64,000 nt of DNA from a virus (taxonomy: Duplodnaviria > Caudoviricetes), in the IMG/VR virus record IMGVR_UViG_3300030055_000003; one strand, written 5' to 3'. Both the position numbers and the translations under genes were made by a program. Numbering within the stretch: the first letter of the stretch is position 1; every line of letters starts with the position of its first letter. Below are positions 1-64,000 of the stretch, piece after piece. The notes beneath the pieces were generated by a model. The model worked only from the letters and a program-made list of their open reading frames with translations. It did no database searches and was not told the origin of the DNA.

Positions 1-1263
1 TGTTTTAGGTTGTCTTATTTCAACTGGACTACCACAACATGTACAAATAGTAGGATATATTATATCTTTAATATCTTCATTATTTAAACTTTCATCAACG
101 ATTCCTGTTACCTCTGGAATTACGTCATTGCTTCTTCTTATGAAAATTTCTGAGTTTATTTTAATTCTTTTTCTTTCAATATCATCAATATTATTTAAGG
201 TTGCTTGTTTAACTGTAACTCCCATTAATTCTACTGGCTCTATTTTCGCTTTTGGGTTCAGTCTTCCATATCTAGAAACATTCCATTCTACATCTAAAAG
301 TTTTGTAGTTGTCTCTTCTGCTTCGTACTTGTAAGCTAGAGAAAAACGTGGAAACTTTTCAGTATATCCCATTAAATTTCTTGTAGCTAAATCATTAATT
401 GCAATTACGCAACCATCAATATCGTACGGAAGATTTAGTCTTTGTTCTTCTATATTATCTATAGCTTTAATAATATCTTCATATGTATTACAAACAGTAT
501 AATCTGTTACTGGTAATCCTCTATAAGACATATAATCTAATTGTTGTTGATAAGTTTGAAAATCTTTTTCTATATTATTTAAATTATAAAAATATATCAT
601 CAATTTTCTTTTAGCAGTTTCTTTAGTATCTAAATTTCTAATTGCACCAGCGACACTATTTCTGCAATTTTTTAATTGGTCTGTATATTTTTTATTGTAT
701 TCTATAAGAGCTTTCTTTGGCATAATGCATTCTCCATGTGGAGATAAGGAATTTGTTAGTTTGTCATTATCTTTTAATTGTATAGGTAAGTTTATAATGG
801 ATTTTGATTGTTCTGTAACATTTTCTCCAATTATTCCATCTTTGCCTCTTGTAGAACCTTGTACAAAATTAATATTATCATAATCAGTTTCAACAGTGAG
901 TCCATCATATTTCTTAGTTAAAATGTATTTTAATTGCGGTAATTTATTAGTATGAGAACTATTATATTCTTTTATGAAATTTTCATTTTTAGTTAACCAA
1001 TATTTTATTTCTTCAAATGAATTTGATTTATCTAATGACCATAGTTTAGTTTTTCTTTCTACTTTTTCAAATCCTTCTAATATTTCACCACCTACTTTTT
1101 GAGTAGGACTGTTTGGTAATATATTTTTCATTTCTTTTTCTAGTTTAATTAATTTATCATATTCATCGTCCCATTCCTTATCACCTACTGATGGATTGTC
1201 TAAGCTGTAATACTCATAATTCCACCTGTTTAGTTTTTCAATAAGTTCTAACATCTCTTCCAT
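1..1263 (-). CDS. ligA: NAD-dependent DNA ligase (runs off the window start; C-terminus missing)
   Basis: Not in the ORF track; translated by hand from ATG at 1263 (RBS GAAGGAG upstream): MEEMLELIEKLNRWNYEYYSLDNPSVGDKEWD..SPTQKVGG..KYDG (adenylation Lys, about 901-912)..RNSVAGAIR..DIDGCV..LAYK..ATLNN..RRSNDVIP..CTCC. Confidence 0.95.
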   Translation of the reverse strand, partial: MEEMLELIEKLNRWNYEYYSLDNPSVGDKEWDDEYDKLIKLEKEMKNILPNSPTQKVGGEILEGFEKVERKTKLWSLDKSNSFEEIKYWLTKNENFIKEYNSSHTNKLPQLKYILTKKYDGLTVETDYDNINFVQGSTRGKDGIIGENVTEQSKSIINLPIQLKDNDKLTNSLSPHGECIMPKKALIEYNKKYTDQLKNCRNSVAGAIRNLDTKETAKRKLMIYFYNLNNIEKDFQTYQQQLDYMSYRGLPVTDYTVCNTYEDIIKAIDNIEEQRLNLPYDIDGCVIAINDLATRNLMGYTEKFPRFSLAYKYEAEETTTKLLDVEWNVSRYGRLNPKAKIEPVELMGVTVKQATLNNIDDIERKRIKINSEIFIRRSNDVIPEVTGIVDESLNNEDIKDIIYPTICTCCGSPVEIRQPKT

Positions 1264-1366
1264 TTTTCTCTATCTCCTTCATTATATTAATTTGTTAATA
1301 ATTGTATTATGTAATATAATCTGTAAGGGCTTGTACTATTTAGAATTTAATTTCCCTTACAAGACT

Positions 1367-1395
1367 ATCTTACTACTTTATGAATATAATGTCAA
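1367..1395 (-). promoter_or_regulatory. sigmaA-type promoter upstream of ligA
   Basis: TTGACA (1395-1390), 17-bp spacer, TAAGAT (1372-1367). Confidence 0.7.
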
Positions 1396-1426
1396 ACTAT
1401 TTATGTTAATTTGTTTAAATATTAAT

Positions 1427-2998
1427 TTAACCTAATCTTAAATAGTTATTTGTACCACTAGTGATTCTTAATCCATCATATTCTTGTACTGTTAATCCAA
1501 AATCCTTGACTAATTTCTTTTCTGTCTCGTCCATATCTTCATATTTTTTAGTAGCAAAATCTGGGGGCAACCAATTCTTACCTTTTCCACTCAAAATATT
1601 GAAAATCTCGAGATGTTGTTTATTTTTGTATTTGATATGAATAGTTTGTTTTTGATAACAATCTAAAATGAAATGCTCAGTTTCTATATTCTTATCACAT
1701 CGTTTAATTGCTTCAACTATCTCATTTGTATCAATATTATATTTTGTTCCTTTTATATTGTTGAATATTATGTTCAAATCATTTAATGTATCAGGAACTC
1801 TATAAAGATAATTACCATAGTATCCTATGATTGATTTATTATTTATCTTGTAACAACTGTTAGTTTTCCACCCAGAGAAAAGATAAATATTTTTATTCCA
1901 CATTGTATCAGAATAATAGCTTTTATAAGTTAAATCATCAAATACTCTAGCTACAGTTTCTTCATAGCTTTTTGGTATAGCCTGTATTAATTCTTCATAG
2001 AAATATCTAACATTCTCTATTGTAAAAGCTATATTCTGTTGTTTTTCCATATTACACGAAAAATTATCTCTCAACTTAGTAGGTAGTTTCTTTTTAAATT
2101 CTGTTTCTTCAATAAATTTATTCCAATATTTTAGTGTTAAATGTGCTATAAATCCATTAACAGTTAATTTATCAGCATGAACTTTATCATCACATAATCT
2201 TATTACATTTTCAACACCAAAGCCTGAAAGCAATTTACTAACTCTCATTTGTTCTTTAAATAATTCAATAGAAGCATTTTTAGCAACGTTAAATTCAAAA
2301 ACTAACTTTTCTAATTTATTCATATTCGGTATTAGAGATTGCAGATTATTAATATGAATATTGGGATTTTCCCTTTTAAATTCTCTTTCAAACATAGTTT
2401 CAGTATTGGACATTGGAACATTTATATATACCATTGCAGTTTCTACATCTGTTTCTCTTTCTGATTCACTAAAAGCATTTTGTATGTATTCTATATCGCC
2501 ATCATATTGTTCTATAAGACTTATAAGCTTCTTTCTAGTATTATTATATGGATTTTTAAGAGTCTCTGCATTAAGTAAGCATAATACTCTTCCACCGACT
2601 CTTTCTTGTGTCTCTATAGCTTTTAAACAATGTTTATCTCCTTCAGAATAAGGAGGATTCATTATTATTAAGTCATAGAATTTAGGTGGATCGAATGTAA
2701 GAAAGTTATCCCATACAACATTATATTTCTGTCCTCTTAATAAATTATTTAAATTTTCATCAAATTCAATAACATCAAATTTTAAATAATCCTTTGCTTT
2801 CTTTCCATAGGAAATCATTCTTCTACAATTAGTTTCGTAGTATTCTTCATATGCCTGTACTATATCTCCTTTTCCGCATGAAGGCTCTAGAATATGTTGG
2901 ATTGAAGCAAGACTTAGTTGTTCTTCTTTAAGTTTATCTAACATTTTATATATTAATTTTTTTGGTGTTGGGTAAAAATCTTTATTTTCTGTAAACAT
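1427..2998 (-). CDS. SAM-dependent DNA methyltransferase with DUF4942-like C-terminal region
   Basis: DFYPTP, motif I LEPSCGKG, motif IV IIMNPPY; C-terminal region ending WLPPDF typical of DUF4942 proteins; no adjacent restriction nuclease. Confidence 0.8.
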   Translation of the reverse strand: MFTENKDFYPTPKKLIYKMLDKLKEEQLSLASIQHILEPSCGKGDIVQAYEEYYETNCRRMISYGKKAKDYLKFDVIEFDENLNNLLRGQKYNVVWDNFLTFDPPKFYDLIIMNPPYSEGDKHCLKAIETQERVGGRVLCLLNAETLKNPYNNTRKKLISLIEQYDGDIEYIQNAFSESERETDVETAMVYINVPMSNTETMFEREFKRENPNIHINNLQSLIPNMNKLEKLVFEFNVAKNASIELFKEQMRVSKLLSGFGVENVIRLCDDKVHADKLTVNGFIAHLTLKYWNKFIEETEFKKKLPTKLRDNFSCNMEKQQNIAFTIENVRYFYEELIQAIPKSYEETVARVFDDLTYKSYYSDTMWNKNIYLFSGWKTNSCYKINNKSIIGYYGNYLYRVPDTLNDLNIIFNNIKGTKYNIDTNEIVEAIKRCDKNIETEHFILDCYQKQTIHIKYKNKQHLEIFNILSGKGKNWLPPDFATKKYEDMDETEKKLVKDFGLTVQEYDGLRITSGTNNYLRLG

Positions 2999-3050
2999 CT
3001 TTTAAAATCTCCTTTTTATTATATTATATTAATTTATTAACCTCTTATTT

Positions 3051-3079
3051 ATAATAGCATCTTTGGAATAATAATGCAA
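3051..3079 (-). promoter_or_regulatory. sigmaA-type promoter for the methyltransferase
   Basis: TTGCAT (3079-3074), 17-bp spacer, TATTAT (3056-3051). Confidence 0.5.
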
Positions 3080-3108
3080 TATGTTTATATTAATTTATTA
3101 ACTTGTTA

Positions 3109-3141
3109 TAAAAGAAAAGACAGAACTTTTACATTCTGCCT
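3109..3141 (-). terminator. Rho-independent terminator
   Basis: AGGCAGAAT-GTAAAA-GTTCTGTCT followed by TTTCTTTT, just after the 3150-3374 stop. Confidence 0.7.
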
Positions 3142-3149
3142 AACTCAAT

Positions 3150-3374
3150 CTATTTTATCTCTTTATTATCGTGCTTATATATCTCAGCCATAAATCGGTT
3201 ATTTAATAATGCTAAAATAGTTCCTAATACGACTATTACACATGATATTGAAATGGTATCACATCCAATAAATAGTTTAAATAGTGTTGCAATAGTTAAT
3301 ACTGACCCGACTATATTAATAAATGCACTTAGCATACAACCTAGTGTTTTTAAAATACGTTTTAATACTTTCAT
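3150..3374 (-). CDS. small membrane protein (2 predicted TM helices)
   Basis: Two hydrophobic stretches; RBS AAAGGAG upstream. Confidence 0.6.
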   Translation of the reverse strand: MKVLKRILKTLGCMLSAFINIVGSVLTIATLFKLFIGCDTISISCVIVVLGTILALLNNRFMAEIYKHDNKEIK

Positions 3375-3490
3375 TATTTACTCTCCTTTTCTATTTCTTT
3401 TTTTAATTTATTTACAACCTTTTAAAAGTATGATTTTAACTGAATTTACCAACTTGGGAGGCTAGTAATAGCCCCATTTATAAATCCAAA

Positions 3491-3982
3491 TTATTCTAAA
3501 TCTACTTTATTTTCTGTAGTTATTGAACCTTTTGCGATATGTATGTTATATTTTTTATTAGCATCAGTCTTTTCTCCTAATAACCATTTAATAGTTCCAT
3601 TTGTATAGTATTCTGTGTATTCTTCTATTAAAGAATTACCATCCTCAGTTATTATAGTATCTGATTGTCGTGTTTCTATATATTTAGATTTATTATCTTC
3701 TGTATAAACTTTAAATTTATTATTGTCATTTTCGATTATCAAACTGTAATTATCTTTGTTATATATTTCATTCTCATATGTTTTAATATAGGTTTTATTT
3801 GAGAAAGCACCCATTATGGTTGTTAATATTACTAAGATAATAAATGTTACAATTGATAGAAAAATTCCAGCAACAAATAATTCTTTTATTGTTCCAAATT
3901 CAAAATTGTCTTCTTTAATAAAAAGGAATAAACCACCTCCAAATGTTAATAATCCAATTATCCAAACTAAATGCCAAATCAT
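3491..3982 (-). CDS. membrane-anchored hypothetical protein
   Basis: Two N-terminal hydrophobic helices followed by a soluble domain. Confidence 0.65.
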   Translation of the reverse strand: MIWHLVWIIGLLTFGGGLFLFIKEDNFEFGTIKELFVAGIFLSIVTFIILVILTTIMGAFSNKTYIKTYENEIYNKDNYSLIIENDNNKFKVYTEDNKSKYIETRQSDTIITEDGNSLIEEYTEYYTNGTIKWLLGEKTDANKKYNIHIAKGSITTENKVDLE

Positions 3983-3984
3983 AA

Positions 3985-4743
3985 TTATATCCCCCTATTA
4001 CTAGAACCATATGCACCAGTTCCTCTATCTGTTGTGTCAGTAAATTCATCTACTTCCTTCCAACTAATTTTAGGAACAAATCTTAATACTCCTTGACATA
4101 TTGCCTTACCTTTTTTGATTTCAATAGGTGTGTCTCCTATATTGTCACATATAACTCCTATATCACCTCTAAATCCTTCATCAATTGTAGATGGAGCATT
4201 AGCTATTCTTAGTTTAGTCTTTAATGAGTTCCCACTCTTAGGTCTAAGTTGTAATTCATAACATCTAGGTAATGCTATAGCTATTCCTGTTGGGATTGCA
4301 ACTGTTTCATGTGGTTGAATAATAACATCTTCCATTGCAAATATATCCATTCCACTATCTGTATCATGTGCGTATGTGGGAATAATAGCATCTTTATGTA
4401 ATTTCATAATCCTAACATCTACTATTTCTTCACCTCTATAAGTCCCATTCTTTACTATTCTTGATTCTACCATTGTTATATCTATTGTTGATTCTACCAT
4501 TGTTATATCTATTGTTGATTTACCATTAGTATTTCTAATCACATCATCTTTCTTCATGCTATTATTTATTAATTGTTGTAGGACTTCTTCTATTTCTTGT
4601 AAAGTTAATGTATCTAAGACCTCATAACTACTTCCTCCTTGCCCATATACTTCTATTATTTCAATTTCATTAGCTAATTCACTTATTGCATCCTCTTTTG
4701 TATATCCTTCAAATAGGTCTAAAACTTTTTCATAATTTGTCAT
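3985..4743 (-). CDS. dut: trimeric dUTPase with acidic N-terminal extension
   Basis: Motifs SGMDI, RPKSG, TIDEGFRGDI, KAICQGV, RGTGAYGSS. Start moved from 4806 to ATG 4743 because GGAGAG RBS precedes it. Confidence 0.92.
   Translation of the reverse strand: MTNYEKVLDLFEGYTKEDAISELANEIEIIEVYGQGGSSYEVLDTLTLQEIEEVLQQLINNSMKKDDVIRNTNGKSTIDITMVESTIDITMVESRIVKNGTYRGEEIVDVRIMKLHKDAIIPTYAHDTDSGMDIFAMEDVIIQPHETVAIPTGIAIALPRCYELQLRPKSGNSLKTKLRIANAPSTIDEGFRGDIGVICDNIGDTPIEIKKGKAICQGVLRFVPKISWKEVDEFTDTTDRGTGAYGSSNRGI
4461..4520. repeat. 27-bp tandem duplication inside dut
   Basis: ttgattctaccattgttatatctattg x2 plus 6 nt; encodes STIDITMVE twice. Confidence 0.95.
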
Positions 4744-4826
4744 TATAAATCTCTCCTTCAATCTTTTATATTTTGTTAATTTATATATCCGTCTACATAA
4801 CTGCATTTGTGAATAACTGTAGATAC

Positions 4827-5078
4827 TTAGTTGTCTTTTGCTAAATCATTCCAATCATCATATGTATAAATCTTATCAAGTTCTTTTTGAATATCAACTA
4901 TTGTTTCTTCTATATTTCCTACAAGTTTATTTTCTTCTTCGGTATATTCATTTGACATTGATTCAGCATTAGCTAATATATCATTAGTGATTTTAGATAC
5001 ATTTTTTTCTAGTATCTCTTTTATCTTATCCATACTTTCTTTTAATCTTGTTAATTCTTCTAGCATAAATGAATTCAT
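4827..5078 (-). CDS. hypothetical coiled-coil protein
   Basis: ORF track; acidic heptad pattern. Confidence 0.6.
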   Translation of the reverse strand: MNSFMLEELTRLKESMDKIKEILEKNVSKITNDILANAESMSNEYTEEENKLVGNIEETIVDIQKELDKIYTYDDWNDLAKDN

Positions 5079-5105
5079 TATTAGTTTTCACATCCTTAAT
5101 AATTA

Positions 5106-5675
5106 TTACGAATTTGTATATTTTCTCATATCGTAATGAGAACCTCTTTTTATTATGATTGGTTCTAATCCTAAGTGTCTCCATCTTATAGCAGTAGCAA
5201 TGCTTGAAACTACAGTTGGAGATATATCGTACATCTTAGCGACATCTTTATAAAGTATAGTACCTGATTTACATAAAGTATGTATTTCTTTAACTTTTTC
5301 GTCTGTTAATTTATTCATATAATTATTTGTACCACTTCTTTGTTGTAATTTTAATACTTCATGCTCTTGATTCTCTTTTTTAGTAACCCATTCTAAATTA
5401 CTATCATAATTGTGATACTTAATTCCATCAATATGATTAACTTCTTGTCCATCTTTTGGTTTACCTATGAACAAATAAGCGACTGCCCTATGTACACTTC
5501 CAGCATGAAATCCATCATTAAATGTTATACTGCATTGTAAATAGCCATCTTTATTAGGTTTACAATTTAATAATTTACCTTTCTTCCCTATAATCCTTCC
5601 CATATTTGATACTTCATAGCCATTGTTTATTATCCATACTTCGTTTTCTAAATCTTCTATATATTCTTTTCTCAT
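5106..5675 (-). CDS. free-standing HNH homing endonuclease (NUMOD4-like N-terminus, C-terminal HTH)
   Basis: YEVSNMGRI; VHRAVAYLF..VNHIDGIKYHNYDSNLEWVT..N; C-terminal LTDEKVKEI..VAKMYDIS. Confidence 0.9.
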   Translation of the reverse strand: MRKEYIEDLENEVWIINNGYEVSNMGRIIGKKGKLLNCKPNKDGYLQCSITFNDGFHAGSVHRAVAYLFIGKPKDGQEVNHIDGIKYHNYDSNLEWVTKKENQEHEVLKLQQRSGTNNYMNKLTDEKVKEIHTLCKSGTILYKDVAKMYDISPTVVSSIATAIRWRHLGLEPIIIKRGSHYDMRKYTNS

Positions 5676-5731
5676 TTAATTTATTTAACTCTCCTTTCTA
5701 AAAAGTCCATAACATGTAGTTTTTAACAGGT

Positions 5732-6417
5732 TTATTTTGCTTCATATATTGATATATGTGTGGGTTTATAATCATTTTCATCAACTTTATAAACCATATC
5801 GTTCCATTCAAAATATGGATATCCTGTTTGCTTTACTAATTCAAAGAAAATATTTATGTTCCCTATAAATATGTATTTGGATAATAATATTTCTTCCTTT
5901 TTAATATTTGTTTGTTGTTTTATATTCATTTTAATCATCCTCGCTTTGTTTATATTAATTTATTAACTACCCTTAAAATATCTGCTTTATTGTGACTTTA
6001 ACCTATAGTAGCTTCTAATTTACTTCTAACGCCATCTTTTACTTGTGTATATTTGTAATGCGGAGCATTGTCTTCATTAATTAATGAGTTCATATATTCT
6101 CCAGTCATCTTTCGAGAAATACTTAATAGTAAATCATCGCAAGCTACATCATAAAAGATAATATAATCACTTGTAGTACCTTCAACTTGTGTCCAATATA
6201 CTAATAGGTTATCATTTGTATTCAGTTCATTAATCAAATAATCATAAGCCTTATCTCGTATTGCACCACATACACTATCTATATCACAAGTCTTATCATA
6301 TGAAAATATAATGGTATTATTGTTGTCTGTATTTCTATATACTGCAAATCTTCCTTTTGAGTTAATTAAATCTAATTCGTAATTTAAATTTCTTAATCCT
6401 AAAATCTTTTCTTTCAT
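5732..6417 (-). CDS. two hypothetical phage proteins (5732-5938, 5998-6417)
   Basis: ORF track, with RBS and matching strand and codon style. Confidence 0.55.
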
Positions 6418-6433
6418 TTTTACATATCTCCCT

Positions 6434-6799
6434 TTATTTTATAGTTTTCATTAAATCATCTAATATTATATTATTTGGTAATCCTTTTGATTTTAACTTT
6501 AAATAATAGTCTACATTTTCTTTCATATGGAATACTGTACATTTCTCACAAGCAAAAACTTCTTTATTATTTCCTTCGGCATCTATATATTGTAATAAGT
6601 ATCCACCCCATAAAGTATTTTGTATCTTACAACATTCTTCATATAAAGGACAGTAACACATTCTACAATCATACTTATTATCAGATATATTTGAATGACA
6701 TGGATACCAATAACAATTAGTTCTAAGATTTAAATTATTAGTATTGGTTTTAATCTTCATATAGGAATTCCATTGCTTCTTCAAAAGTTTCAAATACAT
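6434..6799 (-). CDS. cysteine-rich small domain (zf-like) protein
   Basis: CYWYPCH..DCRMCYCPLYEEC..ACEKCTVFH matches the cysteine-rich small domain pattern; real start probably about 6762. Confidence 0.75.
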   Translation of the reverse strand: MYLKLLKKQWNSYMKIKTNTNNLNLRTNCYWYPCHSNISDNKYDCRMCYCPLYEECCKIQNTLWGGYLLQYIDAEGNNKEVFACEKCTVFHMKENVDYYLKLKSKGLPNNIILDDLMKTIK

Positions 6800-6967
6800 A
6801 ATCTTCGTTTATTAATACATGTTCTTTTAAATGGTTATCATATAGATTAATTATTGGGAGACAAGAGCTAGTAATTCTAACATAGCCCTTGAACACTCCT
6901 TCCTTAATCTTGAAATCACCATCTATATAATATATATCTTGGTTGCTTTCAAACATAATTTAATCTC

Positions 6968-9900
6968 CTATTCACATTTAGTAAAGCCACAATCTACACA
7001 ACTTATACATCCACCAGAATGTTCTAGTTCATGTCCACATTCGGGGCATTTATTAAATCTTAATGCAAATGCAATATCCCCATTATCTTTTTTAAACTTT
7101 AATTCTTCATCTGTAAAGTTTGCTTTAGTTTCTACCATTTGTTCATTTAATTTATTTATTACTTCTATGGTTTGATTTGATATTTCTTTTAAAAATGTTT
7201 TTATTTCTCTTAATATAGCAGTTCCACAACTATTACCTTGACTTAATTGTATTCCTTTTGCTCTTTGAGTTGAAAAACTATTGCATCCACCAACACCTTC
7301 AAAAGATTTCTCTATATTGAATAAGTTTCCTCCTAGTCTTAACATACCACTCATTGCTATAACCATTCCTTGAAGATTTCTTTCACATCCTCCAGATCCT
7401 GACCTAATTACATACATGTCTTGTATTGCTTGTTCTGTATTTGACCAACCTATCATTAATTTAAGTTTGCCACAACCTATTTTAACTTTTCTTTCGTAGT
7501 AAACTGTATCCTTAGCTTTTGGCTTCCATTGACCTCTTTCTAAAGTTGATATTAATTCATTAGCTTTTTCTTCTTCTGTTTTTTCAGTAATCATTATACC
7601 TTGTCTTATAGGATTCGGTCTAAATATAGTGCAACCTTTAATTCCATTTTCCCAACAGAATTCATAAACCTTTTTAACATCTTCAAATGGATACTCAGTG
7701 GGGATATTAATAGTTTTACTACATGACATATCTACGTGAAATGCTATAGTTTTAAGAACATCTAAGTGTGCTTGTACAGGTAAATTCATTGCAGTAACAA
7801 AAATATCTTCTTTTACAATACAATCTTTATTACCTTTAATTTCATTCCATACTTTGTAAGCATAATCCTCCATCTTAACTATCTTAATATCATCATCTGA
7901 CTGACCACCTAATTTTACCTTCCTATCATACGATAGACTAAATATAGGTTCTAAGCCAGAACTTGTATTGCTCCCAAAAGTTAATGACATTGTGCCCGTG
8001 GGAGCAACGCTCATAATCTTTGAATTTCTGATGCCATATTTTAATATATCATCAGCTAAATCTATCCATTCATTGTCTTTTTCCATATGTTTTTGAATAT
8101 ATCCACTTTTAATGTACTTTTCTCTATCTAAGAATGGGAAGCCACCTTTTTCTTTAGCTAACTGAACACTTGCCTTAAAGGCTTCTTTTGATATGAAGTT
8201 CATTATTTCATCAATGACTTCTAATGATTCTTTACTTCCGTAAACCATATTTAACATACATAAAGCATCTCCAAGCCCAGTAATTCCAAGCCCTATAGTT
8301 CTAAATGCTTCTTGATAGTTTCTATATATTTCATCTGGGAAGTTATTTATATCAATTATATTATCTAAAAATTTAACTGCACTATGAGTTGTTTCGCTTA
8401 ATTTTTTATAATCAATCTTTGCTTTAGATGTAAAAGGATTATCTATCATATTATGTAAGAATATACTTCCTAGATTACATGCACCACCATAATCGTTACG
8501 GTTTAATGGTTCTTTTGTAATAGGGTTGTTCCCATAAACTGTTCCTGCTAAATACTCAGCACAAGGATTACTACAAACAATATTTTCTATATACCATACT
8601 GTATTATCTTTATTCATGTTATCATAGAAGAAAATCCCTGGCTCTCCATTATCATAAGCTTTCTTCATAATTGAATCCCATAAATATCTTGCACTTATTT
8701 CTTTCTTATATTTCCATTGTGATTCATCTTTTAAGACATATCCTTTATCATCATATACTGGATAGTGTAAGAATATAGTTTCATCTTTTTTAACAGAATT
8801 CATAAAATCATTATCAACCATAACTGTTACATTAAAATGAACTAGTTTTCCTTCATCATAAGATTTTGCATTTATAAAATCTTCAATGTCCATATTATAT
8901 ATTGAGCATACGCCCATATTTGCTCCCATACTGTAATCTTCTATTACTAGAAGTGTCGGACTATATCTTAATTTAATTTATTCAATTAAACCTTGGGTAC
9001 TATTGAGGTTATTAAAATATATTGCTATATCTCCTCTAGTCTCTACACCCTCCTACTCTGTAGGCACGGCTCGGTATTAACTTTTATTCAAAGCTTTCAC
9101 CGAATTCTCCCAATTCTAGACGCAGAGCTTCTGCCTTATTATACTTTCTGTTTAATATTATGAAATTATTATCTGGATATATGTAATGTAAAAATTCTAA
9201 TACTTGTTTTTTTGATGCCATTTCAATTACATAACATTTTTCATTGGCTTTAGGTCTTATTTTACTACTAATATCATTTTTATCTAATATGTTTTGAATT
9301 CCTTCCAACATATGGTATTGTGAAGTAAAACTTATTTTTTGCCAAATTCTATCTCTGTCTTTACGTTTGCCCCATGTTATACAACCTTCTGCATCAAAAA
9401 ACCCTTGAACAAGATATCTTTCTAATCTAGGCTTAATCATTGGAATATGTCTTTCTTCTTTTAATCGTCCACCAAATAGCATTTTTATATCTCTAACAAT
9501 ATGGTTTTCACCTATTTTAAAACCAATATGAGGGAATTGCTTTTTAGTTTTATCTAATTTGTTAGATATATTACTATGCCCTCCTATTTCACTTATCATA
9601 AAGTCTATAATTTCTCTATCATCTAATTGAACATCTATCTCAAATTTATCATCTTTAGATAGACAACCATCTCCTAATAAAAAACCTAATATATAAGCCT
9701 TTTCTTTGGTATCAATTTTATGAAAATAATCTATTTTATAATCAGCAACTTTTGCATATTTATTTAGGTCTTGCAATCCATATTGTTTAATATAATTTAT
9801 TACATTCCAATATTTAATTCCTGTGATTCCTTCTATTTTTCTACTTGAAAAACCTTGTTCTAAGTATTTTGTTAATATTTCCTTTGATAATTGATATTCC

Positions 9901-10407
9901 ATAATAAATCTCTCCTTACTCTTTTACGTATTTGTAATTTTCAAGATACTCGTATAATAACTATTTACGTCTTCCACCTTGAAGTATTGTAGCAGTTTGT
10001 GCATTAAATACATCCATAAAGCTTACATTACCACTTGCTATAGCATCATTAGAAGTAGGAGTTCCTTTTGGTCTTAATTGCGAAAAATCGTAGCCTATTC
10101 CTCCTCCTTTTTGATGTGTTAAAGCTCCTAATTTTACTTTATTAAATATATCTTGTAAATCATCTTGTATTTGTGGGGCAACGAAACAATTATTTAATGT
10201 TAGGGATGTTCCTATTCCACTATTACTCATAGTTCTTCCTGCTGGATAAAATAATCCTTTATCTAATACATTATAAAATTCTTCTGCTTCTTTTTCATTA
10301 GTTGAACAGTAATCACTAACCCTATGTAAATTTTCATCAATTGATTCTCCGTTTTTAGAGTATCTATCTTCCCAAATTTTATAAAGTATTTCATTTTCGA
10401 TTTTCAT
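6968..10407 (-). CDS. nrdJ: adenosylcobalamin-dependent (class II) ribonucleotide reductase, two exons: 10407-9967 and 8926-6968 (about 799 aa spliced)
   Basis: Exon 1: PAGR, TLNNCFV, GGGIGYDFSQLRPKG, QGGRR. Exon 2: GANMG, NPCAE, ACNLGS, APTGT, TSCPD-like domain and C-terminal CPECG..CISCVDCG zinc ribbon; no C-terminal Tyr pair. Joining the exons restores RRGANMG in frame. Confidence 0.93.
8927..9966 (-). ncRNA. group I self-splicing intron (IA-like) in nrdJ, 1040 nt
   Basis: Minus strand shows P (GAATTCGGTGAAA), Q (AATACCGAGC), R (GGTGTAGAGACTA), S (AAGATATAGTC), P3 TTGGG/CCCAA, P8, P9 CTTCTA-GTAA-TAGAAG with GNRA loop and terminal G at 8927. The 5' exon ends in U (CGU) and an in-frame TAG follows. 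P1 pairing is weak by eye. Confidence 0.92.
9084..9902 (-). CDS. intron-encoded double-motif LAGLIDADG homing endonuclease
   Basis: AYILGFLLGDG and LVQGFFDAEG motifs, N-terminal HTH-like segment, RBS TAAGGAG; the 3' end runs into the ribozyme P3/P4 region. Confidence 0.92.
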   Translation of the reverse strand: MEYQLSKEILTKYLEQGFSSRKIEGITGIKYWNVINYIKQYGLQDLNKYAKVADYKIDYFHKIDTKEKAYILGFLLGDGCLSKDDKFEIDVQLDDREIIDFMISEIGGHSNISNKLDKTKKQFPHIGFKIGENHIVRDIKMLFGGRLKEERHIPMIKPRLERYLVQGFFDAEGCITWGKRKDRDRIWQKISFTSQYHMLEGIQNILDKNDISSKIRPKANEKCYVIEMASKKQVLEFLHYIYPDNNFIILNRKYNKAEALRLELGEFGESFE

Positions 10408-10457
10408 ATCATTACCTCTTTCTTTCTATTAATTTATTATATAAACTATTTTCATAG

Positions 10458-13400
10458 TTATAATCTTATTGTCTTACATACATTTTTATATTTATCTAAA
10501 TTCGTATTTTTAATAGTCATTTGTTTAATGTCATCAAGCATTACATTACTTGCATCAGCAAATTGACTAAAGAAATCATTCTTTTCTAGTTCCTTATTCA
10601 CTTCTTCTGTAATTGTTTTAAATATTTTAGATTTATTACTTGAAAATCGTTTGTATACTTGCTTGCTATGTATTTTCTTACCTAAGTATGGAATCTTGTG
10701 ATACCATCTATCATTGATAGTAACCATGTCTCTTAATTCTTGTTCTTTATTTTTATCCATTTCAATCACCTTTCTTATTTAATTAAATATATTATTATCT
10801 TAGTGAAATAACTATATAAAGTCTCTTTTATGATAATAAGTTTCAATATAACTTTTTGATGCCATTTAAGTTTGCATCCTAGCCATGATTCTATGAAATT
10901 TATATCTGTAGTCATTTTATTAATCCTCCTTAACGAAACTAATATTTTCAATGTTTCCAGTTAATACAAATACATTACCTTCACACATTCCTACATCTAA
11001 ACACATTTTACCTTCAACTTCTTGACCTTCTATATCTGTTAATTGCATTGTCACAGGTGTATTTAAGAACTCTTCTAATTGTCCATGTTCTGCATGCCAT
11101 TTCTTATCTTCCTCCAATGTTTCCATTAAATCTTTAATTGTTGGATAGTCTCTAAATCCATTATCTTGTAAATATAATTTAACCTCAGTCACTTTATCTT
11201 TCTCTGCACCAATTACCTTTGCTTGTCTTACTTCCATTTTTAATACACTCTCCTTTATTTATTGTTTTTATGTTCTATTAATTTATTAACTCTTGGTAAA
11301 ATCAGCAATTTATTTGAATATTCGACCTCTGTAAGCTAGTAATAGCCACATTGTTAATTAATCAATTATCTTAATTTCAATATTTTTACCCTTTAATTCA
11401 TGAAATATGTCTTTAACATATAAATCTCCAACTATATAATCGTCTGCTCCATGTCCACCACAATAATCTTCAAATGAAACAGTACCTTTATATTCTTTTT
11501 GAATAGTTGGTATAAAATAATGTTGTTCTAATCGAATTATAAGTTCTTCTTTTGTTGGTATTTTCTCTTTACTTTCATATGGTACTTCTATCTTTTCAGA
11601 CATTGTATTATTAATTTTAGTATTTTCTATTTTAAATTCATATGTAATATCTCTTCCATAATAAGATTCCCAACATGCAGATATATCTATCTTTCTTATA
11701 TTTGATACACTATCATATTTTTTATCTAATTCATTTAATGCACAAGATAAGTTGAATTCAAAATCTTTTGCTAATGGTAGATGAGTTATTTCATGTTCCA
11801 CACAATCTTGCTTATAACTATAGTAATTTTCCTCATCAATTCTTTCTTCAAATACCTTTCCACAATATTCACATACGGCTTGTTTTTTCATAATTCATAT
11901 CTCCTCTATAATTTATTTAACTCTTTACATTATTTCCAATCCTTTAAGTGTTCGATATGTTTCATCATGTAACTTTTTTGCAATATATTTAATTCTTTCT
12001 TCATTTATGTATTTTGAATAATATTCTAGTTCTTTATCAATTTCTTCATTAGTCATCCTTTTTAATTTTTGTAAGGCTAAGGACATTACAAATAATTCTT
12101 CTGATGTCAGTTTAGTTTCTAACTCTACTGAAAATAAGTCTTTAATATTTACATTCACTATTTAATCCACTCCTTAATCATTTATATCTTTTCCCGTCAG
12201 GGAATAAACCACTTAAACTCTTTCGTTTACTTCCGAATAATCCACTAAGGCTCTCAGATTCAGTTTTAAATAATCCAGTAGATTCATAAACTTTTTCATA
12301 TTCTTCTTTTATCTTTTTGCTTTCAACTCCACAACTTGGACATCTTTTAAATATTTCATTAGTTATTAATCCACAATTGCATTTGTAAAATATCATTTAA
12401 TCACTCCTTTTATTCTCCTTTTAAATTCATCATTGCCACATATTTCATCAATAAAATATAAGCCTTTCTCCCAACCATTACCTAATCTACTCATAAACTT
12501 ATAAATCAAATAATGCCCTTTATCTATAATCTTAGATATTTTAATTTCATCTTCACACTCGAATCCACTAATTGTATGTTTGTAAATGAGAATATCTCCT
12601 ATATTTGCAAGTGGCATTTCTTTTCCAATAGATTCACACTCTCTAGCTTTCTTTTCATGTCTGTGTAGATTATGGCATATTCCACATTGATAACATTTTA
12701 CCTCTCTCATTCTTTCACCTTCTTTTTATATTTAGCACATTTAATACTATCTTCTTACATTTCCATATTCGTCATAACCTAATTCTTTAATTGTATTTTG
12801 TTTAGCATATTCTAATATTGTTAATGATTGTTCTTTATTTATTTCACCAATTTGTTTAATCCCTTGTTCTTCAAATTCATCATATATGTAAGTATCCATG
12901 TACTCATTGATGATTGATTTATTATATACGGGTATTACACTTCCAAAACTAAATTGCATTCCATCTGGAGTACAACTAGATTTTCTACAACTCCTATCTA
13001 TAACTAAGAAACCTATTCCTTCTATTTCAGCCTGAAATTCTCCACAATTACATCCATCACAATGCCATCCGTACTCAGTCGTTTCAAGTTCATTTGTCAC
13101 TCTCATCATTTGATAATAATTGAGCGTTACTATATTTTCATTATAATTTTCAACATACTCTTCTTCACTTGTTTCTATATATATATATTCTTTAATAATA
13201 TTTTTCTAGCAATTTTCAAACCTCGTAATTCATTTATTTCGATAGGAAGTCTTTTATTTAAATAATATTGTCTATCTTTTAATTTTAAATAATCTTTATA
13301 TAATAATTTACTAGTCTCTAAATCTTTAAATTCATTTTTAATATTATTAGATTCCTCTGTTAACTTATTAATATTTCTTTTCTTACCATTGTATATAACA

Positions 13401-14068
13401 TCTATTTCTTCTAAAGCTTTGTTTGTTTTGTCGCATCTTTTAATTTCCATTAATTTATTGCTTTCTTCAGATGCATTTTTATATAATTCTTGGAAATTGT
13501 CATTTGAGTTTATAAACTCTTCAAAATTTTTATAACTATCGCTTTTTTCACTATTGTCCCACATCGTACAACCATTTTTAAATTCATATATTTTATCTTT
13601 TGTAAAACGTCCATTACCAGTAGTATAATATTTTCTATCGGTTTTTATAGCCTTAGTCTTAAAATTTATTTTATTCATTATAATCACTCCTTTATTATTT
13701 TCTTAATTTATTAAAAACCCATTAAAACTATTCATTTATTTTGATGTCCGTATTATAAATCAAGAATAATTTTCTATTAAATATTTTTCGATTGATGGTA
13801 TTATAATATCTTTTGCTTTAAATTCTCCCATAAATTCTAATTCCATTGATTCTAAGTCAAAATTGAATTTTTTATTAACAAATACAATTTCTTCATCAAA
13901 TTCATCATATACAATTAGACATATCTGTTTATTTTCAATATCATAATTTACCTCGCATTCAACCTCATCTTCAAAGATATTATATGCTATTCCATTTACT
14001 GCTCTATTAATTGAATCTTTTATTCTTTCCCACATATTATTTCCTCCTTGATTACTATAATATACCAA
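10458..14068 (-). CDS. cluster of about 9 small hypothetical phage proteins (10458, 10920, 11358, 11925, 12178, 12393, 12747, 13175, 13760), several with CxxC zinc motifs
   Basis: ORF track; each has a GGAG-type RBS and they are tightly packed on the minus strand. Confidence 0.6.
10775..10915 (-). CDS. 46-aa ORF resembling the N-terminal Q-motif region of terminase large subunits
   Basis: Hand-translated MTTDINFIESWLGCKLKWHQKVLLKLII.. with GGAGG RBS at 10925-10929; below the ORF-track length cut-off. Confidence 0.5.
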   Translation of the reverse strand: MTTDINFIESWLGCKLKWHQKVILKLIIIKETLYSYFTKIIIYLIK

Positions 14069-14085
14069 CTAATTTATAAAGTCAA
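14057..14085 (-). promoter_or_regulatory. sigmaA-type promoter
   Basis: TTGACT, 17 bp, TATTAT, followed by AAGGAGG RBS and the ATG of MWERIK. Confidence 0.55.
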
Positions 14086-14100
14086 TATGTATCTATTAAT

Positions 14101-14679
14101 TTATTTAACTATATATCCACGTAGTTTTTTTACGCCATATGAATTAGCTCTTTTCTTCCATTGTTCTCTAGTTTCCCCATCCCATCTTTCAACATACATA
14201 TCTATATGATTAGATGAATTAAAATTACTTCCACCTTTATCTGAGACAATACGAGTTCCATAATCTTTTTCTAGAAATATTTTAGTTCCTAATGGCAATA
14301 TATTATTTGCAATAACACCTCGTTCTAAAGGTCTACCCTTGCAATCAACATTTCCATGGATACTATTTTCTTCTTCAAGACCTGTATAAAAAGTAACTAT
14401 AAACTCTTGCCACTCAATATTATCATCTTCTTTTACATTTTTCAATTCATTTGTCTTTTGTTCTTTAGATTCCTTTTTCTCAAGTTCTAACTTATCTTTT
14501 TCAAATTGTATTTCAAAACTTTTTAATTTAAAATCTTGTACCATTTCAACATCAATTTGCTTTTCAATTGATTGCTCCGCTAGGCTATGAAACGGTGCTT
14601 GTACATTTGTTGGATAAGTAAATAATAAACTTGTACTTAACAAACATACAATCCTCTTTCCTCTTAGCAATGTCATCAT
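14101..14679 (-). CDS. exported 3D-domain (peptidoglycan-active) protein
   Basis: Signal-peptide-like N-terminus; VTFYTG..GVIANNILPLGTKI..VSDKGG..HIDMY matches the 3D domain. Confidence 0.8.
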   Translation of the reverse strand: MMTLLRGKRIVCLLSTSLLFTYPTNVQAPFHSLAEQSIEKQIDVEMVQDFKLKSFEIQFEKDKLELEKKESKEQKTNELKNVKEDDNIEWQEFIVTFYTGLEEENSIHGNVDCKGRPLERGVIANNILPLGTKIFLEKDYGTRIVSDKGGSNFNSSNHIDMYVERWDGETREQWKKRANSYGVKKLRGYIVK

Positions 14680-14706
14680 TCCTTCCTATGTATATTGAAT
14701 TATATT

Positions 14707-15570
14707 TTACATATTTATTAAATTAGTAACTTTTTCTACGTTGTTTGCAATTTCTACAATATTAGTAGTTTGTTCTTGTATTCCAGCAGAAACTTCTTCC
14801 ATACCTGCTGATGTTTCAATCATACTAGTATTTATTTCTTCTATGTTAGAAATTCTAAATACACTACTTGCTTTTAACTTTGCACTATTTTCTTTTCCAG
14901 TTTCAGTTTTAATTAGTATAACACTAGTCATATTTTGGAGTTCTTTTATATTCTTACTTATCATTATGCTAAATCCTTTAGATTCTTCTGATAATTTTTT
15001 GATTTCATTTGCAACTACTGTGAACCCACGACCATATTCTCCTGCCCTTGCTGATTCAATACTAGCGTTTAATGATAATAAATTAGTTTGGTCTGCAATC
15101 CCTTTAATTGCTTCTGCTATTTTTGAAATATCTTTCATTTTAATATCTAACTCATTTGTGGAATTGTAAATATCTTCAATATCATTATTAAACGTATCCA
15201 TAATTCCACCATTGTTTTTAGCACCTTCATATGCCATGTCAACCCTTTCAGCTATACTAAATATAGTTGCATTGATTTCTTCTACTGTTGCGGTTAATTC
15301 CTCTGATATAGAAGCTTGTGATGAAACTGAAGTGTTAATATTATTAATGTCTTTTGACAATGTTAGTTTTGTATCATTTACTTCTTCTTTGATTTTATTT
15401 AATAGGTTGTCTTTTTCAATTAATTCTGTATGTAGTTCATCATTTTGTGCCTCTAGTTCTTTGATTTTATTATCACTTTCAATTCTTAAAGATTCTAGTT
15501 TATCATTCATTTCCTTTTCTAAAGATTTTCTTAGTTTATTTAACTCTTTTTCATTTTTAAATATTTTCAT
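14707..15570 (-). CDS. soluble methyl-accepting chemotaxis protein (signalling domain only)
   Basis: [40 protein letters not shown] hairpin tip; methylation-site-like SEELTAT and MEEVSAG; no TM or sensor domain. Confidence 0.93.
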
Positions 15571-15659
15571 GTTGATACACTCCTTCTTATTTTAAATTTT
15601 ATTCTTTCTGTTTTTAATAGCTTATATATTGTATCATCTTTCATTATTAGTTTCTCCTT

Positions 15660-16938
15660 TTATATTTTAATTTCTGTTACTTCATCTTTAATTTCTATTT
15701 CTTTATCCTTATTAAAATCGTAATGTGTTGTGCTATTCATTGTAATTTTACTTTGAAAATAGAATTTTTCATTACAATTATCTGTTAAACATCTAGCTAC
15801 AAATTCTACATATTTTTGACTTTCTATTTCTACTAACTTGTAATCATTAGTTAATTGATAGTTGCATTGTTCACATCTTGGACAGTAGATTTTGTTTTCT
15901 TTTAGAATTGCTTTAAACATTTTGTTTTGCTTCCTTCTTTCTTAACTACATAATAATGTAACTGTAAGTTGCTTACCTTGATTATTTCTATAATAGTAAT
16001 AGGTATTTAAATAATCTATTTCTACATTGTATTCTTCAAATCCTAAGTCTTGTAATTCTTTAAATTTTAAGTTCATTTCTTTTATACTTTCTTCTTCCCA
16101 ATCACGGTATATGTAATCACCTTTATTTTGATCTATGAAAATATTCATTTATTAATTTATCTCCTTTATTCTTTATTTTTTAAACTATAGTGGGTTGTTC
16201 ATTTATTGTAAACATAACATCAGATAACATATCATGTTTTGCTAACTTTTCATCATCTGATATTGCTTGATACAACACCATGTCATAATATTTTCTTAAT
16301 TCATCTTTAAGTTTATCTGCATCTATTAATCTCATTCTATATTTTTCTCCTTTTTATATATTATTTAATTTATTTAACTAGTTAAAATTCGACATTTAAC
16401 TAGATTTGTTCAGATTCAATTAATGTCTTACATATCTTTCTTATTTCCAATTCTAAACCTTTTTCATTATTTATCTTTTCATAAAATTGTTCTTTATTAA
16501 TTTTTAATTCTTCCAACAGAATATTTTCAAATATTATATGTATATCATTTGTTTTAGTATCCAAGTACACTTCAAATAGTTTAACTTTATTTTCTTGTAA
16601 CATCTTTTATTTCTCCTTTAATTATATTAATTTATTTACTTTTTTATGTATCCACAGTCACAACCATATTTATACATGGTTTCATATACTTCTCTTCCTT
16701 GCATCTCTCCTCTTGGCTCGTCCCATTTATCAAGAAGAATTAAGCTTTCGCCACAGCTAGGACATCTATCAGTTCTGTCAGCTAGTGAGTTCTTATCTTC
16801 TTCTAATTTATCGGCTAGTTCTTTAGGATTTTTACGAATATCTGAAACTAATATATTCAAATCTTGTATTGTTTCACTTACTTCATGATTATTCCTATTT
16901 ATCATTTGTATTAATTCATATGTATCTGTATTTATCAA
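15660..16938 (-). CDS. small hypothetical proteins (15660 zinc ribbon, 15942, 16180-16335 MRLIDAD family, 16400, 16636 zinc ribbon)
   Basis: ORF track plus a hand-translated 51-aa MRLIDADKLK.. ORF; CPRCEQC and CPSCG..CDCG motifs. Confidence 0.6.
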
Positions 16939-16973
16939 TTTCTTATCACCTCTTTCCTTTATTGGTTAATCTT

Positions 16974-17002
16974 AGTTTACTACTTACAAAGTTATTTGTC
17001 AA
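16974..17002 (-). promoter_or_regulatory. sigmaA-type promoter
   Basis: TTGACA (17002-16997), 17 bp, TAAACT. Confidence 0.6.
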
Positions 17003-17071
17003 CTTAATTCTATTAATTTATTTAAGTTTATATAATTTAAGCTAACAAGATTTTGTTTCCTGTTAGCTTTA

Positions 17072-17100
17072 ATATTAGCATTATTGGATTGTTATGTCAA
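17072..17100 (-). promoter_or_regulatory. sigmaA-type promoter
   Basis: TTGACA (17100-17095), 17 bp, TAATAT; inverted repeat 17039-17069 immediately downstream. Confidence 0.6.
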
Positions 17101-17124
17101 TAGTTTGTTTATAGTTTTGTTAAT

Positions 17125-19194
17125 TTATTGTTTAATTGATAGAACTTTTGCTGAGGTTACTTTCCAGTTCTCCTTTTTTGATTTAAAAACTGTAACCCCT
17201 TGGGTTGAACGTGATGATTTTGCATTTACATTAGATGTATTAATGACTTTCACTTTGTTAAATGAATCAGTTAATTCTATTTCTACATCATCTGTTATTT
17301 GAACAATCAATAAAGGTAATCCATTCTCACTACTAGTCAAACAATTGGACAACTTAGTTCTATTGGTTTTCGTCTCATAACTTGAAAGATTAACCTTAGC
17401 TATTTTACCTGAATCATAGACTATAACTACATAGCCTTTATAATTATTTGTACATAACATTCCTATAATTGATTCATCATTAGATAGTCCTAACATAGTA
17501 GGAAGATATATGCCTAATTGTGATGGCTTAGATTCAGATATATCTGATAAGTTTAACATATAAGCATCACCTTTATTTGATATAAATATTACCTTACCTT
17601 TATTTGAGCATTGAATGGTACTAATGACTTCATCGTTTTCTTTTAATTTTTGATTATCTGCATCTGCAAATCTTCTTGTTTTCTTATAATACATACTATT
17701 TGTTAAAATATTTGTAGTTGTAAAATCTTCAATTAAATCCCTATTATCTATTTTAATGACTTTATCTTCATATAGGATATCTGTTTTTCTAGTTTGATTA
17801 TACTTCTTTTTAACTTCGTCAAGTTGTTCAATGATAATGTTATTTATATTTTCTTCTAAAGATAAGGTACTAGATATATTTTCTATTTCTTTAGATATAT
17901 TATCAACATCTTTTATTCTATTATTTATATAACCTTTATTAATATTTAATAATTTAATAGATACAACATATTCTGCTTGTTCTTTATCTAAATTAAATTC
18001 ATGCATAACATTATTAGTTGCGTCATCATCATTTTTTGAATTTCTTATCACCTCTAAAACTCTATCTAAATCTACCAATATTGATTTCAAGCCAGTCAAT
18101 TTATGTAATCTATCATTTAATTTATCATAATCAAATTGTAATTCGTTTTTAATACATACTTGTCTATGATAAATCCATTTATTAAAAATATCTTGTAATG
18201 ATACTAATACTGGAGTTTTTCCATCTAAGTCAAGTATTGTAAAATTACAAGCAAACTTACTTTCATAGGATGTAAATTTTCTTAATTTTTGAATTACTGT
18301 CTCAATATCTGCATTCTTTTTTAAATATAATTCTAGTTTTAGACCATCTTTATCTGAACCATTGTGATAATCAGTTAATTCTTTAGAGAATTTGTCTATG
18401 TTATTTTCTAGTTCATCTTCTATATTTTCAATATAAGTAGTATAAGGAATTTCATAAATTGTAATTGTATTAGTATCTTTGTCATATTTATATTTTCCAA
18501 GTATAGTAAATGACCCATTTCCAGTTGTATAAATTTTATCAAATATGTTTTTGTCATAAATAATTTGACCACCACTAGGTAAATCAGGGACTTTTATTAA
18601 CTCAATTGATTTATTTATATCTTTTGTTTTTATATATGATGTTATACTACTACAAACATCTTCCATATTATGAGAAGGCATTCTATTTGCTTCTGCAACT
18701 GCAATACTTATTCTCAAATTGGTTAGTATATTAGGTATTTTAGATGGTAGGAATACGGGTTCTTTTTCAGTGGCATCATAATTCCATTTCATTGGAACTG
18801 CATTTTTATTTATCCCTTCCAACATGTTTTCAGCATATGTATCTAGCTTGCATTCTATATATCTAGGAGCTGAACCTTTACCATCTCTAGAATTCTTATT
18901 TCCATAACTTCCTTTAGGGACTAAATATTTGTTTAATGAATAATTATTTCCTAGATTCTTCATAACTCCATAAAGCGGAGCATCTCCTAATGTATAATAA
19001 TTAAATATAGCACCACCAGCTTTTAACATTTTATAAAATTGTTTATCGCTTGTCATTCCTGCTTTTTTCATCCCCCAAATAACTTGTCTCTGAGAAACTA
19101 ATAATCCATCTATTGATGGCAAATTATTAATTATTACAGGTGCAGTAAAATCTAACATTTCGGTTTGTAAAACTTCTACTATTCCTTTTTTCAT
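17125..19194 (-). CDS. gyrA: type IIA topoisomerase subunit A (GyrA/ParC-like)
   Basis: LPSIDGL..QRQ, GSYG, SAPRYIECKL (catalytic Tyr), PVFLPSKIPNILTN, MPSHN, DLPSGG, IYEIPY; shortened beta-pinwheel CTD with no GyrA-box seen. Confidence 0.92.
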   Translation of the reverse strand: MKKGIVEVLQTEMLDFTAPVIINNLPSIDGLLVSQRQVIWGMKKAGMTSDKQFYKMLKAGGAIFNYYTLGDAPLYGVMKNLGNNYSLNKYLVPKGSYGNKNSRDGKGSAPRYIECKLDTYAENMLEGINKNAVPMKWNYDATEKEPVFLPSKIPNILTNLRISIAVAEANRMPSHNMEDVCSSITSYIKTKDINKSIELIKVPDLPSGGQIIYDKNIFDKIYTTGNGSFTILGKYKYDKDTNTITIYEIPYTTYIENIEDELENNIDKFSKELTDYHNGSDKDGLKLELYLKKNADIETVIQKLRKFTSYESKFACNFTILDLDGKTPVLVSLQDIFNKWIYHRQVCIKNELQFDYDKLNDRLHKLTGLKSILVDLDRVLEVIRNSKNDDDATNNVMHEFNLDKEQAEYVVSIKLLNINKGYINNRIKDVDNISKEIENISSTLSLEENINNIIIEQLDEVKKKYNQTRKTDILYEDKVIKIDNRDLIEDFTTTNILTNSMYYKKTRRFADADNQKLKENDEVISTIQCSNKGKVIFISNKGDAYMLNLSDISESKPSQLGIYLPTMLGLSNDESIIGMLCTNNYKGYVVIVYDSGKIAKVNLSSYETKTNRTKLSNCLTSSENGLPLLIVQITDDVEIELTDSFNKVKVINTSNVNAKSSRSTQGVTVFKSKKENWKVTSAKVLSIKQ

Positions 19195-19207
19195 TTTATA
19201 ATTCCTC

Positions 19208-21208
19208 CTAATTAATTTCTTCTAAGTTTACATTTGTTATAAATTCTTTAACGAATTCCTTTCTTGGCTGAGTATTCTCTCCCATATAATCTTCAAAATA
19301 CTTAGCTACAATTTCATCAAAATTATCATATGTAACTTGAATAAATGTCTTCTCTCTAACTTCTGGACACAATACCTTTTCCCAAAAATCATCGGCATTT
19401 ATTTCTCCGATTCCTTTCACTATTCCTATATTGTATATATCATTAGTGTCTATTGTCTTCATTAATTCTTCTTTTTCTCTGTCATTATATGCATATATCA
19501 TTTCTCCACTTTTCATTTTAATTTCATATCTTGGAGAAATTATTATATAAACTCTATCTTCTTTTAATAAAGTTGGTAAATATTTATATATAAAAGTTAA
19601 TAAGGCAAGACGAATTCCTGACCCCCAGCAATCAGCATCTGTAAGTATTCCTATATTTCCATATCTTAAATTGTTCTTATCAAATGTTTTTATATCTTTG
19701 AATGCTTTCCTTTCTTCATATGGAATTTCTATACCACAACCTAATGCAGATATTAAAGTAAACGCAGGAACATTATTTAAAACTCTATCTACAGTGGTTT
19801 TTAAACAGGAAATAAATCTTCCTTTCAAACCAACAGCTCCCATCGTATTATTATCATAACTATCAACTACTGTAGATTTAGCAGAAAGCCCTTCCACAAC
19901 TAATAAAAATCTTTCATCTAATGCACTTTTCTTCATATTGCAATCTGTCAAACCCTCTATTTTAACTCTTCCGCTTTTATTTGCTTCTTCAAGTTTCTTT
20001 TTTATGTTCTTTTTAGCAACTTCTCCATGTTCTCGTACTCTTTTATTAATTAATATTTGATTGCTTATAAGTGAACCAATTAATGGATTCTCAGTAAAAA
20101 AGATATATAATTTCTCTCTTAAAAAATCAGTTACATGAGATTGCATAAATTTAGATTTAATCTTTTTCTTAGCTTGATCTGTATATAATGAAATAGTTGA
20201 ATATGTATCACTAATTATTACTAAACTGTCTTGAATATCGTCAAATGTCACTTTCTTTTCTTTGTTTTTATATAAATTTTTTTCAGTTATGTATTTGTCA
20301 ATAGCATAAGTAAATCCATTTTTAATAAAGTCTTGGGGCGTTCCCCCATTTTCAAGAAAGGAAGAATTGTGATAGTACTGAATTAAATTAATATCATTAT
20401 TAAAGGCAAAAGTGATATTAGACTTAATGACGAATATCTCATCATCTTTATTTTCTCGACCTTCTCCTTCAGTTGTCCATTTAATTATATCTGTTAAAGA
20501 TGATTGTTTAGTATCTAATTCTTTAATATAATCAATAGTTCCATTTTCATAATAAAAAACTAATTCTTCATCTGTATTTTCATCTTTATAAGTAAATTTC
20601 AAGTCATCATTTATAATTGCTTGTTGTTGCAATATATCAATTATAAATTCTTTTGTTATATCATTATCGCCTTTAAATACTTCTTTAGATGGTATCCAAT
20701 GTATGATAGTTCCAGTAGAATCAAAATTATGAGTAGTTTCTTCAAACTCACCAACTTGAATTCCTTTTTCATACCTTACATGATATTTTATATTGTTAGG
20801 TGCAAATGCAGTAGCCTCTAAAAAATCAGCAGTCGCCGAGCTACCAAAATTTCCCATTCCATTTGTGCCACATGACCATTTATAATTACCATTTTTAGTT
20901 TTTGAATTGTTTTCATATTTTCCACCAGACCACATTTCTTCAAATATCTTTTTATAAGCATATTCCCCTTGTGAATTTTTAGCCATTGGTAACGAACGTC
21001 CAAAATCTTGAATAGAAATAGAATTATCTTTATATTTTGTTACTATGATTTGTTTTCCATATCCTTCTCTATATTCATCAATAGCATTCATTAGTATTTC
21101 TATGAATGTATGTGAATGAGATTCAAGTCCTATTGACGCAGGTTTTGCACGTACTCCACCTAAAATACCTAATGATTGTATTGAGTCTGTATTATATGTG
21201 TTGCTCAT
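19208..21208 (-). CDS. gyrB: type IIA topoisomerase subunit B (GyrB/ParE-like)
   Basis: GHKL EILMNAIDE, DFGR, SGGKY, GT; Toprim VEGLSA, GLKGR, TDAD; KGIGEIN. Confidence 0.92.
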   Translation of the reverse strand: MSNTYNTDSIQSLGILGGVRAKPASIGLESHSHTFIEILMNAIDEYREGYGKQIIVTKYKDNSISIQDFGRSLPMAKNSQGEYAYKKIFEEMWSGGKYENNSKTKNGNYKWSCGTNGMGNFGSSATADFLEATAFAPNNIKYHVRYEKGIQVGEFEETTHNFDSTGTIIHWIPSKEVFKGDNDITKEFIIDILQQQAIINDDLKFTYKDENTDEELVFYYENGTIDYIKELDTKQSSLTDIIKWTTEGEGRENKDDEIFVIKSNITFAFNNDINLIQYYHNSSFLENGGTPQDFIKNGFTYAIDKYITEKNLYKNKEKKVTFDDIQDSLVIISDTYSTISLYTDQAKKKIKSKFMQSHVTDFLREKLYIFFTENPLIGSLISNQILINKRVREHGEVAKKNIKKKLEEANKSGRVKIEGLTDCNMKKSALDERFLLVVEGLSAKSTVVDSYDNNTMGAVGLKGRFISCLKTTVDRVLNNVPAFTLISALGCGIEIPYEERKAFKDIKTFDKNNLRYGNIGILTDADCWGSGIRLALLTFIYKYLPTLLKEDRVYIIISPRYEIKMKSGEMIYAYNDREKEELMKTIDTNDIYNIGIVKGIGEINADDFWEKVLCPEVREKTFIQVTYDNFDEIVAKYFEDYMGENTQPRKEFVKEFITNVNLEEIN

Positions 21209-21286
21209 TATGATATTACCTCCTGTAAGTTTAAATTTTTAAATTGTTCTTTTACCTCTCTTTTAATTATATTAATTTATTTAAAT

Positions 21287-21823
21287 CTAATATGTAAGTT
21301 TGTAAATATCATAGTCAATATCAGTAAGACTCTCATATTCCAATAGTTTTACATCTTCATCATATTCTTCTTTTAATTTAGTCAGTAAGATATCTCTGAT
21401 AGTCTCATCTCTTTCAAAATCATCAACTATATCAATATCTTCCTCAATAGTCATAACTGTATCTGTATGTATTTCATGACCATCTCTATAAAGTTCTATT
21501 AAACATTTGTAATCTATCATCTATACTTCCTCACTTTCTAAATCAATTTTAAATTCAAATTTATATGGTAAGTCTGAATTATTAAATGTTAAAAAATCAT
21601 TAAAGTTAGCAACAAACTTCTCTATTCTATCATCTATTCCAACTTCTTCAACCATTAAATCTTGAAAGCAAGTAGTATTACCTTTTTCATTAGTGATATA
21701 ATACCAAACGTCATATGCACAGTAATCACCACTAATTTCAACTTTATTTACTTCATATTCTTTTTGAGTCTCAAACCCATTTTCTATATCTTGTTCAAAC
21801 AAGCCATTTAATTTAATCTTCAT
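21287..21823 (-). CDS. two small acidic hypothetical proteins
   Basis: ORF track; adjacent ORFs, probably translationally coupled. Confidence 0.55.
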
Positions 21824-21886
21824 TTCAATATCTCCTTACATCTATTAATTTATTAATACCCTTTAAAATTTCTCTTTTAAGACCAT

Positions 21887-22570
21887 CTAATTAAAATAAC
21901 TTTGCTTATACCAGTAACAGTCAAAAGCATTATCAACACAAAAATGTTCATCATGATAGTCTTTATCTTTAAACTCATGAAAATATCCAAATTTCAATAT
22001 TCGTTTTTCTGTCTCATCTAATTGTTGATCTTCATCAATTTTCTTGTGAACACCTTCAATAGTATCTGATAAATACATTCCCTCTCTGCCATCACAACAA
22101 CCAAAGAATATCTTATATGTATATAGTAATTCAGCAGTATTTAATAAGATTTGTTTTACATCATTATCATATCCAAATCTTTCTTGATTAAAATTAATAC
22201 TTCTAATTAAATCACCATCATTATGCCTCAAAGTTGCAGACTTCAAATCAGCTAATAATTCCATAATATCAATTAAAGTCATGCCTTGTATTCCATTTCT
22301 AAAGTGTTCTGGATGATGTCTATTTGAATTATAATGATGACTTAATGCTACTTGCATTTCTTTAAGGAATTCCTTATATTCATCACTTCCATATGTACTT
22401 CCAACTAATTTAGGAGTATATTCACAAAATATTTCTACTTCAGGACTTTCTAATTTACTTTTATCATGAAGTTTACCTCTTTGTTCTAAGTCTAAACTCC
22501 ATTTGTTCAATATATTCTTTACATTGTCAATATGTTTCTGAGTTTCTTTTCTACATTCTTTAATATTCAT
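21887..22570 (-). CDS. DUF5662-like HD-superfamily protein
   Basis: HIDNV, HDKSKLESPE, HHYNSNRHHPEHF, MELLAD. Start moved to ATG 22570 because AGGAGG precedes it. Confidence 0.8.
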   Translation of the reverse strand: MNIKECRKETQKHIDNVKNILNKWSLDLEQRGKLHDKSKLESPEVEIFCEYTPKLVGSTYGSDEYKEFLKEMQVALSHHYNSNRHHPEHFRNGIQGMTLIDIMELLADLKSATLRHNDGDLIRSINFNQERFGYDNDVKQILLNTAELLYTYKIFFGCCDGREGMYLSDTIEGVHKKIDEDQQLDETEKRILKFGYFHEFKDKDYHDEHFCVDNAFDCYWYKQSYFN

Positions 22571-22929
22571 TCTTATTTGTCCTCCTTTTAATACAATTGT
22601 TCTTTTACATTCTTTAATATATCTTGGGACTCTTTCATCCACAATCCCACTTATCATTTATTAATCCTTCTTTTAACATTTCTTAAATCCAACCTTGTAC
22701 TGTATTTAATCTGTAGTATAAAGCTTTTCTTTCCTCATATTCAAAGCATCTTAAATCCTTTGGCATTTAAATTCTACCACCTTTCTATATTAATTTATTA
22801 TATTCTTATAAAATGCGAATTTGATTTAAATTTAGTTCTATAATATTCGTATTACTATTATATTTTATCGTAATTTTTATCACTTCTGAACTTTTCTAAG
22901 TTACATCATTCGTATTTTATATTTGTAAT

Positions 22930-23597
22930 TTATATGAATTTGATTTTTAGAAAATTCTCTAAATAGTAACAATATTTATTATAAAGTTCTTCTGATACAT
23001 TTTCTAATTGTATATTTGTCTTTTTCAATTCTTTTTCTTTGAACCCACAAATCCAGTGTTTGTTTGATTTTTCATCATAACTTAATACATATACATAATT
23101 ATCTATTCCAGACCAATTTTTAATTATCCCTATTTGCTCTTTATCCATTTCATCTTTTGGAACTATTACTACTTCGCCAATATGAAAATCATGTTTGTTG
23201 TTACTATAATATTCTTCATGTTTTTTAACATAATAAATAAATTCTTCTTCTGATAATGTTTTTCTCATAATCTCACCTCTTTACTTTTCATCCACATATT
23301 AAACCTGTTAAATTGTGCCTCAACCATATAACATAAATCTTTTAATTCTGATTCTATATCCTTTTTGACTAAAACATTTTCTTCATCAATTAGTTCTTCA
23401 ACTGATTTAACTAAAGATTTTGTTATAATAGAAAATCTATCAACTTGTTTTTTAATATCTTGAATGCCATCTTCTCTTCCTTTAAAGTATTCTCCTCTAA
23501 ACAATAATATGAACACTTGTCTTTGTTCTTTGGATATCTTATTTCCTTCAATTAATTCGTCCACTAACTTTTCAATTTCTTTATCTTCCTTACTCAT
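22930..23597 (-). CDS. two hypothetical proteins
   Basis: ORF track; overlapping stop and start. Confidence 0.55.
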
Positions 23598-23648
23598 AAT
23601 TTCACCTCTTTTACTTCTATTAATTTATTTCCAAATAAAACAAGCTTT

Positions 23649-24083
23649 TTAAAACGATGTAGTATAATCCGTGTTGCAATTATTTATAGCTTTTTCAGGA
23701 TTTTCAAAAATATTTCCTATGATTTCAATGTCTTCATTACATTCTAATTCAGACCAAGATTCAAAATTATCTCTTTGTAAATACCATCCTGCATTCATAC
23801 CTAATCCATCATGTAAATTTGCTAAATATGTAACTACGTAGCCAGAACTATCAATATATCCTTCATAGATTTCTTTGTTGTTTTTATCTTTAAATCCTAC
23901 ATATTCTAAAAGTATATATCTTTCAGATACATCTATTTTTTCTAAATGTTCCATTCCCCAGTAACCTTTTAGACTTACTTCATATATTTTTCCATCAGCT
24001 AAATACAAATCATATCCATCAAGTTCATCCATACAATTATTAACTTTATCCCAAACTTTATATTTATGTTTTCTACTCATCAA
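23649..24083 (-). CDS. YopX-family protein
   Basis: KYKVWDK..LLEYVGFKDKNNKEIYEG..EIIGNIFENP. Confidence 0.85.
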   Translation of the reverse strand: MMSRKHKYKVWDKVNNCMDELDGYDLYLADGKIYEVSLKGYWGMEHLEKIDVSERYILLEYVGFKDKNNKEIYEGYIDSSGYVVTYLANLHDGLGMNAGWYLQRDNFESWSELECNEDIEIIGNIFENPEKAINNCNTDYTTSF

Positions 24084-27000
24084 TTTCGCTCTCCAATCTA
24101 TCTATTTTTCTTTCTAGTTCGTCATTATAACTATTAGCATCGTCTAGTTCAGCTTCAAGTTCCTCTATTCTAATAACACTTCCATCTACATTATTAAAAC
24201 TATCTTCAAGCAACTCAAATATTTCTTTATCTATGTACTCTTTAATTTGTGGCAATATATTTTGCTTTTCATAAATTGTAACTGTTTGTCCATTCTCCAA
24301 TGTTATAACCATATTTACTCGCCCTCCTTATTTTTAACTATTGGTCGTTCTTTAAATATATCATTTAACATTTGTGTGGCTTCTTCATATGAATAATTAT
24401 ATTCTCTACACCACTTATAGATAACTTCGTTTAATTCATTTATTAATTCTTCTTTGCTAGTTCTATATTTCATTATTACCCTCCTCACTTATTTTTCTGA
24501 TACCTAAATCATTGTTTTCTTTTATAAATTCAGATTTACCACCTAATAATATCGCTCCTGTATATATTTGACCTTTTAATAAGTCATCTATCATATTTTC
24601 TATTCTATTAATAACTTCTTTATGATCTTCATCATTAGTAAATCCAAAATTTAAACTTAAATTAAATCCTATTATTTTGTTGTTATTCATTTGTGTATCA
24701 TCTCCTTAATATTACAATTTCTTTAACATCATCAAAATCGATTTCCATTTCTGAATTTTCTCTATTCAAATAAATTGTACTTTCATCTGAAAAGTTATAG
24801 TCACCAATTAATATTTCATCATTATGTAAGTATATTTTTATGGTATCTCCTTCGTTAATAATTAAATCATTAAATTTTAAAGTCCATATTGTTTTTAAAT
24901 TCATTATTACCAATCCTTCCTTATATTCTATTTTTGATATCTTTTAATTCTTCTTCTATAAATTTTACTCTTGCTTGTAAGTTTTCTTTTCTCTTTTGTT
25001 CAGAATATACAATAGATAAGTTATGAGCCTCCAATTCTGATTGCTTAAATTCATCTACTAAAATTTTATCAATTCCTTCTGATATGTAAAACTCACTATC
25101 ACAACAATTGCAGATTGCACAATGTTTTTGAAAGTCGTCATATAATACCGTTTCATCTTCTATACCTTTGTATTTGTTTATTTTATAATTATTAAATTTT
25201 ATACCTTCTTCTATACTTTGAACCAACTTGTTTTTATACTTTTCTTTAAATATTGTATGATTTAATTTATCTTTAATTTTAAAGCTAATATCTACTAATA
25301 ATATTGGAATAAATATTATTAAAATCATGAATATAATCATAAATAATATTATCAGTAATTCATTCATATTCAATTATCACCCTTTCTTAATTACATTAAT
25401 TCGTTATATTCATTTAAAATCCAAGTTTTATTTGGACTATGGTTTATCTTTAAAATCATCACAAGTAAAACCCCACCCACATGAACATTTATGTAATTTA
25501 CACCAACCACCCTCTATATAATATGGATAATTTTTAATAAAATTTTTACATCCTTCACATTCTCCTTCAAAACCTTGTAATGGTTCTGAAACATATATCC
25601 CATCATGTGTCTTTATTAGATTAATATTTTCCTTTTTAGGTAATGGATTATCTTCTAACCATTTAGCTTGAGTTTCTTTTTCTTCTTTAGTTGAAAAAAA
25701 TGCTTTTCTAAAATTTGCAAACATAATTTCACTTCCTTCCATAAAATTATCTTACCATAGATTTTTAATTAATTCAATATGTTTCTATTAATTTATTTAG
25801 ATTTATATAAGATCTTTATAACAATTTTATAATATAATCTAATGAAAAATCCCACTATATCATCAAAGAACCATTGTATTTTAGTAATAATCTTTTTATA
25901 CCAAGGTAAACTATTATAATATTCATAAATTAAATCCCATGCAGATTTCATATTATTTAATTGTTCTTGCCCTCTTTTACTTCTAGTAACTTCACTAGTA
26001 TCTATAGTTTCAATTGTTGAGCCATTTTTGAGTTCTATTTTATTCATTATTTTCACTCTCCATTCTAAATATTTCATTGTAAATATTAACATTATCATTA
26101 CACGTAAATACATCTATAATTTTGCTCTCGCCATTACTAAATTTAACTCTCATTTGATTAAATTTAAAATCATAACCTTCATAAATTTCAATAGGTAATC
26201 CATACATTGTATTAGGATAACTTTTAAATTTAGTATTATCAATAGTAGGTATTTTCTCCAATAATACTTTTAATGCAAATGTCCCTATTTCTATTTTATT
26301 GGCTACTGGCGGTAATTGATTTAACTTTTCTGCCAATTTATCTAAATCATCTAATGTTATTGGTTTTGACATTGAAGTACAACTAGCAAACTTATTTTTT
26401 CCTGTAAGAATTGCTTTTGCTAATATATCTTTTATTTGTGATTCATTTAATTCTTCAGATTCAGTATTAAAATAATAATTAGGTTTATAACCTTTAAAGA
26501 AAGAATTAGTATATTCTTCATCATCGCCTAAAATATATTTATAAGCTTCTATTCTATCTTCTTTAGTTAATGCAATCTTATTTAAATCTTTATTCATTAT
26601 TTATCAACTCCCTTAAAGTAACTGTATTCTTCAAATATTTTATCAGATTCTATTCTTTTACCATCTACAAATAATCCACCTTTTCCCTTTTCTACTTTTT
26701 CATATTTGAAATTACATTCTTTTAAAATATCTTCGAAATCTTCATCAGTTAAATTGTTAAATATACTTTTATATTTTTCATTATCATCCATTTTTTACAT
26801 CCCCTTTAATTATATTATATTCTATTAATTTATTAACTCCTGTTAAAATCATGTTTTTATGTGGTTTTTAACCTAGTATTCATGCCATTTACAAGGTGCT
26901 ATTTTTGTATGTAATAATTATTAATTGTCACATTAGACTTACTTTCTTCTTTAACCACTTTTACATTGTCTAAATTTAATATCAAATCAATTGAATCTCT

Positions 27001-27540
27001 TATCTGTATTAAATCTTCTTCTTTTAAAAATGAAAGTTGTCCCATTTTATATTCGCCATCTACACCATCGTTTCTAATAACTAATGTAAAACTTCTATCT
27101 TGTACTGGAGACTTTGGATTAATTCTTTGTTCTGATATTATAATATTGCTCCTCGTTGTTCTCATTCTACCTAATGTTCCACTACACTTTCTGCTTAATT
27201 TAATCATTGGCTTTCCATTTTCTTTAATTTTAATTTCTCTTTCAAATTTATTCATTTTAATAATCTCCTTTTTATTAATTTATTTATCTTTTAACATATT
27301 TTTATAAATTGCTATACTTCTTTTACAACAATTAATATCACAATTCAAATCTTTAGAATTTCCATATTCATTATGACATTTTGCAACGTCCATTATTGTA
27401 TGAGGTTTTGAAAACATTTCTTTACTTCTTAGTAATGCAGTATTATATTGATTTTGTAATTCTTTAATTTCTCGTTCTAGTCTTTTTATATTTAATCTCA
27501 ATTCATCACTTGTATATTCAGGTTTTTTAAATAAAGCCAT
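24073..27540 (-). CDS. cluster of about 11 small hypothetical proteins (24073, 24463, 24698, 24921, 25437, 25793, 26040, 26597, 26899, 27280 and a short ORF at about 24327-24473)
   Basis: ORF track; RBS present. 25793 (true start about 26047) and 26040 carry terminase-like beta-strand motifs (see findings). Confidence 0.6.
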
Positions 27541-27597
27541 ATATAATTTCCTCCTTAAATAAAAATAAGATACAAGATTTTCTTATCCTATATCTTT

Positions 27598-27626
27598 ATT
27601 CTATATCTATTCAGTTTCAAAGTCAA
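27598..27626 (-). promoter_or_regulatory. sigmaA-type promoter
   Basis: TTGACT, 17 bp, TAGAAT; inverted repeat 27567-27596 abuts the -10. Confidence 0.65.
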
Positions 27627-27636
27627 GTTATTTCTA

Positions 27637-28170
27637 TTAATTTGTTTTTAACTTATTTCTTAAATAATAGTAAAAGGTATTATAAATATATTTTCCACTA
27701 TGTTCTTTATCTGTAAAAAAGAATGGGCAATTATATTGTTCTTGAAAAGAATGTAATGAGCCAACAAAAGATTCTTTAGGAAAATCAGTTTTATATTTAC
27801 CATCACAGACATTAGAGTAATTAGTATCTTCTATTAATAACCTTAATGCTCCATTACTTCTTTCAAACTCCCTTTTAAACCTTTCTCTTCCTTGTGTAAA
27901 ATTGCCACTAATTTCTTCAGCATGAGCCTTTCGTTCAATAGCTATTTCGTCAGTAAAATATAAATCTTCAAGAATATCTAATGATTCATTCTGTGGTATC
28001 ATAAATGAATAATCCCCAAATGATAAAGTATAATCTATATAATTTATTTTATTAGATTTTAACCACATTTTAATGTGCGAGTTAACCTTTTCCCTGCTGT
28101 CTACTAATACAGTTATTGAGTTAAGAATTTGTTTTACTTCTTTATCTTTATATACTCTATTAAATTTCAT
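27637..28170 (-). CDS. ERCC4/XPF-family nuclease (probable junction resolvase)
   Basis: VLVDSRE, GDYS, IAIERK, LLIE motifs. Confidence 0.88.
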   Translation of the reverse strand: MKFNRVYKDKEVKQILNSITVLVDSREKVNSHIKMWLKSNKINYIDYTLSFGDYSFMIPQNESLDILEDLYFTDEIAIERKAHAEEISGNFTQGRERFKREFERSNGALRLLIEDTNYSNVCDGKYKTDFPKESFVGSLHSFQEQYNCPFFFTDKEHSGKYIYNTFYYYLRNKLKTN

Positions 28171-31100
28171 CTAGCACTTCCTCCATACTTGGTATTACTG
28201 AATAATTTGTAATATGCCACTCGATTTTATTCTCATCGATTTCAAACACTGGTTTTACATTACCCTTTTTATCAGTCTTTTCTCCAACCTTTTTCCATCC
28301 AAATTTCTTTTCCATAGAATGAATATAGATTACATCATTAACATTTAATTCACCATCATTATTCCATAACTTCTTATTAATTTTACATTTACATGTAACA
28401 CCATTATTTAAGCAGTATGTATTTACTATGGGAGTGTATTTAGTATTAATATCAGTAATCAAAGCATATCTTTTTTCGATTTTTTCATTTTTATAATCTA
28501 TATAACCTAAAATTTCGTTTTGGAAAGCAAGTTTTTCTTTAAAACTGATATCTGTATTAGGGATATTGACTACTTGATCTACTAATAATTTATAAGTATC
28601 AACTTCTTTAAATACCTTTTCTGTCTCTTTGTTTGCATACTTTCTAATTAAATCTATATTTTCATTGCTTAATTTGCTTTTGTTAAACTGTTTTTTGCCA
28701 TATAACTTATTATATAAATTAACTATAGTTAATAACTTTTGTGATTTGCCAAAGCAATCAAAATAATCTAATTTAATAAGTATTTCTAATTGACGTGAGT
28801 TGCAAGATGTATTTTCTTTAATATCTAATAATAAATCTAAAAAACTATTATACTTATTATTTTGAGATAATTCATATACCTCATCTGCCACCTTATTATT
28901 AAGATTTTTAATTGAGCCTACTCCTTTATATATACTATTTGTTTCCTTTGACATGAAATAACTAGCTTTCGCATAACCAAACTTAGGTGATGATATACTT
29001 ATTCCTTTACTATTAGCATATTTGATTATACTGATAGTCTTCTCTTCTTTATCTTTATTAATATTTAATGCTGTAGTTATAAATTCTAATGGATGATAAT
29101 ATCTTAGGTATCCAGCAATATATCCAATATATGTATATGGAACAGCATGATTTTCACTAAAAAGATAATCCGATGCGTCAGTTATTACTTGTATAAAATT
29201 TATAATTAATTTTTTAGATTCTTCTTCGTCTACATTGTATTTTTCTTTCATAGTTTTAATGAAACCACTTGTAATTTTAGGAATAAATTTTTCTGTACCT
29301 GTTTTCTTAGCAAATCCACGCCTTACAATATCAGCCTCACCCATTGTATATCCACAAAATTCATGTAAGAAATTCATAATTTGTTCCTGATATACTAAGT
29401 AACCCATTGTTGGTGCTAAAAATTTATTTAATGCTTCATGTCCATTATCCCTAAATTCACCATTAGATAATGCATTACGATAACTTGCACCAGCAGGTCT
29501 AATAGCACCATTTCCCATTGAAACTAAATCTACATATCTAAAATTTGGATTAAATTGTTTTATTTTATTTAATGTTTTTTCACTCAATAATGTTTTTATA
29601 AAAGCACCTGCACTATCTGATTCCCATTGAAATATCAAAGTATTATCTTTAGCCATTGATTGCCACACATCTTCTTCGTCTGGTGTATTTTCGGGTGTTA
29701 ATCTTTCTATATCAGCCAATTCACAAGTTTCATTTATTATTTGTATATTGTCTAACCCTAATAAATCTAACTTGACAAAGTTTTGTGCATCAATAGCCTT
29801 CATACTTATCATTGATACTGGATGTGAACAAGTTGATATGCTACATAATCCGACTGAACTATCTAATGGGATAGGGCTACAAATTTGACCACAAGGATGT
29901 GTCCCTATAGAAACTATAGTACCATTAATTATATCAACATATTCGAATACTTTTGGATATTCTTTCCTCATTTTATCTTCATTATCTTCTATATTTTCAC
30001 ATATATAATTAGAAATTTTTAAATAATCATCCATATAGTCATGAACTTTTTTACTAGTACTATCTGTTAAAGTCCCATACCCTTCAACATCTCTATTACT
30101 AGCTTCTTCCAATTCTTTAGGTAAATCTTTTTTATATATAGCTCTGCATACATCTCTGATACTACCTTTTAAAGCAACCGTATTAAATGTTATTATGTCT
30201 GCACAATATAAGTCTTTTTTACTATATATATAATTTTTTACTAGTTCTCTGTGATTTGGAGACCAATCTGTATCTATATCTGCTAAACTTACTCTTTCAG
30301 TATTCATAAATCTTTCAAAATTCATTTTATGTTTAATTGAATCTATATCAGTAATACCTATTAAATAAGCTATTTCACTTCCAGAACATGAACCTCTTGA
30401 ATACCCAGCAAATATATTATTACTTCTAGCCCATGTTTTAATGTTTTCATCTAATAATAAAAAGTCTACTGCACCATTATGTATGTATGTTTCTAACTCG
30501 TGTTGTATTCTAGGAATGTATTCAGTTTTATAATTAGGTAATTTATTTATTCCTTTTGATAATGTACCCTCATTGATTTTTTGTTTTAATACATCTAAAG
30601 AATTATCATATAATTTAGGATATTTATATGATTTATCAATTTTAAATTCTTCAACTCTATCATATAATCTATTAGTATTTTCTAAAGCTTCATATATTTC
30701 TTCGCCTGACATTATATTTTGCTTTTTAAATAATTCAACTAATTCGTCATATGATTTTAATGTTAAATCCCAACCGTCTTCATTATCGAAGAAAATGCCT
30801 TTTGATTTTTGTAATATTTCTCTACCTTTTGCATGTTTGCTGTTTAATGCGTGAGTATCAGTAGCTACAAGTAATGGAATATTATATTTTTTATGTAAAT
30901 CACAAAGATATTTATTATAAGAAATTTGATCTTTTACTAAGTGGTGCTGAATCTCTAAATAGCATCTATTTGAATTATCAACTAAAAATTCAATAAATCT
31001 ATCTTTTAATTTATCATTTCCTTTACTTAATATTCCACCTAAACACGCTGTACTAACTAATATTTTACTACTTGTACTTATTAACTCTTCAAATGTTATC

Positions 31101-31474
31101 CTTGGTGTATAGTAAAAATGTCCATCTTCTCTATTAAAAGCTTTTGAAACTAAACTATTTAATTCTTCAAATGATTCATAATCAGTAGCATATAAGCAAA
31201 CATGGTAATTATCTCTGATTTTTTCATCTAAAGACTCTGTAACATATGCTTCTATAGAGTGAACATATTTGAAGCCATTGTCTTCACATTCACATTTCTT
31301 TTTATACCATTCAAATGTTGAACCATGCTCTGTAAAACAAATTCCTTGTATCCCTAATGCTTTATCATTTTTAATTTGTTTTATGTAATCTGAATATTTT
31401 GTTACTGAATCTATATTAGTTATCCCATTACTATACATTGTGTGACAATGAGTTAATGTATATGTGTTACTCAT
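28160..31474 (-). CDS. dnaE: DNA polymerase III alpha subunit (family C)
   Basis: PHP domain HCHT, TEHG, DTH; SRGSCSGS, LADIDTD, GTHPCG, KLDLLGL, VYQEQIM, FSENHAVPY, GVGSIK. Confidence 0.96.
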   Translation of the reverse strand: MSNTYTLTHCHTMYSNGITNIDSVTKYSDYIKQIKNDKALGIQGICFTEHGSTFEWYKKKCECEDNGFKYVHSIEAYVTESLDEKIRDNYHVCLYATDYESFEELNSLVSKAFNREDGHFYYTPRITFEELISTSSKILVSTACLGGILSKGNDKLKDRFIEFLVDNSNRCYLEIQHHLVKDQISYNKYLCDLHKKYNIPLLVATDTHALNSKHAKGREILQKSKGIFFDNEDGWDLTLKSYDELVELFKKQNIMSGEEIYEALENTNRLYDRVEEFKIDKSYKYPKLYDNSLDVLKQKINEGTLSKGINKLPNYKTEYIPRIQHELETYIHNGAVDFLLLDENIKTWARSNNIFAGYSRGSCSGSEIAYLIGITDIDSIKHKMNFERFMNTERVSLADIDTDWSPNHRELVKNYIYSKKDLYCADIITFNTVALKGSIRDVCRAIYKKDLPKELEEASNRDVEGYGTLTDSTSKKVHDYMDDYLKISNYICENIEDNEDKMRKEYPKVFEYVDIINGTIVSIGTHPCGQICSPIPLDSSVGLCSISTCSHPVSMISMKAIDAQNFVKLDLLGLDNIQIINETCELADIERLTPENTPDEEDVWQSMAKDNTLIFQWESDSAGAFIKTLLSEKTLNKIKQFNPNFRYVDLVSMGNGAIRPAGASYRNALSNGEFRDNGHEALNKFLAPTMGYLVYQEQIMNFLHEFCGYTMGEADIVRRGFAKKTGTEKFIPKITSGFIKTMKEKYNVDEEESKKLIINFIQVITDASDYLFSENHAVPYTYIGYIAGYLRYYHPLEFITTALNINKDKEEKTISIIKYANSKGISISSPKFGYAKASYFMSKETNSIYKGVGSIKNLNNKVADEVYELSQNNKYNSFLDLLLDIKENTSCNSRQLEILIKLDYFDCFGKSQKLLTIVNLYNKLYGKKQFNKSKLSNENIDLIRKYANKETEKVFKEVDTYKLLVDQVVNIPNTDISFKEKLAFQNEILGYIDYKNEKIEKRYALITDINTKYTPIVNTYCLNNGVTCKCKINKKLWNNDGELNVNDVIYIHSMEKKFGWKKVGEKTDKKGNVKPVFEIDENKIEWHITNYSVIPSMEEVLDEI

Positions 31475-32829
31475 TTATTTTCCTCCCTATCATTCATAAA
31501 GTTTATTATTTCTTCCCCATCTTTCAGCCTATATCTTTTAATTGCATAATGTATGTATTGATAATTAAAAGATAGAATATCACAAAAATCTTTTAACAAT
31601 ATATCATTGTTATTATAATTTATATAAAATCTAAATTGTTCTTGTTTTATTTTATCATTTTCTATTATTTTACATTTTATTATATCTAAATTATTTGGAA
31701 TAATAGATGTTATAATTTCATCTAATTTCCTTGATGATTTTGCCGTAAATCTCATATATCTTTTATCGCTATTTTCTACAATTCCATCTAAATCAAACCT
31801 ATTCTTCATAATATCTATAAAGTGATATCTATCCTTTAATGGTATATCAGCTAAACATATTTCCCAATTTGAATCACCTCTATAACCATCATCTAATGCA
31901 AATATACTTAATGAAAATTCATTGAGATTATCAATTAAATTACGTTTAGACATTTCTCTATATTGTATAAAACAATTATGTATTCTAGAAGATATTCTAT
32001 AGTGTGGTTGACAAAGATATTTCGAATCTGTTCCAAAATTATGATATGCTTCTTTATAATAAGTTGGTGATATATTCATAAAATCCTTCATTAATTCATA
32101 TTTCCAAAACAAATAATCTTTTTGATTTTCCGCATGACTGACTATAAATATAGGTTGTGTTTCTCTTTTATCAACATGACCGTCTCCCAACAAAGAGCCA
32201 ATAACTAAATCTTTTTGTATATCATTTAATTGTTTATGTATTTTTCTATATTCTTGGGTTAATTTATGTTTTTCACAACACCATTTCTCTATAACTCTTT
32301 TACTGCACTTCGCTTCTTTAGCCATCTCTTCATGATTTAATCCTTCTGTCATATATTTTTGATAACACCAATCATAATCTTGATATATAGCTTTAAAATA
32401 AATACTATTAATTGAATTAACATTAAAATTATATTCAAATTTAATATTTTCTATCTTTTCAACTTTGTCTAAGAATTTTCTATAAACACCTAATTGTTTA
32501 CAAATATCCTCTTTCCCAAAACATTTATCTGGATTTTCTTTTATATATTTAATAAGTAATTCTAAATTATATTCATTTTGATTTAATTTATTTTTCCAAA
32601 CTATTTTATTCTCGTTGGTTTTATTTCTGCTAACCTCAGTTCTTTCTTCTGAAGGACATGCAATAGCTCCTTTTTTAAAATGTGAATATTGTTTATTTTT
32701 TACTATATAATTATTATATTCTGGAAACATAACATCTATATCACTTGTTTTTCTATACTCTACTATTATCATTTTACTTCCAAAGTTATTTAATCTTTCT
32801 TCCCCAACTCTATCTGCCACATATTTCAC
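31471..32829 (-). CDS. free-standing LAGLIDADG endonuclease with mosaic N-terminal domains
   Basis: VIGSLLGDG and FALDDGY motifs; N-terminal RVGEERLNNFGSKMII module seen on phage homing nucleases; sits between recJ and dnaE and overlaps the dnaE start. Confidence 0.82.
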   Translation of the reverse strand: MKYVADRVGEERLNNFGSKMIIVEYRKTSDIDVMFPEYNNYIVKNKQYSHFKKGAIACPSEERTEVSRNKTNENKIVWKNKLNQNEYNLELLIKYIKENPDKCFGKEDICKQLGVYRKFLDKVEKIENIKFEYNFNVNSINSIYFKAIYQDYDWCYQKYMTEGLNHEEMAKEAKCSKRVIEKWCCEKHKLTQEYRKIHKQLNDIQKDLVIGSLLGDGHVDKRETQPIFIVSHAENQKDYLFWKYELMKDFMNISPTYYKEAYHNFGTDSKYLCQPHYRISSRIHNCFIQYREMSKRNLIDNLNEFSLSIFALDDGYRGDSNWEICLADIPLKDRYHFIDIMKNRFDLDGIVENSDKRYMRFTAKSSRKLDEIITSIIPNNLDIIKCKIIENDKIKQEQFRFYINYNNNDILLKDFCDILSFNYQYIHYAIKRYRLKDGEEIINFMNDREENK

Positions 32830-32846
32830 CTCTTTTACTTTTATAA

Positions 32847-34472
32847 TTAATTTATTATTTCAAAGTCAATAATTTCAATCTGACCTGTGTTGTTGTATGT
32901 GTCCATAGTACACTTTCCAATTATATTTGCTTTTAATGACTGATTTAATAATTGTTCCTTTAGTACATTTGTTGGGAATTTTTTATTAAATTTAATTCCA
33001 TTTACAAAAAACACTATTCTAGTTCTTTTAATGTCATTTGCAACTATATTTAATTCTACATTTTCAAAAGCTATCAAAGGAGCATCTATCTTATTCCCAA
33101 ATTCATTTTCTAATAATGCTAATTCATTTACTATGTATTCATCTATTTCTGATTCATCTAATATAAAATCTACTAGATACTCCTTGCTGTCTACAATTTC
33201 TTTATCTTTATATAAATCATTTAAATAGTCTTTTAATTTGTTTAAATTATCTTTTTTTAATTGATAACCACCAGCCTGAGCATGTCCCTCTGAAAAAATA
33301 ACTAATTCACTATTAAGTATATCTAACCTTGTATTCTTAGAAATATTATCTATTCCTCTAAAGCTTCCTCCAATAATATCTTTTTTATCTTCTACACTTC
33401 TATATAATAATGTTGGAAGTTTATATTTATCTTCTATTTTTTGTGCTACTAATCCAGTATGTGATTGATTTAATGCTTTGCCTACATCTAATATAATACA
33501 CTTATCACCTTCAGCAATATTAATTTTAGGTTCTATTTTTTTCAAAGCTGATTTAACTGCATTGTCTTGTCTTGTCTTTACGTTTTTACACATCTTAGCT
33601 ATTTCTAAACAAAATTCATAATCATCTGATACAAAAGCTTGGTACATTTTCATTTTCTCTTCTTGTGTTCCACTTCTGATTGTTCCATTTAATTTAGGAG
33701 CTATTACCCATCCAATTTTATCTATATTATATTTACCTTCCAAGTCATATTCATTTACTTCCATTAATGCTTTAATAAATAAGTTGTTTATTTCTTTAAC
33801 ACCTTCATATACAAAATATCTAGTCTCTAACTCATGTAAATCCATCATATCAGCAACATTACCCAATGCAACTAAATCTTTATATTTGCTTGATTTATCT
33901 TCAAATAAATAATCATCTAAAGCTTTTATAAATTTATAAACTACACCAGCTCCAGCTAGATTTTTATTTGTTACACTTTTAGATAATTGATTATTTATTA
34001 CTACTGCATCTTTACTATAACCATCGTCACAATCATGATGATCTATAATAAGTACATCAATTCCTTTATCTTTTAATTCTTTATGTTGTATAAAATCATT
34101 ACTCGATGAATCTGTTAATACTACTAGATTTGTAACATCTTCAATAATAATATCTTCTGATAAACCATGTTGTTTATTTGTATGTATTTTTAATTCTATA
34201 TTTGCATTAGGAAATGATTCTTTTATTCTGTTATAAAATATAGAAAAACTTGTCATCCCATCAACATCACAATCCCCTATTGTTACTATTTTACTATTGT
34301 TTTCTAAGTGTTTTAATAATAATTCAATTCCTTCTTGCATATTATCATAGTTATTATAATCTTCTATAACCGACTTATCTAAATTAAATAAATCTTTTGT
34401 TATATTCCTATTCTCTAACACTGTTTCTACTGGAGAAAATGTGTAGTTATTTCCTATTAATTTATATTTCAT
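32847..34472 (-). CDS. recJ: RecJ-like DHH ssDNA exonuclease
   Basis: DCDVDG, HGL, TD, IIDHH, LAGAGV, ALGNVAD, GSFRG, GHAQAGG. Confidence 0.93.
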   Translation of the reverse strand: MKYKLIGNNYTFSPVETVLENRNITKDLFNLDKSVIEDYNNYDNMQEGIELLLKHLENNSKIVTIGDCDVDGMTSFSIFYNRIKESFPNANIELKIHTNKQHGLSEDIIIEDVTNLVVLTDSSSNDFIQHKELKDKGIDVLIIDHHDCDDGYSKDAVVINNQLSKSVTNKNLAGAGVVYKFIKALDDYLFEDKSSKYKDLVALGNVADMMDLHELETRYFVYEGVKEINNLFIKALMEVNEYDLEGKYNIDKIGWVIAPKLNGTIRSGTQEEKMKMYQAFVSDDYEFCLEIAKMCKNVKTRQDNAVKSALKKIEPKINIAEGDKCIILDVGKALNQSHTGLVAQKIEDKYKLPTLLYRSVEDKKDIIGGSFRGIDNISKNTRLDILNSELVIFSEGHAQAGGYQLKKDNLNKLKDYLNDLYKDKEIVDSKEYLVDFILDESEIDEYIVNELALLENEFGNKIDAPLIAFENVELNIVANDIKRTRIVFFVNGIKFNKKFPTNVLKEQLLNQSLKANIIGKCTMDTYNNTGQIEIIDFEIIN

Positions 34473-34476
34473 TTAA

Positions 34477-35517
34477 TCATCCCTCATATTTAAATTTACA
34501 ATTAGTATATAATTGCATAAATATCTCTTTGCCTTTATCGGTAACACTTTCTTTTCCTTGTAATAAGTCTAAATCATCATATATATAGTAAACATTACAT
34601 AACCCTTTTTTAAATTTCTTACATTCTACAAAAATATCATCTAAGATAACATCTTTGTCAAAGGCTAGTATTATATCTTTTCCTAGTTTAAGTAATTTTG
34701 TTAACTGTACTGGACTAATAACCTTTTTGCTTACTGCTACACAGTTATTAATATCCATATCATTACATTGCATAACTGACTTTTCTGCTTCGAATATGAA
34801 CACTTCATTAGATGATATAATATCAAAATAGTTTTCATATAAACCATATAAATAGAATTCTCCGACATACGGGTAATAGTAAAAATATTTTGGTATTCCT
34901 TTAATTTTATAATTACTATCCATCGTTCTTCCTTTGAATGTAAGTAATTCTCCATTATCATTTCTAATTGGAAAAACTACCCTATTATCTAATATGTCAT
35001 ATGAAACACCAAATTTAGTTTGTGTAGTCTTATTAATCCCATCTTGTAAAAATAAATCACATGTTTCTCTTATAAATCTCTGAGTGAAAGTTTCGTCCAA
35101 TATTAATTCATCATAATCGTCAAGTTTATTTATTTTATTTAAACTTCTTTTAAATTGTCTTAAAAAGCTATAACTAGAACTCTTTTCACTCTTTTTAATA
35201 TTGTTACTATATTTCAATCCACATTGTTTACATACAAACTGAATGGCTTCTGATAGACTATATTCATTTATGAATTGTATAAGAGTAAACACATCTTTAT
35301 ATTCGTATTTATCAAACTCACCTTTTCTTGAATATACTTCTGTTTTTAAATTATCATTTAATTTAATACTTATAGAAGTAAAGTTATCACCATCAGGCAA
35401 AGCACAAGTAATACGTTTTGAACTTTTTTTTATATGATGACAACCTATATTTTCTAATATATTTTCTATATATTGTGGATTCTCTTTTAGATATATCTTA
35501 AGTTCGTCCTTATCCAT
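34477..35517 (-). CDS. dnaG: DNA primase (Toprim), degenerate zinc-binding domain
   Basis: RVVFPIRN, GRT, KY, LYGL, FEAEKSV, LAFDKD. Confidence 0.85.
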   Translation of the reverse strand: MDKDELKIYLKENPQYIENILENIGCHHIKKSSKRITCALPDGDNFTSISIKLNDNLKTEVYSRKGEFDKYEYKDVFTLIQFINEYSLSEAIQFVCKQCGLKYSNNIKKSEKSSSYSFLRQFKRSLNKINKLDDYDELILDETFTQRFIRETCDLFLQDGINKTTQTKFGVSYDILDNRVVFPIRNDNGELLTFKGRTMDSNYKIKGIPKYFYYYPYVGEFYLYGLYENYFDIISSNEVFIFEAEKSVMQCNDMDINNCVAVSKKVISPVQLTKLLKLGKDIILAFDKDVILDDIFVECKKFKKGLCNVYYIYDDLDLLQGKESVTDKGKEIFMQLYTNCKFKYEG

Positions 35518-35532
35518 ATGCCTTACCTCCTT

Positions 35533-36930
35533 TTAATATGGTGAGTTTCCACCTTCTATATTAGAAAAGTTCTTAGCTTGAGTGATGATTGCTTTATCTC
35601 CCTCAAAAACAAAATTTAAATATTCTCCATCCTCCATTTGACCACCATTTCTATTATAATCAATTACTAATTTACAATTACCACTATCAATACCATCATT
35701 AAGCATTTCTTCTTTTGTCTTATGTATCCAATATGCTATAGTTGAAGCATATCTATTTATTTTATCGCTATCTGCTAATCTTTGTTCTTTTGGACTCATT
35801 TGACCACCTGCTATTATAGGTATATCTAATGCTCCACCTACCTTATTTTTTAAGAAATTAGTCATATCTCCTAATATATTATGTTCTTTATTGTCTCCAC
35901 CACCAGTATCATCTACTTTTATATAATCATAAATTAACAATCCTAAGTTCATAGATTGTTTTAGTTGTTTCGCTGTCATATAAATTTTATCTTTAGTCCA
36001 ACCAACATCATATTTGTGAACTAATGGCTTATTTTTTAACCATTCTTTAGCTTCTTCTACTGCCTTTTCTTCTTGTAATGAGTAATTACCATTCTTAACC
36101 TTTTTTATATCGACTCCAGACTTTAATGCTAAAAATCTTATCATCCATCTTTCATCACTCATTTCAGTATCAAATATAGCTACAGGAACTCCGTTTTCAA
36201 CCTTATGTATGGCTTCATTAAGAAAGAACATTGATTTACCACTTTTGGCTCTACCACCTATTACAACTAATTCTCCATTTTCATAAGTAAAATATTCATT
36301 TAGTCCTTTATATTTACTAGGTATACCTGCAAATCCTGAATCTGTTCTCCTACTTTTTATTAATTCCCACAATTCATCTGCCTTATCTCCTATCATTTGA
36401 ACATTAGTATCTACAATATAATCATCTGCAAATTTAGTTATATCAGTTTGAACTTTATAATTAATACTGTTTATATCTTCATTACTTGATAATACTCCAT
36501 TAGCCATTTCTCTTAGTTTTATGTATGTATCTCTTTTGAATGCATTAGATATTATATTATTAGCAATAAATTCATATCCTTCAATTTCAGACCTAGCTAC
36601 TAGCCTTAAATCATCTAACCATCCACATATATCTTTTGAAATATCATCAAATTCATTAATTATATTTTTAAAACCTTTATTACTCTCAACTTCAGTCATT
36701 ATTAAAAAGTTATCTATTTCTGTAATACCTTTTTCCATTAAGTTATTAACTATATGATAAATACATGCTAATTCTCTATTATAAAACTGATTCGGTTTCA
36801 GATATTCCGTTTTATAAATAAACTCTGGATGTACTAATATAGTTCCTATTACTCCTGTTTCTGAAATATCATCTTTAGGTAACTCTATATTATGTAATTT
36901 TTCGAACTTTTTAATGTCATTAGCTTTCAT
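35533..36930 (-). CDS. dnaB: DnaB-like replicative helicase
   Basis: Walker A GGRAKSGKS, FDTEM, IYDYIK, GQMS, DSDKI, DYNRNG. Confidence 0.92.
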   Translation of the reverse strand: MKANDIKKFEKLHNIELPKDDISETGVIGTILVHPEFIYKTEYLKPNQFYNRELACIYHIVNNLMEKGITEIDNFLIMTEVESNKGFKNIINEFDDISKDICGWLDDLRLVARSEIEGYEFIANNIISNAFKRDTYIKLREMANGVLSSNEDINSINYKVQTDITKFADDYIVDTNVQMIGDKADELWELIKSRRTDSGFAGIPSKYKGLNEYFTYENGELVVIGGRAKSGKSMFFLNEAIHKVENGVPVAIFDTEMSDERWMIRFLALKSGVDIKKVKNGNYSLQEEKAVEEAKEWLKNKPLVHKYDVGWTKDKIYMTAKQLKQSMNLGLLIYDYIKVDDTGGGDNKEHNILGDMTNFLKNKVGGALDIPIIAGGQMSPKEQRLADSDKINRYASTIAYWIHKTKEEMLNDGIDSGNCKLVIDYNRNGGQMEDGEYLNFVFEGDKAIITQAKNFSNIEGGNSPY

Positions 36931-36941
36931 GATTTCACCAC

Positions 36942-37388
36942 CTATAATATGTCTGTTATTTTTTTATTTGTAGGAGTATAGGTAAATACAATACTATCAT
37001 CACTAGTGTTTAATTTGTTTGTATTAATGGTTTTATTGTATTCATCTCTAATAGTAATTTTTTTAAATTCATTCTTTAACTTATAGTCATTGGAATAATT
37101 AATTAATCCAAAAGGATTGTTTATAGGTTTATTATTTTTATGTATAAATTCTAATATAAATAAAATATAGTTTGTTGGATTATTATTTTCATGAATTAAT
37201 TGTTTAATAACTTTTCTTAGAATTTGTAAAGTACAAGATGGCATATTATTTAAATAATATTCTTCTATTTGTTGTTTTAATTCCTTCTCATGGTAACAAT
37301 CTTTATGAAAATATGAATTACCAATTTTAACCGCTTCTTCTTTTTTCACCTCACCTCCATGAGTACAATAAGAGTATTTGCATTTCAT
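36942..37388 (-). CDS. zinc-binding replisome-associated protein (SPbeta YorH position)
   Basis: CKYSYC..YFHKDCY motif; synteny between the AAA ATPase and helicase. Confidence 0.55.
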   Translation of the reverse strand: MKCKYSYCTHGGEVKKEEAVKIGNSYFHKDCYHEKELKQQIEEYYLNNMPSCTLQILRKVIKQLIHENNNPTNYILFILEFIHKNNKPINNPFGLINYSNDYKLKNEFKKITIRDEYNKTINTNKLNTSDDSIVFTYTPTNKKITDIL

Positions 37389-37406
37389 TTACATTCACCT
37401 ACCTTT

Positions 37407-37438
37407 AAAATTAGCCCATATCCAAACAGACATGGGCT
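37407..37438 (-). terminator. probable terminator/processing hairpin
   Basis: AGCCCAT..ATGGGCT stem followed by AATTTT after the AAA ATPase stop. Confidence 0.55.
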
Positions 37439-37446
37439 GTGTTTTA

Positions 37447-38457
37447 TTATACTAATTCTTCAAATGCTGATATTACTTTTTCTGCAATTGTTTTATCTGT
37501 AATATCATTAGGGTTTGGACTATCATTTAAATCTTTTAAAGTTTGGATAACTTCTGCTCTCTTCCCATTATCAGACAACTCTTTACACTTAAGTAAAATA
37601 TCAGCCTTTAATTCATCTAAAGATAATTTGTTTTGTTGTTTCTTAGCTTTTTTTTCATTTTCTTGAACTATCTTTTTAACTTCTTCTTCTTGGTTTAATG
37701 CAATTTTTGTTTTAGCTTCTTCTTTAGCTTTTTCTAATTCATTTCGTTTAGATTTTACATCTCCACCAGTAGACCATTTATAAATTATATCTCCATCTTT
37801 TTCAGTTAATACATCATTTCTATTTTCAAAACAGTGTGTATTATCTTTTACTGATGTAAAAAAGTGAGTATCTTGCTCTACTGTTACAGCTACAGTAAAT
37901 AAGAATTCTAAATCATCTCTTTGTTGATAACCAATACCAACTTTTCTAGGTACTTGCTTTCCGTTTTGTTCTTCAAGTACATATTTATCTTTTCCTCTTA
38001 CTGTTGCTACAATGAATGCTTCTGAATCTAATATCTTATCTACAAATTTTTCATGTCTTGGTGTTAGCTTAGACCAGTTAGTATATGAATTTCCACTCAT
38101 TTTACTATGTATTTCTAACATCCCACCTTTTCCAGCCCATTCATTACTTATTTGGTCAATTACAATTACTTTATATCCAGCATCAATTGCTTCGTCAATC
38201 GCATCAACATAACTTTCAGGGGTAAAAGGTGCTTTTAGTTGCATTAAATCATAATCGAATTCGTCTGCATAATATTTATCTCTTGATCCTTCTGTCCCTA
38301 TGTAAGCAATTCTTTCTACATTACCAGTATCTTTACTTAATGCCTCGGTTAAACCTTTAGCAACTCTTAATGCTCCAAAACTTTTTCCACCACCAGAAGG
38401 TGCTATTGTTAAAACCTTTGCCCATATATTTTCTCTAACTGCTTTTTGAAATCCCAT
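37447..38457 (-). CDS. AAA-family ATPase, Sak4-like ssDNA annealing/recombination protein
   Basis: APSGGGKS, YIGTE, VIDQISNEW, NWSKLTP, TVRGK, QRDDLEFLF. Confidence 0.82.
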   Translation of the reverse strand: MGFQKAVRENIWAKVLTIAPSGGGKSFGALRVAKGLTEALSKDTGNVERIAYIGTEGSRDKYYADEFDYDLMQLKAPFTPESYVDAIDEAIDAGYKVIVIDQISNEWAGKGGMLEIHSKMSGNSYTNWSKLTPRHEKFVDKILDSEAFIVATVRGKDKYVLEEQNGKQVPRKVGIGYQQRDDLEFLFTVAVTVEQDTHFFTSVKDNTHCFENRNDVLTEKDGDIIYKWSTGGDVKSKRNELEKAKEEAKTKIALNQEEEVKKIVQENEKKAKKQQNKLSLDELKADILLKCKELSDNGKRAEVIQTLKDLNDSPNPNDITDKTIAEKVISAFEELV

Positions 38458-38559
38458 ATTGATAATCTCCTTCTTATTTTAAATTATTTATTATTTTTTT
38501 ATCTATTAGCCCTAAAATCAAGGGCTTCATCTTTTGTATATAGTTTGTTATTTAATTTA

Positions 38560-39462
38560 TTAAAATGGCAAATCTTCGTCTGTAACTCCACCATTAGTAT
38601 CTTTAGACTTTGAGTCATCTTTTTTGATAATCACTTTATTTTCTACTAAATCTAATGCTTCTCTAATTTCATCTCTTGTATATTTACTCTTTTCATTTTT
38701 CTCAGTATCAATATCTATAACTGATAACACTAACTCTCTTTCTTTAATCTTTTTATAAGTTTTAGTATTATTTCCTCCGATAGTTTTTCCTTTTAATGTT
38801 TTTCTTTCCTTAGTTGGCTCACCACTTTCTACTTCTCCTTCTTCGTAAATAGGTCTGTTATCTACTTTGATAGTAGCATGTAGTAAATCTCCTACTTTTG
38901 CGTTTTCTTCTATGTATTCTTTTACTACATCATCTTCTAAAGATAATTCTAATTCAATCATTTCTCCTTTATATGTAGTTACACCAACTTTCACTAAACC
39001 ATTACTTGCCTTTTCTGTAATTATTATTGCTTGATTTAATTCATTAACTTCTTCAAAACCTTCCGCATTAAAGTCAATTACATCGCTTTTCTTATACATT
39101 TGGCTTACAATCCATGTTAATTTCTTATGATATGTATCAATATCAGCTCTTATATTTAAATATACACTATCACCATCTTTAAAGTTTCCCTTAACAAAAT
39201 CAATTGCTTCTTGTTCATTTAATTCAGTTACTTCATCATCTTGATTAGCTTTTAACTTAACATTAAGTTTTGAATTACTCCAATCTCCTACTTGTACATA
39301 ATTAGTGTTGGTTGTACTACTTTGTAATCCAAATGAAAGATTTCTTTTTACTGAATTAGTGAAAGGTTCTTTGTTGTTTAGTCCCCAAATTTTTCCTTCT
39401 AATCTTAAATATCCTTTAGTTTGTTCCATAATATTTCTCTCCTTCTGACGTTGGCTCGTCAC
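38560..39462 (-). CDS. probable single-stranded DNA-binding protein
   Basis: OB-fold-like beta-rich sequence, acidic C-terminus DEDLPF, position ahead of the recombinase. Confidence 0.65.
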   Translation of the reverse strand: MTSQRQKERNIMEQTKGYLRLEGKIWGLNNKEPFTNSVKRNLSFGLQSSTTNTNYVQVGDWSNSKLNVKLKANQDDEVTELNEQEAIDFVKGNFKDGDSVYLNIRADIDTYHKKLTWIVSQMYKKSDVIDFNAEGFEEVNELNQAIIITEKASNGLVKVGVTTYKGEMIELELSLEDDVVKEYIEENAKVGDLLHATIKVDNRPIYEEGEVESGEPTKERKTLKGKTIGGNNTKTYKKIKERELVLSVIDIDTEKNEKSKYTRDEIREALDLVENKVIIKKDDSKSKDTNGGVTDEDLPF

Positions 39463-39546
39463 CCTAATAATTTGTTTAATATTAATTTATTTATAATACG
39501 CATTTTAGTCTTACAAAACTAATCATTAATGCAATTTTATACTATA

Positions 39547-39843
39547 TTATCTAATTAAATTTTGAAAATTATCATCTGTTACTAAATAGTATTCAGAAGT
39601 ATAAATAATTCCAGATCCTCTAGTTATACTTACTCTTAAATGATGTTCGTCATTTATATCAGCAACTTTTATTTTACAATTTTTAGGCTTATGTATTCCT
39701 TCCATAGTGCCTATAAATTCTCTTTTAGTAGAGTCATCATTATTTAATATGTATTCTTTAAATTCTTCCCAAGTTAAATCTGTTACTTTATACATAATAC
39801 TTTGAAAGTCTTCCTTGTTAATATTACTTTGAATTATATACAT
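39547..39843 (-). CDS. hypothetical protein
   Basis: ORF track; RBS GAAGGTG. Confidence 0.55.
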   Translation of the reverse strand: MYIIQSNINKEDFQSIMYKVTDLTWEEFKEYILNNDDSTKREFIGTMEGIHKPKNCKIKVADINDEHHLRVSITRGSGIIYTSEYYLVTDDNFQNLIR

Positions 39844-39901
39844 CTAATCACCTTCTTAATATTATTTTTAGTTCTATTAATTTGTTGACTTACATTAAAA
39901 T

Positions 39902-40030
39902 TATTCATTTATTGGCTTTTTGTGAACATTATATGAACACAATTCCAATTTATAAGTCCATAAGTTATAACTCTTTAACAAGTCATACTAACTCTTATTG
40001 GATGTAAATGTACACCCTCTATTTCATCTA
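39902..40030 (-). ncRNA. predicted TnpB omegaRNA (scaffold overlapping tnpB 3' end, guide from about 39921-39902)
   Basis: Inferred from known TnpB biology. The putative right end ..GTTCAC (39927-39922) is followed by sequence matching the phage repeat family; the 5' boundary is a guess. Confidence 0.45.
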
Positions 40031-41213
40031 CTTTAAAAGCTTCTGAAAATACCTTTTTAATTATATTATAAGCTCCATTAACATCTGAATTAATTAGTTT
40101 GTTTGTATTAGATTTAAATAAACCTCTTACTACACGTCTGCTTTTATTATATGTATCTTTACCTATTACTTCATTATCTAAAAAACTACAACCACTCGTA
40201 TAACTTTCGTTATTAGTTATTACTTTAATTCCTATATTAGAACACTTATATGTAATCATTTTTATTAATTTATCATATGGAATTGATATAAAATTCTGAT
40301 TAGCTGATTTGAATAAACCACTTTCCTGTTTCCAAGTTTTATTCAAACCAATTACTATGATCGTAATATTTAATCCTTCCGCATAAGTAACTATAGATTT
40401 ACTAGCATTATGTAAATAATAATTTATTTTATTATCTCTATCTTGTTGTAATTTATCTAACTTATTGCTCCAGTCCTTTTTATGTCGTTTCTTTAAATCC
40501 GACTGTAATTTAGCTTTCTTCTTATTGTAATATTGATTTATAGATTTGATAACTTTACCATTTATAATGATAGGTTGTACACCTACATTATTAACGCATG
40601 TAGCTAGGTTATCTACTCCTAAATCAATCCCTAATATTCTGTTATTGAATTCTTTAGGCTCTTGAACTTCAATCTCATAAACTATTTCTAATATGTAAGT
40701 TGAACCTTTTGGAATAATTCTAGTTTGTAATAGTTTATTTTTAACATTGGTTTTAAATAAGTTATTCAGTCCTTTTAGTGGTATAAAAGCAAAGTATAAA
40801 TATCCATCATATAAATGGGTTTGCATATTAGTCATTATAAAAATATGTCTACCATTTTTCTTTTTATATCTAGGTAATTTTGGTTTTCCAAGATATTTGT
40901 TTGGATGTTTCCAATAATCTTTTACACTTACTAAGAATGACTTCCAATCTTTACAAAGCAATCTCAATGTCATTTGTGCTGAATTTGAACCTATATCTTT
41001 GAAAGCCTCAGTCTTATTAAGTTCCTTTGACAACTCCACATATTGTAATATTGGACTACCTCTTACAAATAATTGTCTTTGAGTATAATTCGCTAGATTG
41101 TAAATGTTCTTAGCTTTAAAACAATACTCATCAAACAATTTCCATGCTTTGTGGTTTTTATCTATTATATGTCTTTCGACTCTTTGAGTTTTAATGTTAT
41201 CACCTCCTTTCAA
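39922..41213 (-). mobile_element. orphan IS200/IS605-family (IS1341-like) element with tnpB only
   Basis: tnpB without tnpA; right end TTCAC; flank resumes as a truncated intergenic repeat; left end not recognisable (21 bp to the upstream gene). Confidence 0.65.
39975..41213 (-). CDS. tnpB: TnpB RNA-guided endonuclease, RuvC-II-rearranged type
   Basis: KNIYNLAN, PKLPRYKKK, ILGIDLGVDNLA (RuvC-I), IVIGLNKTWKQ (Gly at the canonical Glu), NESYTS, INSDVNGAYNI (RuvC-III). Likely start ATT at 41195 behind AAGGAGGTGA. Confidence 0.93.
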   Translation of the reverse strand: MKGGDNIKTQRVERHIIDKNHKAWKLFDEYCFKAKNIYNLANYTQRQLFVRGSPILQYVELSKELNKTEAFKDIGSNSAQMTLRLLCKDWKSFLVSVKDYWKHPNKYLGKPKLPRYKKKNGRHIFIMTNMQTHLYDGYLYFAFIPLKGLNNLFKTNVKNKLLQTRIIPKGSTYILEIVYEIEVQEPKEFNNRILGIDLGVDNLATCVNNVGVQPIIINGKVIKSINQYYNKKKAKLQSDLKKRHKKDWSNKLDKLQQDRDNKINYYLHNASKSIVTYAEGLNITIIVIGLNKTWKQESGLFKSANQNFISIPYDKLIKMITYKCSNIGIKVITNNESYTSGCSFLDNEVIGKDTYNKSRRVVRGLFKSNTNKLINSDVNGAYNIIKKVFSEAFKVDEIEGVHLHPIRVSMTC

Positions 41214-41234
41214 TCTTGTGTCATTTTTCTTTAA

Positions 41235-41546
41235 TTACTCTACTTTTACTTCAACCCAATCTTCGGCTAATGTATCAGCTTGACTAGCATTCCAAGGAAT
41301 AACTGTATTTCCTGCTGTCTTTAATAATAAGAAATTTTCAAGTTTATATGTAGTTTTACCTACTCCTACTTCAACAATTCCTTGTAATTCAGAAACATCA
41401 TATAACTCTTCTGTAAAATTCTCATCAGCTTTCATTTTTAATGTTGAGAAATAGAAACTAAATACATGCATTCCTTTTCCATTCCAACCTTCTCTAGCTA
41501 TTGGTTTACCTTGTTTAGTTAATTCTACTGCTTTTCCAAAATTCAT
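41235..41546 (-). CDS. tad2: DUF2829 / Tad2-family anti-defence sponge protein
   Basis: MNFGKAV..GKPIAREGWNGKGM..LKTAGNTVIPWNASQADTLAEDW matches the DUF2829 consensus. Confidence 0.82.
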   Translation of the reverse strand: MNFGKAVELTKQGKPIAREGWNGKGMHVFSFYFSTLKMKADENFTEELYDVSELQGIVEVGVGKTTYKLENFLLLKTAGNTVIPWNASQADTLAEDWVEVKVE

Positions 41547-41598
41547 AATTTATTTCTCCTTTTCTTCTATTAATTTATTTAAGCATTCTTAATTTGTT

Positions 41599-41745
41599 AA
41601 TATGCTTTAAAGAATAGCTGAATTTACCGTTTCAGCACATTCTCCGATTTAAGCAATTGGTACTAACTTAAAAATCTTGGGTATCAACCTTTGAGAGTTC
41701 TTCTTTCCCTATTGAGTAGTCATTAGCTACTCTTTAAAACATATT
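41599..41745 (-). ncRNA. structured non-coding element, copy 1 (unknown family)
   Basis: 21-bp terminal inverted repeat (41599-41619 / 41725-41745) with internal hairpins; homologous to 44410-44511. Confidence 0.55.
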
Positions 41746-41823
41746 ATCCTGTTTATATTAATTTATTTCACTTAATCTTTTATGTATGTTGTGGTAAAGG
41801 TGTTATTCTCTACCACAACTGTT

Positions 41824-41852
41824 ATTTTACTCTCTTATTTATTACTTGTCAA
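41824..41852 (-). promoter_or_regulatory. consensus sigmaA promoter driving element 1, tad2 and tnpB
   Basis: TTGACA, 17 bp, TAAAAT; inverted repeat 41788-41819 starts 4 bp downstream. Confidence 0.8.
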
Positions 41853-41870
41853 CTACTTCTATTAATTTAT

Positions 41871-42263
41871 TTAATTGTCTAATTCATCTATCATCTTTTG
41901 AATTTCTTCTGCTGACTTACCTTTTAAATCCTCATTCTTTTTTAAGTCTAAAGCTTCTAATAATTTTTGCTTTTGTTCTTTTTTAGCTTTAGCATCTTCT
42001 CTTGATTTGGATTCAGCTTGTTTTATTTTAACTATATGTTTTACAATTTCAATTTTCATATCTAATTCTTCATCTTTTTGTGTTTTAGTATCTAATAAGC
42101 TTTCTTCCTCCACTTGTTTTAGTTGTGAATTCAATCCTTTAAAAATTGTATCTAAATCTTTAACTGATAATGACCATAACTCTTCTACTGGTTGTTGTCC
42201 TCTAAAATCAAACCTAAATTTATTCCTACTAGCTACCTCAAAAACATTCTTTTCTGTGTTCAT
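41871..42263 (-). CDS. conserved phage hypothetical protein (partner of the 683-aa ORF)
   Basis: FEVASRNKFRF..VEELWSL..LD..K pattern I recognise from large phages; adjacent to 42299-44350. Confidence 0.65.
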   Translation of the reverse strand: MNTEKNVFEVASRNKFRFDFRGQQPVEELWSLSVKDLDTIFKGLNSQLKQVEEESLLDTKTQKDEELDMKIEIVKHIVKIKQAESKSREDAKAKKEQKQKLLEALDLKKNEDLKGKSAEEIQKMIDELDN

Positions 42264-42298
42264 AATTAATCATTCTCCTTCTTATTTATTAATTTATT

Positions 42299-44350
42299 TT
42301 AAAATTTAATTTTTAGTATACGTTCTGTTTGTCCTATTGCTTTAACTACCAATTCATTTCTTTTAGTAGAACTAAATCCTAATCCTGATAGTTGGTCATC
42401 AACTTCTTTTACTGCCATCTTACTACCCAATGCTTCAAATACTCTTTTTTGTTTCATTAAGTCTTCTTTTAAGAACTCGTTATAGAATCCATTTGGCTTC
42501 TCTGAATTAACACAATCTTTCAACATAAAGAAGTAATGTCTATGACCAATTCCTTGTTGTTCATCCCAGTAATTAGGTGAATACATAACAACTCCTGTTG
42601 GTATAAATTGATTTGTTTTTAAATTCCATACTTCTTTTGAAGAAACACTTGATGGTAATAACTCTTTAATAGTAAAACCTGTTTCTCTATTAAAATTGAC
42701 TTCTGCAACCATTACATTTTCTTTATTTTTTAATTCTCTATTATAATCAAAAGAGTATATTTGTCCATCAAATTCTATTTCTGCTTTAAATCCTGTTCTT
42801 CCTCCTCTATTAGCATAGTTATGAACAAAGAATTTATATGTCCCTTCTTTCATCTTATTTTTATCAGTCCATGTTATATTTTCAACTGCTGGAATTCCAT
42901 GTTTTGGACTTTGAATATCTATATCTAATTCTCCAGTAGTATTCCTATTACAACTATTACTAAAATAAATTTCATTTCCATTTGGTTCATAACAATGAGC
43001 ATCTAAATCATTTCCATCATATTCTTCATCATTCCATTGAATAGAAAATCTTAATATACCATCTACATTACCACCTGCTGATTTAACTCTATCTTTCATA
43101 GAACTGTCTGTTATATTACCTGAATAAGCCCAACTAAAAGGATTGTTCCATTTAAACATTGTCTTAGCATCTTTATTCTCTGGTGCTATCAATGAAACCA
43201 TATTGCTAGAATGTTTATTCTCAAGATAAACTTCAAGTTCCTTTGTTGTAGGTAATACATTCTTTACAAAATCTTCTATTGCAATTTCTTCAACCTTTGA
43301 GAATTTCTTAGGATTAATAGGAATTGAACTTGACATTTCATCAAATATATTTGTATTTTGTATTCTCTTAGCTGAGTCCTTGTTTGAGAATAATATATTA
43401 TTTACAGAAATATCATCTAAAGTTCCATGTCTTCTTGGTAAAGAATCTAAGTAGCCTAAATCTTCTATTGTTTTCTTAGCATCTTCTAACATTTTTTTAG
43501 TAAAAATAGCCTTTGGACGTTTGTAGTTTTCAGGAGCAATTATCGCTTCATATTTTCTTACTGCCGTATCTAAATCCATTCCTTCACTTATATTTATAAG
43601 TAATGTTCCTATTGAATGGTTTTTAATTCTTCCAATTGAACCACCAACTTTTACTGATTGTTCCCAAGCATAAGTTTCTTTCTCTTCTTGTGTTTGTAAT
43701 TCATCATAAGCTTTCTTGTATTTAAGGAATTCATTTAAAACGCCTTTCCATTCTTCACCTTTGTATAATGTATTAGATGATATTAATTCTAATACTGTTA
43801 AAAGTGATTCTTCTGAAATTTCATCTAATGACCTTTTAAATACATTTCTTGTATCTCTATAAGTTCCTTTTAAATCACCTTCTGATCTACTACTTCTATC
43901 AACAAATTTATCTGGTAATTCTAAGTAGAAATGTTCATATTTATTTATTGAACCGTCTTCTAATAATTCTCTATTACTATCAGTACCAATATTCTTAAAT
44001 TTGCTAATATAAATATCTGTAATGGCTTTTGATTTAACATATTCAGATAATGCATTTGCCACTGGTTGGAAGGTTGTACTATTTGCATCAAAATCCCATA
44101 TTGTAGTTAGTTCATTATTTTTAATAATAACTGCATTTCCAATACTCTTAATGAATTGTCTACAACAACTACAATCATATTCTCTTCTTTGTCTGTAAAG
44201 TTCATTTGTACCTTCTGGAAAACTGTCTAAGTAAATATTCCATAATTCATCTTTATCTACGTTCACCTCAAATAAGCAATCTGCATCCTTTGTGATTTGT
44301 TTAAAGTTTTCTTGTAACACCTTTTTAAAATTTTTAAATTCCATTTTCAT
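42299..44350 (-). CDS. large conserved phage protein with a YfaP/DUF2135-like C-terminal region
   Basis: [41 protein letters not shown]; function unknown. Confidence 0.65.
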
Positions 44351-44409
44351 TCACTCCTTTATTTTATATGTATATTTTATTTTCCCTTTAATTTATTGAG
44401 CATTTATTT

Positions 44410-44511
44410 AATATGCTTTGCTGAGTAGGTTAACTGTTACATTAACACTACTTTTGAAAGGAGTTTTCTATGAAACTTTTGAGTAGTTTATTCTACTCAG
44501 CAAAACATATT
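44410..44511 (-). ncRNA. structured non-coding element, copy 2 (unknown family)
   Basis: 19-bp terminal inverted repeat (44410-44428 / 44493-44511) with the same AATATGYTTT ends and GAGTAG/CTACTC hairpin as copy 1. Confidence 0.55.
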
Positions 44512-44755
44512 CTATTAATTTATTCTTACCACTCTTTAACTATATCACATACAATTTCATTTGTAAAGTGTTTATTTCTATTAATTTGTTAAGTCTTGCT
44601 AAAACATACTTTTTATTGGCTTTTTCGACTTCTACATCCTAGTGTTTAAGCCATTCTTAAAATCTGTTAATTTGATAATTCTTAGTATTTTTATTAATTT
44701 ATTAACAATTATATTTTATGTAAGTGGTAAGTTTGTTATTCCTTACCACTTCTTC

Positions 44756-44785
44756 ATCTTATCATATTTACTAATTACTTGTCAA
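44756..44785 (-). promoter_or_regulatory. sigmaA-type promoter upstream of element 2
   Basis: TTGACA, 18 bp, TAAGAT; inverted repeat 44722-44751 starts 4 bp downstream. Confidence 0.6.
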
Positions 44786-44863
44786 TATAATTTTATTAAT
44801 TTATTGATAATTAAATGTTATACAGGCTACATATATTAAACATAGCCCCCATTTTATAATATA

Positions 44864-45602
44864 TTATTTATCTTCAACTTTTCTTAATTCTTTATCTAAT
44901 TGTAATTTAACTAAGTTAATTAACCATAATGTATTCCTATTATCTCCTCTATTTATATATCTTTGGTCTACTTCATCATTGATAATAATATTATAATATT
45001 TAATAAACTCTTCATGCAACCATAATTTTAATTCAAATTTACTACTGTGGTCATAACAAGAACTTTCAGTTATTGCACAATACAATTTATCAAGATAATT
45101 CGTATTGCTACTGTGTCTACAAAAACTATCTAATAAATCTAATCTCTTTTCATCGTTCATATTCATACTATATTGTTTCCTTTACTTGAATATTTGTTTT
45201 CATGATTTTTCTAAGTTCATCTATAAATTGCTTAATGCTACAATTCCTATAGAATGTATCTATTTCTCTATTAATCGTATTAATATTAAATTTATATTCA
45301 ATATTTCTTTTATTTAAACAATATAAAAGATTAAACATTGTTTGATATAGTGTTTCATGTGCGTTTTTAATATTTTCTATTGGCTCTTCGGTAAATGAAT
45401 CCCAATCAGTTGTAAATTGAGCATCTACAGATATCTCATAATTACCATTAAAATTGATTATATAACCTATAGAAACTATACTATTACATATTCCAATAAC
45501 TAGCTGACCAGTTGGACTATCTGATATAACTATGACATTATCTTCACCATCAAACCATTCTTTATAAATTTCATTATAACTTTTCATTAAACAACACTCC
45601 AA
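44864..45602 (-). CDS. two hypothetical proteins
   Basis: ORF track; coupled. Confidence 0.55.
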
Positions 45603-46411
45603 TCTTCTAATATCTCTGCATAATCATTTTTACCATCTTTAAACAAAGTTATTCTATCGCTAAATTCATTATTGTGTTGCCAGTTAACTTTTATTATATG
45701 TTTATATTCTGAATCATACTTATCTGTTATGATACTATTGATTCGATTAATAATACTCCAACCAAAATGTTCACAACCATCTGTATAAAAATAATAGCCT
45801 TTCTTTATATCACCAGTTCTTTTATTAAATCTAATTAACATTAGTTTATTTGTATTGTAGTCTGGATTTCTTAGGATATCTTGAATTTTATCTTTGTTTT
45901 CTTTAAATAATTCAACATCTTTATCTTTAACTCTATAAATATATTCTTGATATACTATATTTATATCTTCATTATTTACTTTTATATTATTTAAAGCATC
46001 TAATAATTGCCTACACTTATCTTCATTTTGGTTATCTAAGCAATATAGTATTTTATCAATATACTCCATTTGTTTGTTATCTAAGGGATTTATTCTATCA
46101 GCTATAGTTTTTCTTTTATTTAACAAACTAGATGCACTTACCATATGATCTTTATCACTTCTACCAAAATGATTAAAAACGAATCTTTCTTTTGCATCCC
46201 AAATTTGTTCATATTCAGCATGTTTCATTCCATCTGTTCCAATAAAGAATTTTTCCTCTAATCCAAAAAATTCACATAACTTTTTTAAATTATCTTTAGT
46301 TGGATTACTAACTTCTGAATCATATGATGACAACGTTGATGATGGTATTTTAGTAAAATACGATAAATCTTTAATTGATATATCAAACACATTTCTAACT
46401 GTTCTTAACAC
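45587..46411 (-). CDS. XRE/Cro-C1 helix-turn-helix regulator with an uncharacterised C-terminal domain
   Basis: LRTVRNVFDISIKDLSYFTKIPSSTLSSYDSEVSNPTKDNLKKLCEFFG is an HTH_3 pattern. Confidence 0.8.
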   Translation of the reverse strand: MLRTVRNVFDISIKDLSYFTKIPSSTLSSYDSEVSNPTKDNLKKLCEFFGLEEKFFIGTDGMKHAEYEQIWDAKERFVFNHFGRSDKDHMVSASSLLNKRKTIADRINPLDNKQMEYIDKILYCLDNQNEDKCRQLLDALNNIKVNNEDINIVYQEYIYRVKDKDVELFKENKDKIQDILRNPDYNTNKLMLIRFNKRTGDIKKGYYFYTDGCEHFGWSIINRINSIITDKYDSEYKHIIKVNWQHNNEFSDRITLFKDGKNDYAEILEDWSVV

Positions 46412-46423
46412 ACTATTACCTCC

Positions 46424-47629
46424 TTAACAAAACTTTGCAGTAGATATATTGTCATTAAGTGCTTCTAGCCTATTTTTTAATTCTCGTCTACCTATTTCAT
46501 TCAATGATAACTCAAGTTTTGCAATAGGCTTTTCTGATTCATATATTTGTTCTTCATCTAAATCATCAATATATGAAGCAAAATCCTCAGATATAATTTC
46601 AAACATATCTTGCCCAGTTATTTCAATTTTATCTCCATCATAATTTTCTACTTCAATACTATAACTATGTTCCGATAACTCTTGTTCTATCCACTCTATA
46701 AAACTATATTCAGATACTCTATTATAGTTTTCACCTAGTATATTTTTTACTTCTTCTAAATTCTCATCTAGTGCTAAAAATTGAAAATTATCTGTATCTG
46801 CCTTTTTAATTAAATTTCTTTCTAAGCACTCATTTAATTCTGGTGGAATCCCATTTACTTCAAAAGTCCAGTCTGATAAATCTAAATACTTAAACATTTT
46901 ATTACCTCCTTAATGATTATTATTTTACCATATATTTACATACAAATACTATACTAAATAACTATTATTTTAAATTCTCTGCCACACTTAGGACAGTATT
47001 CTTCACTATCTGTTTCAATTGGCTCTCCTGTAAAATCTTCAACTTCCGTGTGACAATATGGACATTCATACTGTGTATCCCCTTCTTCTATATATACTTC
47101 TCTCATACAAATTCCCTTTCCTTTCAAACTAATTTTATATTACTATTATACCATTAATTTGAAATTATATACACATTATTTAAATATATTTATATTAATT
47201 TATTTATATTTAATAATAACATTCACTACAATATAATATATAACCATTATCATCTTTACTAGGTAATTCATCATATCTTAAATCAAATTCTTCCATAAAT
47301 TCTTTTTTGCAACTGGGACAATGACATTTTATATATGCATTGTTTACATCAAAAGTAAGGTATCCAATATCTTTAGATAATATACTATACATCTTACAAT
47401 ATTTCATAAATTCATTAATATCATCAAATCCAATAAACTTACTATCATATAGCCCTTTATTAGTAATAAATAAGAATGGATTTTTAATATCTTGTATAGT
47501 TGGTTTTAATATTACTTTCACATATTCTTTATCTTTTAAATAATAATCTGCATCAGAACAGGCTATATATTGTTTTAAATTAGGTTCTGTTCTTAGTATT
47601 ATATTTTTAGTTTTCTTTATTAATTTCAT
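46424..47629 (-). CDS. hypothetical proteins (46424-46897; 50-aa zinc ribbon 46954-47106; 47210-47629)
   Basis: ORF track plus hand-translated MREVYIEEGDTQYECPYCH..CPKCGREF. Confidence 0.55.
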
Positions 47630-47690
47630 TACTTCACTTCCTTTATATATTTTTAGACTTTATTGTTTTGTTATTTTATTTATATATGTA

Positions 47691-49157
47691 TTAACAAGCC
47701 TGTACTAATTCTTGATTATGTAATCCGTTTAATTTGTTTTTAATATCATATTTTATGTATTCTTCAGGGGTTAAATCTTTTATGTATTTAAATGTATATC
47801 CTTTATATGTTTTACATTTTCCTTTACAATTTCTTGAAATCATACTACTATTGAATTTTACCCCAAATAATGCTTCACCTTTATCAACTAAATCACTAGC
47901 AGATTTAAATACCATTCCATTTGTTAAACATATTGTTTCCTTACTATTTCCATCTCCTTTGTATGTACATAATCCTCTTTCTGTTCCTCTTGTTAAATAA
48001 CTTCTAATGGTTCTTGGAGACATTTTTATATTTTTTGCTATATCATTTACATTATGTATTCCTGATTCCCACATTGTCCAAGCCATCTTAACAAAATTTA
48101 ATAAAGCAAATTCTTCAATTTTGTTCCAATCTATATTATTTAAATCAAACAATTTATTTAATTTATTATTATTAACTATATTCTGTCTTATGTAGTTAAA
48201 TCTGTTTTCTATATTAAGATAATCACAATCAATTCTTATAACTTCAATTCCTTGTTTTTCAGCTAATTTATCCTTTTCATCATCTATAAATTGACTTTTT
48301 TCCTTGGTTTGTCCACTCATAGAATTATCATGATTGTGAAATCCACCGTCCATCTCTAATATATATTTCTTATTGTTTAATTCGAAATAAAAATCATATG
48401 ACTTAGGTTTAATCCATTCTGGAGAGTATTCTGATACAAAATCTATATTCAATTGTTCCAATAAATTGAAGGCAAACTTATTTGGATATTTCACACTATT
48501 CCCACATGAGCATCCTATAGAGTGATATTTATAAATGTTAGCTATAATTACTTTAGTACTTTTAACTCTACCACAAACAGGACATATTGGATAAATCTTT
48601 TTACTGCTTGATTTAGTATATTTCTTAGCCTCATCATATCCACCTTGAAAGTAAGGTATCATCCAAGGTGCAGTTGTAGGTATGTCTTTTATACCTTCTA
48701 CTACTATTTGATTTTCACAACATGCACAATTTTGTCCTTTTAATAAATTACTTTCTAATATCCATCCTTCATATCCATCTTTATTACAATGATATTTGTA
48801 ATATTTTTTATTTCCATATGTATTACATCTTTTTCTATATTCTCTATCTATAATTATTAAATCCCTTCTTTCACTTTTAAATGTTGTATCTATATTTACT
48901 TTAAAATCTGATGTGTATATACCTAGCAATTTTCCCAAGTGACATTTTATAAATGCAGAAGTTGTTATTTTAAAAGGTGGATTATTCAAATATTTAATAA
49001 ATATATATGGCATTTTGTACGATATAATTTTAACTTCAAAATTTATATTATCGTAAACTCCTTTTACATTATAATCTATACTCTTTTTCCAATTTATGTA
49101 ACCTTTATTATTTTCTTTTTCATACCCAGGTAAATCGTCTAAAAACATTTTTCTCAT
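47691..49157 (-). CDS. free-standing homing-type endonuclease (zinc ribbons, Vsr/DUF559-like nuclease, NUMOD1-like tail)
   Basis: CACC, ICPVCG, CSCG; YDFY..ILEMDGGFH; C-terminal ETICLTNGMVFKSA..ISRNCKGK..KGYTFKY. Confidence 0.78.
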   Translation of the reverse strand: MRKMFLDDLPGYEKENNKGYINWKKSIDYNVKGVYDNINFEVKIISYKMPYIFIKYLNNPPFKITTSAFIKCHLGKLLGIYTSDFKVNIDTTFKSERRDLIIIDREYRKRCNTYGNKKYYKYHCNKDGYEGWILESNLLKGQNCACCENQIVVEGIKDIPTTAPWMIPYFQGGYDEAKKYTKSSSKKIYPICPVCGRVKSTKVIIANIYKYHSIGCSCGNSVKYPNKFAFNLLEQLNIDFVSEYSPEWIKPKSYDFYFELNNKKYILEMDGGFHNHDNSMSGQTKEKSQFIDDEKDKLAEKQGIEVIRIDCDYLNIENRFNYIRQNIVNNNKLNKLFDLNNIDWNKIEEFALLNFVKMAWTMWESGIHNVNDIAKNIKMSPRTIRSYLTRGTERGLCTYKGDGNSKETICLTNGMVFKSASDLVDKGEALFGVKFNSSMISRNCKGKCKTYKGYTFKYIKDLTPEEYIKYDIKNKLNGLHNQELVQAC

Positions 49158-49223
49158 TTACATTCACTCTCTTTCGTTCTATTAATTTGTTGCTAATCTA
49201 TATTAATTTTAATTATTTCCAAA

Positions 49224-49246
49224 TTTAAGAGAAGCCGAAACTCCCC
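49224..49246 (-). terminator. possible terminator
   Basis: GGGGAG-TTTCGG-CTTCTC followed by TTAAATTT just after the 49256 stop. Confidence 0.5.
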
Positions 49247-49255
49247 ATGGTCATA

Positions 49256-49681
49256 TTAAGCATTCATATTAAAGAACGCATACATTAAACACTCATATTC
49301 ATAGTTCTCACTATTAATTTTATTGTCTCTTATATAATCTACTACCACTTCATTACCTTCTTTAAAGAATCTGTCATATATTTCTCTGCCTTGTCCTACT
49401 AACCAACTTGCAAAATCTAAATATACCGCATCTTTTGACTCTTGAATAAATCCACCATTTACTTTAAATAGTTCTTTAAATTCTTTACTACCAATGTACT
49501 CATTAACTATACAATTAAATTCTTGTAATAACATTTCAATATCATCAATTGAATAATTTTTCTTTAAGATAGTATGTAGATTATCAAATTGCTTTTGTGA
49601 ATTAAAATTAATACCTTTCTTTGATTCCTCTAATACCTTCCATAATTCTTTTCTAAAACATTTATCTAATATCATAATCAT
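49256..49681 (-). CDS. DUF4240-like protein
   Basis: LWKVLE..YLDFASWLVGQGREIYD..YECLMY pattern. Confidence 0.6.
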   Translation of the reverse strand: MIMILDKCFRKELWKVLEESKKGINFNSQKQFDNLHTILKKNYSIDDIEMLLQEFNCIVNEYIGSKEFKELFKVNGGFIQESKDAVYLDFASWLVGQGREIYDRFFKEGNEVVVDYIRDNKINSENYEYECLMYAFFNMNA

Positions 49682-49708
49682 TCTCCTTTTTGTTATATTA
49701 GTTTATTT

Positions 49709-51052
49709 TTACAATTCAAACATATCCATTCCCATAATAAATCTTTGTATTTTTTCAGTTTCTATACTCATAGGTGTCAAGATATTGTTAATTTCATCTT
49801 GTGTGAAATCACCATCACATAAAACAACTCTACCTGTACAACCTAAATTACGTCTTGTAAATTTATCATCAAATTTCCTTATTTTTATTTCAGCTCCACT
49901 ATAAGTTAATGTAGCATTTGCATAACTAAAATTACTAGCATCTATTGTTGATTTATCAAATTGACATCTACATGAAATATCCTCAAATATTTCTTTTACA
50001 TTATCTTTTTTGGTTACTATTAAGATGACATTATTATAATTCAATTTTAAATCGTATTCTAATGCCTTTTTTACTACAAAATCCTTTAATTTATTTTCTA
50101 CAAATGATTTTAAATCCACTTCTCCTTTATTAATTGTCATTATTTTTTCTAATTCATTAAAGCAATTAAATTTACGTTCTATTTTCATAGTATTAGTTTC
50201 TTTAATTACTATTAGACTAAAACTTCTATTGACTTCTCTTTGAGTAGTTACTTTAAATTCTTCAGAATCAAATAAATCTTTAATATTTTGTAAATTTTCT
50301 TTTATTACATCATTATATTCTTTTACCTTGTTATTTCTATCTTTTTGTTCTTTTATTATTGCACTTTTAAAATCAATAGCATTACTAAAATCAGCACTTT
50401 CTTCATATAAATTTAATTTCCTTCTTAATCCTCTAACTGGTTTTTCTTCTTTAAACATATCTTTATATTCATTACAAATATCAAACCATTTGTTAAATTC
50501 TACATCTCCAAGTCTTTCTTTTGTATCTTTTATTTGTTCTTTTGTCAATATTCCACACTCTTCTAATTTTTTCAAACCTATTACATGATAACTAATATCT
50601 TTTCTACAATTGAACAAATTCATTATAGGATATTTGATGGTAAATACAGACACATATTTCTTAGCCTTAATATCTAATTGAGGTAATCCATCATCAAACA
50701 AAACCAAGTCAATAATTTCATCTTCATCAAATCTTTCATCCTTATCATATGCACTTATCGTTTCTCCTGTATTAAATTCAATAAATAACTTCTTTCTGGA
50801 GAAATTATAATACTTAATTGATTCTCTTATATCATCGTCTAAAGCAAATATTTCTTCAAAATGATCTTTTAAGATTCTTAATTGTCCCATATTACTATTT
50901 ATGTATAAGACTGTTTTTGGTTTATCATGTAATACTTTATTAGCTAATAGGAAAGTTTTACTACCTCTTCGGCTTATATTAGCCATTATTATTTTTGAGT
51001 CATCTGCTACAATGTCAGTTTGCCATTCATTTAATATCATTTTCTTTTCCAT
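49709..51052 (-). CDS. degenerate terminase-large-subunit ATPase-like protein (multiple partial repeats, no nuclease domain)
   Basis: Q motif LNEWQ, Walker-A-like SRRGSKTFL, IEFNTGETI, Walker-B-like LVLFDDG; later RGLRRKLNLYEE and GCTGRVVLCDGDF..ILTPM. Confidence 0.6.
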   Translation of the reverse strand: MEKKMILNEWQTDIVADDSKIIMANISRRGSKTFLLANKVLHDKPKTVLYINSNMGQLRILKDHFEEIFALDDDIRESIKYYNFSRKKLFIEFNTGETISAYDKDERFDEDEIIDLVLFDDGLPQLDIKAKKYVSVFTIKYPIMNLFNCRKDISYHVIGLKKLEECGILTKEQIKDTKERLGDVEFNKWFDICNEYKDMFKEEKPVRGLRRKLNLYEESADFSNAIDFKSAIIKEQKDRNNKVKEYNDVIKENLQNIKDLFDSEEFKVTTQREVNRSFSLIVIKETNTMKIERKFNCFNELEKIMTINKGEVDLKSFVENKLKDFVVKKALEYDLKLNYNNVILIVTKKDNVKEIFEDISCRCQFDKSTIDASNFSYANATLTYSGAEIKIRKFDDKFTRRNLGCTGRVVLCDGDFTQDEINNILTPMSIETEKIQRFIMGMDMFEL

Positions 51053-51072
51053 TTTATCTCTCCTTTAATTTT

Positions 51073-51849
51073 TTAATCATAGTAATTTTCATATGATATA
51101 TCTTTATAATATTTGCTAATAGTGTCTCTAGATGTCTTCATATCTCCTACACATATTATGCTTCTTATTCCATCAATATCTGCTACTTCTCCGAGAATAT
51201 AATCTTGAGTAATTTCAATATCGTTATCTTCCTCATAATGCTCAATTGACATATACTCACTTAAATCTAGGTTTAATGCTTTTCCAAAACAATCTATATG
51301 TTCTCGTTCCTCATACAATTTATTATTCATTATAAGAAAAGCAGTTATTCTTTGTTCTTCCCAATCATAATCTTTTGGCTGATTCATAAATATAACCTTC
51401 TTTACAACTTATTTATCATTAATTTATTTTACATACTAATAAAAAGACACTAAAAATTAATCTAATTCCCTTATAATTAATATATAATTTTACATTCCCT
51501 TTAGAGTTATGATTTGATTATCTAATATCTTATCACCAGTAGTTTTATCTACTACAGTTAAATAGAATGTAGTCAAAGTATTAATATTAAGATTTTTAAT
51601 AGTAAAACTAGAATCTGTTTTCTTGACTATTGATATATTATTTTTACTCAACAGGGTTTGTCCAACTGAATCTAATTTATATTCAATAACTAAATCATTT
51701 TGAACAATACCGTTAACATATCTAAACGCTGAAATTTGACTACCTTCTTTTACTCTATAAACATATCCATTACTTGTTTGAATTTTGTCCAATATACTGC
51801 TAAAAGCGTCAACTACATTATGATTGACTTTAGCTAATTTTGTATTCAT
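51073..51849 (-). CDS. two hypothetical proteins (51490-51849 is beta-rich, Ig-like)
   Basis: ORF track; beta-strand pattern. Confidence 0.5.
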
Positions 51850-51877
51850 ATCTTATTACTCCTTCATTATTTATTTC

Positions 51878-54211
51878 TTATAATCTAATTCCTAATTTAC
51901 TTAATGTCCAAAACACGGTGTTAATTTTAGAGCAATCAATATCATTTAACTTTCTTTTGAATCTGATATTATTCCCCCTTTGAGTTACTTCAATTTCTAA
52001 ATTACTTAACTCAACACATAATTCTTTTATTAACTCTATATATTCTGGAGTTTGATTATCACACATAAATATTTTATATAACTTTTCTTTATTTTGAACT
52101 ATTCCTATACTATTTGTAATTGCTTCTCTGATATCTTCTTTGTTTATTTCAATAATATCAGTAAAATCTTTTGCATAAAAATAATCTAATATTCCAATTC
52201 TCGAAGCTGGATTAGGTATTATTAACTTGCAATTTTCATATTTAGAAACCTCATTTATAAGTTGATCTGCAATTTCATCTAGTTTATTTGAAGATATATT
52301 TATACTCTTAACTATTTTAATTCCCACATCTTTAGTTTCTTCAAAAAGCATTGCGTATTTTTCATCATTGCTATCATATCCCATATCAAAAAGCATATAA
52401 TTATTTGTTGCTTTATTTAATTCATTTAATCTTTTTCTTTCATCTCTTTGTATTTCTCTATCAATTTTATCCATACATCCACTTGTTCTGCCTGCCATGC
52501 TTAAAAATTCTGGTGTTGCTTTTTCATATTCTAATCCGTCATTTATACTTTTTAAAAACATATCTGAATTTTCTTTAGTAACTAAAAACTGAACTAGTAA
52601 TGATGTACAATCTGAACAAATATGATGTATTTTATCACCTAAATCTATTGTATCTTCCGATGGTTTTTCTTTTCCACAACAACTACATTTGGTATTAGTT
52701 GGAGTCAAATCCCCACTAAATCTTAATACATTAACCTTTAATTCTTCTCTATTTTTCCAAGCCATTTTACATTCCTCCTTCATTATTTTGTTCCATTTCA
52801 ATAAAAACACTGCCTTTCCAATCTATAGGTTTGAAATCATTATGTAGTTCTACAATTTTTCTTAATATTACATTAGTCGTGATATACTGTATTTCATTTT
52901 CTTCAATAGATTCAATCGCTTCCTTAACAATAGTCTTCCATTCATCAAAGGAATATTCCTTTTCTGATTGAAGTCCATCTCTTTGAATATCTTTTCTAGC
53001 TTCTTGACCTGTTATTCTAAAATCCAAACTATAATTATACATTTGTCTTCTCTCTCCTTTTTATTAATTTATTTTTATACTTTCAAATTATCATAGTAGT
53101 TTTTAATTTTTCCCATTTCTTCATTTTCTAATCTTTCTAGTTCTTTTAATTCTGAGTCCAAATTATTCATCTTTTCTTTATGTTCTTTATCAGTTTTATC
53201 ATTTAATTCTTTTAAATCTTGATTTATCCATTTAATAAAATTTTTAAAGTATTCTTCATATTTAGATACAATATCTTTAAAATTATCTAACTTGATAAAT
53301 AAAGGTTCTTTATAAAAATCTATATTTGTTCCCATAGGTTTTAAAAATTCTTCAATTTCATCCTGTGAAAAACCATCATCATAAATGATAACGTGTCCTC
53401 TATTAGCTTTTTGGCTTAACTCCCACTTATGTATATCAATAATAAACTGACCTCCAATAATCCTACCATAATCGTTTAAAGCAATCACTTTAGCATAATA
53501 TCTAACTTTTCTAGCCAAATCCTCAGTCACTTCTTTAATGTTATCTTCTTTAGTAAATACTTTAATTCTATATATTTTCATTATTTTATTCACCTCACAT
53601 GAGTATTTTATAATTAGTTTTCTATCATCTTCAGAAATATCATTCCATAAGGTTTTTATTTCTCTCATTAGTTGTGAATGTACTTTTGGTTCATCATCTG
53701 TAATAAAACCAAGTTCTCTTAATTTTAAAAGTAATTCATTTGTTTTATGTTCTGAAAATAATTGTGCATAAGATTCTGATACTGCACTACTAATAATTAA
53801 CATTCTCCATTCTTCACCTAAATCAATGTATCTATATTCATTTACCATTATTATTCTCCTTTATAATTTTAATTTATTAACACTTTCTAACTTATTTAGT
53901 TCTTCAATTTTTTCATCCAAAAGTGAATTTATTGACTCTTCATACTTTTGTCGTTCTTCTTGATTTATGTATTTTTTCTCTTTTAATAAGCCATAACAAG
54001 TTTCTATTTCTTTGTCTCTTAATTTAAATAATTCATTTTGTATAATTAATGACTTATATTCATGTACAGGCATTTCACCATTATAATTAGAAAAACTATC
54101 TACATCTATTTCTAACTTTTTTAATTTCTCATCTAATTCTTTTTCGCTATATCCTGAATAATCTTCGTAAAAATGAAGTTTGGCTCTTAATCCTCTTTGC
54201 ATTTTAATCAA
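51878..54211 (-). CDS. four hypothetical proteins (51878, 52767, 53075, 53861), three carrying terminase-like fragments
   Basis: 51878: MLFDMGYD..LIIPNPASRIGILDYF; 53075: NRGHVIIYDDGF..FLKPM; 53861: QRGLRAKLHFYED. Confidence 0.5.
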
Positions 54212-54255
54212 TCCCTTTCTTAATTTATTAATTTATTTAACTTTGGTATATCATT

Positions 54256-54284
54256 AGTTTACTACCATAATTTATATATGTCAA
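54256..54284 (-). promoter_or_regulatory. sigmaA-type promoter heading the terminase-fragment cluster
   Basis: TTGACA (54284-54279), 17 bp, TAAACT. Confidence 0.65.
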
Positions 54285-54291
54285 TACTTAA

Positions 54292-54708
54292 TTATATTAA
54301 TTTGTTTTTAATATCAATCCACACATTATATAGCCAATAGTCATTACCATAATCAATTTTTACTAATTTACCCTTCAGCAATCCAAAATTATTTTCTTTT
54401 ATATCATTAAATATTGGATGCCTAAATTCTATAAAACTTAAATCAAATTCATCTAAATCGTATACTGGCTGAACTCTTTTCATTACTACCATTAAACCTA
54501 GCAAATCATGAAATATTATGGGGCATAGATATTCTTTATATTGTTTGTATTTATACCAATTATGTATCTCATTCATATTTGCTAAATAACCTTTTATATC
54601 CAATGGTATTTTTATAGCTATATTTTTAAATACAAAAACTCTTCTCATAGTTCCTTTTAATATCCACATTGTTTCTCCTTCTATTACTATTAATTTATTA
54701 ACTTCCAA
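54292..54708 (-). CDS. minimal protein-kinase-fold protein
   Basis: KGTMRRVF (Gly-loop-like), IAIKIP, NE (alphaC), DIKENNFG (catalytic loop), KIDYG (DFG-like). Confidence 0.72.
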   Translation of the reverse strand: MEVNKLIVIEGETMWILKGTMRRVFVFKNIAIKIPLDIKGYLANMNEIHNWYKYKQYKEYLCPIIFHDLLGLMVVMKRVQPVYDLDEFDLSFIEFRHPIFNDIKENNFGLLKGKLVKIDYGNDYWLYNVWIDIKNKLI

Positions 54709-54731
54709 TAAAAGACATCATTTAAAGGCTC

Positions 54732-57700
54732 TTAATAATCATCTACTTGCCAAGTTATTGTTTCAAATAATACTTTACCTACACCTTTATTAGTCAAACT
54801 AACTACACTTGTATCATTTTCATATAATTTACATTTAGTATTCCTATATGGGAATCTCGTATCATTATCTAGTTCTCTCTTATAACATGTATAACAACTA
54901 GATAATCCATATTCATCATCACTATCGTTACTGCAATGTCCACATAATAAACAGTTATGCATAAGACTACCTCCTATTTCAATCCTAATAATTTACTTGT
55001 AGCAGAAATATCACCTTTAGTTTCAAAGTAAGTATATGTTGCACTTGTTTTTATTGGTTCTCCTAACATACAAGCTATTTCAACTATTGCTGGTCTTTCT
55101 GATTTATTTGATAATTTAATTCTTGTATACTCTTCTTTATCTTTTTTAAATAATCTTAATTCCATTTTATTCACTCCTTTTCTATTTTTATTTACTTTTA
55201 ATTTATTAAATCTTGATAAAATACATTTTTTATGTGCTTTTATAAGGGCTAGAACTATGTAATAGCCCCATTGTTGTTTTTATTACTTTCGTTTCATTCT
55301 ATAATCATTTCCTATACTTACTTCACTTTCTCCTAGACTTAGGTAATATTTGGGAATCTTATTATATTCCTCAACTACTTTTTCATAACCTAATTTATTT
55401 AATAGTTCACATAAAAGTATATCTGCTTCACTGTGTTTTCTAAAGTTTACTTCAGGTTCTAATTTTTTAATTTTATCCACATAGATCTCTTCAAGTTTCA
55501 TTTTTAATTCCTCCTTTTTTCTTTTATTCAGTCTCAACTATTTTACTTAATTCATCTAAAAATTCTGTCAATGTATCTTCTATGTATGTAAAAGTTCCAT
55601 TAATTGAATATGTATTAGTTTCTTCTTTGATTTCATTTTCTAAGCTTTCGTCATTTAATACATTATTTCTGCCTGCATATTCTGTAGTAGTTTGCTTTAC
55701 ATTTAATATACAATTATCTTTATCAATGTTTAAATTATATATTACTTCAAATTCATAGGTAGTTCCTACACCTCCAAAATGATAAGCATTATGATTTATT
55801 AAGACCTCATACTTTTTATAAATTTCAGCTCCAGTATAATGATTTATTTCGGCTAAATCACACATTCTATTATATTCATCAGTTTCTTCTGTTGTCGGTT
55901 CTCTATCATTATATTCTGATATATTCCAATATTCATATTTATAACTATCCGACATATCTGTAACATGGTCAAATTTTCTTTTATAGCTATCAAATAACCT
56001 TTCAATATCTTTATTATCATAATATCTTTCATCTTCAAGATATCCAATTTTACCTTCAATATGTTCAATATGTTTATTTATCATCTCTGCTAAAATATCT
56101 ATATCTTTCTCACTATTATAATTTGCAGAGTAACCAATATTTTTATTAAACATAGTGTCTTTTAAAATACTACTTAGAGATACATAGCACCCATAATCAT
56201 GACTAATTATTAAATATGATTTTATTTTAGGTTTGCTAGGTTGTGAAATTTCTAAATTCCCAATGCATCTAATTGGATTAAATGTAAAATCATTTTCTAT
56301 TACATCAAACCCTTTCTCTCTTAATAGTTTAGGTAATGTAAAATATAGTCCAAATTCTTCTTTTATATATTCATCATATGTATGATTTAGTAAATATTTA
56401 AATTGTTTAAATCTAGTATCACCTGTATTTTGACACCATAAATCACAATAGAAATCTACTACTTGTCCATCTGTTTTATTTGTTAATTCTAGAACTTGAA
56501 GTATTGTTCCTAAATCAGGATCATAAAGTAAGTTTCTAATTTTCACATTCCATTTGTCATTAGAACAATAGTAATATTCCTCAGCATCATAATAGTTACC
56601 ATCTGTATCTTGTGGTGTAAATTTATCTATTTTTAATCCTAATGATAAAATCATTTCAACTTCTCTTGAATCAATATCATATTCTGTAGTTGTTCTAGCT
56701 TCTACCTTTTCAGCTTCTTGTTTAATTTGCTTTTCTTCTATAATAGAATTTTCTTTTAATGATTCTGTAGTTCTTTGTAACATTTCTTTTAAATCCATAA
56801 TAATTCATTCTCCTTTAATTGTTTATATTTTATCTATATACTAAATTTATTATTTCTTTCTATTTGAATAGCAATTTCTATCTTTGAATAAACAATATTT
56901 ATTTCTATAAAGATAGCTACATCTAGTTGGTATTTGATTACATTTTACAAATCCATATCTTAATGCAATAAAGAAATTAACTATAGGATTTCTTATATAT
57001 GTATACCATAGATTACTAACTGACGGGCATTCTTTCTCACATTTATAACAATAATCAAAATTGTTTTTATGTTTACAAAATACATGGTTAAATTTTTGAT
57101 TCATATGTATCATTCCTTTCCATTTTATATAATTTATTAAAAGCACTTAAAACTAATAGTTTAACTGCTTGTACAAGTCTGTAAAGCTAGTAATAGAGCC
57201 ATTTTAAATTATAACTTTCCCATTTGATTAAGTTTTTCTTTAGTTTTAATTTTATTTTCTTCATAAATGGTAATTATATCTTCAAATCCAATTTCATTTT
57301 TATAACTGTTAATATATTGGTCAGCAACTTCTTCTGTTATCTTACTCATCATAAATAACCCTAATATTGTAGTTGTAATTCCTTGTTTTATTCCATTATA
57401 GTAACTTTCTTTTACTAAATCATTATACATAATCTGTTACTCCTTATATTTCATACTTAGTTATAATTTGTTTAGGTTGTGGAACTACTACTTGTCCTTT
57501 AATAATCATATAATATGAACCATCAACACTCCAAGGCATTTCTGTAGTTGTGTTATCTAAATATGTAGCACCTTCAGTCCAATCACTATTTAACCATGAT
57601 TCCAATTCCTGTTTATTATAATATGTGATTTTTGTTTCTCCATCATCGTTACAATATAATACCATATACTCTTTATTCATCTTAATTTTCCTCCTCAACT

Positions 57701-60700
57701 TCTTCTATAACTCTAATATCTTCATTTTTTATTTTAATTTCACTAGGTTTAATCCCCATCTTAAATGCTAGACCTTCAATCAAATCTTTTCTATCTACAT
57801 CAGTAACAAAAGGCTCTCCATTTTTAATTGCAGTTAATGCTTCTTCTGTTAAATCATCTTCCTCTAGTTCTAATACTGCATCTATTACATAATCTAATCT
57901 ATATTTAATCTTCATTGCTATACCTCCTATTTGTGTACTGTTCATTCAAAGTTATATTCATCATCATTATTATTTGATTCTATAATATTCCCAATCTCTT
58001 CATCGAATTTTAACGTATATATCCCATCTATTAATACACTTTTATCTGATATTTTCTTTATAGTATCACAGGTAATCCATGCATATCCTGTATACTCCCA
58101 TCCGTTTTGACTGATTTCTATTCTATATCTTTTCATAATTATATTCCTCCTTTGTTTTATATTCTTCAGCTCTTGATATGTCATAATCTTTATATAAAGA
58201 ACTTTCTTTTACTTTTCCACAAATACAACATTTATATTGAATTGTATAATCAATATGTCCATTATGTATAAATTGTGATTTTTGTAATTTACATTTTGAT
58301 TTAGAAGGTATTTTTCTTTCACCACCTTCTACTTTATGCCAACAATGAAATAAATGCATTCTTATTCACATCCTTTAATCACTCAAATTTATATTATCTC
58401 ACTAAGACTATTATCTACTTTATTTAATTGTTCTCTAATATTGTTAACTGTAATTTCTAATCCACTTAATAAATATTTTACATCTCTTATATCAATATTA
58501 TCTTCTGCTAAATCAAGAATTTCTTTAAATTCATTTATTTCTTCATCCAACTTATTTATTAATCTCATATTCTCAACTCCCTTTAAAATATTCCTTTCAT
58601 TTGAACTTAATATAATCTTCAAATACAACCAAAATTTACTTGTATATTTATATTTTAAATGGGTTATAATATAAATATCTTCTTAGTCATGAAGTTGCAT
58701 TTAATAAATGTTACTGATTGATGTAAAAGGAATGAGAAGTAATGACCCTCATTTACTTTTACAAACTAGAGTATCTTATTAATTTAAGGTACTCTTTTTA
58801 TTAAAGTATTGCTCTTCCATGTTCATCAGCTTTAGCCATTTTCTTTAAACATCTTTTACAAGTTACCTCAGTATCTTCTCCTATATATATTACATCACTA
58901 CAATCCATTCTTTGATTACACACACTATATACATCTATATCACCCATAACCTTTGCTTTAAACCCTACATGAGTAATTTTACCTCTTTTAATTAAATATA
59001 CCTTCATAATTTCGATTCTCCTTTATTCTTCTATTAATTTATTTAACTTACCTTAAAATCAAGATCTTATGTGCTTATTGTTCTATAATTATCCAATCAT
59101 CTAATATTTCTTCTGAAGATATTGACTCACATTCTTCAAATCCGAATCCTTCAACTACCAATAATAACTTCCTATTTTCTTTCTTATACCTATTATGTGT
59201 ACAAACACTTTCTATTTCTTTATTCTCATCCAATGACTTAAAAGCTTCTGTTGTATTCACTGTCTTTTGAATTGGAATAAACTTCGCCATTAAAATACTT
59301 TCACATAGCCATTCTTGACTTTTATCACTCCATTCAAAAAAACCATTAGGTAACTTCTTTATTGTCCTTTTATCATAATGTCCACAATCATATAACACCT
59401 TAAATTCTGTATATGATGGCATTTTTCTAGCTTCAATTATATTTAACTTCTCATTCATTCTATTTTTCACTCCTTAACATTGTGTAAAATTTCCATTTTA
59501 TTCCCAATATTCTACAATAAATACGTTACTGCTTTTAAGATTTGTTTTAAATTTGCTATTTCACCTTTTAACTTTTCTTCTATTCCTTTAAACTCTGCTA
59601 ATTGTATATTTGAATCCTTAATTCCTTTTCTATAATTATCTATTATTTCTCTTAAACTCTCTTCCGTCTTAGCTTGTTCCATTGATTGATATTCTAATTC
59701 TGATATGTATGATTTTTGTTTATCTACTTTTTCTTCAAGTGATACTCTAAAATTCCCCAATGATTTATTAGCAGACTTATAGTTTTCATTTTCTTCTAAT
59801 AAATTTTTGTATCCTTTTTTCATTTCTATATATTTATCATTTAATTCATAGAAATATTTATCTTTAAATTCTATTGCTTGATTCAATTGTTTATTTTCAG
59901 ATAGTAGTTTGAAAAAAACTTTATTATATATGTCTTCAAACTTTTCGCCTTTTAATCCTTGTATTCCTTCCTTTTTAGCTAATTCTAATAATTTTTCTTG
60001 ATAATTCATTTCTAACTCTCCTTTATTATATTAATTTATTTATATTTTATCTAATGCTAAATCCCATTTATTATTGATGCAATTACTAAAACCATTTAAA
60101 ATATGTATGTATCTCTCGATAGTTCCTAATTTCTCTAAATACAGTGCCATGTCTGTAAAACCATTCTGATGCATCTCTAAATCAATATTTACGCCCCATT
60201 CTTCTTGATACACAACAGCCATCTTCTCATATACTTTTGAAATGTCTAAATTATTCTCCTTGCAAAATTCTTCAACTTTTTTAATTAGATATTCTGCTTT
60301 CATATTATTATCATTTCCTTTCATTTTTATCTTAATTTATTAACTTAAGATTATCTTACTACTTGTACTAATTATTGTCAATAGTTTATTTGTGTTAATT
60401 TGTTATTATATATAATAAACCATTTCCATCTCATTAATTGTATTTTCTAGTTCTTGTAAAGATATATAACATTCAAGTCCTCCTGATACTGTAATAGAAT
60501 CATTTTCATATACTATAGGACTTAAAAACACAGTATTTAAAGGATTTATATATCTAACTTTATATCTTTTATTATCATAAGTTATATTGTAATTTTCATA
60601 TTTATGCATTTTATAATCCTCCACTCCTATAAAATTATTGTAAATAGTTCACATCCTCTATATATTTACTACCTATTAAACTTTCATTCAACTTAGGATT

Positions 60701-63662
60701 TAGTGCATTACATACATCATATAATGCTTTTAAATAATCACTTCTATCATTGAAATATATAGCATTATTTGCGATGGCAAAGGCTTTGTTGTTATTATTA
60801 ATCAATATAGTTTTTAAATTATTTCCAACATCTGTTTTAATATCAAAATATTCTTGCATAAAATCATCACTAAAAAAGAATCTGCCACTAGAATTTTCTA
60901 AAATAAACCCATGTTTTTCTGACGTCATTATTTTAAATAATTCTCCCAATTCAAATCCACTATATTTATAACATTGCTCATCTTGTGTTAATACAATTGA
61001 TTTATATTCTTTTGTTAACATAACATCATGTCCAATTTCAAAATGTTTCATTTATTCATTCCTCCATTCTTTTAAAATTAAATTTTTATTAATAATACTA
61101 TGACTCATTCACATATAATTGTTATCTATAACTTCATTATTTATTAGTAAGTCTCTAAATTCTTTATTTGAATGTATTTGTGAATTTATATACATCTTAT
61201 CTTCAAATTCTATAACTCCACAATCTGGATAGAAATTTGTGAAAAACATTAATATTTCTTTATCATTAGTAATAAAAATATGATAATTCTCATATTCAAG
61301 ATACTTTATTTGTTTATTATTTAACTGATTAAAATTTTCTAATATTACTAGTTCTTTCATTTTTATTTTCCTCCCAATTTTATTGTTATTTTATGTTAAA
61401 TCTAAATATTTATATAGACTTAATTTCTAGATAAATACTTTTTTATCATTTCTTCATTGCGTTCAATTATTTCAAAATGACTTCTTCTATATGCTTTATA
61501 AGATTCTCCTGTATCGTCAGTTAGATAATATAAAAACAAATCCATACTTTGAATATTATTATATATTTTCCCAACCGTTAAATTATCATCTGAATATTTA
61601 TAAGTACATTTCACTGCTGTTATATAAGTACTCATTACATACCTCCTATTTATCACTTGTAAAATATCTGATTAAATCGTCTTTAAATTCTCGCATTGCT
61701 TTTTCTGCTACTTCTTCAGATATAAAATAAGTTTCACTTATATATTTATAATCCCTAGTTTCATCAATAATTAATTCTTTACTGTCATAATTATAAGCTA
61801 TGCTGTATTTTAAAGAGTTATTGTTCCAATCAATTTCTCTTTCATTATTTTCAAAAGCAAACTTCTCTAAATTCCTATGTAGCAACTGTTCGAAAGCAAT
61901 TCTTTTAGCTTTGTCTTTGGTTTTATAATAATTTAAATTTTCAATACGTTGTTTGTTAAATTCGTCATCCTCATAACCTTGATAATACACTTTTCCATCT
62001 AAATGTATATACCAATATATTTCATTTTCTTTAGGAGTCCACCATTCTTTTTTATTATCTTCTTTCTCAATTTGTTTTTGTACATTTTCTATCTTTTCTT
62101 TAAATTCTTTTTTAATTTGCTCCAATTCATTTAATAATTGTTCTTTCTTTGACATATTATTACTCCCTTTTTCTAATATTTTAATATATTCTATAGCTTC
62201 TCTTGATAAGAAAGTTCCTCCCAGTTCTTTTGGGTAATCAATACCTATACAATTATCATCATTTTTTATTAGTTTGCCTTTAATAAATTTGCGTTTAAAC
62301 CTTGGTTCAGTCTTCATTATAACTTTTGTTCCTAAAGATATTTCCTGAACTAAACCATTTATAATGTCTTTTGCATAATATATATTTTTCAATTTTATCC
62401 CTCCTTAATTTTCCAAATAAAAGTAATATTTTACTGTATTAAATTTTGAAAGTCATTCCAATCAAACAAAAAATTTTCCTTTATATATCCACCATAATTA
62501 ATTAAGTCAGTTTTAAAATCTTGATGATTTTTTAAATATTCTTCAAGTCTATCAATTTCTCTATCTATTTGATTTGATGTTCCAGTTGCAGTAGGATAAA
62601 CACGGTCTTTACTTATGCAATACCAAAACTTACCTATAGAAGTATTAATTAAAAATATCCAACCATCTATCCACAAAGTTCCTATAACATCACTTGAAGA
62701 TTCAAATGTTTTATATTCTTTTGCTTTATTTAATATCTCATTACTGTTTAGTTTTATTCTATTTCTAAAAAATTCATTATATTTTCGTTCCATACATTTC
62801 TTTACCAAATCTATTTTTTTATCTTTGTAATTAAAACCGTACGTTCCTAATACCTTTTTTAATTCATTATTTTTATAACTTTTAATTTCGTTGTAATAAT
62901 CTAATATTTCCATATCTATTTTCTAACCTCCAGTTTAATTTATTTCACCTTAAAAGAAGTAATTTAAAGTCTTATCCATATCCCATCATTAAAATACCTT
63001 TCAACTTCTTTTGTGTCATATTCTACTTCATATTCCTCGTTTTCATATGTATATTTTATAATACTTTCTTCTTCGTTGATTTCTACAATATAATCTCCAA
63101 TGTATTCTCCAAAATCTATGGCTTGTTGTTGAAGTTCATCATTTAATTTAAATTCAATTATTTCCATTAATCATACCTCCTTAATATCTTATATACCCTA
63201 TTACACACCAGTTTGAACATTTCTAACTTTATAATCATAACAATCTTTACCTATGTATTCATATATATTAATGTCCATTTCTTGTGATTGTAGGAATAAT
63301 TTAAATTGCTCTGACATTTTTGATTTGTTTATAATTATCCACTTCCTTATATTAATTTATTTATAACCATAATATTACTCTTATTATTTTATATTGTCAA
63401 TTAATTTCTGTTAATTTGTTTATAGACTTATGCTAACACTATTACAAACTCTTTTATCTTCATCGTCAGTAAATTCAACAAAACTAGATATATATTTATC
63501 CCATATCTGTCCTTCTATTTCAATTCCTAAATCAAACTTTGTAGCCTTGCTAATTGTTCCTATTGGTATATTATCTTTAATAATTGGTTTATTTATATAA
63601 CTTTCTGCTTCAATTTTATAATCATATATTACTGTTTTAATTGTCATAAAGAAATCCTCCAC
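54732..63662 (-). CDS. array of about 25 small hypothetical early proteins (largest 55524-56798, 424 aa; 59512 coiled coil; 61646 WxP..Y/NYY family)
   Basis: ORF track; RBS on nearly all; separated by copies of the intergenic repeat. Confidence 0.6.
60353..60381 (-). promoter_or_regulatory. sigmaA-type promoter
   Basis: TTGACA, 17 bp, TAAGAT; inverted repeat 60329-60351 abuts the -10. Confidence 0.7.
63372..63400 (-). promoter_or_regulatory. sigmaA-type promoter
   Basis: TTGACA, 17 bp, TAATAT. Confidence 0.7.
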
Positions 63663-63681
63663 TTACTCTAAATTCTTCATT

Positions 63682-64000
63682 TTAATATAACTCAACTCGT
63701 ATTTTTATACCTATTGTATATAAATTGTTATAGATTAATTTATATTTCTGATCTTCTAAAGTTCCTTCAATTTCAATTCTATATTTTTGTTTTTCTGTAA
63801 TCATATCATCTTTATCTTTTTTGTATTCTGGATAAATATGATATTGTATCTGTCCTATTATAAATCCCTTTGGTAATACAATTTCTTCATCAAAACAATT
63901 TAATGATGTTAATTTTATATCATCCCATCCTTCTAATACAAACTCTGCTGATTCAAATTTATTAGTAAAATCTTCTTTTAATTTATCTAATATTTCTTCT
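63682..64000 (-). CDS. hypothetical protein, N-terminus outside the window
   Basis: Open frame ..EEILDKLKEDF..IRVELY ending TAA at 63684-63682. Confidence 0.55.
   Translation of the reverse strand, partial: EEILDKLKEDFTNKFESAEFVLEGWDDIKLTSLNCFDEEIVLPKGFIIGQIQYHIYPEYKKDKDDMITEKQKYRIEIEGTLEDQKYKLIYNNLYTIGIKIRVELY

What the first reader, a model, noticed from the sequence alone, without database searches (positions are those of the whole stretch)
39874..39975. TnpB inserted into the phage's own repeat family; predicted guide matches another copy
Seen: after the putative right end GTTCAC (39927-39922) the flank reads AAAAAGCCAATAAA-TGAATAATTTTAATG..CAACAAATTAATAG, the 3' half of the intergenic repeat. 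The first 14 nt are identical to the intact copy at 44625-44612 (preceded by AAGTCG), and a further stretch resembles 13720-13742. Known: the TnpB guide is the right flank and its TAM-proximal 12 nt or so form the seed. Inference: the RNP is programmed against a multi-copy regulatory element, so it could cut many sites in related phages (super-homing or competitor exclusion) or bind and regulate its own genome; self-cutting would have to be avoided by TAM mismatch.
Basis: partly seen in the sequence, partly recalled or inferred. Interest (0 to 1): 0.68.

Follow-up and report, generated by a model that had tools for sequence, protein, structure and literature searches.

The report
Phage TnpB guide start was misplaced

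Summary
The sequence facts hold. GTTCAC is at 39927-39922. AAAAAGCCAATAAA occurs exactly twice (39921-39908 and 44625-44612; 0.01 expected). A 19-mer recurs at 13739-13721. The flank belongs to a real, strand-specific repeat family.

About 48 TnpB relatives share one 3' architecture: a terminal hairpin with covarying stems, an invariant AT(A/G)AAT, six variable bases, then TTTNRW. In the window that hairpin is 39948-39912, so GTTCAC is its loop and 3' arm, and AAAAAGCCAAT is its 3' arm. A covariance model built without the window puts its best hit at 39938-39893.

A TnpB-less orthologous allele (L085) is homologous only from 39906 onward. The guide therefore most likely starts at 39906 (GAATAATTTTAATG...), or less likely at 39897-39894.

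The guide's seed is the hypervariable part of the repeat. No second perfect site exists in the 141-kb record; the best is 13736-13721, with 13 of the first 14 bases matching.

The gene is an intact IS607-clade TnpB without TnpA or a left end. It sits at the same place in all 24 contigs read. Other agents of this scan have reported phage-borne IS607-type TnpBs on other DNA.

One point stays unexplained: the right-end tail has the same consensus as the phage's TnpB-less gene-upstream motif.

The parts
39975..41213 (-). tnpB open frame (412 codons from the TTG at 41213). The probable start is the ATT at 41195-41193, behind AAGGAGGTGA. RuvC triad: D197, relocated E336 (NNESYTS) and D377.
   Evidence: Pfam OrfB_IS605 8.9e-20 and Cas12f1-like TNB 3.9e-9. 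A profile of 24 relatives hits ISDra2 TnpB structures 8bf8/8exa/8h1j at about 7e-9. D/E/D are kept in 120 of 121 relatives, and Gly is invariant at the canonical Glu position. L276 has ATG where the window has ATT.
40000..40017 (-). Scaffold hairpin inside the ORF (GGGTGTA catt TACATCC). It encodes the conserved ...EGVHLHP... segment.
   Evidence: Present in all relatives, with compensatory variants such as GGGTGCAGGTTCACACCC and GGGTGTAGATTTACACCC. Folded in the MFE structure.
39912..39948 (-). Terminal scaffold hairpin ('hairpin B'): TTGG AA TTGTG (ttcatataatgtt) CACAA AAAG CCAA.
   Evidence: MFE and centroid fold. A stem occupies the same place in 49 loci, with at least 15 different stem sequences. 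RNAalifold: all 5 pairs show double-sided changes, with GC<->AU in 14-15 of 35 sequences. L239 has GAAGTTTAC/GTAAACTTC and L278 an 11-bp stem at the same place.
39907..39912 (-). ATAAAT ('P1'): the family-invariant motif after the last hairpin, and the most likely last bases of the scaffold and right end.
   Evidence: T-5, A-2 and T-1 are invariant, and A-6 and A-3 occur in 46 of 48 loci. It is homologous in position to ATAACCT, after which multi-copy IS607 relatives diverge. L085 homology starts right after it.
39887..39906 (-). Most likely guide-encoding flank (GAATAATTTTAATGTAAGTC). It comprises the variable spacer N6 (39906-39901), the T-rich box TTTTAA (39900-39895) and the next 8 bases.
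   Evidence: 13 of 13 bases are identical with the TnpB-less ortholog L085, and 12 of 12 with the TnpB-bearing ortholog L276. In the alternative reading the right end runs through N6+TTT and the guide starts at 39897-39894.
39872..39886 (-). Promoter-like core AACAAATTAATAGAA of the repeat family, upstream of the 98-aa gene.
   Evidence: The motif TTTTA-N(8-16)-AWAWATTAAWAK lies upstream of at least 15 genes, all on the gene-sense strand. See also families D1-D13.
39893..39938 (-). Best match in the whole window to covariance model R1, built from 35 relatives' right ends without the window's own sequence.
   Evidence: 23.9 bits, E 0.16, the top of 26 weak hits over 128 kb. The 44625 copy is not among the hits up to E 10.
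44599..44650 (-). TnpB-less repeat copy holding the identical 14-mer: TGGCTT (24 nt) AAGCCA, ATAAAA, AGTATG, TTTTAG, followed by the core AACAAATTAATAGAA.
   Evidence: There is no significant similarity to the tnpB 3' region beyond the repeat itself (local alignment score 77; shuffles 53.6 +/- 8, maximum 79).
13721..13739 (-). TnpB-less repeat copy ATAAATGAATAGTTTTAAT. It is the closest in-genome match to the corrected guide: 13 of the first 14 bases, with the mismatch at guide position 6.
41235..41546 (-). Tad2-like gene directly upstream. Only 21 nt separate its stop from the tnpB frame, so there is no room for a left end.
   Evidence: Pfam PF11195, 2.5e-21. It is absent from the orthologous allele L276, where the same structured leader runs straight into tnpB.
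39547..39843 (-). 98-aa gene downstream, used as the anchor for orthologous alleles.
   Evidence: 70% identical copy in L085 without a neighbouring tnpB. The same gene follows tnpB in L276.

Best explanation
Window 39975-41213 (minus strand) encodes an intact TnpB of the IS607-associated clade, probably active as a nuclease. It survives as a gene-plus-guide-RNA cassette in a Clostridium-type phage of about 250 kb.

The omegaRNA gene overlaps the end of the ORF. It continues through hairpins to a terminal hairpin (39948-39912), followed by the invariant AUAAAU (39912-39907).

The guide is the next 16-20 nt, most likely from 39906 (GAAUAAUUUUAAUGUAAG...). These bases are native phage DNA: the variable spacer and T-rich box of a bipartite motif (ATAAAW-N6-TTTTAW) that precedes the promoter-like core of many genes of this phage.

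The TAM-proximal seed is the spacer that differs from copy to copy. The RNP would therefore recognise only its own site type, namely TnpB-less alleles of the region upstream of the 98-aa gene in related phages such as L085, and not the repeat family as a whole. The inferred job is the usual one for TnpB: cutting vacant alleles in co-infecting relatives so that the cassette is copied in or the rival is damaged.

The identity with 44625-44612 reflects the shared consensus between the right-end tail and the phage's gene-upstream repeat, not a guide-target pair.

Shown: the anatomy, the conservation, the covariation and the orthologous alleles. Inferred: the exact junction, the TAM, and cleavage and homing.
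For: - TnpB identity and conserved D-E-D triad.
- IS607 clade: relatives of about 50% identity lie directly behind a Resolvase+HTH serine recombinase.
- Common 3' architecture in about 48 loci: hairpin, AT(A/G)AAT, N6, TTTNRW.
- Covariation in the terminal hairpin. Closest relatives in other gene contexts carry compensatory stems: L239 at 86% and L278 at 80%.
- The window hairpin folds as predicted.
- Model R1, built without the window, has its top hit at 39938-39893.
- The boundary after ATAAAT has three supports. Multi-copy IS607 relatives diverge right after hairpin + ATAACCT. The TnpB-less ortholog L085 shares GAATAATTTTAAT and nothing upstream of it. The paralogous TnpB-less site at 13739 shares ATAAATGAATAGTTTTAAT.
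- No second perfect target for any candidate guide in 141 kb.
- N6 differs among all repeat copies.
- No TnpA and only one tnpB in the record.
- The identical protein sits in the same context in all 24 contigs read.
Against: - Four pairs of near-identical elements in different downstream contexts share N6+TTT and diverge only at +10 to +12. Their identity over the last 400 nt is 99%, 98%, 98% and 89%. This fits a right end that runs 9-12 nt further, with the guide starting at 39897-39894.
- AUAAAU followed by a perfect guide match also exists at the cassette's own junction. If AUAAAU-like motifs are the TAM, self-cleavage must be avoided in a way I could not identify.
- No RNA data, TAM data or cleavage data exist.
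- No TnpB-less allele of this very phage was found. L085 is from a relative, and the gene content upstream of the junction differs, so its homology break could be a recombination border rather than the element border.
- Model R1's E-value (0.16) is modest.
Confidence: 0.7

Rival explanations
1. The right end runs through the spacer and the T-rich box (...AUAAAU-GAAUAA-UUU(UAA)). The guide then starts at about 39897-39894 ((U)AAUGUAAGUCAACAAAUU...). In this reading TTTNRW is a transposon-encoded end motif resembling T-rich TAMs such as TTTAT, TTGAT and TTCAT, and N6 is an unconstrained linker.
For: - Four near-identical element pairs share N6 and TTT, then diverge at +10 to +12.
- +7 to +12 is conserved in 44-47 of 48 loci, even where an RBS follows within 10-15 nt, so it is not a promoter box there.
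- N6 similarity tracks element relatedness.
- TAM/TEM pairs of similar sequence are known (PMC10055086, PMC10690162).
Against: - GAATAATTTTAAT is present without tnpB in the ortholog L085, and as GAATAGTTTTAAT at 13739.
- IS607 relatives with TnpA end right after the hairpin + 7 nt, and their flanks show no TTT box.
- All four pairs differ inside the box itself (+10 to +12).
- Because TTT is near-invariant in every locus, only the shared N6 is informative.
Confidence: 0.22
2. The right end is GTTCAC at 39922, the guide is AAAAAGCCAAUAAAUG..., and the RNP targets or binds the copy at 44625-44612 and other members of the repeat.
For: - An exact 14-nt match that chance does not explain.
- Other TnpB-less copies share the AAAA-SC(M)A-ATAAA consensus, so the repeat homology does extend up to about 39921.
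Against: - 39921-39912 pairs with 39948-39938 in a hairpin that is conserved by structure in about 48 relatives.
- The 85-86% relatives L276 and L239 keep ...CCAATAAAT in different or orthologous contexts, with compensatory stem changes.
- L085 homology starts at 39906.
- Identity with 44625 stops after 14 nt, short of a 16-20-nt guide (2 mismatches within 16).
Confidence: 0.04
3. The TnpB-less copies of AAAA-SC(M)A-ATAAAW-N6-TTTTAW are linked to the element in one of three ways. They may be relics of lost TnpB right ends. They may be preferred landing pads (TAM plus target half-site). Or they may be PeSL-like regulatory cassettes at which gene modules, tnpB included, are exchanged by recombination. 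This is compatible with the best explanation and concerns the origin of the shared consensus.
For: - The right-end tails of about 48 relatives and the phage's TnpB-less motif have the same consensus.
- The motif is strand-specific and far over-represented: 18 overlapping matches against 0.27 expected in the record, and 5 against 0.4 in 259 kb of other TnpB-bearing phage loci.
- The region between the 130-aa and 98-aa genes differs in gene content among relatives: tad2+tnpB, tnpB alone, or three other ORFs.
- Element pairs break at the motif.
- PeSL cassettes are documented in T4-type phages (PMC2839356, PMC4122927).
Against: - Model R1 does not find the TnpB-less copies, apart from a weak hit at 13720-13757 (15.3 bits, E about 5).
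- No tnpB remnants lie next to the 44625 copy.
- Hairpins upstream of the TnpB-less copies are inconsistent.
- The short A/T-rich words are common in this genome: the bare ATRAAW-N6-TTTNRW occurs 32 times against 13 expected.
Confidence: 0.2
4. A domesticated, TldR-like RNA-guided repressor that binds the promoter region downstream of its own gene, or paralogous promoters, instead of cutting DNA.
For: - The guide lies in a promoter-like region.
- The cassette is fixed in the phage population and has no transposase or left end.
- The weak ATT start is odd for a selfish nuclease.
Against: - The catalytic D-E-D triad is kept in 120 of 121 relatives, the window's protein included.
- The protein is full length.
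- Relatives belong to bona fide IS607 elements.
Confidence: 0.05

Closest known systems
IS607-family TnpB-omegaRNA elements (e.g. Clostridium botulinum CboIStron TnpB; PMC10690162)
   Same: - TnpB relatives of about 50% identity sit behind a serine-recombinase TnpA.
- The guide RNA scaffold overlaps the 3' end of tnpB and ends at the right end.
- The last scaffold bases resemble a motif also found upstream of the element. In Cbo this is UCGG against the TAM TGGG.
- The expected role is cutting vacant sites to drive homing.
   Different: - No TnpA, no recognisable left end and no intron here.
- The end motif is A/T-rich (AUAAAU) instead of G-rich.
- An extra conserved TTTNRW box lies 6 nt beyond the end motif.
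- The cassette is a single copy fixed in a phage.
- The TAM is unknown.
IS200/IS605 TnpB (ISDra2, ISGst2) as RNA-guided homing nucleases (PMC10055086)
   Same: - Protein superfamily: the profile hits 8bf8/8exa.
- The guide is taken from the DNA just outside the right end.
- The TAM/TEM logic is the same.
- T-rich five-base motifs (TTTAT, TTGAT) look like the TTTNRW box seen here.
   Different: - The RuvC-II glutamate is relocated and the zinc-finger cysteines are largely lost.
- No Y1 transposase and no matching left and right subterminal hairpins.
- The Rfam omegaRNA-type families do not match.
Phage-borne IS607-type TnpB cassettes and orphan omegaRNA scaffolds reported by other agents of this scan on other DNA (e1-5347786, e1-5369569, e1-1935064)
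   Same: - A TnpB without usable transposon ends, wedged between phage genes.
- First-reader borders that had to be moved.
- The proposed use against sister phages.
   Different: - Here there are no orphan full scaffolds: model R1 finds only the tnpB-linked copy.
- The scaffold is not RAGATH-18-like by Rfam.
- The repeated element shares only the short right-end tail.
PeSLs, the promoter-early/stem-loop cassettes of T4-type phages (PMC2839356, PMC4122927)
   Same: A short composite regulatory motif repeated in front of many small genes, on the coding strand, in a region whose gene content differs between close relatives.
   Different: - A different sequence and a different host group.
- The stem-loop part is inconsistent here.
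- A role in recombination was not tested.
TldR (nuclease-dead TnpB-like repressors; PMC10705468)
   Same: A TnpB-family protein with a fixed guide next to a promoter, and no transposase.
   Different: The catalytic residues are conserved here, so it does not meet the defining loss of nuclease residues.

Membership tests
TnpB / Cas12f superfamily | OrfB_IS605 (RuvC) and TNB domains | tested here: met
   Pfam PF01385 8.9e-20 and PF07282 3.9e-9, both above their cut-offs. The profile hits ISDra2 TnpB and Cas12f structures.
TnpB / Cas12f superfamily | RuvC catalytic triad D-E-D | tested here: met
   D197, E336 (the relocated 'NNESYTS' glutamate, with Gly at the canonical site) and D377 are conserved in 120 of 121 relatives. 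Activity itself was not tested.
TnpB / Cas12f superfamily | Structured omegaRNA scaffold overlapping the 3' end of tnpB and ending at the right end | tested here: met
   Conserved hairpins with compensatory changes. The window's copy is the top hit of model R1. The RNA itself has not been observed.
TnpB / Cas12f superfamily | TAM-dependent, guide-dependent DNA cleavage | not testable with these tools
   This needs TAM-library and interference assays.
IS607-family insertion sequence | Serine-recombinase TnpA encoded next to tnpB | tested here: not met
   No match to the relatives' TnpA in the 141-kb record. The gene upstream is tad2. Relatives L213 and L248 do have it.
IS607-family insertion sequence | Recognisable left end and right end bounding a mobile unit | tested here: not met
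   A right-end-like tail is present. However, only 21 nt lie between the tad2 stop and the tnpB frame, and homology with L276 begins at the RBS.
IS607-family insertion sequence | Evidence of mobility (several copies, or presence/absence at one site) | tested here: not met
   A single copy in the record. The identical protein has the same neighbours in all 24 contigs read. Only inter-lineage differences are seen (L085, L276).
IS200/IS605 (Y1 TnpA) element | Matching subterminal hairpins at both ends, with a TAM at the left flank and a TEM at the right tip | tested here: inconclusive
   The right end has a hairpin, ATAAAT and a TTTNRW box. There is no left hairpin in the window, and the upstream hairpins of relatives do not resemble their right hairpins.
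Known Rfam omegaRNA/TnpB-linked RNA families (e.g. RAGATH-18, IS605-orfB motifs) | Match to the covariance model | tested here: not met
   No hit at gathering score in the window. Only chance-level hits appear in 39780-40400 up to E 10.
TldR (nuclease-dead TnpB-like repressor) | Loss of RuvC catalytic residues | tested here: not met
   The triad is conserved.
PeSL-like regulatory cassette (for the repeat family) | Composite promoter plus stem-loop repeated at gene boundaries and marking rearrangement break points | tested here: inconclusive
   The motif is repeated and strand-specific upstream of genes, and gene content varies between relatives at this spot. The stem-loops are inconsistent, and promoter activity and break points were not tested.

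The most novel reading that the evidence does not exclude
This clade of phage-borne IS607-type TnpBs has co-evolved with a gene-upstream motif of its host phages (AAAA-SC(M)A-ATAAAW-N6-TTTTAW). The right-end tail reproduces the motif's left half, so an insertion keeps the downstream gene's regulatory architecture intact. The many TnpB-less copies serve as TAM-bearing landing pads, or as recombination points for cassette exchange. The RNP tells the copies apart only by the six-base spacer at the seed, and base +1 (never A at 48 right-end junctions) marks self from target.
Probability: 0.15. Interest if true: 0.6.

Novelty: new member of a known kind. Interest (0 to 1): 0.33.

Why it matters
The attractive idea of a phage nuclease whose guide is aimed at the phage's own multi-copy regulatory element rested on a boundary set 15 nt (or more) too early, and it does not survive comparison with relatives.

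What remains is another gene-only, IS607-type TnpB cassette living between phage genes next to an anti-defence gene (tad2). It most probably acts as an RNA-guided homing or competition nuclease. It adds a well-defined 3' architecture for this clade: a covarying terminal hairpin, AUAAAU, a six-base variable spacer and a T-rich box. That architecture can be used to place guide starts correctly in other phage genomes.

One open point deserves a bench test: the right-end tail and the phage's own gene-upstream motif share a consensus.

Tried and rejected
- Megablast of 38500-42300 against GenBank phages: no match.
- Rfam at gathering score and at E up to 10: nothing relevant.
- phmmer of the single protein against PDB: no hit. 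Only the profile worked.
- RNA evidence: no RNA holder listed.
- Pairing of the N6 spacer with the upstream scaffold (a pseudoknot idea): no excess over permuted controls.
- N6 repeated at the left junction (the overlap of a site-specific recombination): not seen in the window, L008, L006, L177 or L184 (read).
- A hairpin formed between N6 and the bases after the T-rich box: not consistent (read).
- Weak AUAAA/UUUAU pairing: no covariation (read).
- Orphan scaffold at 44625: not found by model R1, and local alignment to the tnpB 3' region is not above the shuffles.
- Empty allele of this same phage: look-ups of the exact TnpB, 98-aa and Tad2 proteins returned only the occupied arrangement.
- Exact proteins P0035 and P0072 are likewise fixed in one context each.
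- The 18-nt corrected guide scanned in IMG/VR: three chance hits inside unrelated ORFs.
- Empty sites for the L008 and L006 elements in the window's genome: those regions are not conserved or not held.
- TAM from left flanks: ATAAAT precedes several relatives' RBS, but there it is part of the promoter-like core, so no TAM can be called.

Full report
**What is there.** The window is the minus strand of G000:71600-135599. G000 is an IMG/VR virus record of 140,944 nt, estimated 57% complete. Contigs carrying the identical tnpB reach 248-250 kb.

On the window's minus strand, 39975-41213 is an open frame of 412 codons. It matches OrfB_IS605 (8.9e-20) and the Cas12f1-like TNB domain (3.9e-9). A profile of 24 relatives reaches the ISDra2 TnpB structures and Cas12f.

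Among 121 aligned relatives:
- D197 (GIDLG), E336 (NNESYTS) and D377 (NSDVNGA) are kept in 120.
- Gly is invariant where canonical TnpBs have the RuvC-II glutamate.

This is the 'relocated glutamate' type and looks catalytically competent.

The upstream gene is Tad2-like. Only 21 nt separate its stop from the tnpB frame. The likely start is the ATT at 41195, behind AAGGAGGTGA; the 85% relative L276 has ATG at that codon. The record holds one tnpB and no TnpA.

**Checking the observation.**
- The 14-mer AAAAAGCCAATAAA occurs exactly twice, at 39921-39908 and 44625-44612, against 0.01 expected.
- ATAAATGAATA(A/G)TTTTAAT is shared by 39912-39894 and 13739-13721, against 0.01 expected.
- The flank belongs to a repeat family (D1-D3).
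- TTTTA-N(8-16)-AAATTAATAG-type cores lie upstream of at least 15 genes.
- The extended motif AA..SC(M)A-ATAAAW-N6-TTTNRW gives 18 overlapping matches against 0.27 expected, marking 7 distinct sites, all on the gene-sense strand. The 44625 copy reads TTTTAG, so the pattern misses it.

**Where the right end is.** I collected relatives from viral contigs, metagenomes, genomes and the protein collection. I lined up the DNA after their stop codons. About 48 non-redundant loci share one architecture:
- a hairpin inside the ORF;
- a hairpin spanning the stop codon;
- TCTAATAAAT;
- a terminal hairpin;
- AT(A/G)AAT, with T-5, A-2 and T-1 invariant;
- six variable bases, in which +1 is never A;
- TTT[T/G/C][A/G][T/A], with T in 44-47 of 48 loci.

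The terminal stem has at least 15 different sequences. RNAalifold finds double-sided changes at all five pairs it predicts, with GC<->AU in 14-15 of 35 sequences.

In the window the stem is TTGG AA TTGTG / CACAA AAAG CCAA (39948-39912), and it appears in the MFE and centroid folds. GTTCAC (39927-39922) is therefore the end of the loop plus the start of the 3' arm. AAAAAGCCAAT is the rest of that arm.

The closest relatives confirm this with compensatory changes:
- L239 (86% protein identity, followed by a different 158-aa gene) has GAAGTTTAC ... GTAAACTTC, then CAATAAAT GATCAA TTTTAT.
- L278 (80%) has an 11-bp stem.
- L279 (78%) has a 7-bp stem at the same place.

A covariance model built from 35 relatives without the window's sequence has its best hit in the window's 128 kb of searched strand at 39938-39893 (23.9 bits, E 0.16). 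It does not report the 44625 copy.

**Orthologous alleles.** L085 comes from the same 194-kb phage contig that carries the 77% TnpB elsewhere. It has the syntenic 683-aa and 130-aa genes and a 70% identical 98-aa gene, but three other small ORFs in place of tad2 and tnpB. Upstream of the 98-aa gene its similarity to the window begins at GAATAATTTTAAT (window 39906-39894). The preceding bases are TCTTAAAA, not GCCAATAAAT.

L276 (85% TnpB) has the same leader, tnpB and 98-aa gene but no tad2. It reads ...AAAACCCAATAAAT GAATAA TTTTAA.

L085 does so.

**How far the right end runs.** Two readings remain.

(a) The scaffold ends with AUAAAU at 39907 and the guide starts at 39906. Three things support this:
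- L085.
- The TnpB-less paralog at 13739.
- Homology with true IS607 elements. Relatives of about 50% identity in Thermoanaerobacter and Caldanaerobacter-type genomes lie behind a Resolvase+HTH TnpA. Their copies diverge right after the terminal hairpin plus ATAACCT, and their flanks are unconstrained.

(b) The end runs through N6 and TTT. Four pairs of near-identical elements (99, 98, 98 and 89% over the last 400 nt) in different downstream contexts share N6+TTT and diverge at +10 to +12. The T-rich box is also conserved where an RBS follows within 10-15 nt.

Against (b), TTT is near-invariant everywhere, so only the shared N6 counts. All four pairs also differ inside the box itself.

I put (a) at roughly two to one over (b). 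Under either reading, 39921-39908 is scaffold.

The literature gives a precedent for a scaffold end that resembles the neighbouring motif. In the IS607-type CboIStron the scaffold ends UCGG and the TAM is TGGG (PMC10690162). IS605 elements have paired TAM and TEM motifs such as TTTAT (PMC10055086).

**What the guide can hit.** I scanned the whole 141-kb record with the candidate guides.
- The 16-mer from 39906 has no second site with fewer than 2 mismatches. The only site matching in register with the repeat is 13736-13721: 13 of the first 14 bases, with the mismatch at position 6.
- Guides starting at 39897 or 39894 have only scattered matches with 2-4 mismatches.

The six TAM-proximal bases of guide (a) are the part of the repeat that differs in every copy. 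The RNP would therefore be specific for its own site type, not for the family.

The L085-type allele keeps 13 of 13 TAM-proximal bases. It is a plausible natural target in a co-infecting relative; this is inference. The 18-mer guide finds only chance hits in IMG/VR.

**Mobility.** The exact TnpB, Tad2 and 98-aa proteins occur together in all 24 contigs read for each. Two other exact relatives are also fixed in one context each. There is no left end and no TnpA. The cassette behaves as a resident gene whose presence varies only between lineages.

**The unexplained part.** The right-end tail consensus of the TnpB clade is an A-rich loop..CC(A)A, AT(A/G)AAT, N6 and TTTNRW. The TnpB-less motif of this phage has the same consensus. 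Similar TnpB-less sites are mildly enriched in other TnpB-bearing phage loci: 5 against 0.4 expected.

That shared consensus, not a guide-target relation, explains the 14-nt identity. Ten of the fourteen positions are near-invariant in the family.

Three origins remain open: relic right ends, preferred landing pads, or PeSL-like cassettes at which gene modules recombine (PMC2839356, PMC4122927).
- The copies are not full orphan scaffolds.
- Base +1 is never A at 48 right-end junctions, but it is A in 4 of 14 TnpB-less copies that I read. This hints at a self/non-self mark.

**Verdict.** Its headline claim, a guide matching another copy and thus multi-copy targeting, fails.

The object is a new member of a known kind. 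Other agents of this scan have reported phage-borne IS607-type TnpB cassettes on other DNA.

Noticed in passing
window 41193-41213 (minus strand): tnpB probably starts at an ATT codon (41195-41193), 6 nt behind AAGGAGGTGA. The 85% relative L276 has ATG at the same codon. This would make it a rare start codon that may keep the nuclease level low.
   Followed up: partly
L276:1119-1500 versus window 41547-41870: The structured leader that precedes tad2 in the window runs directly into tnpB in the related phage L276, which has no tad2. Tad2 is thus the variable insert between the leader and tnpB.
   Followed up: partly
window 44351-44863 (minus strand): An unusually long (about 510 nt) non-coding stretch before the 683-aa gene. 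It holds a sigma-70-like TTGACA-N17-TATGAT, a hairpin GTGGTAAG...CTTACCAC, three AATAAATTAATA cores and the 44625 repeat copy.
   Followed up: no
window 3423-3483, 11297-11357, 57148-57208: A second small repeat (family D4) with the hairpin GGCTA-TTAC-TAGCC (minus-strand reading). It lies 25-45 nt upstream of some copies of the gene-upstream motif. A related GGGCTA...TAGCCC hairpin sits before the 55233 copy.
   Followed up: no
48 TnpB right-end junctions (loci): The first base after the invariant AT(A/G)AAT is never A (G 20, T 20, C 8). The six-base spacer is richer in G+C than its surroundings.
   Followed up: partly
L215 and L252 (Caldanaerobacter-type IS607 relatives): The same 10 bases, TCTTCAGCCT, flank both ends of the element. 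Such a direct repeat is not expected for IS607-family insertions.
   Followed up: no
L191:4254-4300: In this relative the six-base spacer after the right-end motif is GGAGGG. It appears to serve as the ribosome-binding site of the next gene, a ribonucleotide-reductase-like ORF starting MKVVKRNGTIVSFDE.
   Followed up: no
protein collection: The closest named relatives (78%, 69%, 68%) are annotated in Clostridium botulinum, C. perfringens and Clostridium sp. This suggests a Clostridium-type host for the phage.
   Followed up: no

Follow-up and report, generated by a model that had tools for sequence, protein, structure and literature searches.

The gene cluster described here is best explained as encoding accessory proteins that derive from the terminase large subunit (TerL) and are kept for a role other than packaging, a reading to which a probability of about 0.5 is given. 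The evidence supports the presence of TerL-derived domains that are located away from packaging genes and have non-canonical active sites. Proteins of this kind probably do not package DNA and would most likely act by binding, with nucleotide-loaded, TerL-shaped proteins engaging the normal recognizer of terminase or of DNA. Judging from the position of the cluster alone, their expression is probably early, alongside that of the replication genes.

The cluster lies within a stretch of 64,000 nucleotides (the window) from IMG/VR virus record IMGVR_UViG_3300030055_000003. The source phage is large, SPbeta-like, and comes from peat. A preliminary description of this DNA presented four open reading frames (ORFs), named here by their lowest coordinate, as an operon of catalytically dead terminase fragments; all of these ORFs and the motifs quoted from them are present on the minus strand at the coordinates given below. 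The arrangement of the cluster is real, since at least 24 metagenome runs from peat contain it in nearly the same form. Its features are the following.

54256-54284, minus strand: promoter-like site TTGACA-17-TAAACT upstream of the cluster (consensus scan, 10/12 matches)
53861-54211, minus strand: 116-aa protein with the RGLRAKLHFYED motif at its start and a predicted coiled coil after it
53075-53848, minus strand: 257-aa protein with a helical N-terminal part, module X (residues ~95-190) and a C-terminal coiled coil
52767-53042, minus strand: conserved small protein of 91 aa (81% identical copy in relative L013; dN/dS 0.21)
51878-52810, minus strand: 310-aa ORF with an N-terminal Cys-rich putative zinc ribbon and helices, and a TerL-nuclease-like C-terminal domain
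~51881-52417, minus strand: TerL-nuclease-like RNase H-fold domain of the 310-aa ORF (AF2, Foldseek, VIA)
51490-51849, minus strand: 119-aa protein whose first 35 residues resemble the interdomain segment of full-length relatives
51073-51387, minus strand: conserved small acidic protein of 104 aa (86% identical copy in relative L004; dN/dS 0.23)
49709-51052, minus strand: 447-aa ORF with a TerL-ATPase-like N-terminal domain, a linker and a C-terminal half
50453-51052, minus strand: TerL-ATPase-like domain, residues 1-200 of the 447-aa protein (AF2, Foldseek, VIA, profiles)
50399-50443, minus strand: motif K-P-V-RGLRRKLNLYEE in the predicted disordered linker of the 447-aa protein, conserved in relatives
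49709-50371, minus strand: C-terminal half of the 447-aa protein, with a long helix, a three-stranded sheet and helices (residues 228-338), module X (343-429) and a tail
49256-49681, minus strand: DUF4240 protein (Pfam PF14024, E 8e-8)
49229-49246, minus strand: terminator-like hairpin that could end the transcription unit (consensus scan)
47691-49157, minus strand: free-standing homing-endonuclease-like gene of 488 aa (phrog_4538, E 3e-45; homing endonuclease PHROGs)

Adjacent ORFs of the cluster overlap or are separated by gaps of 12-102 bases. For ORF 51878, gene callers choose a start that yields 295 aa (51878-52765) instead of the 310-aa ORF. A single TAA stop and a strong ribosome-binding site separate ORFs 53861 and 53075; readthrough or a recent nonsense mutation at this stop was considered and rejected, because the ribosome-binding site overlaps the stop. 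The sigmaA promoter proposed at 54284 does match the consensus at 10 of 12 positions, and it is treated as a candidate only, because such matches are not enriched in this AT-rich DNA, where they are rarer than in shuffled sequences (68 observed vs 89.5). The terminator-like hairpin follows the DUF4240 gene and is the sole site of its kind in 10 kb, vs 0.9 expected. A TAAAA-N6-TTTTA dyad, looked for at the gene junctions, is absent from the cluster, its nearest copy being at 55217. Downstream of the cluster, the same strand carries DnaB, RecJ-like, Pol III alpha, gyrase, and RNR genes. The cluster is placed in the replication arm and, as had been proposed, far from packaging genes, and no YonF, YonE, or YonB homolog was found in the 141-kb record examined, outside which the structural genes of this phage fall.

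Similarity to TerL, which had previously been judged by eye for all four ORFs, is borne out by structural comparison for two of them. The N-terminal domain of ORF 49709 is modeled by AF2 with pLDDT values of 91-98 up to residue 140 and 77-98 for residues 141-200. The 15 best PDB matches of the 447-aa model in VIA are all TerL proteins (Z 13-14.6, residues 1-195), as are the top 32 Foldseek PDB matches, and both methods group the domain with the ATPase domains of D6E, P74-26, HK97, Sf6, and T4 TerL, at an identity of about 10-15%. Its neighbors in the ESM Atlas and BFVD are likewise terminases. When a 62-sequence family profile was compared with the PDB, it matched T4 gp17 (E 5e-6) in an alignment extending from the Q motif to Walker B, while SPbeta YonF was matched by the family profile outside the PDB comparison (E 8e-8); a narrower 12-sequence profile of the N-terminal domain gave no match to PDB sequences. 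Unlike true TerL, the proteins fall below all Pfam thresholds. A Pfam scan of the window proteins at E up to 1 returned no terminase family, a PF03237 search of the 141-kb record gave no match, and Terminase_6N was matched by two of the 62 family members (best 4.8e-5).

The ATPase-like protein keeps its nucleotide-binding residues, namely the Q motif (W10-Q11), the Arg, Lys, and Thr of Walker A (S27-R28-R-G30-S31-K32-T33), and the Asp of Walker B (L-F-D120-D121); an S135/T138 motif is also present. Conservation across the 62 members is high for Q11 (61), R28 (60), K32 (55), and T/S33 (56). The reported loss of the Walker B Glu is confirmed, as D120-D121 aligns with gp17 D255-E256 and D121 occupies the position of E256. 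The residue following the Walker B Asp is D in 31 members, E in 13, N in 9, and G in 6.

The second TerL-like domain is found in the C-terminal 180 residues of ORF 51878. Its AF2 model (me395eccd5a6d) is of low confidence (mean pLDDT 51, core 60-88), with elements in the order beta-beta-beta-alpha-beta-alpha-beta. The top Foldseek matches of this model are the TerL nucleases of G20c, RB49/T4, SPP1, and E217 (E 6e-5), and the best 17 VIA rows for the low-confidence model are also TerL nucleases (Z 8.5-10.8, residues 117-294); at Z 10-10.8, about 150 residues align with an rmsd of 3.4-3.8. In addition, ORF 51878 is 36% identical to the C-terminal domain of a 465-aa relative, P0004 (E 7e-19). In alignment A5 of the nuclease-like domain, the Asp of the first beta strand and an Ile-Ile-Pro on the fourth strand are invariant. 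Read from six aligned sequences and strand order, the first acidic position of the catalytic site is this invariant Asp, the expected second is the invariant Pro, and the third is variable.

The cluster proteins share with TerL (T4 gp17 Terminase_6N, YonF, D6E, P74-26, Sf6, HK97) the ATPase fold, the Q motif, the Walker A Arg, and the Walker B Asp and, according to a low-confidence model, an RNase H-type nuclease fold. In relatives P0004, P0006, and P0007 the two domains even belong to a single chain of about 465 aa. The cluster proteins differ from TerL in the replaced catalytic Glu, in the probable Pro at one nuclease acidic position, and in an ATPase domain that, at 195 residues, is about 50-60 residues shorter than normal. 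In the window, moreover, the domains are encoded by separate genes in reverse order, the nuclease-like one first, and the cluster lies in the replication arm rather than near portal and capsid genes.

The label of terminase fragments fits ORFs 49709 and 51878 and fails for 53861 and 53075. Neither ORF 53861 nor module X (in 53075 and at the end of 49709) showed TerL likeness when aligned by hhalign with the ATPase-like and nuclease-like profiles (probability <1%), and the idea of a second Walker B in module X is unsupported. The repetition of motifs between ORFs reflects true paralogy, with BLASTP matches among 49709, 53075, and 53861. ORF 53861 is paralogous to the linker region of the 447-aa protein, its N-terminus sharing the RGLRxKLxxYE motif with residues 204-223 (10/20 identical, E 1e-3, BLASTP), and ORF 53075 is paralogous to the C-terminal half, residues 95-173 matching residues 343-429 (28% identity, E 8e-8). 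Similar pieces reported at 10775 and about 26 kb received no profile support: PHROG scans of the ORFs there gave no match, HMM searches of the six-frame-translated genome revealed no further terminase-like pieces, and what is left is a short, motif-level likeness.

The linker motif occupies a predicted disordered segment (residues 207-222, pLDDT <50), and five of its residues, R207, G208, R210, N214, and E218, are invariant in 12 relatives. It is positioned at the boundary where the C-terminal modules of relatives differ, and in L016 it follows an unrelated N-terminal domain. The C-terminal half is modeled with a pLDDT of about 80 for residues 228-335 and about 55 for module X; its Atlas feature matches are weak (0.86-0.91), and in whole-model structure searches of the 447-aa protein the lists are filled by N-domain matches. 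Module X also exists as a free-standing 109-aa gene in L004, and ORF 53861 has a 77%-identical 64-aa paralogue elsewhere in the genome and an 83%-identical copy in L012. The resemblance of the 119-aa ORF to full-length relatives was detected by tblastn with residues 263-294 of P0004 (51% identity). The L013 copy of the 91-aa protein lies directly upstream of a stand-alone nuclease-like gene, and the L004 copy of the 104-aa protein lies upstream of that relative's gene.

The family is small: a profile search of 1.84 billion proteins at E up to 1e-3 recovered only 64 representatives, most of them single-domain proteins of 250-270 aa. Scans of the cluster ORFs against Pfam, PHROG, NCBIfam, and PADLOC yielded nothing significant except DUF4240 and the endonuclease. 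A DNA search of GenBank phages gave no match to the cluster, and protein searches of the same phages gave a single match, gp59 of Geobacillus virus E3. This protein matches the family profile at E 3e-75 and is a genuine member, and its gene has genes for gyrase and nucleotide metabolism as neighbors. Rhodococcus phage Whack has a 206-aa 'AAA-ATPase' (BFVD) of similar size that is matched by shape only (TM 0.66 by target). Both proteins are annotated as hypothetical or as a generic ATPase. In L009, the gene for a distant member, P0021, is followed 3.4 kb downstream by YonG- and YonF-like genes; the family therefore occurs beside a canonical YonF-type terminase in the phage of at least one distant member.

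The two TerL-like domains are associated with lineage-specific modules (the RGLR linker, a coiled coil, and module X), and related phages show fusion, fission, and exchange of the modules. The ATPase-like and nuclease-like domains form one chain of about 465-480 aa in L003 and L015, the nuclease-like domain is attached to another N-terminal domain upstream of the ATPase-like gene in L016 and L017, and the nuclease-like gene stands alone in L013. The source genome itself contains a second copy of the 447-aa gene, 84% identical and 68 kb away, within a 1.8-kb duplicate (82% nucleotide identity) that spans the 447-aa and DUF4240 genes. Modules that turn over so rapidly and a duplication within the genome suggest involvement in conflict between phage and host or among phages, although the pattern is not specific to such a role. 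The neighboring endonucleases are counted in the same pattern. A more elaborate and rather unlikely version would be a hitherto undescribed counter-defense or conflict class that has exapted both terminase halves, in which nucleotide-loaded TerL mimics swap modules beside the conserved linker motif to track Avs1-3/Upx sensors or rival packaging.

The proteins might instead be enzymes with a new job, for example a slow ATPase or DNA-binding motor and a nuclease-fold partner acting in replication, recombination, or end processing, perhaps tied to the neighboring homing endonuclease. The description of the proteins as catalytically dead is overstated: the catalytic Glu is indeed replaced, but the change from Glu to Asp is conservative, lambda TerL E179D retains weak ATPase activity and translocation (PMC6379665), and about one-fifth of the members (13 of 62, including 6 of the 19 members, 248-323 aa long, in alignment A7) keep Asp-Glu. 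An enzymatic role is conceivable because ATP might still be hydrolyzed slowly with Asp in this place and because of the relatives with Asp-Glu; the conserved Walker A Arg/Lys/Thr and Walker B Asp are consistent with it, as are the location in the replication arm and the adjoining syntenic endonuclease. However, Walker B or catalytic positions are occupied by Asn, Gly, or Ser in many members, a few no longer have the Lys or Thr of Walker A, and the nuclease-like domain has its invariant Pro where a second acidic residue is expected. Homing-endonuclease-like homologs follow the terminase-like genes in L003, L004, and L013, but this synteny is confined to close relatives and is therefore not independent evidence. 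A new enzymatic function is accordingly regarded as unlikely.

Packaging interference is a further candidate, in which the proteins would serve as poison subunits or as competitors for TerS, portal, or DNA, directed against co-infecting phages or satellites, or would delay the phage's own terminase until late. A TerL fold with an altered catalytic carboxylate in an accessory position, subject to rapid turnover, is compatible with such a function, and changes at the catalytic Glu of lambda terminase are known to cripple the enzyme (PMC6379665). Nevertheless, co-assembly into a foreign motor ring seems improbable because the family is so distant from real terminases, given its rarity and an identity of about 10-15%, and the compact ATPase-like domain lacks the 50-60 residues noted above. 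Interference of this kind is considered decidedly improbable.

The preliminary description proposed that the proteins, made early, mimic terminase without activating the receptors that sense it (Avs1-3) and could occupy or poison them; this would happen ahead of production of the real terminase, and Upx may be another such receptor. It has been shown that Avs1-3/Upx-type sensors recognize the terminase fold, its active-site residues, and bound ATP across very low identity (PMC13601566), and the cluster proteins carry both folds gripped by Avs3, with nucleotide-binding residues kept in the ATPase-like one. Stand-alone TerL-ATPase-like phage proteins have also been predicted in the Avs2 pocket, and domains split into separate proteins could, in principle, fill half-sites. 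A close parallel is vs.8 of T4, whose roughly 220 residues make up a stand-alone TerL-ATPase-like protein carrying Walker motifs; its gene lies with early or accessory ones, outside the packaging genes, and the protein is confined to a phage lineage. The present locus likewise encodes a stand-alone TerL-ATPase-like fold outside the packaging module. The two are without detectable sequence homology (hhalign E 0.08 and 0.82 for the family profiles against vs.8, Walker A only), and the family described here differs in that the catalytic Glu has given way to Asp or another residue in most members, in its TerL-nuclease-like companion and extra modules, and in its fusion, fission, swapping, and in-genome duplication. 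Evans et al. (2026, PMC13601566) describe vs.8, Ksap1, and Ksap2 as activators of Avs2 that are not terminases, and suggest that proteins of this kind could serve in anti-defense. Such activation, seen on co-expression, would harm a phage that made these proteins early, and the fact that vs.8 activates rather than silences Avs2 argues against the decoy reading. Literature searches found no TerL-mimic inhibitor of Avs and nothing specific on terminase decoys or inactive terminase paralogues. Receptor decoys are thus highly doubtful.

All genes of the cluster are under purifying selection. Pairwise dN/dS values of 0.11-0.35, not near 1, were obtained for every ORF and domain, including the two in-genome paralogues (0.11-0.22 for ORF 53861, 0.21 for 53075, 0.22-0.35 for 51878), and the reading frames are intact in every relative examined. 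Two outcomes that the preliminary description would have taken as refutation, a lack of structural similarity to TerL and a dN/dS near 1, were thus not obtained. Remnants, functionless and in decay, of a terminase gene that was duplicated or disrupted by an endonuclease might be suspected from TerL-derived pieces spread over several ORFs beside homing endonuclease genes, and from L009, where the YonF-like open frame stops after about 243 aa and a GIY-YIG gene comes next, but this explanation is scarcely credible against such constraint, the conservation of junctions with ribosome-binding sites, and the maintenance of two paralogues.

Terminase is universal among phages, and several bacterial immune sensors recognize its shape. 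Why some phages carry extra terminase-ATPase look-alikes that these sensors can see was left open by a 2026 study (PMC13601566). The locus adds a separate, uncatalogued family of terminase-ATPase look-alikes from large Firmicutes phages, with a companion nuclease look-alike and clear evidence of selection and modular reshuffling. For annotation, genes of this cluster should neither be named terminases nor serve as packaging markers. One family member, gp59 of Geobacillus virus E3, is cultivable, and the ATPase-like protein alone, the nuclease-like protein alone, and the natural fusions provide concrete constructs with which to learn whether such proteins set off terminase sensing, escape it, block it, or act in some other way.

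The minus-strand gene cluster at 49709-54211 encodes proteins with folds derived from the large terminase subunit (TerL), in which the nucleotide-binding residues are kept and the catalytic positions are non-canonical. The cluster is under purifying selection, shows modular turnover and lies in a non-packaging context. The preliminary description, which had read it as an operon of dead terminase fragments, was largely right in its observations, and all the ORFs and motifs it quoted are present at the positions it stated. Adjacent ORFs overlap or are separated by gaps of 12-102 bases. The sigmaA promoter claimed for the operon does have a consensus match, but such matches are rarer than in shuffled sequences, so it is a candidate only.

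Features of the cluster (window positions, minus strand)
54284: candidate promoter
ORF 53861: RGLR motif followed by a coiled coil
ORF 53075: protein carrying module X
ORF 51878: protein with the nuclease-like domain
ORF 51490: small ORF between the two terminase-like genes
49709-51052: 447-aa protein with an ATPase-like domain (about residues 1-200), an RGLR linker and a C-terminal half with module X
After the DUF4240 gene: terminator-like hairpin (consensus scan)

None of the curated family libraries recognises the 447-aa protein. Its first 220 residues have 12 close relatives and define a family of 64 representatives (E up to 1e-3 among 1.84 billion proteins), mostly of 250-270 aa. When compared with PDB sequences, a 62-sequence family profile matched T4 gp17 (E 5e-6) in an alignment that starts at the Q motif and Walker A, extends as far as Walker B and places D120-D121 on gp17 D255-E256. 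The profile also matched YonF of SPbeta (E 8e-8 in a small search), and two family members weakly reached Pfam Terminase_6N. The AlphaFold model is confident at residues 1-200 (10-residue block means 77-98), and the first 32 PDB matches in Foldseek were all large terminases, which bears out a resemblance previously judged by eye. VIA-align of residues 1-195 gave Z 13-14.6 with an rmsd of about 3 Å over 177-190 residues; the top 15 matches were all TerL, followed by NAT10-type helicase domains at Z about 12. Searches of BFVD and the ESM Atlas were in agreement.

The nuclease half of a terminase is found in ORF 51878. In the relatives P0004, P0006 and P0007 (461-465 aa), the ATPase-like domain is followed in the same chain by a C-terminal domain with 36% identity (E 7e-19) to the last 170 residues of ORF 51878, and the segment between the two domains matches the first part of ORF 51490. 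Strands and helices in the ORF 51878 model follow the RNase H order, at low overall confidence (mean pLDDT 51, core 60-88); the closest PDB matches of the model are the terminase nucleases of G20c, RB49/T4, D6E, SPP1, E217 and HCMV, and this low-confidence model gave a Foldseek E of 6e-5 to such nucleases. VIA comparison of residues 117-294 returned Z 10-10.8 for the best 14 matches and 8.5-8.7 for the next three. In a six-sequence alignment, the beta-1 Asp is invariant, the last acidic position is variable, and the fourth strand carries an invariant Ile-Ile-Pro at the place of T4 Glu458, as assigned by strand order only. Because the ATPase-like and nuclease-like folds are each matched to TerL, both terminase halves are represented in the cluster, and the one-chain form is still present in some relatives.

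The repeats seen between the ORFs reflect genuine paralogy: ORF 53075, at residues 95-173, aligns with residues 343-429 of the 447-aa protein (E 8e-8), and this common region is module X. Profile-profile comparison gave no link between module X and either terminase-like domain, leaving a second Walker B in its hydrophobic-Asp stretch unsupported. In the model of the whole 447-aa protein, its strand-helix order is a loose reminder of the RNase H fold. In the 447-aa protein the conserved RGLRxKLxxYE motif falls at the module boundary, within a linker predicted to be disordered, and it recurs at the extreme N-terminus of ORF 53861, a separate small conserved protein whose paralogues measure 57-64 aa. 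The motif might act in binding, as a short motif, or mark a processing site. The form RGLR(R/A)K.N..(E/D)E occurs at 50399-50443, at 54146-54205 and in a related locus (L016:6636-7958).

The window, which has a G+C content of 25% and carries almost every gene on one strand, corresponds to positions 71600-135599, minus strand, of a 141-kb IMG/VR virus record estimated to be 57% complete. Downstream of the cluster, on the same strand, are genes for DnaB helicase, a RecJ-like DHH protein, DNA polymerase III alpha, gyrase B and A, ribonucleotide reductase and Dam methylase, in the gene order of the SPbeta replication arm from yorI to yorL. The cluster is remote from packaging genes, as had been proposed, because no homologues of SPbeta YonF (terminase), YonE (portal) or YonB were found in the record. 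The 4.6-kb stretch is near-identical across at least 24 peat metagenome runs, and its arrangement is therefore not an assembly accident. The polymerase gene (28160-31474) encodes 1104 aa, against 1305 aa in SPbeta YorL, and its start overlaps by 4 bases a 452-aa LAGLIDADG-domain ORF (31471-32829); it may be split or intein-associated. The dyad TAAAA-N6-TTTTA occurs at 12 sites in the window (e.g. 3003, 21864, 44600 and 55217) against 2.4 expected from shuffles, none of them within the terminase-like cluster.

The 447-aa gene has a second copy 68 kb away, 84% identical in protein, and its DUF4240 neighbour is duplicated with it. The duplication of both genes covers 1.8 kb at 82% nucleotide identity (49275-51076 against record 16601-18409, outside the window); the second copy encodes 539 aa, with a 90-residue N-terminal extension, and further paralogous pairs between the duplicated regions involve the endonuclease, ORF 47210, ORF 46424 and ORF 53861. 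Pairwise dN/dS between the two paralogues is 0.21, similar per domain, and every other cluster ORF gives 0.11-0.35 against relatives; with values of 0.11-0.35 there is no decay, and the genes are maintained.

No additional copies turned up when the whole record was searched with HMMs, and the "similar bits" reported at 10775 and about 26 kb reduce to short motif-level resemblance. The ORFs at 10775-10951 and record 47765-48043 are small paralogues (46% identity over 35 aa) with a Q-motif-like L-K-W-(H/Y)-Q-K segment, and both ORFs are too short for profile scoring; the longer one ends N-V-G-R-R, exactly at the expected terminase Walker A start. The ORFs at 26040-26597 and 25793-26113 show weak local similarities to SPbeta packaging proteins, namely the YonE N-terminus (30% over 56 aa, E 0.006 in a very small database) and YonF residues 152-176 (E 0.02). 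PHROG gave no support for this likeness, which may be chance.

Domain architectures in related phage loci
L003, L015: ATPase-like and nuclease-like domains in one chain
L016, L017: nuclease-like domain preceded by another N-terminal domain and an RGLR motif, in the gene immediately upstream of the ATPase-like one
L013: stand-alone nuclease-like gene
L004: free-standing module X gene (109 aa)

In L003, L004, L013 and the window, the gene after the cluster is homing-endonuclease-like, of the PD-(D/E)xK type; these phages are closely related, so their shared synteny does not count as independent evidence. The terminase-like family coexists with a canonical terminase, because in locus L009 a distant member, P0021, is encoded 3.4 kb upstream of genes resembling YonG and YonF. 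The YonF-like frame there (L009:6941-8473) stops after about 243 residues and is followed by a GIY-YIG endonuclease gene, the contig ending before the rest; a mobile element or intron seems to have split a terminase gene here. A cultivable member is gp59 of Geobacillus virus E3, annotated as a "hypothetical protein" of 249 aa and encoded amid genes for thymidylate synthase and gyrase. Another phage contig, with an 83%-identical copy of ORF 51878, carries a Cas6-domain protein and then a 433-aa gene (L012:3160-5114), which may be a phage-borne CRISPR-Cas module.

Residues of the ATPase-like domain among 62 family members
Q11: kept in 61/62
R28: kept in 60/62
K32: kept in 55/62
T/S33: kept in 56/62
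Walker B Asp (D120): kept in 45/62
Next residue (catalytic Glu in TerL): D 31, E 13, N 9, G 6

The catalytic Glu is indeed replaced by Asp in the 447-aa protein, but "catalytically dead" is overstated. In lambda terminase any change of this Glu is lethal, and E179D nevertheless retains weak ATPase and slow translocation (PMC6379665). Because of this lambda mutant, the 447-aa protein is better described as a probable nucleotide-binding protein with impaired hydrolysis. The Walker A Lys or Thr is missing from a few family members. The proteins may also have a residual enzymatic role, considered because some members keep Asp-Glu, including 6 of the 19 members of 248-323 aa in alignment A7.

The cluster proteins would act by binding rather than packaging, and may take part in some conflict. 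The earlier idea that they are decoys for terminase-sensing Avs receptors is somewhat disfavoured by analogy with T4 vs.8. This early TerL-ATPase-like protein is toxic with EcAvs2 and is predicted to occupy the sensor's terminase pocket (PMC13601566, Evans et al. 2026); look-alikes can thus engage terminase sensors, a relevant precedent, but vs.8 triggers the sensor. Although vs.8 and the family described here are both TerL-ATPase look-alikes, they show no sequence relationship. The same study calls the role of "non-terminase activators" an open question and suggests an anti-defence role. Poisoning of foreign packaging motors seems unlikely, given an identity of only about 10-15% to any real terminase. 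Terminase look-alikes encoded away from the packaging module are a kind of protein that has only recently been noticed, and the family adds a new form, so far uncatalogued, to them.
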